NCBI RefSeq assembly: GCF_964194155.1
Contig: NC_135907.1
Span: 21,266,001 to 21,330,000, forward strand
Direction of reading: 5' to 3'
Source of the DNA: Cetorhinus maximus
Lineage: Eukaryota
Length of the DNA stretch: 64,000 bases
A program made the position numbers and the translations under genes. The number at the start of each line of letters is the position of its first letter. The stretch's first letter is position 1. Under the pieces are notes generated by a model, which saw only the letters and a program-made list of their open reading frames with translations, did not search any database and was not told the origin of the DNA. This document shows, piece after piece, positions 1 through 64,000 of this stretch.

Positions 1-102
1 AAATCCATGTGTGTAACGTAAACTCATCGAATTCTGTCAGTGAATGGCCGATACCAACATCACTAACACCTGGAGGGAGGAAGAAATAAATATGGAGCTT
101 AC

Positions 103-228
103 ATGAGGGTCAGTGTTCCCCAAGGAGAGCTTGTGCAGATCCAGCAGACTCTGGTTCACATCCTTCTCCATTTGCAGAGCTCTCTGCATTGCCTCCAGAC
201 CATTGCCCCACTCATCCTTCTCTGGTTT
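103..228 (-). CDS. Ferritin locus A, exon 3 ([42 protein letters not shown]); exon 4 lies left of the window
   Basis: 126-nt exon with a tttcag acceptor and gtaagc donor; translates to ferritin helix C with the E107 equivalent (QMEK). Confidence 0.95.
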
Positions 229-1375
229 CTGAAAGGGGAAGAGAAGTCTTGTTAGTGTTATTGGGAGTGGAAAGTCCAAGGGGCGTTACAATTTAGAAGT
301 AACAGAAGTTTGTCTGTGCACACGAAGAACAGTGTTATGACACAGTTTGTAAAGGCAGAGTTACTTAAAGTCCCAGAGGAAAACTTGAAACTAATAAACA
401 TACCAATTGAAAATATAGGTAGGGATGCAGCTCTGAAGTCAGAAATGGACCAAGCCACCAGAGGTTTTTATACAAAATTAAAAATGTCTACAAATTACCA
501 CCATAACCTTTAAACAAATCCTCAAATTAACCACTTCTAGGTAAATCTAGATCCAGGCAACAATAACCCATAGACTTAGACATCAGGCAAAGCACATTCT
601 ATTTTACTAATTCAAAAAGCCTTTCAATTTGGTTGCTTCAGAGTTGGAGGCTTACAGGCAGCTTAGATCTCATATGCCTCTGACCCACAAAACTGTATAT
701 ATCCAGCCTTCCCTTTGAATGTAAATTCTCATTGTATCACCAGGCCCTTTGAACTCCATCTCTTCTAACAAAACTTTCATAGTACCAATTTTATTAGTAA
801 TAAACAGATTGCTTGGTGTCTCCTAGCTAGGTGCAAGATTTCACCTCGTCTTTGAATGGTTTATTCAACAAAATGGAATTGTACTCTTTACCTTATTGTT
901 TAAGGTCTCAAAACTACTGTACATCAAAGCACCCAGACTAGCTGGCTTTAATCCAATTGACAGACCCTACTACAAGTCCAATGAACACAAGATCAGGTCA
1001 TTGACTCTACTTTGCAATTTTTAGCCAAAAACTTCCATTCCCAATTATTAGTTCTGGTTTAAATCCTCAAGAGGACTTCACCCATCTATGCTTACATCTT
1101 TGGTCCACATTCAACACCAGTTTCCTATGCAAATACCACAAAGCCTGGGTTAAGAATTTAGTGCAAAGAAAATAGTTCTGAATATCCAGATTTGGATCAG
1201 GCCATTCAAAGATCAACATCACACCAATTCATCCTGTAACTGTCCACACCTTGCACCAACAATTTTAAAGCATTAATCTCAATGGATTGAGAATTTATGG
1301 TGTAACAGCAAGACAATAAACTATTTGAAATAACAAGGAACTTCACAGAAGATGCCTTCCAAGTTAGAATCCAAC

Positions 1376-1522
1376 CTTGACATCCTCCAGGATGACCCGG
1401 CCTCCACGTTTATTCTGGAATTTCATCAGTTTCTCAGCGTGTTCCCGTTCCTCATGCGACTGCTCCTTGAAGAACTCAGCAAAGTGACGCAGGGCAACAT
1501 CATCCCGGTTAAAGTAAAAGGA
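1376..1522 (-). CDS. Ferritin locus A, exon 2 ([49 protein letters not shown])
   Basis: 147-nt exon, ctgcag acceptor, GTTGGA donor; ferroxidase motif EEREH intact. Confidence 0.95.
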
Positions 1523-1599
1523 CTGCAGGGAGACACAAAAACCCAAATATCATCCATGGCTAACAAAATAAAAAGCAGCCTCATGGTAGGCAAGTTACC

Positions 1600-2430
1600 C
1601 ATTCTCCACCTCGATATCTTCTTTTCAATTAAGGGGCTTACGGTTAGTCATTTGGTAGTACAAATCCATCCTGCAACATAGTGGCTGCCCTGCTTGCTGT
1701 ATATTACACAAACTTATGGGACTAAGGCTGCCCCTTTCAGTCCTGAAGAGTGGCCACTATCACATTAGCCTAGAAGGGCAAGGTATCTCAAATTTGATCA
1801 ACACGTGAAGTTAGCCATTTCATGCTGCTACTGCACAATAGCAACAAGTGGTGTTCACCACTAACAGTGCTGCCATCAAGATGTACTGCTGTGGTATAAG
1901 AATTTCAGAGTAATATTAGGTATTTAGGCCATGTTCCAAAGACTGGCAGATCATATCAAACAGTACATCCTTCAACTCTTTGCAACAGGCAAGGTACCGA
2001 CTATACCCAACCAGCCCATGCTGGCAAAACTCATGTAATCCTGCAATTGTTGTCCAGTCTTGTGTGCGCTAAGAATTACACTGACAATTTAAGATTAAGG
2101 CACTCGGTGCGGTTCACATACACATGTTAGAAGTTACATATCAATATACAGGACTCTTCTTTGCAGGCAGAAATAATATGCACACATTAAAACAGACATT
2201 CTCTGGTACATTCCCCAGGGCATTGCCCTAAGTTCAAGCCAGGAAGGGTCACTCCAACGAGTTTGGTTGTTAACAGTCAGTGCATTCTCCATGGCAACAC
2301 TTCTGCCAGAGTCCACTTGCCAGCCAATTAGCACACTCTTCTCATGAAGTATAAATTGTTGTTCCTTTTACATTAGGTATTGTCACAAATTTTCCTGATA
2401 AGTGCAAGACAAAAAGTTTCAAAAGGGCTT
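1600..2430 (+). mobile_element. Decayed Penelope-like element (family 2), 3' part with degraded hammerhead-like end
   Basis: Shares blocks (gctaagaattacact; ccatggcaac...ccaattagc; gtataaattgttg; ctgataagtgcaagac) with copies at 22192-22624 and 54800-55500. Boundaries approximate. Confidence 0.55.
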
Positions 2431-3078
2431 ACAGTTTAAGATAAAAAACTGTAGTGAAACTGAAGCCATTCCAATTAGTGTTTCTTCTGAATACATTCAA
2501 AGTTCCTGTATTCAGGAGAATCAATTTATCAATCAAAAAAAATTGAGGAATTTTTTGATTAAAGTTTCATTTCTGCACTCAACATATTTAAATGATCAGT
2601 AAGACATGCTTTCCTTTCCTACACCCTCCCCCTCCATGGACACCTGAATATCAGTGATAGAAAGAAAAAAAAACAAAACAATTTTACACATTGAGCAGGT
2701 TAATATTATGAATATTGAATGTTAAGAATCCAGTTGGAGGTAAGAAACATAACAGGATTCACTCATTTCTAAAAAAGTCAGGGGGGTGGGGAAGAAGGAG
2801 AAAGAAAATGATAGCTGACCACAACTAGTCAGCTAATGTTTCACTAGCTAGTCACCTGATTACATTTAATTGTTTCCATTTAAGTTGGAAAGTTGACCAA
2901 GTTTAGGAATCTTCAAAATGATTCATCTATTAGGAAACAGGGACCCTGGGAGTTAATTTTAGATGTAAACACTTCAGGGATAGGGTACAGCTATTAAAGA
3001 ACAAGGAACACACTCCTGTCATGGGGAAGGCTACATTTCAAAACCAATTCATTGACTCAGGGAAATGCTACCTACTCA

Positions 3079-3237
<159 letters not shown>

Positions 3238-3292
3238 CTACAAAGTTGGTTTAAACAAAACAAACTAAGACCAAACAACTACCAAACTCTTG

Positions 3293-3350
3293 TATTTATA
3301 CTACTGGGACATACATCCCTGCATTCCAACAGGCAATGACATCACCAATG
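3293..3350 (-). promoter_or_regulatory. Locus A core promoter: TATAAATA, with CRE-like TGACATCA and CCAAT nearby
   Basis: TATAAATA on the - strand at 3293-3300, ~62 nt upstream of the ATG; TGACATCA at 3337-3344. Confidence 0.6.
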
Positions 3351-4269
3351 ATGATTGATAATTCCTGATAGCCAGTCAGGAAGCTGCCATGAATCCAGGC
3401 ACTTATTGAGGAGTGGGGGTGGGGTGTGTTACCCAGAGTCAATCACATCTGTGGAATACAGACAGGTTTAGATGATTTTACTGTGATTGGAACATTAGAG
3501 CTGGAGGAGGCCATTCAGCCCCTCAAATCTGTTCCACCATTCAATTTGATCATGTTGGTTGGTAGTTTAACTCTATTTACCTGCCTTGATTCCATTTGCC
3601 TTCAAACCCTTAGCTAACAAATAACGAGCAATATTAGTTTCAAAATGTTCAAATGACTCTCAGCATTTTTGGGGAGAGAGTTCCACATTTCAATCCTTTG
3701 AGTGAAGAAATGCTTCCTGACAACCTCCCTGAACAGCCCAGCTCTAATCTTAAAATTATTCTGCCCCTGTGCTGGACCACCTCACAAGAGGAAATCATTC
3801 TTCTCTATTTACCCTACCAATTAATCATCTTCAACACCTCAACTATAATCATCGCTTATTATTCTGTACTTGAGGGAATATGAGACTGTTCTGTCCAAAT
3901 GGCCTCATAATTTAACCCCTTCAGTCCTGGTAACAATCTGTTGAATCTGTGCCGTATCCGCTCCAAAGCCAATATATCAGAACTGAACATAGTGTTCCAG
4001 ATATCCTCTAACTCACCCTTTCCATAACTGCAGCAGATCATCCAGCCCTTGATGTTCCAACCCCTTAGAGATGAAGATTCTATTAGTCTTTTCAATTCAT
4101 TTGTGCATCTATCCAATAGTTTTTGTAATTTCTGTAGATGGACCCCTAACTCTCTCTTTCCTCCACAGTTCTATTCATCATTTATTAACACTCTGATCTA
4201 TATTTCTCGGTCCAAGGTGGATGACCTCACTCTTCCTTGTATTGAACTCTTTCTACCAGTTTTGTCCAC

Positions 4270-5065
4270 AACACTCCATGTTCATATGCAGCAAGACTTG
4301 GAGAACATTCAGGCTTGGGCTGAAAAGCGGCAAGCAACATTCGTGCCACACAATTGCCAGGCAATGACCAGCTCCAACAAGAGAGAATCTAACCATCTCC
4401 CCTTGACATTCAATGGCATTTCCATCGCTGAATCCCCCACTAGCAACACCCTGGGGGTTACCATTGACCAGGAACTGAACTGGATCTACAAAAGTAGGTC
4501 AGAGGCTGGGAAATCTGTGACAAGTGACCCACCTCCTGACTCCAAAGCCTGTCCACCAATAACAAGGCACAAGTCAGGAGTGTGATGGGATACTCTCTGC
4601 TTGCCTGGATGAGTGCAGCCCCCAACAACAGTCAAGAACCTTGCTTTCATCTAGTGCAAAGCAGCCCATTTGGTCAGCATCCCATCCACCATCTTAACCA
4701 TTCACTCCCTCCACCACCAACACACAGTGGCAGCACAAGATGCACTGAAGCAATTCGCCAAGGCTCCTTCGACAGCACCTTCCAAACTCGCGACCTAGAA
4801 GGACAAGGGCAGCAGATACATGGGAACACCACCACCTACAAGTTCCCCTCCAAGCCACACACTATCCTGACTTGGAACTATATCGCCGTTCCTTCACTGT
4901 TGCTGGGCCCAAATCCTGAAACTCCTTTTCCTAACAGCACTGTGGGTTGTACGTAGACCAATGCAGTGGTTCAAGAAAGCTGCTCTCCACCACCTTCTCA
5001 AGGGCAATTAGAGATGGACAATAAATGCTGGCCCAGCCATCAAAGCTCACATCCCATAAATGCAT
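4270..5065 (+). mobile_element. CR1/L2-clade LINE 3' fragment (second LINE family)
   Basis: ORF remnants QQDLENIQAWAEKRQATF...LGVTIDQELNW; closely similar to 39395-40265; ends in caagggcaattag...aataaatgctggcc...cacatccca. Confidence 0.8.
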
Positions 5066-6275
5066 ATTATATAATAAAAACCTCCCTTAATCTATCATTG
5101 TCCCCTTGCAAATTTCTGCACCCATCATCTACACTATTTGCTGTGCCACCTAACTGAGTGTCATAAGGAAATTTGACTATACATCACTTATTCCTTCATC
5201 TACGGTATATATAAATAGGGTGAAAATCTGAAGCCCCTCCATCCATATCCCTGGGGAGATGACTAGTCACATCTCAAAGTAAACACCCATTATCCCTACA
5301 CTGTCTCTTACATCGTAACAATTCCCCAGTCATGTCAAAGAGTTTCCTCCAATTCCATCTGCTTCCATTTTCCCTAAGTTTTTTTTAAAAAATGGAACCT
5401 TGTCAGTGATACAATCGATGTTGGTTTCTTTTGCATTCCTAGAAATGAAACTGATAACATCTGTTCCCAGAATCAGATCTTCACAACATATCTGTGTGAT
5501 GGGTTTGCAAATAGAAATTCAACTCTGTAGATGGTGTTGAGCACATCTGTATTTTGTTTTAATTCATTTATGGGATGTGGGCTTCACTGGCTAGGCCAGT
5601 ATTTATTACCCATCCCTACTTGCCCTCAAGAAAGTGGTGGTAAGCTGCCTTCTTGAACCACTGCAGTTTATGTGATGTAGATACACCCATAGTGCTGTTA
5701 GGAAGGGAGTTCTAGGTATCCTTGTTAACCCATCACTTGGAGAATTGATGCACCACTTGTTTGATCGGAATGCGTCCATGATAGCAATGCTGGTTTCTGT
5801 AGTTGAAAGAGACAGACCTGCACTAGATAGCTTGCAGAATCACTGTAGACTAACTGAACAATTTGGGCAAGTGGAATGTGGATCAGTGGAGGAGTGTCAG
5901 TCAGAACTCTAGTGCTCCATCATTGTCAAGTTTGATACTCCCTTCTACAAATCTCAAATTTGAGATTTAATTCAAAGGAAAGATTTTGTACTGGAAATGT
6001 AGAGTACCTTGTGTTTGGTTCCCTGGCTGAAGAATTTCCAAGTCTACTCATCCAAGACCATTGGATGAGGCCCTTGGAGATGAGGTACAAGCAATGATTG
6101 AACAAATGACAAGGTGATCAATAAGATGTGTACAGGCTAGTAAAAAAAAACACACTACTTTGGCAATGTCATGCATGACATTTTCCCTCAACTGCTTCCT
6201 CATTTAATGAGACCATGGCTGATGCTATCAGGGCTGCAAAACCCCTATAACCATCATCACTCTTGTAGATTACAT

Positions 6276-6281
6276 TTTATT
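6276..6281 (-). other. Candidate polyadenylation signal of locus B
   Basis: AATAAA on the - strand downstream of exon 4 and the minisatellite. Confidence 0.4.
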
Positions 6282-6489
6282 TTACCAACAGCCTTAAATA
6301 TAGTCAAAGGACCCAGCTACCACTACTCAGAAGGGGGTTAATTTTGGCAGGAGGGGGTGGGTACTGATACACTGTAGAAAGTTTTCCCAAAAGGTGCACA
6401 ATTCCCAAAGAACTTCCTCCTCATCTGTCTACAAAATATGGATGGACGGGCCGATCCAGACCCAGCCCTCGCTCTCTCCCCCAGGGCCT

Positions 6490-7201
<712 letters not shown>

Positions 7202-7224
7202 TTAGCCAGAGAAGACCAGAATTC

Positions 7225-8750
7225 TCTTTATCCATTCTTGGATGTGGGCATCACTGGCTAGGCCAGCATTTATTGCCCATCCCCAATTTCCCTGAAGGTG
7301 ATGAGCTGCTACAGTCTGTGGTTTAGGTACACCCACTACAGTTAGGGAGAGAGTTCCAGGATTGACGATACATTTCCAAGTCAGGATGGAGAGTGGCGGT
7401 GGGGGGGGGGAACTTCCAGGTGGTCCCATCTATCTGCTGCCCTTGTATCTTTCTAGATGGAGGTGATTTGGAAGATGCTGTCTAAGGAGGCTTGGTGAGT
7501 TCCTGCAGTGCATCTTGTAGATGGTATACACTGCTGCAACTGTGAGGTGATGGAGGGAGTGAATGTTTGTGAAAGGGGTGCTAGTCAAGCAGGCTGCTTT
7601 GGCCTAGATGCTATGCAGCTTCTTGTGTTGATAGAGCTGCACTCATCCAGGCAAGGGGAGAGTATCCATCACTCCAGACTTGTGCCTTGTAGATTTATGG
7701 GCAGGTTTTGGGAGTCACTCACTGCAGGATTCCTAGTCTTACCTGGTCTGTAGCCATGGTGTTTCTAAGGCTAGTCCAGTTTCTGGACAATAGTAGCCCC
7801 CCAGGGTGTTGATAGTTGGACGGGGGAGGGGGGGGGGTTCAATGGTGGTAATGCCATTGAATGTCAAGAGGTGATGGTTAGATTCTTAAATGAGATTGCC
7901 TGGCATGTGGCACAAATGTTACTTGTCAGCTGAAACCTGGATATTGTACAAATGCAGCAAGACCCGGACATGAACCACTTCAGTAGCTGAGGAGTCACAA
8001 ATGGTGCTGAACAAGCAAACATCCCCACTTCTGACCTTATGTTGGAAGGAAGGTCATTGATGAAGCAGCTGAAGATGGTTGGGCCTAGGACACTACCCTG
8101 AGCAACTCCTGCAGAGATGCCCTGGGACTGAGATGACTGACCTCCAACAACCACAACCATCTTCATTTGTGCAAGGTATGGCTCCAACCAGTGGCGAGTT
8201 CCCCACCCAGATTCCAATTAGGGCTCCTCGATGCTACACTCAGTCAAACGCTGCCTTGATGTCAAGTGCAGTCACTCTCACCTCGGGAGTTCAGCTCTTT
8301 CATCCATGTTTGAACCAAGGCTGTAATGAGGTAAGGAGCTGAGTGACCCTGGCAGAACCCAAACTGAGAGTTAGTGAACAGGTTATGATGAGCAAGTGCC
8401 ACTTCATAGCACTCTTGATGACCCCTTCCATCACTCTACTAATGAGGCAATAATTGTTTGGATTCATCTGCATTTTTGCATACCGGACTAGGTAATTTTC
8501 CACATAGCTGGGTAGATGCCAGTGTTGGAGCTGTACTGGAACAGCTTGGCTAGCAGTGCAGCAAGTTCTGGAGCACAAGTCTTCAGTAATATTGCAAGCG
8601 CCAATAGCCTGAGCAGTATCCAGTGCCTTCAGCCATTTCTTGATATCATGGAGTGAATAAAATTGGCTGAAGACTGGTATCTGTGACGCTGGGGACCTCA
8701 GGAGAGATGGATCATCCACTTGACACTTCTGGCTGAAGATTGTTGCAAGT
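7225..8750 (-). mobile_element. CR1/L2-clade LINE RT fragment, decayed
   Basis: ORF remnant VVVGGQSSQSQGISAGVAQGSVLGPTIFSCFINDLP (PQGS-type RT motif); family 3' tail at ~7230-7300. Confidence 0.8.
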
Positions 8751-8991
8751 GGTGAGTCACAATTTCATCAATATGGGACAGAATTTCTCAAAAAAGGGTG
8801 AAGGCTTAGACAAATACCCTGGAAGCAATTTAGTAATCCATGTCCAGTGTCAATGTCAGACTAAGTAAAAGAAACAAACCTATATGGAGTTCGACCAATG
8901 TAGAATGAAGGGCAGATTCCAATATCAGCTTCAACTCTTTAGAGATAAAAGAGTCATGAATCATAGCAAAGAAAAAAAACCAGGAACTTAC

Positions 8992-9117
8992 ATGAGGGTC
9001 GGTGTTGCCAGAGGAGAGCTTGTGCAGATCCAGCAGACTCTGGTTCACATTCTTCTCCATCTGCAGAGCTCTCTGCATTGCCTCCAGACCATTACCCCAC
9101 TCATCCTGCTCTGGCTT
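8992..9117 (-). CDS. Ferritin locus B, exon 3 ([42 protein letters not shown]); exons 1-2 not found
   Basis: 126-nt exon with a poly-T+cag acceptor and gtaagt donor; 9 nt differences from locus A exon 3. Confidence 0.9.
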
Positions 9118-10859
9118 CTGAAAAAAAAAAACAGAAAAATTACTGCGCCACTATCTGGTATTCAAAACTTGTAATGGGAATGATTTTTAACTAATTGAGG
9201 AAATTTAATCTTAAATTGGCACAACTCCAATGGTAACAGGATATTGCTCAATCTTTCCATTCATCAAATTTTTACAGATGCTGACTGATCTGTTTTCTAG
9301 CTTTTGATAGATAGTGGATGATTTGAGTTTTTTTTTGACACATGCAGTTGCTGGTCACTTTCAGCGAGAAGGCTTGACTGTGGAGGATGTTCAACTCATC
9401 AGGCACATTTGTGCTTGCCAAGCTTATTAATGTATAATAAAGCAGCATGAATCAATGTCTGGGGGACAGCTACCAATCATTTTAATCTTTAAAGGCTCTG
9501 CCCATAGAGACAGGTGTCAATTTGTGTTTCATTTTGGTTTCATTTTAACTCAACACCTCAGTGCTCTGTCTTATCTCTCAAGATCAATGAGTGCATCATG
9601 TGATTCTTAAGTTTAAAGGTTGTGATCGGCGGGTTTCAAATGAGAGTTGTACACCCAGGAAGCCACGGCTTTTCAAAAAATCTAAGTCTGCCCTTTCACA
9701 AGTTTGGATTTTCGGGTTGTGGCAGCCCTTTAATGGCTGCTGATGCTTAAAGTGAATTTCCTGGTGGGGCATCAGGTGCTGATACAGGGGAGTGGGTACT
9801 CGGGATTTTTTTGTTTGGCATGAGACCCCCATCCAGAATGTCAGAAATAATTTAAATGATCTGCCCTTGTATTAACCATTGAGGTAAGTTCACTTGTATA
9901 CAAGTGACCACGTTGCACTGGACAACACTTGTACTGGTGGAACTACACAAACGATAGCTGTACAGATGTGCCAGTATTAATGGCACTCCATGGGGCCACC
10001 AAGAATACACACTGCAGCTTCCGGCCATGGGTGGACTGGAGCTGATATTCTGAGCTACCCCAACACTTTGAGCAACCCTTTCAAACTTGTTTGCACTTGG
10101 ACCCATTCCTTCACACGCCACATAACCTGTTGCATAATATTGGTATTACAATTAGTCCTCCGTTGTGGCTCTGCCAAATCTTGTCTAGTTACTTCAGCTT
10201 AGATCAAAAGTGGTTACACCCTGCCTCCAAACCGTAAATTCTGTTCACCAAAAGGCTCTTCATCACAATTGGAGGGTGATTGATTTGACAAGCAGGTGGC
10301 AACTACATTTACCCCAGGATGGTAAAGGTTTATCTGTGGGGGATGGGGTAGGCTATTAGTTGGTTCAGTAAGGAGTTTGCAACTACTGTGACAGTAGCTC
10401 TCTCTCTCTCTCTCTTTTTTACACACTGGTATTTTTTTGACTATATTTTCTAGCTCCGTTTGTGTCTTCTCTTTCTGATTGTTTTCTTTGCCTCTCACTG
10501 TTGTTCTCCCTATCTCAGTCTTCAATTGAGGTGAGTAACATGGATGTATTTACAGGGCAGAGGGAAATGAGCATTTGAGGTAGAATGGAACAGAAGGATA
10601 TGCTGATAGGGAGAGAGGTGGGAGGGGCCTTGTATGGAACATCAATACCAGCATGAGCCAAATGGCCTGTTTCTGTGCTGTTACTCAATGTAATAATTCT
10701 TTCTTGGATCTATGCGGAGCCTGTTCAGAAAGGTTTTTGTACAGATGTTCAAGAATACAGAGTGGGACACACAATTCCACATACAGAATAATTTAAGGGA
10801 GACAGTGATATGGTGGTAACTAGTAATCCAGAGGCCCAGGCTAATGGTCTGAGGCCAAA

Positions 10860-12862
10860 TCTAGACCCCTGGTTGTCTAGAGGAATACAGGGGAAGATCA
10901 AACAGAAAAAGAAAGCATACGATAGGCACAAAGAACTAAGCACTTGTCTAGACGAATATAGGAAGTGCAGAGATGAAGTAAAAAAGGAAATCAAAGAAAG
11001 GGCATGAAAAAAAGATTAGCAAGTAAAGTTAAAGATAACCCAAAGATGTTTTACCAATATATTAATGCTAAAAGGTTAGTTAAGGAAAAAGTGGGACCTA
11101 TCAGAGATGAAGATGGAAACTTATGTGTAGATGCAGAGGCTGTGGGAAGGTTTTTAAATGAATATTTTGTCTCCGTGTTTACAAAGGAAAGAGAGGATGT
11201 AGATATAGTGGTCCAGGAGGAACACTGCGAGATATTGGACGGGATAGTCATAAAGAGAGAGGAAATACTCGAAGGATTGAAATCCTTGAAAGTTGATAAG
11301 TCACCAGGGCCAGATGGATTGTTTCTGAGGCTGCTGAAGGAAGTCAGGGAGGAGATAGATGCTCTGAGGATGATTTTCCAATCTTCACTAGATACAGGGG
11401 AGGTACCGGAGGACTGGAGAAATGCAAACGTAGTTCCATTGTTTAAAAAGGGATCAAAGGAAATGCTAAATAATTATAATTAGTCTGACATCGGTGGTGA
11501 GCAAATAGTAGAATCAATCCTGAGAGATAGAATTAACTGTCATGTGGAAAGGCATAGGCTAGTCAGGGATGGTCAGTGTGGATTTGTTAAAGGAAGGTCT
11601 TGCCTCACAAATTTGATTGAATCCTTTGAGGAAGTGACAAGAAGGGTTGATGAAGGTAGTGCAGTGGATGTTGTGTACATGGATTTTAGCCAGGCATTTG
11701 ACAAGGTCCCACATGGCAGATTGGTCAGGAAAGTAAAAGCCCATGGGATTCAGGGTAATGTCGCAAACTGGATAAAAGGTTGGCTTTGTAACAGGAAACA
11801 AAGGGTAATGGTCGATGGATGCCCTTGTGAATGGCAAGTTGTCTCAAGTGGTGTTCCACAGGGCTCGGTGCTGGGACCCTTGCTGTTTATGTTATATATT
11901 AACGATTTGGACGTGAATGTGGGGGGCATGATTGGTAAATTTGCAGATGACACAAAGATTGGCTAAGTAGTAGATAGTGTAGAGGATAGTCATAATCTCC
12001 AAAATGATATAGATGGGTTGGTGGAGTGGGTGGTAAAGTGGCAGATGGATTTTAACATAGAGAAGTGTGAGGTCATACATTTAGGGAGGTCAAACAGTTA
12101 CAGGGATTACACAATAAATGGGAATATACTGAGAAGGGTGATGAAGTGAGAGATCTTGGCGTACAAGTACAAAGGTCCCTGAAGGCAGCAGTTCAAGTAG
12201 ACAAGGTTGTAAAGAAGGCACATGGAATGCTCTCCTTCATTGGCAGAGGTATAGAATATAAAAGTAAGGATATAATGTTGGAATTGTATAAAACACTGGT
12301 GAAGCCACAACTGGAGTATTGTGTGCAGTTCTGGTCACCACATTACAGGAAGGATGTAATAGCTTTGGAGAGAGTGCAGAGGAGATTTACAAGAATGTTG
12401 CCAGGGTTAGAAAAGTGTAGCTACAAGGAGAGATTGGATAGGTTGGGGTTATTTTCCTTAGAACAAAGAAGGCTAAGAGGTGACTTGATTGAGGTGTACA
12501 AAGTTATGAGGGGAATAGATAGAGTGAACAGGATAAAATTGTTTCCCTTGGTGGAGAATTCTAGAACCAGGGGACATAGATTCAAGATAAGTGGCAGAAG
12601 GTGTAGGGGGGACATGAGGAAGAACTTTTTTACACAGAGGGTAGTGGGTGTCTGGAATTCGCTGCCCAAGTTGGTGGTAGAGGCAGAAACTCTAAACTCT
12701 TTTAAAAAGTACCTGGATCTGCACCTTAAATGCTGTAAGCTGCAGGGCTATGGGCCGGGTGCAGGAAGGCGGGATTAGAAAGGGCACCTGGGTGTCCTCG
12801 GGCTGGCATGGACAAGATGGGCCAAATGGCCTCCTTTTGTGCTGTAACTTTTCTATGGTTCT
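10860..12862 (+). mobile_element. CR1 LINE, 5'-truncated ORF2 (reverse transcriptase) with frameshifts, nested in a SINE
   Basis: ORFs with KSPGPDG, YMDFSQAFDKVPH, GVPQGSVLGP, KFADDTKIG, LEYCVQFWSP; 3' tail ttctatggttcta. SINE halves at ~10800-10855 and ~12866-13195. Confidence 0.92.
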
Positions 12863-12865
12863 AAG

Positions 12866-13195
12866 GGTTCAAATCCCATCATGGCAGTTGGCGGAATTTA
12901 AATTCAATTAATTAATAGAAAAAAAAGTCTGGAATTGAAAGCTAGTCTCAGTAACGGTGAGCATGAAACAATCGTTGATTGTTGTAAAAACCCATCTGGT
13001 TCACTAATGCCCTTTAAGGAAGGAAATCTGCCGTCCTTGCTTGGTCTGCCCTACATGTGACTCCAGACCCACAGCAATGTGGGTGGCTCTTAATTGCCCT
13101 CTGAAATGGCCGAGCAAATCGTTCAATTCAAAAGCAGTTAGGGATGGGCAATAAATGCTGGCCTTGCCAGTGACGTCCATCCCATGAAAGATTTG
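12866..13195 (+). mobile_element. tRNA-derived SINE (3' part; 5' head at ~10800-10855)
   Basis: B-box ggttcaaatcc; body and tail shared with copies at 26955, 43370, 45905 and 60670. Confidence 0.75.
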
Positions 13196-13614
13196 AAATA
13201 AAGGCATTTTTTTCATAGCTTGTTCAAAACTAGACTTAGGAAAATGTGGTAAGATGTTGAAAATGAATAAATATCAATCTGTCATGTCAGAAATATTAAT
13301 TATCTTGGTGTCAACGCAATGAGTGCCAAATACCCGGCACATTAAAAAACTCTAGAGGAGAATTGGTTACACCCTCCAACCTTAAGGGTAGATTAAGAAC
13401 AAAGAACTCCTGCTGAAAACCCAACCATCAGAGCCATCGCAATAATTGACTTGACATCCAATGGGCCACAGCAGTGATAGCTCTTCACAGGTGAGGAGAG
13501 ATTAACTATCTGATTTCATAAGAGCTTCGGTAAATTGACTCAACTAAGACGAATAAAAATGGATTTCCGAAGAAGTCTACACATTAACAAATGAAACTAA
13601 CAATAATTTCAGTC

Positions 13615-14135
13615 ATTAGACCTCAGCTGAATTATTGTGTCCAAGTCTGGGCACCACTTTAGGAAGGATGTCAAGGCCTTGCAGAGGGTGCACAGGAGGT
13701 TTATTAGAATGGGAGCAGGGGCTTCACTTATGTGGACAGACTTAGAGAAAATGTTCTCCTTCAAGCAGAAAAAGTTAAGGGGAGATTTAATACAGGTGTT
13801 CAAAATTATGAAGGATTTTGTAAGAGTAAATAAGGAGAAACAATTTCCATTGGCAGAAGGGTTGGCAACCAGAGGCTATCGGATTTAAGCTAATTGCCAC
13901 GAGAACCAGAAGGGAGGTGAGGATTTTTTTTTAATGCAGTGAGTTGCTGTGATCTGGAATGCGTTGCCTGAAAGGGCAGTGGAAGCAGATTCAATAGTAG
14001 CTTTCGAAAGGGAATCGGATAAATACTTGAAAAGAGAGAATTTGGAGGGCTGTGGGGAAAGAGCAGGAAGGAGTGGGACTAATTGGATAACATTTAAAGA
14101 GACAACGATGAGCTCCTCCTTCTGTGCTGTTTAAT
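13615..14135 (+). mobile_element. Old CR1 3' fragment
   Basis: ORF remnant FRKDVKALQRVHRRF...LRGDLIQVFKIM. Confidence 0.75.
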
Positions 14136-17100
14136 ATTGAAAATTCAGCCCAGAGGTGAAAGGACAATAGATGAAGCCACTGCCAACCAATTTGCTGACC
14201 CTATGTCTGTCCTTCAAAAGTTCAAATCTTTCTAGTCCAATTTTAAGAAGGTAATGGAGGAATATGTGGTAAATCCAAACATGAATGGTATTCAGTTATT
14301 TGAATGTTTTTGAAGGTCATAAAGTATAAAATAGAACCTATCTTCATCCTGTATAAGTCCGTTAATTTGTAGACTGTTAGACGACGATACATTCTCAGTC
14401 CTAAATCGTCAACTACAAAATATACTAGCATCTCCGTAGCAAATCGTTTCATTGATGCAGAATTACAGTGTCCAGTAGCTGTGGAAGACACAGTGCACCC
14501 TTCCAAGGGTGTTTTTGTTTCTCAACCTGCAAGAGATCCTTTCTAAATCCACCCAGTAAAAGTGCACAATTACCGAGATTTCGATCTGCTGCAGATCTGA
14601 AAGGTAAACCAGAACTTATTGTATCTTAATTTTGACTGTAAAAAGTCCCATGCAGAGTACACGTTTGACTTAGTTGAGCACTCAAGAGCATGTGAGAGCT
14701 ACAATTGCTGTGTGCACTGTTCAGGTGCACCAATAAAAGCTGCTGTACAACAGAGGCACTGTCTTATTGTCCAACTGTATAATTGGTTTGACTTTCTTTG
14801 AATCTCTATTTTTTATGTCCTTTCAAGGCCCTTTGCTGTGACCAGAATGACCTTAAACGTATTCCACATCTAGCAGTAGGATAAGGGATCATGTTTACAC
14901 TTCTCCACATATCGAATTCCAACCTCACCTGTGCAGACACAGCACAACCTCATTTACGGCACGATTTTCTTTTATTCTTTCATGGGATGAGAGTGTCGCT
15001 GACAGGGCCAGCATGGGTTACCCATCCCCAATTCTCCTTGAGAAGGTAGTGGTGAGTATTTGGGATTAGTTGCTCAGGCAGGAAGCAGAGTAAAGATAGT
15101 TCCTTACAGGGAGGGCAACAGAATTGCATAGGCTCCGACAGATACCTAGAGAGTGGCATTTAAGGGGAAGCTAGGGGAGTACATGACGGAGAAAGGGATT
15201 GTTGATAGGAAAACATGAAGTACAGTGGAAGAAGGCTTGTTTGGTCCATAAACGTTGTCTAGACCTCTTAGGCCAGACTCTATGCTATAAAACTCTGTGT
15301 CATTCAATGTATCAATGAGACAAATGGCGGGATTTTCTGCACCCGCCCACTGCCGCGATCTTCCAGTCCTGCCGCAAGTGCAGGTAAATGGGATTAGGTA
15401 GGTCAGGTGTTTCTCACATGTCGGTGCAGACTCGATGGGCCGAAGGGCCTCTTCTGCACTGTGTGATTCTGTGAAGTAAATGGATTTCTGGCTGGGACAC
15501 TGCCCCACCCACGGGGGGCGGGGGGGGGGGGGGGGGGGGGGGGGTGGGGGGGGGTCGGTGAGTGAGTGGTGGGGGGGGTCCCGCCCACTATGGGGCTGGA
15601 AAATCCCGGCCAAATTCTCTGTTCTAACTGGGCAGATATGTGGCATCTTAAAAAGAGATGAATAAAGTAAAACAAGTGACCAAGGTAGATTCTTGGTGTG
15701 GAATTAACGTTGAGGAAACGTAGTCTAAATAAAACCCACAAATATGAACATTCAACATAAGGTGAGCCAATTCCTAGGTCTGAATGGATTCCAGGGGCTG
15801 TACAGGACCCGGTCTAAATAAACTCTGAAGCAAATTCAGTATGCAACAAGTCTTATTTTGAGCAGTTACCTGGCATGACAGCTTAATTTGCAACATAATT
15901 AGCTAGAACTGTCAACATCAGTGTTCGATTTTACACAATGCATTGGACTTACAATCTGAGCTGCATTCTGTTCACCTACACACTAGCCCCTGCAGCTACA
16001 CACTCAGGATGATAGAATGCACAAAACACAAGGAATAGGAGCAGGAGTGGACCACACGGCCTGTCGATCGTGCTCCGCCATTCGACACGATCATGGATGG
16101 ACTTGGGTTTCAACAAGAATTTCCCGCCAGCTCCCCATGTCCCATCAGCGGTGTTCACATATGTATTCCTGTTAAACTCCTAATGTTTCACGGACATTTA
16201 AATAAATGCAAAAAAATGAGTGTGATTAGTAAGCGAGCTTTGCCAGTCAGAAAATCTACCCTATCAAGTCACTAACAGGTGATGGAGGCAAAAGCGTTTA
16301 CAAGCGACTGATCCTGGTGACAGAAAGTAAGTACACAACAACAAATCTCCCATGGTCAGGTTTTATTGGTGGATTCTTTGAATTACATGTGATGGCAGTG
16401 AGTGCTTTGCTACTGGTTACAGGGCTAGTGATCTCGCAAAGCATGTCATCCCATTTTTACACTGTGCCCTCACAATCTGCCTAAAAAGCCTATATCATGC
16501 TACTCCTGAAAGCAGGAAGGGGGAGAATGTCTGGCTGCTCACTTGCGAGGCACACTCAGACTTGGGTTCAACAGGTCGGTTGAGTTCCTCAGTATTGATT
16601 TGTTGGTTTCCCACTTAAGCTTTTTGTTTAGAAATGGAGGTGCTCCAGATCCCAGGAAATCACCCAGAAAAAAAAAAAATTGGGATGTATCTGTGGGTTC
16701 CGGATTCCCCTTGTCCAGATGGCATGAGAGCAGGCAGGTGCCAGTGGACACCGACATGGACTTGATGGTCTGCTTCCAATGCTGCAATGTTGATGCAATT
16801 CTACATATGGACAGGATAGGACGAGGCCAAAAGCGAGGTGGGGGGGTCAACTGGGACAGATCAGCTGTCAGTCATGTCCTCGGTGCTAGGTCAGGTTGTG
16901 AGTGAGCGGTCTCAAGCGTACATCTTCCATTTTTGTCTATAACTACGGGCTATCAAAGCTCAGTCATTGAGCATATTCAAGATTGAGGTCGATGGGTTCT
17001 TGGACACTAAGGGAATCAAGGGGTTTGGGGAGCTGACAGGAAAGTTGAGTTGAAGTTGAAGATCAGCCATATTTTGAATGGCGGAGTGAGCTCGAGAGTC

Positions 17101-17346
17101 TGTAGGCCTACTCCTGCTCCTATTCCTTATGCTCCTAACTGGTCTGTAATCGTTGGCAAAATTTTTTTCTAATGAGTTAATATCCCTCAACTATTTGTTC
17201 AGTCAAATTCCAGGAATTTGTTGACTCTGCTGCCAAATTTGTCAATGAGAGCATTTATACAGCCCAGCAATATTAGCAGCTAAACTAAATCGTAGTAAAC
17301 AGTGTGAAACTTTCTAACAGACATCAAATGGTAGAGAATTCTAGAA

Positions 17347-17352
17347 TTTATT
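17347..17352 (-). other. Polyadenylation signal of locus C
   Basis: AATAAA on the - strand ~100 nt after the stop codon. Confidence 0.55.
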
Positions 17353-17453
17353 CGGGGGGGTGGCGAGGGTGGTGGGGAGCGCTGGAGAATGTTTGGAGAG
17401 AAATGGGTATTGTCGCGTTCAGGGTGAGAGGTGAAAGCCTGCAGTTGCACGAT

Positions 17454-17606
17454 CTACTCCACCCCCAAGGTGTGCTTGTTGAACAGGTATTCAGCCGTGC
17501 CATTCTGCGGGGCTCCTAGGCGATGCAAGTTGGTGATGTGGCTCCCAAGTTTCTTGATGGTCTTGACTTGCTTTTCCAAGTACTGTGTCTCCAGGAAGTC
17601 ACACAA
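17454..17606 (-). CDS. Ferritin locus C, exon 4 ([50 protein letters not shown])
   Basis: ttccag acceptor, 153 nt, TAG stop at 17454-17456. Confidence 0.93.
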
Positions 17607-17744
17607 CTGGAAGAAAATGAAATCAGACTCTGTTTATTGTGCATAAAGTACTAATTGCTTTGAAGCTGAAAGATAATCTAGTTGTCCAGGCGTGAACCAC
17701 TCAGGGCAAGTTATACAAGTTTGTTCATGTCTCCTATTGATAGA

Positions 17745-18180
17745 GGAACATGAGAAATAAGAGCAGGAGTAGGCAATGCAGCACCTTGAACCTGCTCCGC
17801 TACACAATAAGATCATGGTTGAACTTTTATGTCAACTCCACTTTACTTCCCTATCTCCATATTCCTTAATTCCCTCAGTGCCCAAAATCTACCAGTCTCA
17901 GTCTTGAATATACTCAACAACTGAGCATCCATAGCTCTCTGGGGTACAGAATTCCAAAAATTCTCAATCTTCTGAATAAAGAAACTTCTCCTCATCTCAA
18001 TCCTAAATGGCTGAACTCTGACCCTGAGACTATGATCCCTAGTTCTAGGCTCTCCAGCTCGGGGGAAACAGCCTCTCAGCATCTACCCTGTCAAGCCCTC
18101 TAGGAATTCTATACATTTCAATAAGAAAATCTGTCATTCTTTTAAACTCCAAAGAATATTATCCCAATCTACTCAATCAG
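17745..18180 (-). mobile_element. CR1 3' fragment
   Basis: ORF remnant RTRDHSLRVRVQPFRIEMRRSFF...WNSVPQ and a CR1-type 3' tail. Confidence 0.75.
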
Positions 18181-18255
18181 TGCAGGTCCGTTATAATCCA
18201 TTGAAGGATCTAACCTGTGGGGTCTATCGAAACGCTTCTTCCTTCCAAGAGCCTA

Positions 18256-18893
18256 GGGCAAAATTATCCCCCCCGTCAGGGGGTAAGAGAGGGAGCGGGC
18301 ACGAGCGGGCGGGTTCCTGATCAGTGACCCCACTATGCGCTCCCTGTGAGGGCAGGGAGGATTCCCTCAGCCGGGAGTGCGCTCTTTCGCGCATGTATGC
18401 AAAACAGCGCACAGATCTCCCTGATGCTAAGTGCTGCCTCAGGGAAATAGGCTCAGATTTTCAACTTTTAATAAAGGAGTTTAAAAATTTTCCCTGGCAT
18501 GGCCCCTCACGTGACACTGTCACATGAGTTGGGACATGTCCATCACTTTTATTTAAACCTTTCATTAAAATTTAAATACCCTCATGGAACCTCATCCCGC
18601 CAGTGGATGAGGTTTCGTGTTTATTCACAAGCCCGCCAGGGTTCCCGGCCTGCCCGCCAACCTTAAGGTTGGAGGGGCAGGTCCATTAATGAGCTGAATT
18701 GGTTTCCTAATGGCCGTTAGTAGGCCGTTGACAGGTCGGCGGGCGCGCATCCAACTCGGCTGCGCCCCCGCTGGCCTGAAAATGGAAATGGCGCAGGGTG
18801 CCATTGGGAGTTCCACCCGACGTCACCCCGCGTCATTTTACACGTCGGCGAGCAGGCCCCGCGCCCCCACTCACCGACCGGAAGATCCTGCCC
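18256..18893. mobile_element. Non-autonomous DNA transposon, probably PIF/Harbinger-like
   Basis: Imperfect TIRs gggcaaaattatcc / ggaagatcctgccc, each flanked by cta (3-bp duplication); CpG-rich interior. Confidence 0.55.
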
Positions 18894-19249
18894 CTAGTGC
18901 TTTAGAACACCAATGTGACCATTAATGGAGCCAGGATTGGCCAGTTCCAAAATATCCCATCTCCCTTCCCCTATGTCCAAACAGTCAGTTTACTTGTCCA
19001 AATGAAGCAGAAAAGCCGAAGAGAGTTAAACAGCTTCAAACGTTGAGTTAAAGTAAGACTTGAGGACACACAACGGATCCTCTAATTTAATGACCAGTTA
19101 GGAAAGCTCCTGCACCAGGTAGGAGCAGCTAAACTTACCACAAAGAGGGAGGCAGTACCACAGCAACACGCTTGCAGAGCTTTGAAATCCTGACGATTGC
19201 TGGCAGCAAGGTTTTCAGAAATGGTCACCACCTCCGTTTTGGGCAAAAT

Positions 19250-20985
19250 CTAAGGGTGGAATCGTCCGCTCCCGTTTGTGCCGGACATCACAGCGGGCGG
19301 GAGCGCAAAATATCGGGAGATCGCAAAAACCGGTTTCACGTTGTCATAAAGCCAGATTGCAATCGTCTGCTTCCACCCGTCAATGGCGGGTCCCATTTCC
19401 TGCCGCTACATATCGGGAATTCAACGTGCGTATGATGGAACATGTTGGCGGAAAGAGATTTAAGGCGGAATCATCCCAGAGCGGGCGTGAGGAACGACGT
19501 TTTCCCGCCGTATTGTCCGCTTCCCGCCCCATTAGTTATGCAGCCACAGGAAACACGCCATCTCACTGCCGGGCGGCCTCTAGAATCGCTCGCCACACCG
19601 TTACCTCACCGCTTCCTCACTCCGGGTGCCATGTCTAAACTGCAGCCACACACACATTTCTCAATGCTGGCAGCCCAGGACTGCTCCGGTGAAGAGATGG
19701 CCCTGAAAGCCAAGTAGAGTTCAGCGGCCCGTTACTGGAATGCCTTTCGGAGACTCGCCGTGATGTCCTCCACCCCCACTTTGGCCATAGGGGGTCCAGC
19801 AATCTCACCAGTCCGGCTTGGGAGGTGTTGGCAGTGGCAGTCAGCGCTTTGCTTTAGCAATACTTTAGCATCTCATTATAAGCCCTGCTCGCCGGAACCA
19901 TCCCCCCCACGCTGGATCATCCAGGCACATTGGCGTGATTGCCTGGTGACGTGTTTCATAACTGTACATAAGCGACGTGCACCTGGTGAGCTGCACTTCA
20001 CTCGGGACTTTGAGGTTTGTTTGCCGACGTTGCTTCGGGCAGCACTCACGGGCATCAGCACCAGGCTTCACAGGCAGCACCACAGCACTTTTAGGGGGCG
20101 CTCATGGGCAGTTCTCTACCTACCAGACCCTCCATAAGATAGCGGTGGCTTTTTAACGGCTGCAGGGTTGGGGTTTGCTTGGGGAAGGGGGCAAAGTGGC
20201 CTCAGGCAAGGGAAGAGGCTGCAGGGCGAGGGCTGTACTGGGGAAGGAGGGTATCCCAGGGTGTGTGTGGGGGCACAAGTTGATCTGTGCAAGTGGCCTC
20301 AAGATGGTGGGGGCTGAGGAGGCAGTCGCCAGAGGAGATGAGGCCAGATGGAGATGTGAGGGTGTGTGTGAGAGAGTGAGTGGTGATGTCCCTTGAGCTG
20401 GCAGTGAGTGAGATGCCAGTGAGTGTGTGATGGGCTTGTGAGTGTGTGAGTTTAGAGCGATGAGATGGTTGCCTTACCCTGGCTGTACAAATGAGATCAT
20501 TCATCCTCTTTCTGCACTGGATGGCCAACCTCTCCTGTGTAGCGTTGGCACTGATCACCCCTGCCATCGCCTCCCAAGCCGGAGTGGTGAGATTGCTGGA
20601 CCTCCTGCGGCCAGAGTGGGGGTGGAGGACATCACGGTGAGGCCTCCAAAGGCATTCCAGTAACGGGCCACTGAACTCTACTTGGCTTTCAGGCCATGTC
20701 TTCACTGGAGCAGCCCTGGGCTGCAAGCATTGAGAACTGTGTGTGTGGCTGCAGTTTAGATATGGCACCCGGAGTGAGGAAGTGGTGAGGTAACGGTGTG
20801 GTGGATGATTCAGAAGCCACCCGGCAGTGAGATAGTGTGTTTCCTGTAGCTGCATAATTAATGAGGTGGGAAGCGGACAATATGGCGTGAAAACATCGTT
20901 TTTTTAACGCCCGCTCTGGGATGATTCCACCTTAAATCTCTTTCCACCAACGTGTTTCATCATATGCATGTTGAATTCCCAATAC
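19250..20985. mobile_element. Harbinger-like element remnants with a Myb/SANT-like ORF, arranged as a long inverted repeat
   Basis: The - strand ORF contains LTTPAWEAMAGVISANATQERLAIQCRKRMNDL (Myb/SANT-like W...QCRKR pattern); arms ~19415-19848 and ~20547-20980 are inverted copies. Confidence 0.7.
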
Positions 20986-21015
20986 CCTACATATTTTTTT
21001 TTTCTGAATACTTAC

Positions 21016-21141
21016 ATGAGGGTCAGATCTATCTTTGGACAGTTTGTATAGCTCCAGCAGGCTTTGGTTAATATTCTTCTCCAGTTGTAGAGCACATTGC
21101 ATTGCCGAAAGACCATTGTCCCAGTCCTCTTGCTCGGGTCT
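21016..21141 (-). CDS. Ferritin locus C, exon 3 ([42 protein letters not shown])
   Basis: 126 nt, ctctag acceptor, gtaagt donor. Confidence 0.93.
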
Positions 21142-21234
21142 CTAGAGAGACAAGTGTAGCCTGGTTAGTGACGGTCATGTTTATGTACAAGGGAAGCAAA
21201 AAACTCACAGCATTCCATGGATTCTAGGTTATCA

Positions 21235-21720
21235 TTCAATAGGTTGTTCCCTGGGATGAAGAGGCTGTTTTATGAAAAAAAGGTTGAGTAGGTTGGGCCT
21301 ATACCCATTGGAGTTTAGAAGAATGAGAGGTGACTTTATTGAAACATATGAGATTCTTAGGGGGTTTGACAGGTTGGATACTGAGAGGATATTTCCCCTC
21401 ATCTAGAACAAGGGGCACAGTTTCAAAATGAGGGGGTTTCCCTTTTAAAACCGAGATGAGGAGGAATTTCTTCCCTGAGAGGGTCATTAGTTCATCTTTG
21501 GAATTCTCTACCCCAGAGAGCGGTGGAGGCTGGGCCATTGAATGTATTCAAGGGTAAGTTAAACAGATTTTTGACCTACGAGGGAGTCGAAGGTCACGGG
21601 GGACTGGCAGGAAAGTGGGATTGAGGCCATGATCAGGTCAGCCAAGATCTTATTGAATTGTGGAGCAGGCTGGAGGGGCTGAGTGACCTACTCCTGCTCC
21701 TATTTCTTATGTTTCTATGC
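21235..21720 (+). mobile_element. CR1 3' fragment
   Basis: gagtttagaagaatgagaggtga... body and cctactcctgctcctatttcttatgttt tail shared with other CR1 copies. Confidence 0.7.
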
Positions 21721-22191
21721 AGGCATCATATCCATTTTCCCAGCTAGCTTTTTGGTGCTGGTAAATATGCAGAGGTTGAGCTGATGGGCAGTAACACTGC
21801 GGAATGAAGATTTTCCCACTTTGCTCGTAATTGGATACAAAAATATCGAGAGCCGTACGCACTGCTCCAGTCTAATGGGAAGCAGAGATAACGCAGAAGT
21901 TCAGTAATGAAACGCATCAGAGAATAAGGCAAAGAGAAAACAGAGACAGTGCAGGACTTCAGTTGCACCAACATGCTTATATCCTAATCCCAGAAGAGCA
22001 TTCCTTCCTGCTCTAGTGTGACGTTTCCCTAGCATAATTTAATTAGATTCTATAGGGAGTAGTGAACAGAGAGCAGTTTTGTTCAAGAATTCTTTCAGAA
22101 GCTGACTGTAAAACTGCACGAGTTAATAACCAGTTTGCTTTAGACACTTTAAAATAAGTGAGCAGACTCTGATTCACTTGGTAGTACACAG

Positions 22192-22624
22192 CTTGAGAAT
22201 TGCTGAAAAAAAGAGACACGCTTGTCAAAGCTTTTCATCTTGCACTCATCAGGACAGACGCAACAATACCAAATACCAAATTCTGCAACCAGAAAGAATA
22301 TATCCAGATATTGTGCCTTTTTCAATTAAGCAAAAGCATGGGGGAGCAACGGATCACTAGTGAATTCTTCATAGCAACACCTTGACCAATCAGTCGACTT
22401 GCCTTTTTCAATTAAACAAAAGCATGGGGGAACAGCAGATCACTGGTGCATCCTCCATGGCAACATCTCGACCAATCAGAGTCCACTCGCCAACCAATTA
22501 GCATTTTTTTTCTCATGCAGTATAAATTGTTCTTCCCTTTGAAATTTGGTATTCTTGCATCTGTCCTGATGAGTGCAAGATGAAAAGCTTTGACAGCATG
22601 TCTCTTTTTTCAGCAATACTTAAG
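22192..22624. mobile_element. Penelope-like (family 2) terminal-repeat unit with ~80-bp inverted ends, each carrying a hammerhead motif
   Basis: 22199-22275 is the reverse complement of 22545-22617; internal ~68-nt tandem duplication (ttcaattaa...catggggga). Confidence 0.75.
22553..22596 (+). ncRNA. Minimal type I hammerhead ribozyme motif (family 2) with pseudoknot potential
   Basis: CTGTC-CTGATGA-G(TGCAAGA)T-GAAA-AGCT-TT-GACAG; stem I CTGTC/GACAG; loop TGCAAGA is complementary to upstream TCTTGCA. Confidence 0.65.
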
Positions 22625-22693
22625 TTGACTCTGTTCACAACATTTGTCACATAACGAAAGCACATTCCAAATGGTTGTTTTCTACAGACTAAC

Positions 22694-22840
22694 TTTGATA
22701 TCTTGCAGGGTAATATGGCCCCCTCGCTGATTCTGAAATTTCATCAGCTTCTCCGCCTGCTCACGTTCCTTGTCCGAGTGCTTCTTGAAGAATTTCGTGA
22801 AGTTGTCCAGAGCAATGTCACCTCGGTCAAAGTAATATGA
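22694..22840 (-). CDS. Ferritin locus C, exon 2 ([49 protein letters not shown])
   Basis: 147 nt, ttgcag acceptor, gttagt donor; E61K and H65Q equivalents. Confidence 0.93.
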
Positions 22841-25800
22841 CTGCAAAACAGTGTACAGGGTGGGGAGAAATTAATGGAAAATGAATCCATTTGGTTCCCG
22901 AAGTGAGATAATCTGCTTCCTGGAATAGAAAGATACAGAGGGAACAGCAAAGCTTCAATTTTACCTTGGGGTATGAGTGTCACTGAAAAGGCCATCATTT
23001 ATTGTCCATCGCTAATTGCCCTTGAGTAGTTTTTGATGGGCCACCTTCTTGAACCGCTGCAGTCCATGTGGTGCAGAGGGCAGGTAAGAGTCAACCATAA
23101 TGCTGTGGGGCTGGAGTCACATGTAGGCCGGACCACATAAGAATGGCAGATTTCCCACCCATGAAGGTCACTAATGAACCAAATGGGCTTTTACAATAAT
23201 TTGGTAGTTTCGCGATGATTATTACTGAGGCTAGCATTTTATCCTGGATTTATTAGTTAATTGAAGTTATACTCCCCCATGATGGGATTCGAACTCATGT
23301 TTAAGATCATTAGTCCGGGTCTCAGGGTTACTAGTCCAGTAACATTATCACTATGCCACCATCCCTTTGTTCCATAATATACTTCTTATCATTGTTGTGC
23401 CTGTGCAAAATAGTAATTTTTTTGCACTAGAGAATTAGCAAAAAAAATATTTTGCTTCCCCCACATATCCATCCAGCATTATCAGAAGACAAATGCTCTT
23501 TAGAATCGGGGATATATCAGTAATGACTTGGTTTAATGGCCAGCTAATTATTAAAACACATATTAAAACAGAAATGCCTCAGCTCCCTCTGGTCAAGAGA
23601 TGTTTACAATCTGTTACCATTTAGACAGATTCAATCCCTCATTCCCTTCATGCAAACACATCCCTATCCATTTTAATGGGAATTCATGTAAGTAAGCGCA
23701 CACCCAAAGCAGTTCAATATCCATTTCATTACTAACAAGGCCTTCCCATTCAACTGTGACAGGACAGCCATTAGCACAGTTTAAAAAAATGGGCGGACAT
23801 GGTACTGAGTTCCCTTTTTATTAGCTGAAAATTTGGGGACGGTTTCAACTACTGTAGGATCTGTTGGGCCATCGAAAAAGGACAAAAGATTGTTCCCAAA
23901 GACCAAGTTCCTATAAGCAGAACAAGAAGCGGGGAAGATTATTTCAGGCAGTGTTGTCTTAGAGAGCTTAGGTAGACTTAGTTTAAATTTTCGATTATTT
24001 GTAACCATCTCATTGACCAACCCCACCCCCCCCACCACCCACCCAACCAGCCACCCCACTGCTCTCTCTGAGCATAGGTTGTGCCCCAAAACTTGTCCTT
24101 TTTCTAGAATTTTGTACGGGTGAAGGGTGTGACTCTCTGGGAAACTTGAGATTTCTGAACAAGAATTCGGCCTTTCCATCATTGACCAGTGAAATGGGAA
24201 ATGACCTTGCACCTCAATGGCACCTTGATAACACCTCGGCACACTGAATTCCTTCAGGTTACCAAATTAACTCCCGGGGTGGGGAGAGGGTGGAATACAA
24301 AGTGGCAGAAACGACAAATGGTGCTATTGATGCCAAGTGAATTACACCAGCAGTTTCAAGCACTATAGAATCTCAAAGTCTTCCCTTCACTGTAGCTGGG
24401 TCAAAATCCTGAAACTACCTACCTAGCAGCTCTGTGGGTATACCTACATGGACTGCAGCAATTCAAGAAGGCCGCTCACCACCACCTTCTCAAGGGCAAT
24501 TAGGGACGGGCAATAAATGCTGGCCTAGCCAAGCGACACCCACACCCTGCGGAAAGGATTAAAAAAAGAGGAAGACATGGATGTGAAAGGGTGTAGAGGA
24601 GATATACCAGAATGGTTCCAGGGATGAGAGATTTTAGCTACAAGGTTAGATCACAGAAGCTGGGCTCGATCTCTTTAGGCCAAAGGTGATTTGATAGAGC
24701 TATACAAGATAATTACAGGTGTAGGTAAGGTAGACAAAGAAAAGTTGTTCCCATGTCCTGTGGGACACAGTTTTCTGGTTTTGGGCAAGTGATATGGGGG
24801 GCGGCCTGTGAGGAAAAACATTTTAATGCTGCGTGTGGTTTGTTGCTTACAAGGGTGGTGAAAGCAGAGACAATCATTGATTTCAAAAGGAAATTGGATG
24901 GGCACTTGTGTCAAATATACTTATGGGGCAATGGCGATAGAGTGGGGCAATGGGACTGACTGGATTGCTCAACAGAGCCGGCATGGACTCGATGGGCTGA
25001 ATGGCCTCCTTCTGTGTCATAATGACTCTACAATTCCATGTCATGCTCTGGTCACCACGTATGGCAACATTGCCATAACGTTTCATGTTCAGTATTTATA
25101 ATTAGATTGTGAACTCATTATATCAGAAATAGTCAACAGATATTATTGATAAACCACTTGACCAGTTGCTAACACATAATGACAAGAGCAATTCTACCCC
25201 GACCTGTTTATGAACGGACACAATTGGCTCACACCATTACACAACCTATTAAGAGGCGAACGTTTTCTCACTGGTCAGTCGTTAGTCTGTTAAGAATTTG
25301 GGAAAATTGTATCCATAAACACTTGTTGACAACATATGGTAGCTTGTGAGAATACACATTGTGAGAATACACATTGTGAGAATACACATTGCAGAAATTC
25401 ACCACTGGAATCAGTAGCTTTGCTTTGAGGGGGATTTTTGATCTTTGTGGGGAGATCTTCCCCCTTGTGCCACGTTGACAAAAAATAAATCTGTGGGTGT
25501 TAGGCAGCGTGAAAGAAAAAGAAGGAGTTGCATTTATATAGCACCTTTCCCCCCAGGAATCCCAAGGTCATTTTTGAAATACTTCTTGAGATGTATATCC
25601 ACTGCTGTAACGTAGGCATCCTGCACTTTTTAATCACGTTTAATCATTTACTGTAAACATAGAGAAATAAATGTACCGCCAGGCTTTCACTGAGGCCTCT
25701 GTTCAGCAAGATTCAGGTTTGACCATTTAACGCACTCATAATATTCCTTAAATGCTATTTTACAACAGGAGTTATCTGACATTAACCACAATGTTAAACA

Positions 25801-26080
25801 GCACACCCAGGAATGTAGTCTGAGCACCTTAAAAACGTTCTACTCCAAGATTTAATTAATCCCAGAATTTGTCAACGCATCGAATGGTGGGTGACCAGAG
25901 TTGTCACATATACAGGACTGGGAAATAATTATTTTTCAAACTTAATCTAAGCAAAAATAACCAAAAAAAATTGTTTCTTCCTGCAATTCATCACTGACTC
26001 TTTAAAGGGAAACGTACCTTTTGAAAATACCTACATGAATTCATTCAAGTGCCAAACTTAAAGAGATTTGCAGAACTCAC

Positions 26081-26182
26081 CATGGAGATGTAAACATATG
26101 AAGCGTAGAGTTCCATGTTGATCATGCGGTTGACAGCACTCTCACAGTCCTTGTGGTAGTTCGAACGCATATTGTGGTCCAT
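26081..26182 (-). CDS. Ferritin locus C, exon 1 ([34 protein letters not shown])
   Basis: ggcATGG start at 26182, 102 nt, gtgagt donor. Confidence 0.92.
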
Positions 26183-26267
26183 GCCGAACACGTTGTCAAT
26201 GCACGGTAAAATACCCGATGTTCAAAAGTCTTCTGATGTGATTGGGGGTTAAGGAATGGCTGCTGGT

Positions 26268-26415
26268 GACAGGTGTGCAGAGGTCTGGAGGTGTATCTCA
26301 GGTGCACCTGAGTTTATATTGCTCAGGTACAGCCTGGCTTTAACTTCAAGTTGCTGCATGCTCCATGAGTGACAGCTCTTCCAACTAATAGGCCAGCTGC
26401 TTTGACTCAGGTGCT
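26268..26415 (-). promoter_or_regulatory. Locus C promoter: TATAAA plus an E-box cluster
   Basis: TATAAA on the - strand at 26313-26318; CAGGTG/CACCTG/CAGCTG at about 26270, 26299, 26305, 26393 and 26408. Confidence 0.5.
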
Positions 26416-26954
26416 GACAGAAGGGAGGGATGGGGAGATGGCGTGAGGGTTTGGAAGGGTTGACAAGTCTGCTTGGCTGCTTCCTGACTTTCTTTGTGCT
26501 GTATAATTGATCAGGAGGACTCTCTGCACGGAGAATCTCCAAGACTTCCCTTCTTACTTTAAAATATTACCCACGCTAGAAATAAATTTTGGTGAGATCA
26601 ACAGGAGAACATGTTGACAGTCTTCTGTTGGTTATCTTACCAAGGGCATTGACCAGTTTATATTAATTGAGTTAACACAATCACTAGCGTGCTCAGCGTT
26701 CTCCCATTAGGATCTGAAGATAACCCTAGATGTCGAAGGTCATTCTGCCTATCTTGCTTCACCCACCGGGAAGATCTTAAATTCTGCCCTTTGCCTCAGA
26801 TAATTAATACTTAAATGAGTTTGGGGATGACTCCACTAAGAAATTGATTCCATGTGTGTAAAAGTCTTAAATTTTCCATTTATCAGTTTGAACTGTGTCC
26901 CCTTGTCCTACTCTTGCTATTCAAATTAATGCTAAGTAATTTTCTGGATTTAGG

Positions 26955-27355
26955 GAAGGCAGTGGTGTAGTGGTAACGTCACTGGGGGGGAGGGGTGGTA
27001 TAATCCAGAGATCTGGGCTAATGCTCTGGGGATACAGGTTCAAATCCCACCATAGCAGTGGATGGAATTTCAATTCGATTAATAAAATGTGGAATTGTAA
27101 GTTAGTCTCAGTGACTGTGAAACTATCATTGATTGTCATAAAAACCCACCTGGTTCACTAATGCCTTTTAGGGAAGGAAATCTGCTGTCCTTACCCGGTC
27201 TGACCTACATGGGATTCCAGACCCACCGCAATGTGGTTGACTCTTAAATGCTCCCTAAAATAGCCCCGCCAGCCGTTCAGTTCAAGGGCAATTGGGGGGT
27301 GGGGAACAGATGCTGGTCTTGTCAGCGACGCCCATGTCCCATGAAAGAATAAAAA
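26955..27355 (+). mobile_element. tRNA-derived SINE
   Basis: A-box-like tggtgtagtgg, B-box ggttcaaatcc, and a LINE-like 3' tail. Confidence 0.75.
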
Positions 27356-27859
27356 AGAAGTAAAGTCTTTTTCCAGACATTTCTGTTAATCAATTGTCTT
27401 ATTTACCAGTGCAAGGACACCTCAAAGATCATCTTCTTTCAAGGTTGAAGCACACAAGTTTCTTCAATCTACCCTCAGGTTTGGGATCAGACTGATGGCT
27501 CCTCTCTGCACTGCCTCTGTATGTGTCCTTTATCAGCCTTGCATCTCAGCCAGCAGCGTTGAACATAATACACAAGGTGTACAACCAGAGGACCGTACAC
27601 TTTGATCATGAGTTCTATTTTCTGTTTCGGCCAACTCAGCATTCTATTAGCACGGGTGCAAGAAGATCCACCCAAGTGGAAGCGCAGAGTTCGGGAGAAC
27701 CCAGAGGAACGTTACGGAGAAAGCTAAAAGAACAACAGAAAGCAACACATTTTAAATAAATTATTTTTTTTAAACTGAGTTCAAAATTTTAATATATAAA
27801 CATTACTTAAAGACTAGTCAAGAACATCTATTAATTTTGAACAAGCTTTATGTTATATT

Positions 27860-28830
27860 ATTGAATCATACATTGGTTTCAGCACAGAGGAAGGCCATTC
27901 AGCCCATTGTGCATGTGCTGGCTTTCTAAAGCAACCATTCACCTATTGCCACTCCCCTGCCTTTTCCCTGGAGCCCTGCAAATCTTTCCTTTTCAGTTAA
28001 TGATCCAATTCCCTTTTGAAAGCCTCAACTGAACCTGCCTCCACTGCACTCTCAGCCAGTGCATTCCAGATCCTAACTACTCACTGAGTGAAAAAATTTT
28101 ACCTCCTGTCCTCATTACTTCTTTTGCCAATTACCTTAAATCTGTGCCCTCTGACCCTCAACCCTTCCAACAATGGGAACTGTTTCTTCCCATCTACTCT
28201 GCTCAGACCCCTCATGAATTTGACTAGTTCTATCAAATCTCTTCTCAACTTTCCTTTCTCCAAGGAGCTTCTCCCTATTTCTAAATAACGGAAGTTCCTC
28301 AACCCTGGATCTATTCTCATGAATCTTTTCTCTGCAACCTCTTATAGAAACATAGAAACTAGGAGCAGGAGTAGGCCATTCGGCCCTTCGAGCCTGCTCT
28401 GCCATTCATTATGATCATGGCTGATCATCCAACTCAATAGCCTGCTCCTGCTTTCTCCCCATACCCTTTGATCCCTTTTGCCCCAAGAGCTATATCTAAC
28501 TTCTTCTTGAAAACATACAATGTTTTGGTCTCAACTACTTTCTGTGGTAACGAATTCCATAGGCTCACCACTCTCTGGTTGAAGAAATTTCTCCTCATCT
28601 CAGTCCTAAATGGTCTACCCTGTATCCTTAGACTGTGACCCCTGGTTCTGGACTCCCCCACCATCGGGAACATCCTTCCTGCATCTACCCTGTCTAGTCC
28701 TGTTAGAATTTTATAGGTTTCTATGAGGTCACCCCTCATTCTTCTGAACTCCAGCGAATATAATAATGCCTTCACATCCTTCCTAAAGCGTGGTGCCCAG
28801 AACTGAATGTAATGCTCCTTTTTGAACCTA
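27860..28830 (-). mobile_element. Old CR1 fragment with a younger CR1 3' end (28343-28765) nested inside
   Basis: ORF 28434-28775 (YSLEFRRMRGDLIETYKIL...WNSLPQ) and tail atagaaacatagaaa interrupt an older CR1. Confidence 0.8.
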
Positions 28831-29563
28831 AATTAAGTCAGTGAATTTTTTGAAATCAGTGAGCAATTAACTAAGCCTGCCTCTGAGCTGTGGGCCTGCC
28901 ATTCCCTTGCCACATAACATTTGGTGCTATTAGACATTGCTTTTGTCTAATTAACTTTTTTTTAAAAAGTCACGTCATCACATGTGCCTACAAAGTAAAG
29001 GTAGGCCATGCCCCAATCACAGCACTCACAAATATAAAGATTCCTTTGTGTCGTTTTTCACAATCTGGGCCATGTTCATGCTTCAACAGTCATTGAATGG
29101 AGCACTGAGCTCAGCAACTTTCTGTGCCAACTCCTTACTTTATTGGCTATACATCCAACCACTTTACTACCTTCTGACTTACATTCCAGAGCCATCCTGA
29201 GGCCACCACAAGATCCTTTTCAGCATCTTCTGCTTGGCTATCATATGCGAAAGATGGCGATGCAGAGGTAATGTCACTGGACTAATAATCCAGTGGTCCA
29301 GGCCTGTCCTCTGGGGGTGTGATTTCAAATCCCGCCACAGCAGCTGGCGGTGTTTAAATTAAATTATTCAATTCAGTTAATGAATTTTAAAAATCTGGAA
29401 TTGAAATCTAGTCTCAGTCATGGTCACCATGAAACCACATCAATTGACATAAAAACTCATCTGATTCACTAACGTCTTTTAGGGAAGGAAATCTGCCATC
29501 CTTACCTGGTCTGGCCTATACAGGTACGTGACTCCAGACTAGACCCGCAACAATGTGGTTGAG

Positions 29564-29964
29564 GATGGTCTGAGGGCTCTCCGCTTCTTCCTTGAAAAGA
29601 GGCCCGAACAATCCCCATCCAACCAGGCTGAACTTGCTCTGTCACTGAACAATTTCTCCTTAAACTTATCTCACTTCCTCCAAATAAAAGGTGTGGATAC
29701 CCGCATGGGTCCCAGTTATGCCTGTCTCTTTAGGGGGTACTTGGAACATTCCTTGTTCCAGTCCTACTCAGGCCTCCTCCCACAACTCTTTTCTCGGTAT
29801 AAATTTCATCACATTTCTACTTCTCTTTAGCTCTGAAGGAAGATCACACGGACTCGAAACATTAATGTTTCTCTCTCCACAGATGCTTTCAGACTTGATG
29901 AGTTTTTCCAGCATTTTCTGTTATTTCAGATTTCCAGCATTGGCAGTATTTTGCTTTTATCCTA
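29564..29964 (+). mobile_element. Internally deleted Penelope-like (family 1) fragment inserted in a SINE
   Basis: RT remnant GLRALRFFLEKRPEQSPS...MGPSYACLF matching the 30685 copy; 9-bp duplication gtggttgag at 29555-29563 and 29965-29973. Confidence 0.8.
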
Positions 29965-30684
29965 GTGGTTGAGTCGTTATTACCTTCTGAGGTCCATGCT
30001 TTCTTTTCCCCAGGCTCTGACACAAATCCCTTTTGTTTTTATATGGCAACCATTGAATTTAGTTTGTTACATGATTTCAAGGCTGGTAGAATGGGTGGAC
30101 ATATAGGTGATGAAATGTAATGCGGAGAAATGAGAAGTGATACCATTTTGGAAGGAAGGAGCAGAGGCAATGTAAAATAAAGGGTACAATTATAAAGGGG
30201 TTGTAGAAACAGAGAGATCTGTTGAAGGTGGCAGGGCAAGTTGAGAAGATGGTGAAAAAGGCATATGGCATCTGGGCTTTATAAACCAAGTACAGAGGCA
30301 AAGAGGCTATGGCGAGCTTTTATAAACACTGGCTCGGCCTCAACTGGAGTCCTGTGACCAATTCTGGGCACCACACTTTAGGAAGGACGTGAAGGCTTTA
30401 GAGAGGGTACGGAGAAGATTTACAAGAAGGGATGAGGGCAGGGACCTCAGTTATGAGGGTGAATTGGAGAAGCTGGGGTTGTTCACCTCAGAATGAAGGT
30501 TGAGAGGACATTTGATAGAGGTGTTCAAAATCATGAGGGGGCTGGATAGAGTAGGTAGAGAGAATCCCCATTGGCAACAGGGCTGAAAACCAGAGGACAC
30601 CGATTTGAGATGATTGGCTAAAGAAGCAATGGTGGCACAAGGGAAAACTTTTGTTACGTAGCAAGTGACTAAGATCTGGAATGC

Positions 30685-32949
30685 TAGCAATGGTGCTGTT
30701 GTTGTCTGGCGCACTGACCTCTACCTCGCAGAGGCTGAGCGTCAACTCGCAGACACTTCCTCCTACCTCCCCCTGGACCATGACCCCACCACTGAACATC
30801 AAGCCATTGTTTCCAGGACTGTTACTGACCTCATCTCCTCTGGAGATCTTCCTTCCACAGCTTCCAACCTGATAGTCTCCCAACCTCGGACGGCCCGCTT
30901 CTACCTCCTACCCAAAATCCACAAACAGGACTGTCCCGGCAGACCGATCGTGTCAGCCTGTTCCTGCCCCAAGGAACTCATTTCTTGCTATCTTGACTCC
31001 ATTCTCTCTCCCCTTGTCCAGTCCCTTTCCACCTACATCCGTGATTCCTCTGACACCCTACATCACATCAACAATTTCCAGTTCCCTGGCCCCAACCGCC
31101 TCCTCTTCACCATGGACGTCCAATCCCTCTACACCTCCATCCCCCACCAGGATGGTCTGATGGCTCTCCGCTTCTTCCTTGAACAGAGGCCCGAACAATC
31201 CCCATCCACCACTACTTTCCTCCGTCTGGCTGAACTTGTTCTCACACTGAACAATTTCTCCTTAAACTCTTCTCACTTCCTCCAAATAAAAGGTGTGGCT
31301 ATGGGTACCCGCATGGGCCCCAGCTATGCCTGTCTCTTTATGGGGTATGTGGAACATTCCTTGTTCGAGTCCTACTCCGGCCCCCTCCCACAACTCTTTC
31401 TCCGGTACATCGATGATTACTTCGGTGCTGCTTCATGCTCTCGCCTGGACCTGGAAAAATTTATTAATTTTGCTTCCAATCTCCACCCCTCCATCATTTT
31501 CACATGGTCTATCTCTGACACTTCCCTTCCCTTCCTTGACCTCTCTGTCTCAATTTCTGGTGATAGACTGTCCACCAATATCCATTACAAGCCTACTGAC
31601 TCCCACAGCTACCTCGACTACAGCTCCTCACACCCCGCTTCCTGTAAGGACTCCATCCCATTCTCTCAGTTCCTTCGCCTCCGTCACATCTGTTCTGATG
31701 ATGCCACTTTCAAAAACAGTTCCTCTGACATGTCCTCCTTCTTCCTTAACCAAGGTTTTCCACCCACAGTGGTTGACAGGGCTCTCAACCATGTCCGGCC
31801 CATCTCCCGCGCATCCACCCTCACACCTTCTCCTCCTTCCCAGAAACATGATAGGGTCCCCCTTGTCCTCGCTTATCACCCCACCAGCCTCCGCATTCAA
31901 AGGATCATCCTCCACCATTTTCGCCAACTCCAGCATGATGCTACCACCAAACACATCTTCCCTTCACCCCCCCGGTGGCATTCCGCAGGGATCGTTCCCT
32001 CCGGGACACCCTGGGCCACTCCTCCATCACCCCCTACACCTCAACCCCTCCCTCGGCACCTTCCCAAGCAACCGCAGAAGGTGCAACACCTGCCCCTTTA
32101 CTTCCCCCCTCCTCACCGTCCAAGGGCCCAAACACTCCTTTCAAGTGAAGCAGCATTTCACTTCCACTTCCCTCAATTTAGTCTACTGCATTTGTTGCTC
32201 CCAATGCGGTTTCCTCCACATTGGAGAGACCAAACGCAGACTGGGTGACCGTTTTGCAGAACACCTTCGGTCTGTCCGCAAGCATTACCCAGACCTCCCT
32301 GTCGCTTGCCATTTCAATACTCCACCCTGCTCTCATGCCCACATGTCCGTCCTTGGCCTGCTGCAATGTTCCAGTGAAGCTCAACGCAAACTGGAGGAAC
32401 AGCACCTCATCTTCCGACTAGGCACTTTACAGCCTTCCGGACTGAATATTGAGTTCAACAATTTTAGATCATGAACTCTCTCCTCCATCCCCACCCCCTT
32501 TCCGTTCCCCCCCCCACCCCCACTTTTTTTCCCAATAATTTATATAGATTTTTCTTTTCCCACCTATTTCCATTATTTTTAAATGTATTTCCAGCCATTG
32601 TTTTATCTCTACCTTTTAGCCTATTTCGATTCCTTCACCCCAACCCCACTAGGGCTATCTGTACCTTGCTCGTCCTGCTTTCTACCCTTAATTAGCACAT
32701 TCCTTTAGATAATATCACCGCCTTCAACACCTCTTTGTCCTTTTGTCTGTGACATCTTTTGGTTATCTCCACCTCTCACTGGCCCTTTATCCAGCTCTAC
32801 TTGTCCCACCACCCCTTAAACCAGCTTATATTTCACTTATTTTTAATTAGTTCTGTTGAAGGGTCATTCGGACTCGAAACGTTAACTGTGTTCCTCTCCG
32901 CAGATGCTGCCAGACCTGCTGAGTTTTTCCAGGTATATTTGTTTTTGTT
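30685..32949 (+). mobile_element. Penelope-like retroelement (family 1): RT plus GIY-YIG endonuclease, 5'-truncated, one frameshift
   Basis: RT motifs FYLLPKIHK, MDVQSLYTSIP, GVAMG, RYIDD; GIY-YIG-like NLVYCICC...HIGETKRRLGDRFAEH...GLN. 15-bp TSD taagatctggaatgc at 30670-30684 and 32950-32964, inside a CR1 fragment. Frameshift at a C7 tract near 31970, which is C8 in the 52961 copy. Confidence 0.93.
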
Positions 32950-33227
32950 TAAGATCTGGAATGCAGTGCCTGAATGGAGGCAGATTCAATCGGGAGTTTT
33001 CAAATGTAATCAAACAAGCTCCCGAAGAGAAAAAAATTGCAGGGCGATGGGGAATGGGCCAGGCAGTGGGACTAGGTGAGTTGCATTTGCGGAGAGCCAG
33101 CATGGACACGACAGGCTGAATGGCTTCCTTCCATTCTGTATTATGAGTTATGAGTTATCTGTTATGAGTCTATAAGCAGCCTGAGCTAAAATAATAGATC
33201 ACAGCCAGTGGGAAGATCAAGATGCAT

Positions 33228-33581
33228 TGTCTGCCACACCCAACATGGCATAGGGCCTGCCACACCCAACATGGCGTAGGGCCTGCCACACCCAACATGG
33301 CGGACAAACAGGACAGGACTCGAGTTGATACCACTCAAAATGGCGGACGATGCTCGACGATGGGCGCGCCACACTCAACATGGCGGCCGCACGGCCCCCA
33401 TCTCCACAATATCCTTCCTTCCCAATATGGCGGAAGCCAGCTAGCTGCCCGCCTACGCCACCGTTGACCAATCAGCGGCCTCGGATCCGGTGGCGCACGC
33501 CCCACCCCCCCCTCCCCCCACGTTGAGGGACGGGCGTCGTGGGCGGTGCCTTGCGCGCACCCGCGGCTTGTGCGCGCTCCT
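33228..33581 (+). promoter_or_regulatory. CpG-island promoter of locus D with clustered YY1-like sites and a CCAAT box
   Basis: CAANATGGCG at 33267, 33293, 33336, 33376 and 33423; GACCAATCAG at 33466-33475; GC-rich; no TATA seen. Confidence 0.7.
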
Positions 33582-33857
33582 ATGGGCAGGCTGTGGAGCC
33601 TCTTACCCGGCCTGTTGTTGGGCCTACAGTCTGGCCGCCGCCTCCTCCACCCCTTCCAGTGCCCACCCTGCTGCTCTCCCGCCGCCGGGCGGCTGTGGAG
33701 GGGGCCGCAGGTCCACGGAGGCGGCCAAGCGGGCCAGTGCCAGGGCCGGGGCCGGGGCCAGAGCCAGAGCCGCCAGAACTACCCGAGTAAATGTGAGGAT
33801 GGCATCAACAGCCAGATCAACCTGGAGCTCAGCGCCTCCTACGTCTACCTGTCCATG
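33582..33857 (+). CDS. Ferritin locus D, exon 1: 60-aa N-terminal leader plus SQSRQNYPSKCEDGINSQINLELSASYVYLSM (candidate mitochondrial or secreted ferritin, 234 aa total)
   Basis: The only in-frame ATG before the ferritin core is at 33582; open 276-nt exon ending ATG|gtgaga. Confidence 0.88.
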
Positions 33858-33869
33858 GTGAGAGTCTAA

Positions 33870-35330
33870 CACATCACAAGAGGGAATCCCAGTAGATAAT
33901 CCCAGCAGGTAATCCACATCCCATCAGATAATCCCATCAAGTAATCCACATCCCATCAGGTAATCCACATCCCAGCAGGTAATCCACATCCCATCAGATA
34001 ATCCCATCAAGTAATCCACATCCCATCAGGTAATCCACATCCCAGCAGGTAATCCACATCCCATCAGATAATCCCATCAGGTAATCCACATCCCAGCAGG
34101 GAATCCACATCTCAGCAGGTAATCCACATCCCAGCAGGTAATCCACATCCCAGCAGGTAATCCACATCCCAGCAGGGAATCCACATCCCAGCAGGGAATC
34201 CATATCCCATCTGATGATCCCAGCAGGTAATCCACATCCCATCAAATAATCCCAGCAGGTAATCCACATCCCATCAGATAATCCCAGTAGGTAATCCACA
34301 TCCCAGCAGGGAATCCACATCCCAGCAGGTAATCCACATCTCAGCAGGAAATCCACATCCCATCAGATAATCCCAGCAGGTAATCCACATCCCAGCAGGA
34401 AATCCACATCCCATCAGATAATCCCAGCAGGTAATCCACATCCCAGCAGGAAATCCACATCCCATCAGATAATACCAGCAGGTAATCCACATCCCATCAG
34501 ATAATACCAGCAGGGAATCCACATTCCAGCAGGGAATCCCAGCACATCCCAAGAGGGAATCCCAGCACTTCCAAGCAGGGAATCCCAGCAGGTAATCCGC
34601 ATCCCAAGAGGCAGTCCCGGCACATCCCAAGAGGGAATCCCAGAAGATAATCCCAGCACATCCCATACAACTCAGGATCCAGCAGATCCCATTCAACCCA
34701 ACACATTGCAGGATTGGAATCCCAGCAGATGCTCACTGTTCAATACATTCCAAGAGGGAATCACAGCACATCCCAGCAGGGAAAACACATACAAGGAGAG
34801 AATACAACAGGTACCATTCAACCCAACACACCCCTGGTAGGGAATCCCAGGAAAAATCCAGCACATCCCATAGAGCACAACACATCTCAACAGGGAATCC
34901 AGCACATCCAGTGGTAAATCTAACACAGACCCAATCGCAGCAGAAAAAACAGCCAATCCCATACAACATAGCATAACCCAACTGTAAAATCCCAGCACCT
35001 CCTCACTGTCGAGCATATCCCAGCAGGGAATTCCAGCAGACCCTTACTGTATAACACAATCCAGCAGGAAATCTGGAAATCCCTTACAATTTAGCATACC
35101 CTACTGTCTAGAGAAACACCAGCCAGCACATCCCATGCAATCTAGAATATTGCTTCAATCTCAGTGGAGAAACCAGCACATACCCCACAGTACCAACAGA
35201 GAAATCTAGTACATTCCCACACAATGTAGCATATCCCGCATAGCACCAGCAGAGGAACCAAGTATATCCCCTCACAATCCCAGCACATCCCATTACACAA
35301 TTTCAGTGTATTCCCTCAATCCCAGTCCAA
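33870..35330. repeat. Minisatellite in locus D intron 1 (19-nt gtaatccacatcccagcag with shorter ataatcccatcag variants), decaying towards the 3' end
   Basis: Direct tandem repeats, homogeneous at 33890-34520 and diverged after; similar units reappear at ~38220-38340. Confidence 0.92.
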
Positions 35331-35334
35331 AATG

Positions 35335-38205
35335 TAGAATCAATTTGGGTGGAAATAAATAGCAAAGCAAAGAAGTCACTGCTGAGAGTGGTTTATAGGC
35401 ACCCTAACAGTAGCTACTCTGCAGGACTGTATAAATCAAGAAATAATGGGGGGAGGGGTGGGTGCTTGTAAGAAAGTTACTGCAATAGCAGTTTAATGGG
35501 GGGATTTTAATCATATAGATTGCACAAATGAAATTGGCAAAAGTAGCCTGAAGGATGAGTTCATAGAGTCTAATTGGGACAGTTTCTTAGAACGATATGT
35601 TCTTGAACCAACCAGGGTACAGACTATTTTAGACCTGGTAATGTGTAATTAATCAGGATTAAGTATTGACCTCATAGTAAAGGATCCTCCAGGTAAGAGT
35701 GATCATAACATGGTAGAATTTCACATTCAGTTTGAGGGTGAAACTAGTCTTGGACTTAAATAAAGGCGATTACATGGCTATGAAGACAGAGTTGGCGAAA
35801 GTGGAATGGGGAAAACAGTTAAAAGGTAAGACAGTAGAGAAGCAGTGGCAGACATTTAAGTAGATATTTAATAGCTCTCGACAAAGATATATTCCATTGA
35901 GAAAGGAAGGTGCTACGAGAAGGACGCCCCATCTGTGGCTAACTAAGGAAGTTAAGGATGGTATCAAATTGAAAGAAACATGTACAATACTGCAAAGATT
36001 AGATGACCAGAAGATTGAGAAAATTTTAGAAGCCCGTAAAGGATGACTAGAGAAATAATAGGGAGAAAATGGAATATGAGAGAAAATTAGTAAGAAACTT
36101 AAAACAGACAATGAAAGCTTTACAAGAATATAAAAAGGAAGAGAGTAGCTAAAGTAAGTGTTGGTCCCTTAGAAGGTGGGACTGGGGAATTAATAATGGG
36201 AAACAAAGAACTGTCAAAGACTTTGAACAAGCATTTTGTATCTGTCTTCATGGTAGAAGACACTTAAGGCATATCAAGAACAGTAGAAGATCAAGAGACA
36301 AATGGGAGGGAGGAACTTAAAACAATCACGATTACTAGAGAAAAAGTACTAGGAAAGCTAACGGGACTAAAGGCTGATAAGTCCCTTGGACCTGATGGCC
36401 AGCATAGAGTCATATATGACACAGAAGGAGGCCCTTTTTGCCCGTTGCACCCGTGCCAGTTCTCCGCACAGCAATCCAGTCAGTCCCCCACTTGATCCCC
36501 ATACCCATAAGGTCTTAAAGGAAATGGCTGCAGAGATAGTGGACGCATTGGTTGTAACCTTGCAAAATTCCCTAGATTGTGGTAAGGAGCCAGGGGAGTG
36601 GAAAGCCACAAATGTAACCACAGTATTCAAGAAAGGAGGGAGACAGAGAAAGCAGGAAACTGTAATAAAAGCAAAATACTGTAGATGCTGGAAATCTGAA
36701 ATAAAAACAGGAAATGGTGGAAAACTCAGCAGGTCTGGCAGGGTCTGTGGAAAGAGAAACAGAGTTAATGTTTCGACCCCGTACAACTTCTTCAGAACTG
36801 AAGAGAGGTAGAAATGTGATGGGTTTTATGCTGTTGAAGAGAGGGGGTGGAGCAGATGGAGACTACCGTCTAGCTTTTGTCATTGGGAAAATGCTAGATT
36901 CCATTATAAAGGAGATAGTAACACATTTATGAAAATCATAATACAGGCGGAGTCACTATGGTTTTGTGAAAGGGAAAATGTATTTGACAAATTTATTAGA
37001 GTTCTTTGAGGATGTAACAAGTAGGGTGGATAAAGGGGAACCAGTAGATGTAGTATATTTGGATGTCCAAAAGTCATCCAATAAGGTGCCACATAAAAGG
37101 TTAGTGGACCAGATAAGAGCTCATGGTGGTGTGGGTGATATATTAGCATGAATAGAGGATTGGCTAACTGACAAGAAACAGAAAATCGGGATAAGTGGGT
37201 CTTTTTCAGATTGCAAGCTGTTAACTAGTGGAGTACCACAGGGATCAATGCTGGGACCTGAACTATTTACTATCTATTTTAATGACTTGGATGAAGGACT
37301 GTATTGCAGCCAGCTTTGCAGATGGTAAAACGATAGGTTGGACTGCAAGTTGTGAGGAGGATACAATTTGGAAAGGGATATAGGTAGGTTAAGTGAGTGG
37401 GCAAAAAAATTGGCAGATTAAGTGTAATGTAGGAAAATATTTGGTTGTCTTCTCTGGCAGAAAGAATAGAAAAGCAAACTATTATTTAAATAGTGAGAGA
37501 CTGCAGAATGCTGCAGTACACAGGGATCTGGGTGTCCTTGTACATGAATCAGCAAGTAATGAGGTAAGCAAATGGAATGTTGTTCTTTATTGCAAGGGGG
37601 ATGGAGTATAAATATAGGGAAGGCTTGTTACAGTTGGACAGGACATTGGTGAGGCCACACCTGGAGTGCTGTGTATAGTTTTGGTCTCCTCACTTAAGGT
37701 GGGATATAGTTACACTGGCAGCAGTTCAGAGAGGATTCACTGGTCTGATTCCTGGGATGAAGGGGTTGTCTTATGAGGAAAGGTAAAGTAGGTTGGGCCT
37801 ATACACATTGAATTTGAGAAGAATGAGAGGTGATCTTACTGAAACAAATAAGATTCTGAGAGGACTTGACAGGGTAGATGCTGAGAGGATGTTTCCTGTC
37901 ATGGGGAAATGTAAAACTAGGGGGCGCAGTTTCAAAATAAGGCCCCCCCCCCCACCGCCATTTAAGACAGTAAGGTCAAAGGGTCATTAGCCTTTGGAAT
38001 TCTCCAGAGAGAGCAGTGGAGGCTGGGTCATTGAAGATGTTCAAGGCTGAGGTGGACATATTTTTGATTGACAAGGGAGCTAAGGGTTATGGGAGACAGG
38101 CAGCAATGTGGAATTATGGCCACAATCAAATGAACCATGACCTTATTGAACAACAGAGTAGGCTCTAGGGCCGAATGGCCTACTACTGCTCCTATTTCTT
38201 ATCAT
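35335..38205 (+). mobile_element. Old CR1 LINE (endonuclease and RT remnants) with nested insertions
   Basis: Remnants KEMAAEIVDALV, LTNLLEFFEDVTSRVDKGEPVDVVYLD, RRMRGDL; a Penelope end is inserted at ~36663-36860. Confidence 0.85.
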
Positions 38206-39394
38206 CATGGTCATTGTCTCTCAGTCCCAGCGCATCCCACATGCAATCCTGGTGCATCCCCTATCAATCCCAGCACACCTGTTAACAAACCAGTACAGCC
38301 CCCTCACAACCCAGCAGACTTTGCAAATCCAAATGCAACATGTAATCTAGTTGATTTAGAATAAGCACAGGAGATTTGTTTCAAACCTAACAGCCTTAAA
38401 TGAGGCTGAAGATTAGAAGCCACCAAGGAGTATTTATAGAGAGGACTCTCCCCTAATATAACTGAGACTAAGTCCATCATCTTTATTTAAAGTAGGAACA
38501 GGATAAAATAAAAGCAAAATACTGTGATTGTTGGAAACAAATAAAAACAGCATCCGTGGAGAGAGAAACAGAGTTAACTTTTCAGGCTGAGTTGTCATCC
38601 AAACTGGAAGATTATTGAGACTAATGATCTTTGAGCAAGGACAGAACATAAATATAGTTTGGATTGGAATTGGAAGTTATATGAATAGATAGAAACTGAA
38701 CAAATTACATCAACTCACACTCCTCTCAGGTTTTTTCTTTGTAATTTCTTTTGCCCTGTTTATAATGTATGTAGGCTTGTCATGTTGTACTTATACCTTT
38801 CTGTCAGTAGAGGTGCTGCAGAGCCTCCAGTGGCAGGAGGGTGTAACAGCAGTGTGACATGTTTACACAGGCACTTTCATTGTTAAAGAAAGAACTTGCA
38901 TTTATATAGCTCCTTTCCCAATCTCAGGATATCCCAAAACACTTATCAGCCAATTTGCATACAGCAAGCTTATGCAAACAATAATGAGTTAATGACTAAA
39001 TACCTGGATTTGTTTTAGTGATTTTGGTTGAGGGATAAATATTAGCCAGGACACCAGGGATAACTCTCACGCTCTTCAAAATATTGCCAGTGGATCTTGC
39101 AAATCCACCTGAGAGAAAAGACAGTTTAGCCTCAGTTTAGTGTCTCACCTACTACAGTGCAGTGCTCCCAACTACAATGGAATTGTCACATCTCTGGACT
39201 GTGCGCAAACCCATAACCTTATGACTCGGGGTGAGGGCTACTCACTGAGGCACAGCTGGCACTTAGGTATTCTTATTTGCCCTGAGAAGATGGTGTGGGA
39301 TTGTTTCTTGAAGCACTGAAGTTCTTGTGGTGATGGGCCTCTCACAATCGTATTAGGTAGTGAACTGTAGGAGATGGCAATGATGAAGCACAAT

Positions 39395-40265
39395 GATTGC
39401 ACAATTTTTCAGCACCATTCGCGACTCCTCAGATATTGAGGCAGTCCATGTCCAAATGCAGCAAGACCTGGACAATATTCAGGCTTGGGCTGACAAGTGG
39501 CAAGTAACATTCGTGCCACACAAGTGTCAGGCAATGACCATCTCCAAAAAGAGAGAATCCAACCATCGCCCCTTGATGTGCAGTGGCATTACCGTCACTG
39601 AATCCCCCACTATCAACATCCTCAGGGTTACCATTGACCAGAAACTGAACTGGACTAGCCATATAAATACTGTGGCTACAAGAGCAGGTCAGAGGCTGGG
39701 AATCGTGCAACGAGTAACTCACCTCCTGACTCCCCAAAGCCTGTCCACCACCTACAAGGCACAAGTCAGGAGTGTGATGTAATACCCTTCACTTGCCTGG
39801 ATGAGCACAGCTCCTACAACACTGAAGAAGCTGGACACCGTCCAGGAGAAAGCAGCTCCGCCTGATTGGCACCACATCCACAAACATTCACTTCCTCCAC
39901 CACCGACACACAGTAGCAGCAGTGTGCACCATCTACAAGATGCACTGTAGGAATTCACCAAGGCTCCTTAAGACAGCACCTTCCAAACCCATGACTGCTA
40001 CCATCTAGAAGGACAAGGGCAGCAGATAGATGGGAGCACCACCACCTGGAAGTTCCCCTCCAAATCATTCACCATCCTGACTTGGAAATATATCGCCATT
40101 CCTTCACTGTCGCTGAGTCAAAATCCTGGAACTCCCTCCCTAATAGCACTGTGGGTGTACCCACACCACATGGACTGCAGTGGTTCAAGAGGGCAGCTCA
40201 CCGCCACCTTCTCAAGGGCAACTAGGGATGGGCAATAAATGCTGGCCCATATCCCATGAATGAAT
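39395..40265 (+). mobile_element. CR1/L2-clade LINE 3' fragment (second LINE family)
   Basis: ORF QQDLDNIQAWADKWQVTF...YKAQVRSVM; tail cccatgaatgaatg. Confidence 0.85.
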
Positions 40266-40371
40266 GAAAACAAAAGGAAGTGTGAGGTTATGTTCGTGTC
40301 GGAATGGTGTGCACCTTGGAGGTGAGGGTGTTCTGAAATCTGCCATTATGCATTGTTCTTTTCTGCTTCAG

Positions 40372-40518
40372 TCCTACTACTTTGACCGGGATGATGTTGC
40401 TTTGAAAAACTTTGCAAAGTTTTACTTGGAGCAGTCGCTTGAGGAACAGGAACATGCTGCAAAGCTGATGAAGTTTCAGAACCAGCGTGGAGGCCGCATC
40501 ATCCTGAAGGACATCAAG
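40372..40518 (+). CDS. Ferritin locus D, exon 2 ([49 protein letters not shown])
   Basis: 147 nt, cttcag acceptor, gttagt donor; E61/E62/H65 equivalents intact. Confidence 0.95.
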
Positions 40519-40627
40519 GTTAGTGGGAGGGCGATCTCTCCGTCCTCTTCTTCCCCTTCCCACCCACTTCTCCCCAGTGTTAAGAAATTTCCATCAACTC
40601 CAATGAGCCAGTTGTCTTTATTCCTAG

Positions 40628-40753
40628 AAACCCCACCGGGATGAATGGGGCAACGGCTTGGAGGCTATGGAGCATGCCCTGCAGCTGGAGAAAGCTGTCA
40701 ACCAACGTCTCCTGGACCTGCACAAACTGGCATCCGAACAGAACGATCCTATT
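40628..40753 (+). CDS. Ferritin locus D, exon 3 ([42 protein letters not shown])
   Basis: 126 nt, tcctag acceptor, gtgagt donor. Confidence 0.95.
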
Positions 40754-40882
40754 GTGAGTTGTGCGACCCTCACCAAATCTTGGCCACCCTGAATTGGTGT
40801 ATAAACTTATTGCCCTTCGAGCAGATATCTGCGTAGATATGATCGAAATGTTCAAAGTTATGAGATGTTTGGTTAGAGTAAA

Positions 40883-42540
40883 TAGAACCATAGAACACTA
40901 CAGCACAGAAAACAGGCCATTCGTGCCAAAATATTATTCCGCTAATCCCATTGACCTGCACCCAGTCCATAACCCTCCAGATCTCTCCCATCCATGTATC
41001 TATCCAATTTATTCTTAAAACTTAAGAGTGAGCCCGCATTTACCACGTCAGATGGCAGCTCGTTCCACACTCTCACCACTCTCTGAGTGAAGAAGTTCCC
41101 CCTAATGTTCCCCCTAAACCTTTTCCCTTTCACCCTAAAGCCATGTCCTCTCGTGTTTATATCTCCTAATCTAAGTGGAAAGAGCCTACTCGCATTTACT
41201 CTGTCTATACCCCTCATAATTTTGTAAACTTCTATCAAATCTCCCCTCATCCTTCTATGCTCCAAGGAATAAAGTCCTAACCTGTTTAATCTTTCCCTGT
41301 AACTCAACTCCTTAAGACCCAGCAACATCCTAGTAAATCTTCTCTGCACTCTTTCAATCTTACTGATATCCTTCCTGTAGTTAGGCGACCAGAACTGCAC
41401 ACAACACTCCAAAGTTGGCCTCATCAATGTTTTATACAACCTCACCATAACATCCCAACTCCTATACTCAATACTTTGATTTATGAAGGCCAGTATGCCA
41501 AAAGCTTTCTTTACAACCTTGTCTACCTGTGACGCCACTTTCAGGGAATTATGTATCTGAACTCCCAGATCCCTTTGTTCCTCCGCACTCCTCAGTGCCC
41601 TACCATTTACTGTGTATGTCCTACCTTGGTTTGTCCTTCCAAAATGCAACACCTCACACTTTTCTGCATTAAATTCCATCTGCCATTTTCTGGCCCATTT
41701 TTCCAGTTGGTCCAGATCCCTCTACAAGCTTTGAAAGCCTTCCTCGCTGTCCACAACGCCTCCAATCTTAGTGTCATCAGCAAACTTGCTGATCCAATTT
41801 ACCACATTATCATCCAAATCATTGATATAGACAACAAACAACAATGGTCCCAACACAGATCCCTGAGGCACACCACTAGTCACAGACCTCCAGTCTGAGA
41901 AGCAATCATCCACTATCACTCTCTGTCTTCTCCCACACAGCCAATTTCGAATCCAGTTTGCAACCTCTCCATGGATACCAAGTGTTTGAACCTTCTGAAC
42001 TAACCTCCCATGTGGGACCTTGTCAAAGGCCTTACTGAAGTCCATGTAGACAACATCCACAGCCTTTCCTTTCCTTCTTGGTAACCTCCTCGAAAAACTC
42101 TACAAGGTTCGTTGAACACGACCTACCACGCACAAAGCCATGCTGACTATCCTTAATCGGCCCTTGGCTGTCCAAATAATTGTATATCTGATCTCTCAGA
42201 ACACCTTCCAATAATTTACCTACTACTGACGTCAGGCTCATTGGCCTGTAATTACCTGGTTTATTTTGGACCTTTTTTTAAACAACGGAACAACATGAGC
42301 TACCCTCCAATCCTCCGGCACCTCACCCGTGGCTAAGGACATTTTAAATATTTCTGCCAGGGCCCCTCAATTTCTACACTAGTCTCCCTCAAGGTCCGAG
42401 GGAATATCATGTCAGGCCCGGAGGATTTATCTACCTTTTTCGCTGTAAGGCAGCAAGCACCTCCTCCTCTTTAATCTCTATATGTTCCATGACACTACTG
42501 CTTGTTTCCCTTCCTTCCTTATACACTATGCCAGTTTCCT
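40883..42540 (-). mobile_element. CR1 LINE ORF2 3' part (RT), nested in an older CR1 fragment
   Basis: ORFs with YMDFSKAFDKVPH, GVPQGSVLGP, KFADDTKIGG, CVQFWSP; tail agaaccatagaac on +. Confidence 0.92.
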
Positions 42541-43369
42541 GAGAAACTTTCTCCATTGGAGGGTTGGTAACCAGGTGACACAGATTTAAGATAAGTGGCC
42601 AAAGAAACAGAGGGGTAGATGAAGAATGAAAACCTTAATGCAGCAAGTTGTTGTGATTTGGAATGTGCTGCCTGACAGAGCAGTGGAAGCAGATTCAATG
42701 GTAATTTTCCAAAGGCAATTGGATAAATACTTGAAAAGAAAATGTTTGAAGAGCTTTGGGAAATGAGTAGGGGAGTGGGGTGAGTTAGTTAACTGTTTCA
42801 TAGAGCTAGCACAGGCACGATGGGCTGAAAAGCTTCCTTCTATGCTGTACAGTTTTCTGACTAAACTTAGAAGGGGAGAACTCAACAAAGAGCATGACCT
42901 TGCCTACTTTTGCTCACTGTGGGTGGGTAAAGATTATTAAAATGTTCCGTGATTCATTGATTGTTGCTGGATAAGGAAGGGTAGCACATGAAACTCGCCC
43001 ATCATTTACTTTGTAAGATGTGGACAGAAGTTCCACCCAGAAAGGGCAGAACCCCCACTTAGTTACATCCTTGCAATTATAGAAGCTGTTACCATATTAG
43101 CGACCCAGCAGTAAGCACTGAGCGGCGAATGTCATATTTCCAAACACCTTAGATTAGTTCGTACCTATCAGAAAATCCCTCTCTGGCCAATTGGATGAAT
43201 TCTCATAATTTTATAACCATTCCACAGAAAGGAACAAACCTGAAGTGTGGAAATTTGATTCTCATGTGGGCAAATACAACAGCTTTCATTTATATATAGT
43301 GCATTTTACACAACAAATGCTCCAGGGGCATTAATCTGACAAGGTTTGACACTGACCCTCATGAAGGGG

Positions 43370-43760
43370 AGATGGTGGCGTGGTGGCAATGTCACTGGGC
43401 CAGTAATCCAGAGACCCAAGCTAATTCTCTAGGGGCACCGGTTCAAATTCCACCATGGCAACTGGTGGAATTTTAAAAATGCAATTAATAATATCTCAAG
43501 TTGAAAGCTAGCCTCAGTAATGGTGACCATAAAACTATTATTAACTGTTGTAAAAATCCACCTGGTTCACTAATGCCCAGTAGGGAAGAAAGCCTGCTAT
43601 CCTTACCCGGCCTGGCCTACACGTACTCCAGATCCACAGCAATGTGGTTGACTCTTAACTGCCCTCTGAAATGGCCCAGCAAGTTACTCGTTCAAGGGTA
43701 ATTAGGGATGGGCAATAAATGCTGGCCTTGCCAGCGACACCCACATCCCATGGAAGAATA
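43370..43760 (+). mobile_element. tRNA-derived SINE
   Basis: A/B box-like head; same family as 26955 and 60670. Confidence 0.75.
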
Positions 43761-44187
43761 AATTACGTTAGATGACCAAAGCTCGATCAAAGAGGTTTTA
43801 AGGAGCATCTTAAAAGAGGAGAGGTTTAGGGAGGGAATTGGTCTTAGGGCCTAAGCAGCTGAAGGGTTACCAGTGTTGGAGTGATAAAATCAGGGCTGCA
43901 AGAAACCAGAACTGGAGGAGAGCAAAGATCTCCAAGGGTCTTTTGTTTTGGGAGATTCAGAGTCAGGATCTGGTAATAAAGAACTATCTAACCGGTTGTG
44001 AACAATTTCTTGAAATGTGTTTCACTAATCAACTGGATAATGCGAATGAATTGAGGTTGGTTATTCTAAATCCATCGTGAGGGTCTGGTAGTAGTAGTTT
44101 TAGACCTAAAACGGGAGTGTCCCCTGTTGGTGAAGTAAGTTACAATATGGAGAGACTCTTCAACACTGCATTTTCTTCCTGTTTTAG

Positions 44188-44343
44188 CTGTGCGAATTCC
44201 TGGAGTCAAACTACTTGAATGAGCAAATTGAGGCCATTAAGAAGCTTGGAGATCATATTACCAACTTGAAGCGATTGGGTGCTCCTGAGAATGGCATGGG
44301 AGAATACCTGTTCGACAAGCACACCCTGGGGGAGAGCAGTTAA
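44188..44343 (+). CDS. Ferritin locus D, exon 4 ([51 protein letters not shown])
   Basis: ttttag acceptor, 156 nt, TAA at 44341-44343; AATAAA at 44625-44630. Confidence 0.95.
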
Positions 44344-44754
44344 TGATGGGTTACATTTGGCCAACTTGGCTCATTAGGGTACGGCTTGCATCTGTTAAGT
44401 CTGCCTTTCCTCATTTTCCACAAACTCATCATCCTGACTGGCCAGAAAGGGTTCCATTGTTCAACGGGGCTGTAAACCTTGCTGTCCCATGTGTTAAGTT
44501 ATAGCACCGTTATTACCAAAATGGTTGTGGTAAATGCAGTGTGGCATTAAAGTGAATCCCTTGTGGTGACAATAACCCATTGGACAAGCTCTCTGGAAAG
44601 AACACACTTTGCAATCTGTTCCCAAATAAAAGCTGTTAAACCTTTACCGTTTTGCCTCTCAATGCTTCTTGGATCCACAAGGAAGACTAGGGCCCCTTTT
44701 CACACAGAGAATGTTGCACCAACCGTGCATATGGATGAACTCCTAAAGGTGCTT

Positions 44755-44912
44755 CAAGTCCATATGACTCTTCTTCAAAGCTTTAGCTCTGAAGTCATAC
44801 AGACTCAAAATGTTAACCTGTTTCTCTCCACAGATTCTGCCAGACTGCTGAGTTTTACCAGCTTTTTCTGTTTTTATTTCAGATTTCCAGCATCCGTGTT
44901 ATTTTGCTTTTA
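44755..44912 (+). mobile_element. Short Penelope-end insertion (degraded hammerhead unit)
   Basis: Family 1 end sequence flanked by the 14-bp duplication tcctaaaggtgctt at 44741-44754 and 44913-44926. Confidence 0.75.
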
Positions 44913-45904
44913 TCCTAAAGGTGCTTGGCTGGGTAGCTAGTTGTCCCCCAGTAATTTGCCGAAATGACCAGCCTTCTTGGCGATCCCTCTTGCCTTTTCC
45001 TGCCTGTCATTTTTTAATATAGTGATCAAGCACAGGAATGCCAGCTTTTTCTGAACCTATTTCACATAAACCTCACGAGTACTGGGCCCACTTTGTGCTC
45101 TATTGATGCACTTGGGACAATTTAATTGGCCAAGGCTGAAATTGAACTGGAAACCTTTCTGATCTATATGGCTCTGCCTCATACCTAACAATGCACTTGG
45201 GAACTCTGCGAGGATGCTTAAAGGAACAAGATGTCTGCAATGACAACTCAAAGACATTTATATAGGAGCGTTTCACAGCTACTTAAGTACTTTAGAATCG
45301 ATGTGACACTTTTGTAGGCAAATAGTGAAGCCAGCTTGTACACAGCAACAAGATAAATAACCAGATGATTGAGGGATGAATATCGGCCAAGACACCAGGA
45401 GAAATCCACCACCCTTCTCCCAATACCATGGGATCTTTGATGCCCACCTGAGAGATTTAACATCTCATCCAAAACACAGCAGCTTGGACAGTACAGCACT
45501 CCCTCAATACTGCACTGGGAGTGCCAGACAGGAGTTGTATTCAAGTCTCAAGTGGGGCTCGAGCCAACAGGTGGTGGAGGTCATAGGAAAGCAACAGGAT
45601 ATCAATATTGAAAAAAGATACAAGTCACTCAGAAGCAATTGGGTACTGTTAACAATGCTTTCCAAAAGTTTAGGTTTTAACTGTCTGTTCATTGATAAAG
45701 GTTTGAGCAGTACCTCCAGACATGAATGAGGTTTGCAATAGGCTTCCTGCAGTGTTACTTTGTCAAAATGTAAAATTACATTTGATTAGTAACCAACCCT
45801 AAAACACCATCTTTTAACAAGCAGTCTCAATATTCATTTACATGAATACATTAACTTTGAGGACTACTGGAGGGGGCGGGGGGGGGGGAGGGGAAGAGAA
45901 AGAA

Positions 45905-46285
45905 AGACAGTGGTGGTGTGATGTCACTCGACTAGTAATCCAGAGCCCAAGGCTAAAGCTCAGGGGAAACACTGGTTTAAATCCCACCACAGCTGCTGGT
46001 AAAATTTAAATTCAATTAGCTCTGGAATATATAAAGCTAGTCTCTGTAATGGTGACCATGACAATTATCATTAGTAAACCAGGATGGTTTTTAAACAATT
46101 AATAACCTTTAGGGAAGGAAATCTGCCATCAACTTGGTCTGTCCTACATGTGACTCCAGATCTCAGCAATGTGGTTGACTCTTCACTGACCTCTGAAATG
46201 GCTTAGCAAGCTACTCAGTACAAGGGCAATTAGGAATGGGCAAAAATGCTGGTCTAACCAGTGACACCCATGTCCCACGAAAGAA
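45905..46285 (+). mobile_element. tRNA-derived SINE
   Basis: Same family head, body and tail as 26955 and 43370. Confidence 0.7.
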
Positions 46286-46911
46286 AAAAAAAAATGGCAA
46301 GACAACTTGTGCATTTGTTTGTTTTTGGAATGGCGCTAAACAGAATTGCCTCCTTCTAGGGAAGAGTAACCAACCCACGATTTTATTTTAACAGGACTAG
46401 AGGGCGATGGACTAGCTGCACATAGAAGGGAGATTCGTTGTTGTCCCCTAGTTTGAGAAAGGTTTCCACCCATTAGTGCATGTAGTTAAGGGTGTCACCA
46501 TATAGTCACACCCATCTGCATTCAAGAATTTAGTCTGGGGTTATGAGATTAAGGTTTGAAGAATTCCTCCCCTACAATGTTCACTAGACCAAAGGAAGTG
46601 CATGATGTGTTAAATAAAGAACAACAACTTTAACACTTGACAACTTTTATTTACTTAAACCCAATTGTGCCACATTTTTAAACAATTTGGCAGTTTGATA
46701 AAAGATTACTACAAACTTCGGAACAGTGATCTTATCCTTTCCATTTGCAAACTTATTTCACAACCCAAGTTAATACCCCACTTAAAAGATATCAAAAACT
46801 GACTCAAATTCAAAAAAAAGGGTAAACATTGCCCAACAAGTGAAAAAACATCAATAGTAGAGACGATGATGGAAATGTAGGCACACTGTTGATTTCCATG
46901 TCTGATGGGTT

Positions 46912-47067
46912 TTAGCTGCTCTCTTCCAGGGTATGCTTGTCAAAGAGATATTCAGCCATGCCATTCTGGGGTGCCCCCAAGCGTACCAGGTTGGTGATGA
47001 AATCCCCAAGCTTTTTGATAGCCTGGACCTGCTCATCCAAGTAGTGAGTCTCCAGGAAGTCACACAT
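46912..47067 (-). CDS. Ferritin locus E, exon 4 ([51 protein letters not shown])
   Basis: tcctag acceptor, 156 nt, TAA at 46912-46914; AATAAA (-) at 46646-46651. Confidence 0.96.
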
Positions 47068-47497
47068 CTAGGATAGAAAAAAAAAGGTCATCGTTAATAT
47101 TCACGACTTTTAAACGAAAAATGAACCTAACACTGAAGTGCTTATTATTTGGACGGTGGTGGAGTATTTTAAATCAGTTCTTCTTTGGCTGTTTTAAATT
47201 AAGACAATAGTTCTCCTCAAGGAGGATTTAGGTAGTCAATTATGCTGACAAATGGAGAAATGTGAAATTTTATTCCACTCAAATTCAGCATCCACCACTT
47301 GCCAAAAGAAAAAATCTTCTGTTCGAGGTAAGCCAGTAAATACTAACATTTTACAGTCCAAAAACGACGGTGCTTCCCAGACTAAAAGTCTACAATCGAC
47401 AGAGCCTCAGCCTTCCTTGGTGGGAGGGATCGTTTAAAAAAGCAAGACAGAAACCGGCCTTGGGCAGAACAAAGAGAATCAAGAGGTTGATACGTAC

Positions 47498-47623
47498 GTG
47501 AGGGTCGACCTTGTCAGAAGCCAGTTTGTGGAGTTCGAGGAGGGACTGATTCACAGTCCTCTCCAGGTGCAGGGCGCACCTCATCGCTTCCAGACCATTG
47601 CTCCACTCATCCCGGTCAGGTTT
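47498..47623 (-). CDS. Ferritin locus E, exon 3 ([42 protein letters not shown])
   Basis: 126 nt, ccctag acceptor, gtacgt donor. Confidence 0.96.
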
Positions 47624-47743
47624 CTAGGGAGGGGGTGGAGGGGGAAAGAAAAAGATTAGGTCACAAATTAAAACACAAACCCCTAACAACAGGAAAAAGG
47701 TCAGGGTGATGTATTGTGGTTGGGAAGCCAGCCTTGTACTAAC

Positions 47744-47890
47744 CGACACGTCCTGCAGAATGACACGGCCCCCACGCTGGTTTTGGAATTTCATCAGCTT
47801 TTCCGCATGTTCCCGTTCCTCGTGGGACTGTTCCTTGAAAAACTTGGCGAAATTCTTCAGGGCAACGTCATCCCGGTCAAAGAAGGCATA
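47744..47890 (-). CDS. Ferritin locus E, exon 2 ([49 protein letters not shown])
   Basis: 147 nt, (CT)n tract plus cag acceptor, gttagt donor. Confidence 0.96.
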
Positions 47891-47962
47891 CTGGGGAAAG
47901 AGAGAGAGAGAGAGAGATAGAGATAGATAAAGTGAATCTGGAACTAAGCACAAGAAAACATA

Positions 47963-48058
47963 AACAACTCCCCCCCTTTTATACAACCTCGAGATTCCTC
48001 CCCCCCTTTTATACAACCTCGAGATTCCTCCCCCCACTTTTATCCAACCTCGAGATTC
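47963..48058. repeat. ~30-nt tandem repeat x3 in locus E intron 1
   Basis: Unit ccccccttttatacaacctcgagattcctc. Confidence 0.85.
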
Positions 48059-48455
48059 TGCTATGAAAAGCAAGGCTGCTGGAAATTAAACCATTGCAGT
48101 TACAACTGGTGGGAACCGCAGAACAAAAAAGAAATGATCCGCTCACCAGCTAACTGATCATTAACAGGGTTTTACAATATATAAAAAAAAACAAGCCAAG
48201 CGTTTTAAAGCTGAGATACAGCTTCCCCTTGTTGCACTCCAGCATTACACAGGCTGGTGTTGAACGGGCGGGGGGAAGGAAGTGAAATATCACGACAACA
48301 AAAAAGGTCACAACTCAACCCAACCCAACTCAACTCAACAGGGTTTCTTGCAAGATGGGGTTTAACCTAGAGAATGACCACCCCCCCCACCCAAAAACCA
48401 TCCCCCTGGGATTGCACCCCCCCAGAAACGCTTGTATTAGTTTGCTTCGCCTTAC

Positions 48456-48557
48456 CATGGACATGTAGACATAAGAAGCGTATAGCTCCATGTTAATCTG
48501 GCGGTTGATCGCCGCTTCGCAATCCTGGTGGTAATTCTGGCGGATTTGAGAAGTCAT
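48456..48557 (-). CDS. Ferritin locus E, exon 1 ([34 protein letters not shown]); canonical 176-aa middle/heavy-type ferritin
   Basis: aagATG start, 102 nt, gtaagg donor; all ferroxidase ligands present across the exons. Confidence 0.96.
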
Positions 48558-48717
48558 CTTGATCTGCAGCGATTGTCCAAAAAATAAGCAACAAAAAAAA
48601 AAGTTGGGGGGGGAAGAGAAGAAGAAAAGTTGGGCAAGTTGACAAAATAAAGTGTTAAAATGGCTTTTTTTTTTAAAATAGGAGGGGGGGGGATTTAAAA
48701 ATACGAAGTTTGGGTTC

Positions 48718-48749
48718 TATTCCGTTCAAACACTGTTGAAGCAAGAATA
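48718..48749 (-). promoter_or_regulatory. Iron-responsive element (IRE) in the 5' UTR of locus E
   Basis: UAUUCU-UGC-UUCAA-CAGUGU-UUGAA-C-GGAAUA: ferritin-type UGC/C bulge, 5-bp upper stem, CAGUGU loop. Confidence 0.96.
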
Positions 48750-48787
48750 CAACCCGGATTCTGTGCTACTGTCCAGCCAGCGCCTGG

Positions 48788-48847
48788 TATTTATCGAGCG
48801 AGTCGCCGCCCACAAGCTTGTTACCGCCTCCCTGAGATGATTCAGCA
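48788..48847 (-). promoter_or_regulatory. Locus E core promoter: TATA-like GATAAATA and ARE-like ATGATTCAGCA
   Basis: GATAAATA (-) at 48788-48795, ~40 nt upstream of the IRE; RTGAYnnnGCA match at 48837-48847 on +. Confidence 0.6.
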
Positions 48848-49029
48848 CAAAACTGGTTAACTCTTGGAGTGCTGGGCTTGTGACTCGCTGCCTTTTCCCG
48901 GACGAACCCACTGAGTGGGGTCAGGGATGAGTTTCTTACACAACGTCAGCTTGTTGGCATTGCGCCTTTTGTAAGAGGGGGAGCCCACTGATCGCCAGCC
49001 AATTGGTTTTATTGGCAGTTAAGAGATGT

Positions 49030-49440
49030 TGCCCCGATGCCCATCAAGACAACGGTGTCCCCACCGCCGACGCACAGCGGTGTGTACACTTGTGTGTACA
49101 AGGTGCACTGCAACAACTCCCCACAAACCTCCTTCGACCGCACCTTCCAAACCCATGACCGCTACCACCTAGAAGGACAAGGGCAGCAGACACATGGGAA
49201 CACCACCACCTGCAAGTTCCCCCCCAAGCCACTCACCATCCTGACTTGGAACTATATCGCCGTCTTTTCACTGTCAACTGGGTCAAAATCTTGGAGCCCC
49301 CCCCTTCCTAACAGCGCTGTGGGTGTACCTACACCACATGGACTGCAGCAGTTCAAGAAGGCGGCTCACCCACCACCTTCTCAAGTTGGGCAATAAATGC
49401 TGGCCCACCTAGAAATCCTCACATCCCAACAAGGAATTTA
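49030..49440 (+). mobile_element. CR1/L2-clade LINE 3' end
   Basis: Matches 39900-40265. Confidence 0.75.
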
Positions 49441-51344
49441 AAAAAAACAATCACTGGTGCCAGTGCAAAGTGTTATCCTTGTGTTAGCCTGACTCACTTT
49501 CACCTCTGAGTATGTTCAAGTCCCACTCGAAGATTTCAGTGAATGGAAATGATTTTAAATGTGTACCCAAAAAAGGGGGTTGAAATTTCTTTTATATTAT
49601 TCATTCGTGGGATGTGAGCATCACTGGCTAGGCCAGCATTTATTGCCTATGTTCAGAGGGCATTTTTAAGATTGCTGTGTGTCTGGAGTCACATGTAGGC
49701 CAGACCAGGTAAGGACGGCAGATTTCCTTCCCTAAAGGACATTAGTGAACCAGATGGGGTTTTATGACAATCATTTCATGGTCATCATTAGACATTTAAT
49801 TCCAGATATGAATTCAAATTCCACCATCTGTTGTGGTGGGATTCAAGCCCAGGACCCCAGAGTATTACAGTCCAGAGACAATACCACTACGCCACTGCCT
49901 CCCCCAACACGTCTTCTGCTCTGACCCGAGACATTTACAGAATACAGTCGGCAAGCCGCCCAGTGCTCAGAGAACGCTAGAGGCCACCTGAACCAGGCAG
50001 TGAGGTGTTGAATATCCAGTGACTCAATGAGTAAGCGGAGCTTGGAATCAGCATTAACAGGTGGGCGGGGGTAAAGGGGGGTGGGGGGCAGGACTAGCTT
50101 AAAAATGGCCACAGTATATTTGTGGGGCAGGGAAGAGTGGTTCTGGTTTGGCTACTCACCCCACCCCCCCAGTGCAGTACCCATCTGTACCTGAAACTTG
50201 CAAAAGCCCGTCCTGTAAACTGCCGACACACCCTCTTTGCCTGGCATAGGACCCATTTTCACTTCATTCATTTCTTTATTTAAAATCAGCTTCCAGCGTG
50301 GCCAGGGACCGAGTTGAGGTCAGCTTTACAATCAGTCATTTTTCCAAGCAAAATATAAAAGCACAAAAACTATAGAAAAGGAGCAGTAAATTAACGTATA
50401 GGTCGGTCAGCAGTCATTAGAGTTCATTCATTTTGTCCATGAGCTATGACATTGGACTATTCTTAAATTTTGTCATTTTACATCTTAACTCAGTTATTGT
50501 TTTGACTTCTGCAGATGGTAACCAGTATGAGATTTGTCAGTGGATAACAAGTTGTTGATGGGGAGGTCTTGTGGTGCAGTGGGTAGCAGCCCTGCCTGTG
50601 AGCAAGGAAGCTCCAGGTTTGAGCCCCACTCCAGGACTTGATGGTCAAGGAAGGTGTGTACATAATGCAGCCAAACAGGTTTGACTAACAACCTGCAACA
50701 CGTGCCAATGGCAGGTGGTAAGAGCGGGAGAGATTCATGGTCAGCCATGTGATGGGAAGAATGTTGGCGCCTCTACCATCACTGTCCATGGCTCCAGGCT
50801 ACAACATAAGAGTTTATTTTGCCACAGCAACCTGGACTCCTTGAGTGATCTGTAATGCACCAAGTAGTGAAGTTTGGAGTTCAGCAGCAATTCTGCGAAA
50901 GAACAGCAGAGTTGATCATGTCTGCCCTCGAGTGATGCTAGACTGCACTTATGTAAAGCATCTGAATAGCTCTGGTAATCAGGGCAAGAATGACTAGGCC
51001 CTTTCCTGAACATGCGGCAAGTAGCCTCACATTCAGTTGGGGTAGATAAATTGCTGATTGCCCATTTATAGCACCACATTAAGCCTCCAAAGGGGACTAA
51101 CCCTTTCCTTTCCATGTTCAACTGCCTTCTAAACAGAGCAGGTAGCAAATTTGGTTAACGTTTTGAGTCCGTATGACCCTTCTACAGAAGGGTCAAACGG
51201 ACTCGAAACATTAACTCTGTTTCTCTCTCCGCAGATACTGCCAGACCTGCCGAGCTTTTCCAGCATTTTCTGTTGTTGTTTCAAATATAGGGCAATGTCA
51301 GCCAACTACCATAAAGTGTGATGGTCAGGCCACTTACTATTTGT

Positions 51345-51790
51345 GTTGGCTTTGGCTCAAAAGTGTGTGTCACTTTCGCCTATGAGCTACAGGTCATGGG
51401 TTCAAGTTCCACACCAGAAAGTGGAGCACAAAAGTCTAGGCTGACAGTGCAGCATTTAGTGGGTGCTGCATTGCTGGAGGAGGTGTCTTTCAGATTAGAC
51501 GTTAAATCGAGGCGCGGTCCGTTTTCTTAAGTAAACAACCCCATGGCACTATTTGGAAGAAGAGCAGGGAAGGTCTCCCCCATTCCTGGCCAATATTTAC
51601 CCCTCAGTGAACATCACAAAAAACAGCATATCAGGTTATTATCACATTGTTGTTTGTGGGAGCTTGCTGTGCGCAGTTTGGCTGCCACGTGTCTTACATT
51701 CATAATTGCACGTCAAAAGTGATCATTGGCTGTAAAACACATGGGGACATCCTGAGGTTGTGAGAGGTACTTTTTAAATGTAAGTCACTC
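51345..51790 (+). mobile_element. DeuSINE-like SINE (other copies near 38890-39260, 45250-45565, 52335-52640 and 61980-62315)
   Basis: tRNA-like head (tggctcaa...ggttcaagttcc) and central block ccatggcactatttggaagaagagcaggg...cctggccaatattta recurring in the window. The family name is from recollection of Deu-domain SINEs. Confidence 0.55.
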
Positions 51791-52960
51791 TTTTTTAATA
51801 AGATATCTTTGGCAATTTGAAATTTGAAACTTGGGATGTAAAAGAGATCATGGTGTGGTCAGAAAAAGCAAGAGAGGATCTCCCACTTTTGTGGCAAGCA
51901 TTTATCCCTCAGGTACTAACAGAACTGGTTAATAATGAGGTTATTATTCATTGCATTGCTGCTGGAGAGGCTTTGATTTACTGTATCTGCCTATAAAACA
52001 ACAAGGCTTCACTTCAAAAATAATTAATTGGGCGTGAAGCAGTTTGAGGTGCTGTAAGGATTGAAAGACACTAAAAGTTCTTTCTTCTGGTGACAATACA
52101 GCCAAGTGGATGTGTCAGCACCAAACATAAATGTGCAGAGTGCAAAGCTGATTAATGGGTTGTAAATACTTTTGGTGGGTATGGTATGTGACTGCAAATG
52201 TGTTTAACAGCACATTTAACACAATTCAATATGGTCTATTTTATTGAGCTAGGTCTATAATTTTCAGAGTTCAAGATAAATGATATCAGCTACTGGAAGA
52301 CTACTGTCCAGCCAGTGTTGAGAAATAAAGAGCTGTCAGCATGTCTCAGTGGTTCCTATCAGGGAGTCATAAGATCATGAGTTCCAACATGACTCGAGGA
52401 CATGAGCACGCAACCTAAGCCTACTCTCCGGTGCAGTACGGAGGGAGCGCTGTATTGTCAGAGGTGCCATCATTTGGCTGAAATGTTAATCCAAGGTCCT
52501 GTTTGCATGTTCAGGATGTAAAAGATCCCCATGGCACTATGAAAAGAAAGAGCAGGGTACTCTTAACAGCGCCCTGGCCAACATCCATCCCTGAATCAAC
52601 ATCACCCAAAACAGATTAACTGGTTATTTTATCTCATTTCTAACGAGTTGTTAAACTGAGGCCCATTTTCCTTTATTTCGCAATACGCTAAAGATACAGA
52701 GTAGATAAAAGCAAAATACTGTGGATACTGGAAATCTGAAATTAAAAACAAGAAATGCTAGAAAAACTCGGCAGGTCTGGCAGTATCGCAGCTCTGAAGA
52801 AGAGTCATACGGACTCGAAATGTTAACTCTGTTCCTCTCTCCACAGATGCTGCCAGACCTGCTGAGTTTTTCCAGCATTTTCTGCTTTTGATACAGAACA
52901 GATGTCATAATCAGACTCTGTGCCATATATCATCACATAAAACAAATAAAGAATGTGCCA

Positions 52961-54776
52961 AAACAACAATAAAAATACCTGGAAAAACTCAGCAGGTCTG
53001 GCAGCATCTGCGGAGAGGAACGCAGTTAACGTTTCGAGTCCGTATGACTCTTCAACAGAACTAAGGAAAAATAGAAGAGAGGTGAAATATAAGCTGGTTT
53101 AAGGGGGGGGGGGGTGGGACAGGTAGAGCTGGATAAAGGGCCAGTGAGAGGTGGAGATAACCAAAAGATGTCACAGACAAAAGGGCAAAGAGGTGTTGAA
53201 GGTGGTGATATTATCTAAGGAATGTGCTAATAGGTGACATTAAGGGTAGAAAGCAGGACAAGCAAGGTACAGATGGCCCTAGTGGGGGTGGGGTGGGGGG
53301 AAGGGATCGAAATAGGCTAAAAGGTAGAGATAAAACAATGGATGGAAATACATTTAAAAATAATGGAAATAGGTGGGAAAAGAAAAATCTATATAAATTA
53401 TTGGAAAAAAAGGGGGGGGATTGGAAAGGGGGTGGGGATGGAGGAGAGAGTTCATGATCTGAAGTTGTTGAACTCAATATTCAGTCCGGAAGGCTGTAAA
53501 GTGCCTAGTCGGAAGATGAGGTGCTGCTCCTCCAGTTTGCGTTGGGCTTCACTGGAACATTGCAGCAGGCCGAGGGCGGACATGTGGGCATGAGAGCAGG
53601 GTGGAGTGTTGAAATGGCAAGCGACAGGGAGGTCTGGGTCATGCTTGCGGACAGACCGAAGGTGTTCTGCAAAGCTGTCACCCAGTCTGCATTTGGTCTC
53701 TCCAATGTAGAGAAAACCGCATTTGGAGCAGCGAATGCAGTAGACTAAATTGAGGGAAAAGCAAATGAAATGCTGCTTCACTTGAAAGGAGTGTTTGGGC
53801 CCTTGGACGGTGAGGAGGGGGGAAGTAAAGGGGCAGGTGTTGCACCTTCTGCGGTTACATGGGAAGGTGCCGTGGGAAGGGGTTGAGGTGTAGGGGGTGA
53901 TGGAGGAGTAGACCAGGGTGTCCCGGAGGGAACGATCCCTGCGGAAAGCCGCCGGGGGGGGTGAAGGGAAGATGTGTTTGGTGGTGGCATCATGCTGGAG
54001 TTGGCGGAAATGGTGGAGGATGATCCTTTGAATGCGGAGGCTGATGGGGTGATAAGTGAGGACAAGGGGGACCCTATCATGGTTCTGGGAGGGAGAGGAA
54101 GGTGTGAGGGCAGATGCGCGGGAGATGGGCCGGACACGGTTGAGGGCCCTGTCAACCACCGTGGGTGGAAAACCTTGGTTAAGGAAGAAGGAGGACGTGT
54201 CAGAGGAACTTTTTTGGAAAGTGGCATCATCAGAATAGATGCGATGGAGGCGAAGGAACTGAGAGAATGGGATGGAGTCCTTACAGGAAGCGGGGTGTGA
54301 GGAGCTGTAGTCGAGGTAGCTGTGGGAGTCGGTAGGCTTGTAAAGGATACTGATGGACAGTCTATCACCAGAAATTGAGACAGAGAGGTCAAGGAAGGGA
54401 AGTGTCAGAGATGAACCATGTGAAAATGATGGAGGGGTGGAGATTGGAAGCAAAATTAATAAATTTTTCCAGGTCCAGACGAGAGCATGATGCAGCACCA
54501 AAGTAATCATCGATGTACCGGAGAAAGAGTTGTGGGAGGGGGCCGGAGTAGGACTGGAACAAGGAATGTTCCACATACCCCATAAAGAGACAGGCATAGC
54601 TGGGGCCCATGCAGGTACCCATAGCCACACCTTTTATTTGGAGGAAGTTAGAGGAGTTTAAGGAGAAATTGTTCAGTGTGAGAACAAGTTCAGCCAGACG
54701 GAGGAGAGTAGTGGTGGATGGGGATTGTTCGGGCCTCTGTTCGAGGAAGAAGCGGAGAGTCCTCAGACCATCCCGG
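52961..54776 (-). mobile_element. Penelope-like retroelement (family 1), 5'-truncated, RT C-terminal part plus GIY-YIG
   Basis: GPSYACLFMGY...RYIDD and NLVYCIRC...YIGETKCRLGDSFAEH; 14-bp TSD taaagaatgtgcca at 52947-52960 and 54777-54790. Confidence 0.93.
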
Positions 54777-54799
54777 TAAAGAATGTGCCATATCAGCCG

Positions 54800-55500
54800 A
54801 TCTTCTTACTTGAGTTAAACAAAATGGCGTCTACTATTCTTCAGTGATTCCAACCTCCCTGTCTCAACAAAGCCCTCACAGACAATAGGCACTTGGTGGT
54901 ACAGAACTTGAGCATTGAGTGTTTGCGATAGGCAGAATACTGACTGTACTCAACCAGCCCCTGCCTGCCAAACTCAGAGCGTGATTTTTTTTCTCTTTAG
55001 TTCTGATGAAGAGTCATACGGACTCGAAACGTTAACTCTGTCTTCCTCTGCACAGATGCTATCAGACCTGCTGAGTCTTTCCAGCTATTCTTGTTTTGGT
55101 TTCAGAACGTGATGTCTAAGATGGTCTTATTGGATGTGACTGTGTGACAGCACTTGCTGAACAATCCTGAGTGTGCTAAGAATTACACTAATAACCAATT
55201 TAAGTTTATCAGCCGGGCTCACAACGTGGCTCGCTTACACTTGCTAGAAGCTACATATATTCATATGTCCTCTGCAGGCAAAAGGAATGTGTTCAGGCAT
55301 TGCGCCTTCTTTGAATTAAACAAACGCTTTGGTGCATTCTCCATGGCAATGCCTCGACCAATCAGAGGTGACTTGCCAACCAATCAGCACCCTTTACTCG
55401 TGCAGTATAAATTGTTGTTTCCTTTGAAATTTGGCCTTCTTGCATTTGTCCTGATGAGTGCAGGATGAAAAACTTCAACAGCATGTCTCTTTTTTCCTGC
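54800..55500 (+). mobile_element. Penelope-like (family 2) 3' end with a family 1 end nested at ~54986-55101
   Basis: HLLNNPECAKNYTNNQFKFISRAHNVARLHLLEATYI (C-terminus of a PLE GIY-YIG-type domain), followed by a terminal unit with ctgatgagtgcaggatgaaa. Confidence 0.7.
54999..55037 (+). ncRNA. Minimal hammerhead ribozyme motif (family 1), best-preserved core
   Basis: AGTT-CTGATGA-A-GAGTC(ATACG)GACTC-GAAA-CGTT-AACT; stem I AGTT/AACT, 5-bp stem II, palindromic AACGTT stem III. Confidence 0.7.
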
Positions 55501-56209
55501 AAAGCTCACAGACAATATGTCGGTTGAACATCTCACACAATCCCTCAACCTGACAATCCGCCAGTGCTGAAATAAACATAGGTCATCCTGGGGGCGCTTG
55601 GCGGGTCAAGCAGCATCAGCGAAGGGAGGAAAAGTAGGGTTAACATTCCAACCTTTCGTAAGAACCGAAAGGTCACCATTCCTCCTCTACATAGATGGCG
55701 CCTGACTCAGCCGGTGTTTCCAGCATTTTCTGTTCTTGTTTCAGATTTTCGGCATCCGCACTATTTTAACTTTAGTTCTCCCTCAGTACTGCATCAGCAT
55801 GTGTTAGGCATGCAAGTCCTGGAGTGGAGCTTGAGCCCATTTGGCTTCCTGGCTGAGTCATGGTGACATCACTTTCTTTCCCGGCACTGACTGGACAGTC
55901 GCCAGACATCAGCTGCTATTGTTCATCACGCATCCTGAAACTATCAGTCTAACTTGGATGAGAAAGGCCATATTAAGTCGCCGTTTGCTGGGCTGGCTTG
56001 TGTCCGCCAACCTGACCTGCTTGTGGGATCCTGCTGTGCGTACAAGTGCCCGCTGAATTCGCCTTCGAAATAACAGTGAGAATACTGAAATAGGAGTTCA
56101 TGAAGTGCTTTGGGGTGTCCTGAGAATGTGACAGGTGCCATATAAATGCAATTTCTTTCTTATGTATGACTTATCGGCGGCCTGAATCCTAAGCTCTGGA
56201 ATTTTAAAA

Positions 56210-56640
56210 AAATTCATCCATGGGATTTGGGCTTCGCTGGCTAGACCAGCATTTATTGCCCATCCCTAGTTGCCCTTGAGAAGGTGGTGGTGAGCTGCCT
56301 TCTTGAACCGCTGCAGTCCCTGTGGTGTAGGTACACCCACTGTGCAGTTAGGGAGGGCGTTCCAGGATTTTGACCCAGTGACAGTGAAGGGTACGGCCGA
56401 TATATTTCCAAGTCAGGATGGTGAGTGGCTTGGAGGGGAACTTCCAGGTGGTGGTGTTCCCATCTATCTGCTGCCCTTGTCCTTTTAGATGGTAGTGATC
56501 ATGGGTTTGGAAGGTGGGGTCTAAGAAGACTTGGTGTGTTGCTGCAGTTCATCCTGTAGATGGTACACACACTGCTGCTATTGTGGTGGTGGAGGGAGTG
56601 AATATTTGTGGATGGGGTGCCAATCATGCGGGGCTGCTTT
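56210..56640 (-). mobile_element. CR1/L2-clade LINE 3' end
   Basis: Reverse complement of the family tail and body. Confidence 0.7.
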
Positions 56641-56867
56641 ATCTCAGCCTACCTCTATGACCAAGTTTTTGGTCACTTATCCTAATATCTCTTTACATGG
56701 CTCTAGTTTGATAATCGCTCCTGGGAATCACCATGAGGCATTGTTAACCATGTTAAAGGTGCTATATAAATGCAAGTTGTTGTTCCTTTTTACAGTCTGT
56801 GTGCTACAAATGTAGGAGACGTCATAGGAACACGCATGAGTCATACGGTTCCAATGACAGAGGTGTG

Positions 56868-57245
56868 CAGGTGTACAAGATTACGAGGGGCATGGACAGG
56901 GTGGATAGGGAGCAGCTGTTCCCCTTAGTTGAAGGGTCAGTCACGAGGGGACACATGTTCAAGGTGAGGGGCAGGAGGTTTAGGGGGGATGTGAGGAAAA
57001 ACTTTTTTACCTAGAGGATGATGAAGGGTCTGGAATGCACTGCCTGGGAGGGTGGTGGAGGCGGGTTGCCTCACATCCTTTAAAAAGTACCTGGATGAGC
57101 ACTTGGCACATCATAACATTCAAGGCTGTGGGCCAAGTGCTGGTAAATGGGATTAGGTAGGTAGGTCAGGTGTTTCTCACGTGTCGGTGCAGACTCGATG
57201 GGCCGAAGGGCCTCTTCTGCACTGTGAGATTCTGTGATTCTGTGA
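56868..57245 (+). mobile_element. Young CR1 3' end
   Basis: VYKITRGMDRVDREQLFPLVEGSVTRGH...; tail gattctgtgattctgtga; the same tail is inserted at ~15385-15475. Confidence 0.85.
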
Positions 57246-57827
57246 CAGAGAACGGTTCCCTTTTACATGATGTGCACTGCATACGTACAGGGAACTGTCA
57301 GCCACATGTGAGTGTATGGTACTAGATGGTGGTGGAATTGTTCCCTTTTTCCCTCTCGAGAGCTGACACTGAGACAGGCAGGAACTGTACGAGGGTTGAG
57401 AGGTTCTGCAGCCATTAGCCTAAGCTTTCAGGCAGTAACTTCTTGACTCAGTCACTACCCTCTGGGTGAAAAAATTCTCAACTCTCCCCTAAGGCTTCTA
57501 TCAGTTACTTTAAATCTATGGCCCCTGATGATTGATCTCCTTGCTCATAGAAATAGAACCTTCCTATCCGCTACCATCTAGATCACTTATAATTTTATAC
57601 TCTTCAATTAGATCTCTCCCCCAGCCTCCTCTCTGCCAAAGAAAGTGACCCCTGCCTCTCCAATCTTTCCTCATAGTCAGATTCTCCAATTCCTGACCCT
57701 CTGCAAATCTCCCATGTACCCTGTCTAATGCCATCATGTCCTCCCTGTGGAGCAGGAACTAGAACTGTACACAGTACCGTAGCTGTGGCCTAACAATAGC
57801 CTAACTACATGTTCAAGACTTATCACG

Positions 57828-57988
57828 AACACACAAACATGCACATACACACTCACATACACACAAGCACATACACAAAGACATACACACACACACAAGC
57901 ACATATACACACATACAAGCACATACACACACACATATAAGCACATGCACACACTCAAGCATGTACACAGACACAGACACACGCACAT
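57828..57988. repeat. Degenerate (CA)n microsatellite
   Basis: acac/acat runs. Confidence 0.85.
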
Positions 57989-58325
57989 GAGATGTACAGG
58001 ACTATACGGGAGGAAATTGTTCCCCTTTAATCGACATACTGCACACAGGAGCTGACTCTGAAACAAACATGCCTGTTTTAACACTGTGTTCTGTACACCA
58101 GCAGGAGCTGACACAAAAGCTGCACAGTCAGTGTTGACAGTTACTGGCAACCTGCAATGACTCATCCCTGACGTCGTTTTTAGACAGTCTGTCTCTGATG
58201 ATATACAATAGCAAAAATCTGTTGCACAAAAATGGAAGATTTTATGAAAGGCTGTTCACAGTTCACCTTCTACACCCATCCCATCTTATCGCCTCGAGGC
58301 TGGATATGGCTTGTGATTACATACA

Positions 58326-59344
58326 GAGATAAAAGCAAAGAACTGCGGATGCTGGAAATCCAAAACAAAAACAGAAACAAAAATACCTGGTAAAACTCAG
58401 CAGGTCTGGCAGCATCTGCGGAGAGGAACACAGTTGACGTTTCGAGTCCGAATGACCCTTCAACAGAACTAAGTAAAAATAGAAAAGGGGTGAAATATAA
58501 GCTGGTTTAAGGGGAGGGTTGGGACAAGAAGAGCTGGATAGAGGGCCAGTGATAGGTGGAGATAACCAAAAGATGTCACAGACAAAAGGACAAAGCGGTG
58601 TTGAAGGTGGTGATATTATCTAAAGGAATGTGCTAATTAAGGGTAGAAAGCAGGACGAGCAAGGTACAGATAGCCCTAGTGGGGGTGGGGTGGGGTGAAG
58701 GAATCTAAAAAGGCTAAAAGGTAGAGATAAAACAATGGATGGAAATACATTTAAAAATAATAGAAATAGGTGGGAAAAGAAAAATCTGGAAAAAACAAAA
58801 ACGAGGGGGATAAACAGAAAGGGGGTGGGGATGGAGGAGAGAGTTCATGATCTAAAATTGTTGAACTCAATATTCAGTCCGGAAGGCTGTAAAGTGCCTA
58901 GTCGGAACACCTATTTCCATTATTTTTAAATGTATTTCCATCCATTGTTTTATCTCTACCTTTTAGCCTTTTTAGATTCCTTCACCCCACCCCACCCCCA
59001 CTAGGGCTATCTGTACCTTGCTTGTCCTGCTTTCTACCCTTAATTAGCACATTCCTTTGGATAATATCACCACCTTCAACACCTCTTTGTCCTTTTGTCT
59101 ATGACATCTTTTGGCCATCTCCACCTATCACTGGCCCTTTATCCAGCTCTACCTGTCCCACCCCCCTTAAACCAGCTTATATTTCACCCCTTTTCTATTT
59201 TTCCTTAGTTCTGTTGAAGAGTCATGCGGACTCGAAACGTTAACTGTGTTCCTCTCCGCAGATGCTGCCAGACCTGCTGAGTTTTTCCAGGTATTTTTGT
59301 TTTAGTTTTCGATTTCCAGCATCCGCAGTTTTTTGCTTTTATCT
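58326..59344. mobile_element. ~1-kb palindrome of two inverted Penelope family 1 3' ends
   Basis: Arms ~58326-58772 and ~58908-59344 are near-perfect reverse complements; the spacer contains the GIY-YIG C-terminal codons. Confidence 0.88.
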
Positions 59345-60404
59345 TTGGGCAGAGGAGAAAACTGTCTGCCCTGGATCCTCGTTGTCCGGTACTGTGAGAT
59401 GTCAACATCAGAAGAAACACAGTCATGATGACGTCCCTGCAGTTCCAACAGTGCCGGTTAATTCAACTTTGCCATCTGAGGGACAGTTTGTACAGGTCTC
59501 TGTGCCTTTGTGGTATCGTAAACGCAGCATGGAGTTGTCCACAGTTTGGCATCTAAAGAATTTGCAAAGTCACTTTAAAGCAATTGCGCTGATGATGCTT
59601 CAAGAATTGCCAAATCTAATGAAACTTTCCCGGCATGTCAACAATGTGACATTGCAACTCTAATGATGTATGATTGAGAGTGACTCAGCAACGTGAGGGA
59701 ACTGAATTAGCAAAATTAAAGATAATATCACTGACACAGAGTCCTGGTTGGGAACAATCAACAAAGATATATTCCGCGTGACATGCGCCTGATGACCAAT
59801 GTTCCCTCTAAATTTTCTCTGTTGAGTTACAAAATCCTCTGGGCACCTACTTCTACATCCACGGGCAACTTACATTTTAAAAGTCACTGAACTTACACAA
59901 ATTTCTGAGCAGTCTGTTTATCTTAGTGTGTGGTACATTCCTGACTGCTGTGTGGTAACATATACACGGACCTTAAAGTGAACATTACTCAAGCCCCTCG
60001 CTGCACATGCTCCTCTTTGTTAGGTGTCCCTCACTATTCTAAACCTGCTCCACAACTCTCACTATAGCTAATGTACATCCTTATAGCCCTGCTGAAAATA
60101 TGTAAATGGCATAAATGTGGCCTATTTCTTGACCCAGTTTGCGCTATTTTAGAAAGAGTGCATTTAACTATTTTGAAGTTAATAATCATAGGTCCGTTGG
60201 GATTCTACATTCTCTCATCACTGTTTCTCCCTGATTTAGTCTCTCATTACCTCTCTCTTGACCCGCCCTTTGCTTCTCAATTCCTAACGCTGCTCTCCTT
60301 GCCACTCTGCTCTCTTGTCATTATTTCCCTACTCCCTCTCATGTCTCTTTCTCTCTCTCTCTCTCTCTCCCACACACAGACACATTCTTTTTCTAATAAA
60401 AAAA

Positions 60405-60610
60405 TTCAGAAAATGCTGAAAAAACTCAGCAGGTCTAACAGCATCTGTGGAGAGAAAAACAGTCCTCTTCAGAGCTTCTTCAGAGTCATAAGAACGCAAA
60501 ACGTTAACTCTGTTTTTCTCTCCGCAGATGCTGTTAGACCTGCTGAGTTTTTCCAGCATTTTCTGTTTTTGTTTCAGATTTCCAGCATCCGCAGTATTTT
60601 GCTTTTTTCT
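60405..60610. mobile_element. Short inverted Penelope-end unit
   Basis: cagaaaatgctg...ctcagcaggtctaacagcatctg and its reverse complement, around a decayed hammerhead. Confidence 0.75.
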
Positions 60611-60669
60611 CTAATTTCTAATGGCCTGGTCTCTTCCTGCTCCATGAGAGTGCATGTTCCGGGTCAAAG

Positions 60670-61045
60670 GGAGATGATGGTATAATGGTAATGTCACTGA
60701 ACTAGTAATCCACAGGTCAAGGCTAATGGCCTGTGCACATGGGTTCAAATCAATTAATAAATCTGGAATATAAAGCCAGTCTCAGTCATGGTGACCATTG
60801 CTGTAAAAACCCATCTGGTTCCACTAGCGTCCTTTAGGGAAGGAAATCTGCCAATCTTACCTGGTCTGGCCTATATGTGACTCCAGACCCACAGCAATGT
60901 GGTAACTGTCCCCTGAAATGGCCTAGCAATCCACTCAGTTCGAGCGCAGTTAGGGATGGGTGACAAATGCTGACCTTGCCAGCGACGCCCACATGATGGG
61001 TGACAAATGCTGACCTTGCCAGCGACGCCCACATCCCATGAAAGG
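60670..61045 (+). mobile_element. tRNA-derived SINE with a 39-nt tandem duplication in its tail
   Basis: Family match; gatgggtgacaaatgctgaccttgccagcgacgccccacat occurs twice. Confidence 0.75.
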
Positions 61046-62429
61046 ATAAAGGAAAAGAAAAGGAATGTCAGTGGCAGCTTAACACTGAGGGCAATTTCTG
61101 CCACTATTTGGAAAGTTGTTCCCAAACATTAGTAGCAACACAACAAGAACTATAGCCTTGAGCTGTAATCTACTGGCTCAGCACTGTAAGTACCAGCCTG
61201 ATGAACTTTCCCAACAGCAACAGTTTATAAGAATAACAAGTAACATATTATTTTAGTTGAGCTTTGGGAAAAGATTGAGAAAGTAATGAACAATTTAGAT
61301 TGCTTCGAATGGATAAAGTTGAAATTAATGGCCTGTGTCAATAAAAGTGAAGGTTCAAAGGTAAATTTCCAAAGGTTAATCTAATCAGTAAATTATATTT
61401 GCACTGTGATTCATGATAGGATTTCAATCACATTTTCAACCAGAAAACTGAGTCAAGGTGACTGCAATATTAACTATAACACTTGTTCCAGATAGGTACT
61501 GGTTTAACCATCAGAAAATGCAGCCATTAAAATGGGTACACAAGTGTGTTCATCCTTGTCTATGTCTGTGTGTGCCTATGTATATGTGTCTATGCCCATA
61601 CATGTGTGTACATCTATGTCTGTGTCCATCCATATGCAGTTGTATGTCCTTGCATTTGTATTTATATTTGTATAAATATGTGGTAGCGCGCATGTTAAAT
61701 GTTTAGATATATGTGCTAAATCATCTCTTTTTATAGAACCAGGCTTGACATCTGCTCCCAGCAGTTCCTCTACACCACTTCTTCACCAAGCCAGGAATGA
61801 ACCATTCTCTATTTACTGATACAGCGACACACAGAGGCCATATGTAAACAGGCTAGAGTGAATTGTTTCCCCCTTACCCACTCTGTACACATAGAGGAAC
61901 TGACCTACGCACAAGTCTTCTAGTTATAATTAGTTTGGGTTTAAGCCCTGCTCCAGAGGCTACAGCAGTTAACCTGGTACTTCCAGTGCAGCCCTGCTCA
62001 AATGCTGCACTGTCAGAGAAACCGAGGCCCACCTGCTCTCAGGTGGATGTAAAATATCACCAAACGCTATTTTGAAGAACATGTGAGTTTTCCCCAATGT
62101 CCTGGGCTAATGTTTATCCCTCAACCAACATCACAAAGTCAGATTATTTGATCACTATCACATTGTCGTTTGTGGGAGCTTGCTGTGCACAAATTGGCTG
62201 CAGCGTTTCCTACATTACAACAGTGACTACATTTCCAAAGTACTGCATTGGCTGTAAAGCACTCTGGGACATCTTGAGGTTGAGAGAGGCGCTATGGAAA
62301 TTCAGGTCTTTCTTCCATTTTTTTAATTCATTCACAAGAGGTGGGCATCACTGGCAGGGCCAGCATTTGTTGCCCATCCCAAGTTGTCCTTGAGAAGGTG
62401 TTGGTGAGCTGCTTTCTTGAACCTGCTGT

Positions 62430-62935
62430 GTGAACATGTACAAACTGATAATGAGACACATACGAGACATAGAGTAGATCGGTTCCGCTGGACAGCACAA
62501 GTTGCTCATGTGCCTGACGCCAGAGACCCAAAGCAGCCGCTTTACTCAGAACTCGGTAAGGAGACTCCCAGGAGGACAGCAGAAGCGCCCTTGGGATGTC
62601 CTCAAAGCCTTCCCTGGAGAGAGCAACACTGGCACTGACTCACGGGAAACCCTGGCTCGTGACCGGCCAAAATGGAGAAGGTTCAATCGGGAGGGCACCC
62701 AGCACGTCCAGAGACTTCATCGGGAAACGTGCAGAGGCAAAGTCGAGGCATCGGAAGGGGGCGCACAAACCTCCAGACGACCCATCTACCCGACCCTTCG
62801 AGCGTCGCCTGCCCTGCAGGTGGAAAAATCTGCAGATCACACGTTGGATTTATCAGCCATCTCAGAACCCATGGAACCAGAGTGGAAGCCAGTCATCCGC
62901 GATCCCGAGGACCTGCCTAAGGAAAATAAGACATA
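62430..62935 (+). mobile_element. RTE-clade LINE 3' fragment with a C-terminal zinc-finger remnant
   Basis: Frame remnants PKQPLYSEL, RLPGGQQKRPWDVLKA, ETLARDRPKWRR and CPAGGKICRSHVGFISHLRTH. Confidence 0.7.
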
Positions 62936-64000
62936 GTAGTCGGCAGGAGGGAAGGAATTTCTTTAAACCAGTGTGTATTGTCAATACACAGAAGCAAACA
63001 TTGAGATCTGCACAGTACCAATGGGAGTAAATTGTTACTTGTGACCTAGGGTTCTTATCTCTATCTCTATCTACCTACTGCAGTGATAGGTGCGCTGGGT
63101 GAGGGGACCATTCGGAGGGTAATGGACATTTCTGTAACAGTTTAGCCTCTGCATGGCCAGCTTCTGTCCTTTCTGAGTGAACCCAAGCCCAGTGTTACCC
63201 TGTTCTGTGTGCGCAGTGTAAAGTGTGGGCCTCAAACTCCATTAGCTTCTATTTCAATTGCCAGAAATGGTGCAGTGTGTTATTTTATTACCCATCATTG
63301 TTTACACTTGCCCAGGTCAAAGGTTCAGGATTGTGACAAAGTTCAATCCCATTATCTCAGCCGTATCTTGTGATCCTTGTCCCCTGCCTGTTATCATTAT
63401 GTTAAGTCATTGTGGAGACACAAATTTTGCCTCAATAAACCTATCACTGTTTCAATCTTGTTTATTTTGGTGAGTTAGGCAACACCAGCCCCTAGAATAG
63501 ATGGGGGTTGTTAGGATCTGGGTCATTCACTGACAGTCAGATTCACAGACGGGAGGCTGAGGGTTTTCCACTGGTCCCAGGATCAGAGAATGGGTCAATG
63601 CCAGTGAGGGTGGGGAGAGGTGGGGTGGTGTGTTCCGAGGGGGCAGAGGAGAGGCAGGCATTCTGAGCGATGGGGTAAATCCTGGGAGGGTCCGGGCATA
63701 TGCCAATACTGGGTTGGAGGGGGGAATTAGGAGGGGTGGCGGGTGGGTGTTGGAGCGGAGGCTTCATGGGAAAGGTCGGGGGTTAAGGGGGAGTGGTGTC
63801 TGACAGCAGGGCATTGCCCAAACTGGATTCAGCAGCCCAACCCTGGGTAAAGCTGCCGGGTTTCAGAAAACCAAGCCAGGCCTAGCTAAATTCAAAATTG
63901 GAATAACACTAAGGCTCTACAGCCTCATTATAATATTTAAAGTGTCAACCCACATCCACAGAGTGGATTGGCTGCCCATCCACCACCCCATCCTTATTAA

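Follow-up and report, generated by a model that had tools for sequence, protein, structure and literature searches.

How does a ferritin gene make protein once its family's start codon has gone, and where does that protein go? The question is raised by a locus in a 64,000-nucleotide stretch of basking shark (Cetorhinus maximus) DNA, here called the window, in which the first exon of a ferritin gene lacks the usual initiator Met and is entered through an upstream leader. The leader is probably a cleavable mitochondrial presequence, which would make the product a mitochondrial ferritin separate from mammalian FTMT.

Gene structure and start codon

Joining the four coding exons across three introns at GT-AG sites yields a 234-aa ORF (Table 1), and the predicted product is identical to RefSeq XP_078387947.1, a basking shark record labelled only 'ferritin heavy chain B-like'. 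The four-helix bundle ferritin domain (PF00210) is present, with E values of about 1e-82 to H chains, and the AlphaFold model places four helices within residues 69-212. The first-pass annotation of the locus described a Met-less exon 1 translated from 33582, three normal introns and a full set of ferroxidase ligands, and all of this holds. The ATG at 33582 is the only one in frame between the TGA at 33465, which shuts the upstream frame, and the RQNY motif; the next lies at 33855, where initiation would drop helix A. Every intron is GT-AG and phase 0, and E27, Y34, E61, E62, H65, E107 and Q141 are all found in the basking shark protein and unchanged in all 19 aligned sequences. Judged from its sequence, the gene is an intact ferritin paralogue, present as a single copy and common to sharks and rays, and its ferroxidase site is complete. 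A tandem array of 19-bp period occupies 33899-34539 (+ strand) near the start of intron 1.

Table 1. Features of the leader-bearing ferritin gene and its conventional neighbour (window coordinates)
Feature	Position	Strand	Basis or remark
Predicted TATA-less, CpG-rich promoter and 5' UTR	33268..33581	+	Motif content
Start ATG	33582..33584	+	Context cctATGG: pyrimidine at -3, G at +4; aligned Met in 20/20 species
58-codon leader, predicted mitochondrial presequence	33582..33755	+	Sequence composition, conservation
Coding exon 1 (leader and helix A, E27, Y34)	33582..33857	+	
Intron 1	33858..40371	+	GT-AG, phase 0
Exon 2 (E61, E62, H65)	40372..40518	+	
Intron 2	40519..40627	+	GT-AG, phase 0
Exon 3 (E107)	40628..40753	+	Absent from RefSeq isoform X2 by skipping
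Intron 3	40754..44187	+	GT-AG, phase 0
Exon 4 to stop (Q141; Ala at position 144)	44188..44343	+	
Candidate polyadenylation signals: ATTAAA 44546, AATAAA 44625	44546..44630	+	Sequence motif
Neighbouring conventional ferritin with own Met (48557) and IRE (48717-48752)	46912..48752	-	

A leader shared by sharks and rays

The basking shark leader places 58 residues ahead of the paralogues' Met position, and 60 ahead of SQ, and has the composition first reported, with 7 Arg and neither Asp nor Glu. An open, acid-free, Arg-rich leader in one species is a weak argument on its own: when the leader DNA was dinucleotide-shuffled 20,000 times, 49% of the shuffles were open, and 7.5% were open with no D/E and at least seven R/K. 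The latter figure is in keeping with an annotation artefact, in which GC-rich untranslated sequence is read from a chance ATG in a gene that has lost its start codon, and 19 such read-throughs exist in mammalian FTH1 records (17.9% Arg; 11 of 19 without Asp/Glu). These translations of GC-rich FTH1 UTRs contain 7.8% Leu, compared with 17% in the leaders. The basking shark leader itself has 10 Leu versus 5.6 expected (p = 0.022), and its hydrophobic N-terminal block exceeds shuffles (9 of 15 residues versus 3.8 expected, p = 0.0012).

Orthologues, all of them gene-model predictions, were recovered from 20 shark and ray species. The ancestral Met is gone from all 20, each opens with a start of the MGSLW type, fitting M[GA]S[LVR] or MGRL, and each carries a homologous in-frame leader, in answer to the check for a conserved open leader proposed by the first-pass annotation. 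Leader length ranges from 22 aa (Narcine) to 58 aa, the differences being accounted for by in-frame indels; the pooled leaders (919 residues) contain 15.6% Arg, 17.1% Leu, 17.2% Gly, 0.4% Glu and no Asp. Scored as independent column states against a GC-rich null, the depletion of Asp/Glu is not significant (1 of 212 versus about 4 expected, p about 0.09). No leaderless orthologue occurs among 335 fetched proteins, except for a single sawfish gene model that uses an alternative first exon. A Logan contig, which we infer to be a spliced transcript, encodes the exact little-skate precursor as well. The common start motif, the homologous in-frame leader in 20 species and the conserved mature domain, with no other Met there, make an artefact extremely improbable. 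The proposal of an obligatory leader is supported, and with conservation in 20 species it is an elasmobranch-wide feature, not the oddity of one species.

Leader homology spans the shark-ray split, with z = 14.8 for Heptranchias versus Pristis and z = 4.0 for basking shark versus Pristis. The lower similarity to rays of the basking shark than of the sevengill leader could mean that a leader present in the elasmobranch ancestor is decaying in the basking shark lineage, and that this copy is no longer efficiently targeted. In 13 of 20 species an RR-Gly/Ala motif lies 8-9 residues ahead of where the old Met stood. The basking shark leader has neither this late RR motif nor the conserved (C/S/Y)RL, which fits such decay, as does the failure of a white shark orthologue to surface (none surfaced for horn shark or elephant shark either, all three being present in the searched collection). 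A close relative's contig (organism B) likewise comes without the start region: it matches 33607-33857 gap-free but diverges above codon 9, with 642 unrelated letters standing where the start codon should be, and four of its five listed leader differences alter the amino acid. The loose end of this contig is absent from the basking shark genome within 2 mismatches. Decay is nonetheless quite unlikely, given a mature domain 90% identical to that of Mustelus, a short end branch (0.058), intact splice sites and ligands, and a leader that keeps its 7 Arg, its freedom from acid and Arg40 (33699-33701), a nearly invariant residue and candidate processing site. That the relative's contig breaks off exactly at 33857, next to a piece that reads intron, hints weakly at splicing.

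Other sources of the leader were considered and dropped. An upstream exon spliced in at the pyrimidine-rich AG at 33659 was dismissed in view of the conservation of the start motif itself, and a compensating frameshift because the other two frames, judged by eye, are unlike the orthologues. DNA search found no donor for leader or promoter elsewhere in the basking shark genome, old donors being invisible to such a search, and an ESM Atlas search with residues 1-60 was uninformative (top score 0.75).

Where the leader may direct the protein

The leaders are basic, acid-poor and moderately hydrophobic, as in mitochondrial ferritins, acid depletion by itself falling short of significance (see above). 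Their best 12-residue hydrophobicity (KD12), a crude proxy, is 1.05-1.91 in 20 of 20, compared with 1.41 and 1.91 in two FTMT leaders and 2.93 and 2.94 in two control ferritins with signal-peptide-like N-termini. These values disfavour the alternative raised with the first-pass annotation, that LLPGLLLGL, the hydrophobic block, serves as an ER signal peptide for a classically secreted ferritin. Signal-peptide ferritins are common in invertebrates (PMC8395497, available sections), uncharged stretches of 15-19 residues occur in basking shark, sevengill and S. canicula, and the N-terminal block does exceed shuffles. However, the longest unbroken hydrophobic run is just 3-7 residues, Narcine, Leucoraja and the carpet sharks either lack the block or have it interrupted by Arg, and 30-40 basic residues come after it, all of which, with the KD12 gap, makes secretion very improbable.

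A stronger contender, though still unlikely, is a leader that is translated but directs no import, serving instead as a tether to a membrane or partner (through Met-Gly myristoylation, Cys acylation or a basic patch) or as a limit on co-assembly with cytosolic subunits. Gly2 is present in 19 of 20 species, and most leaders contain several Cys. Amphipathicity is unremarkable: the helical moment exceeds shuffles (p<0.05) in 3 of 20 leaders, a test of little power because neither of two FTMT controls passes it. Residues 1-63 are disordered in the AlphaFold model (pLDDT<50), with no leader helix. All 19 aligned sequences have Ala at position 144, like the cytosolic H chain. The two FTMT controls have Ser there, a residue said to be strictly conserved among mitochondrial ferritins (PMC12092714, available sections). 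Against a tether, a PROSITE-type myristoylation pattern fits only 5 of 20 leaders, the basking shark's not among them; Gly2 may reflect initiation, because the single exception, Ala2, still leaves a G at +4 of the start codon; and the RR-small motif so near the core suggests cleavage. The peroxisomal PTS2 pattern matches 0 of 20 leaders. Mitochondrial import is the best reading of these data and one that we infer with fair confidence. Several observations count against it: the Ala at position 144, the unremarkable amphipathicity, the absence of a modelled leader helix, the late RR motif missing from basking shark, Narcine's leader of just 22 aa, the lack of orthologues surfacing for white shark, horn shark and elephant shark, and the divergent contig of organism B.

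A probable origin separate from FTMT

Mammalian FTMT (e.g. seal XP_006728870.1) shares with the shark gene a basic, acid-poor leader of about 60 residues and the seven ferroxidase ligands. Its import has been demonstrated, whereas that of the shark product is predicted from sequence. In a phylogeny of the kind the first-pass annotation proposed, the leader clade (100/100) falls outside the FTH1 clade (99/97), which includes skate and elephant-shark FTH1 and within which FTMT nests in amniote FTH1 (100/98); union of the leader clade with FTMT is rejected (AU p = 0.029, 43 rows). The mature domains are 66% identical, but the leaders are unrelated: five of five comparisons with seal FTMT lie at shuffle level (z -1.0 to 0.3), and the leader HMM gives E values of at least 7 on FTMT records. 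FTMT is intronless, unlike the shark gene with its three introns. The tree and the AU test, the lack of kinship between the leaders, the introns and the chromosomal linkage together support an origin that appears independent of FTMT.

The linkage concerns the 26-Mb contig of the leader gene, which also carries RUVBL2, BAX and a glycogen synthase not typed as GYS1, 1.5-4.6 Mb distant. BAX, GYS1 and RUVBL2 are neighbours of human FTL. The gene lies inside a ferritin array, and has the same four-exon structure as the M/L-type ferritins of fish, amphibians and shark arrays; M/L-type cytosolic ferritins are four-exon genes (PMC4117605, available sections), and the shark ferritin expansion has already been published (bioRxiv 10.1101/2024.09.09.611499, available sections). 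The tree leaves M/L placement unresolved, and its FTL branch is long.

The leader gene is 76% identical to one array member in the mature domain. Array members retain the Met, and most of them combine a TATA motif with CpG-poor DNA, whereas the leader gene is single-copy, lacks a Met at that site, begins with a leader and is TATA-less and CpG-rich upstream. The neighbour listed in Table 1 is likely to be a cytosolic, iron-regulated member. The leader gene is indeed inverted relative to the window's other four ferritin loci, on the + strand against their -, but copies on both strands occur in the array, so the inversion is not special. Of the route first suggested, tandem duplication fits the array position, although tree support for sisterhood with the array clade is weak (82/82). 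Extension into an old 5' UTR found no backing; origin from an IRE-bearing UTR was rejected for lack of similarity to that of the IRE-bearing paralogue (score 46 versus shuffled 50+/-6).

Predicted promoter and iron control

In the predicted promoter, YY1-type motifs lie upstream of the start at 33268, 33294, 33337 and 33377 (4 versus 0.2 expected), NRF1-like TGCGCGC occurs at 33552 and 33571 (p = 0.02-0.08), and just one of the 30 ferritin loci combines the two motif types. Two of the four YY1-type motifs fall inside a 26-bp tandem repeat. A CCAAT box at 33468 precedes the leader ATG. The absence of an IRE, as first annotated, was borne out across 32500-34000, where nothing reached the Rfam gathering score or E<=10. 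It does not discriminate a mitochondrial ferritin, because 28 of 30 ferritin exon-1 loci fetched from the basking shark genome also lack a strong IRE motif, which just two possess. FTMT resembles the shark gene in having no IRE and in its reported activation by YY1, and differs in having no CCAAT box (PMC8393899, available sections).

A model and its significance

The ancestor of the leader gene would have been a duplicate in the M/L-type array, on the contig with BAX, glycogen synthase and RUVBL2. Before the shark-ray split this duplicate may have acquired an upstream start together with a TATA-less CpG promoter, and its old Met was then presumably lost, with the result that no full-length cytosolic form could be made. 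The precursor would pass through TOM/TIM23, the matrix processing peptidase would cut near a conserved Arg (at RR-Gly/Ala, where present), and the mature chains would form a 24-mer able to oxidise and store iron in the matrix, free of IRE/IRP control. On balance we favour this whole account, in which sharks and rays would have their own mitochondrial ferritin, array-derived before their split. It would have a newly acquired presequence and a promoter of housekeeping type, and would have converged on FTMT without the Ser144 chemistry.

In the reviews, mitochondrial ferritin is given for mammals, Drosophila and plants alone (PMC8393899, PMC11719527, available sections), and a literature search that left most subscription journals outside its scope found no publication on a shark or ray form. 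If true, the present reading would make this the first mitochondrial ferritin of any vertebrate outside the mammals and the second to originate within vertebrates; its retention across sharks and rays would show that matrix iron storage has been repeatedly selected. FTMT-knockout mice have mild phenotypes (PMC11719527, available sections), so the shark gene is a useful natural counterpart for asking what purpose FTMT serves; it also bears on whether Ser144 mixed-valent chemistry (PMC12092714, available sections) is needed in the matrix. About 20 database records named 'ferritin heavy chain-like' would be corrected.

Drosophila Fer3HCH is not known to have introns. A review conflicts with this, giving the Drosophila (Fer3HCH) and plant mitochondrial ferritins as intron-containing and of different phylogenetic origin (PMC8393899; also PMC11719527; available sections). 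These forms, compared here by description, lie outside the vertebrates and resemble the shark gene in their separate origin; because they arose separately, repeated invention of mitochondrial ferritin is a known theme.

Gene structure and translation start

The focal ferritin lies in the window C30:21,266,001-21,330,000 (C30 being one contig of the 3.99-Gb basking-shark genome), and its four coding exons join at GT-AG, phase-0 introns into a 234-aa protein that agrees in every residue with XP_078387947.1 ('ferritin heavy chain B-like isoform X1', Cetorhinus maximus). The first-pass annotation had described three normal introns, an exon 1 lacking the usual Met, a start at 33582 and a full set of ferroxidase ligands, all of which holds: Gly59 occupies the Met position of the paralogues, the ATG at 33582 is the only one in frame upstream of the ferritin core, and seven of seven ligands are present. 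A start at the next in-frame ATG would remove helix A. Since the old Met has been lost, every full-length product carries the leader, which is disordered in an AlphaFold model that otherwise forms a four-helix bundle. In RefSeq isoform X2, in-frame skipping of exon 3 leaves 192 aa and removes E107; shortened leader isoforms also occur in Rhinoraja, Mobula and S. torazame.

Features of the focal ferritin and its surroundings (window positions)
Feature	Position	Strand	Remark
Stop codon (TGA)	33465	+	upstream end of focal frame
Exon 1	33582-33857	+	begins with start codon
Exon 2	40372-40518	+	
Exon 3	40628-40753	+	skipped in isoform X2
Exon 4	44188-44343	+	
Next in-frame ATG	33855	+	
6-bp-period repeat	33731-33771		Gly/Gln/Arg end of leader
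Organism B match	33607-33857		leader codons 9-92
IRE (Rfam)	48717-48752		part of neighbouring ferritin
Paralogue	17457-26179	-	head-to-head with focal gene
Ferritin fragment	7019-9123	-	exon 3 and truncated exon 4 only

Three further points had been offered as support: a leader rich in Arg and free of acidic residues, a gene orientation opposite to that of the other four loci, and the absence of an IRE. All three are real, but none is evidence by itself. The leader DNA is 75% G+C, and among 20,000 dinucleotide shuffles 49% stay open and 7.5% combine an open frame with no acidic residue and at least seven Arg or Lys. Translations that read through GC-rich UTRs of mammalian FTH1 resemble the leader, with Arg at 17.9% and no Asp/Glu in 11 of 19 records. 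The other four window loci are indeed all on the minus strand, but exon 1 has 43 matches in the genome, and their array part at C30:21.09-21.31 Mb occupies both strands. Rfam finds no IRE near the focal gene, even at E<=10, and just one in the window; a strong IRE motif occurs in only 2 of 30 exon-1 loci examined.

Conservation in sharks and rays

The proposed search for orthologues with a conserved open leader was successful. Among the matches listed by a protein search (best 120 of 1,212), a profile search (best 120 of 2,465) and cluster look-ups, leader-bearing orthologues occur in 20 species including the basking shark: sevengill, sawshark, smooth-hound, two catsharks, five carpet sharks, electric ray, sawfish, three skates, two stingrays and two mantas. 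All are gene-model predictions; the exact little-skate precursor is also present in Logan, in what appears to be a spliced transcript. That the leader is an artefact is very improbable. The ancestral Met is absent in all 20, and proteins start with M[GA]S[LVR] or MGRL, the Rhinoraja model having 48 additional residues upstream of this common start. As a check on selection bias, leaderless orthologues were sought among all 335 collected proteins; the only one is a sawfish model with an alternative first exon.

Leaders are 22-58 aa long, and their 919 pooled residues comprise Gly 17.2%, Leu 17.1%, Arg 15.6%, Pro 11.9%, Glu 0.4% and no Asp. Judged by similarity, the leaders are homologous across the shark-ray split (Heptranchias-Pristis z=14.8, query-Pristis z=4.0), although query-Leucoraja reaches just z=0.4. 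An RR-Gly/Ala motif lies 8-9 residues upstream of the old Met position in 13/20 species; the basking shark has WRG there, retaining Arg40. The Gly/Gln/Arg end of the basking-shark leader is a 6-bp-period repeat, matched by other contigs too, which may explain the longer linker in this species. An elasmobranch ferritin with an obligatory leader is real and conserved.

Some results weigh on the other side. White, horn and elephant sharks have no orthologue among the best 120 per search, though their other ferritins are in the collection. One contig, presumably of RNA origin, from organism B, a close relative, aligns ungapped to 33607-33857 at 14 differences, but above 33607, where the start codon should stand, it carries 642 letters that do not resemble the window and have no match in the basking-shark genome. 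Of its five listed leader differences, four alter the encoded residue without creating a stop or an acidic residue, and a sixth difference turns Tyr67 into Cys; the contig could be chimeric, or represent a damaged or disrupted copy in that relative. Decay of the leader in the basking-shark lineage, which for the family overlaps with our preferred reading, seems unlikely. As column states, Asp/Glu occur in 1/212 leader positions versus about 4 expected (p about 0.09), and the helical moment exceeds shuffles in 3/20 leaders and 0/2 FTMT controls.

Origin of the gene

Phylogeny against FTMT sets the two apart. In a mature-domain tree (67 rows, IQ-TREE, LG+G4, 15 of 20 leader species) the leader clade (100/100) lies outside the FTH1 clade (99/97), which holds skate and elephant-shark FTH1 as well as seal and guinea-pig FTMT, the latter two inside amniote FTH1 (100/98). 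The tree places the shark array clade as sister to the leader clade, though with support of just 82/82; the FTL branch is long, and the outgroup does not come out monophyletic. Forcing leader ferritins and FTMT together costs 43 log units (p-AU 0.029) on 43 of the 67 rows with the first 9 residues removed; the 24 rows left out are four invertebrates, FTL, the divergent window gene, a long opossum record and near-redundant rows. The leader resembles seal FTMT in none of 5 comparisons, and no source for it was found in the UTR of the IRE paralogue or elsewhere in the genome.

On C30, RUVBL2, BAX and a glycogen synthase gene lie at distances of 1.5-4.6 Mb from the focal gene; human FTL has neighbours of these kinds. 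The FTH1-like gene lies on contig C9. Teleost M and mammalian L ferritins have been reported as orthologous (PMC4117605). There are three glycogen synthase genes (C9:88.7-88.8 Mb, C12:53.2 Mb, C30:25.9-26.0 Mb), that on C9 being 1.2 Mb from the FTH1-like gene and mirroring the C30 linkage.

Promoter

The 500 bp upstream of the focal ATG are CpG-rich (o/e 0.79) and TATA-less, with four YY1-type motifs (0.2 expected; two copies within a 26-bp tandem repeat) and two NRF1-like motifs (p=0.02-0.08). None of the other 29 ferritin loci combines the two types, and in most of them a TATA motif stands 62-79 bp upstream of the start. YY1 and NRF1 drive nuclear genes for mitochondrial proteins. YY1 is also a reported activator of FTMT (PMC8393899), and the motifs may hint at a mitochondrial link.

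Proposed function

The best reading, held with reasonable confidence, is that the leader is a cleavable mitochondrial matrix presequence: it is forced on the product, its hydrophobicity (1.05-1.91) is FTMT-like (1.41 and 1.91), and basic residues run along its entire length. Its hydrophobic block exceeds shuffles in the focal leader (9/15 residues versus 3.8, p=0.0012), as a secreted ferritin might have it, but is missing or interrupted in several species, and two ferritins with signal-peptide-like N-termini score 2.9; secretion is accordingly improbable. A membrane or partner tether deserves a little more weight, though still doubtful; a myristoylation pattern fits only 5/20 leaders. With a presequence, mitochondrial targeting being likely, the precursor would be imported via TOM/TIM23, cut near the conserved Arg and assembled into a 24-mer that would oxidise and store iron free of IRE control.

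In design this ferritin would work like FTMT, but by its sequence it is not one: its gene contains introns and falls outside FTH1, its leader is unrelated to that of FTMT, and position 144, according to PMC12092714 a strictly conserved Ser in mitochondrial ferritins, is Ala in 19/19 leader ferritins. Mitochondrial ferritins of separate origin are known in Drosophila and plants (PMC8393899, PMC11719527). A shark ferritin expansion with ovary expression has been published (bioRxiv 10.1101/2024.09.09.611499), in whose main text the term FTMT does not appear, and the accessible text of PMC13207978 and PMC8395497 does not describe the focal gene. The elasmobranch ferritin is apparently undescribed so far, in a literature coverage that excludes most subscription journals.

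Other ferritins

The intact-looking paralogue at 17457-26179, on a long branch in the tree, has E61 replaced by Lys and H65 by Gln, so its ferroxidase site is likely dead, suggesting an L-chain-like subunit in a shark; the fragment at 7019-9123 is likely a broken copy. The exon-1 matches include three clusters (C30:21.09-21.31 Mb, C30:15.85-15.91 Mb, C2:191.12-191.14 Mb), and the loci L019, L034 and L036, lacking an intron-1 donor, may be processed copies. Outside the leader clade, four ferritins (P0175, P0188 and P0190 from Logan; P0154 from Gracilinanus agilis) have long, basic, Ser/Leu-rich N-terminal extensions and are possibly further independent mitochondrial ferritins, of invertebrates and a marsupial.
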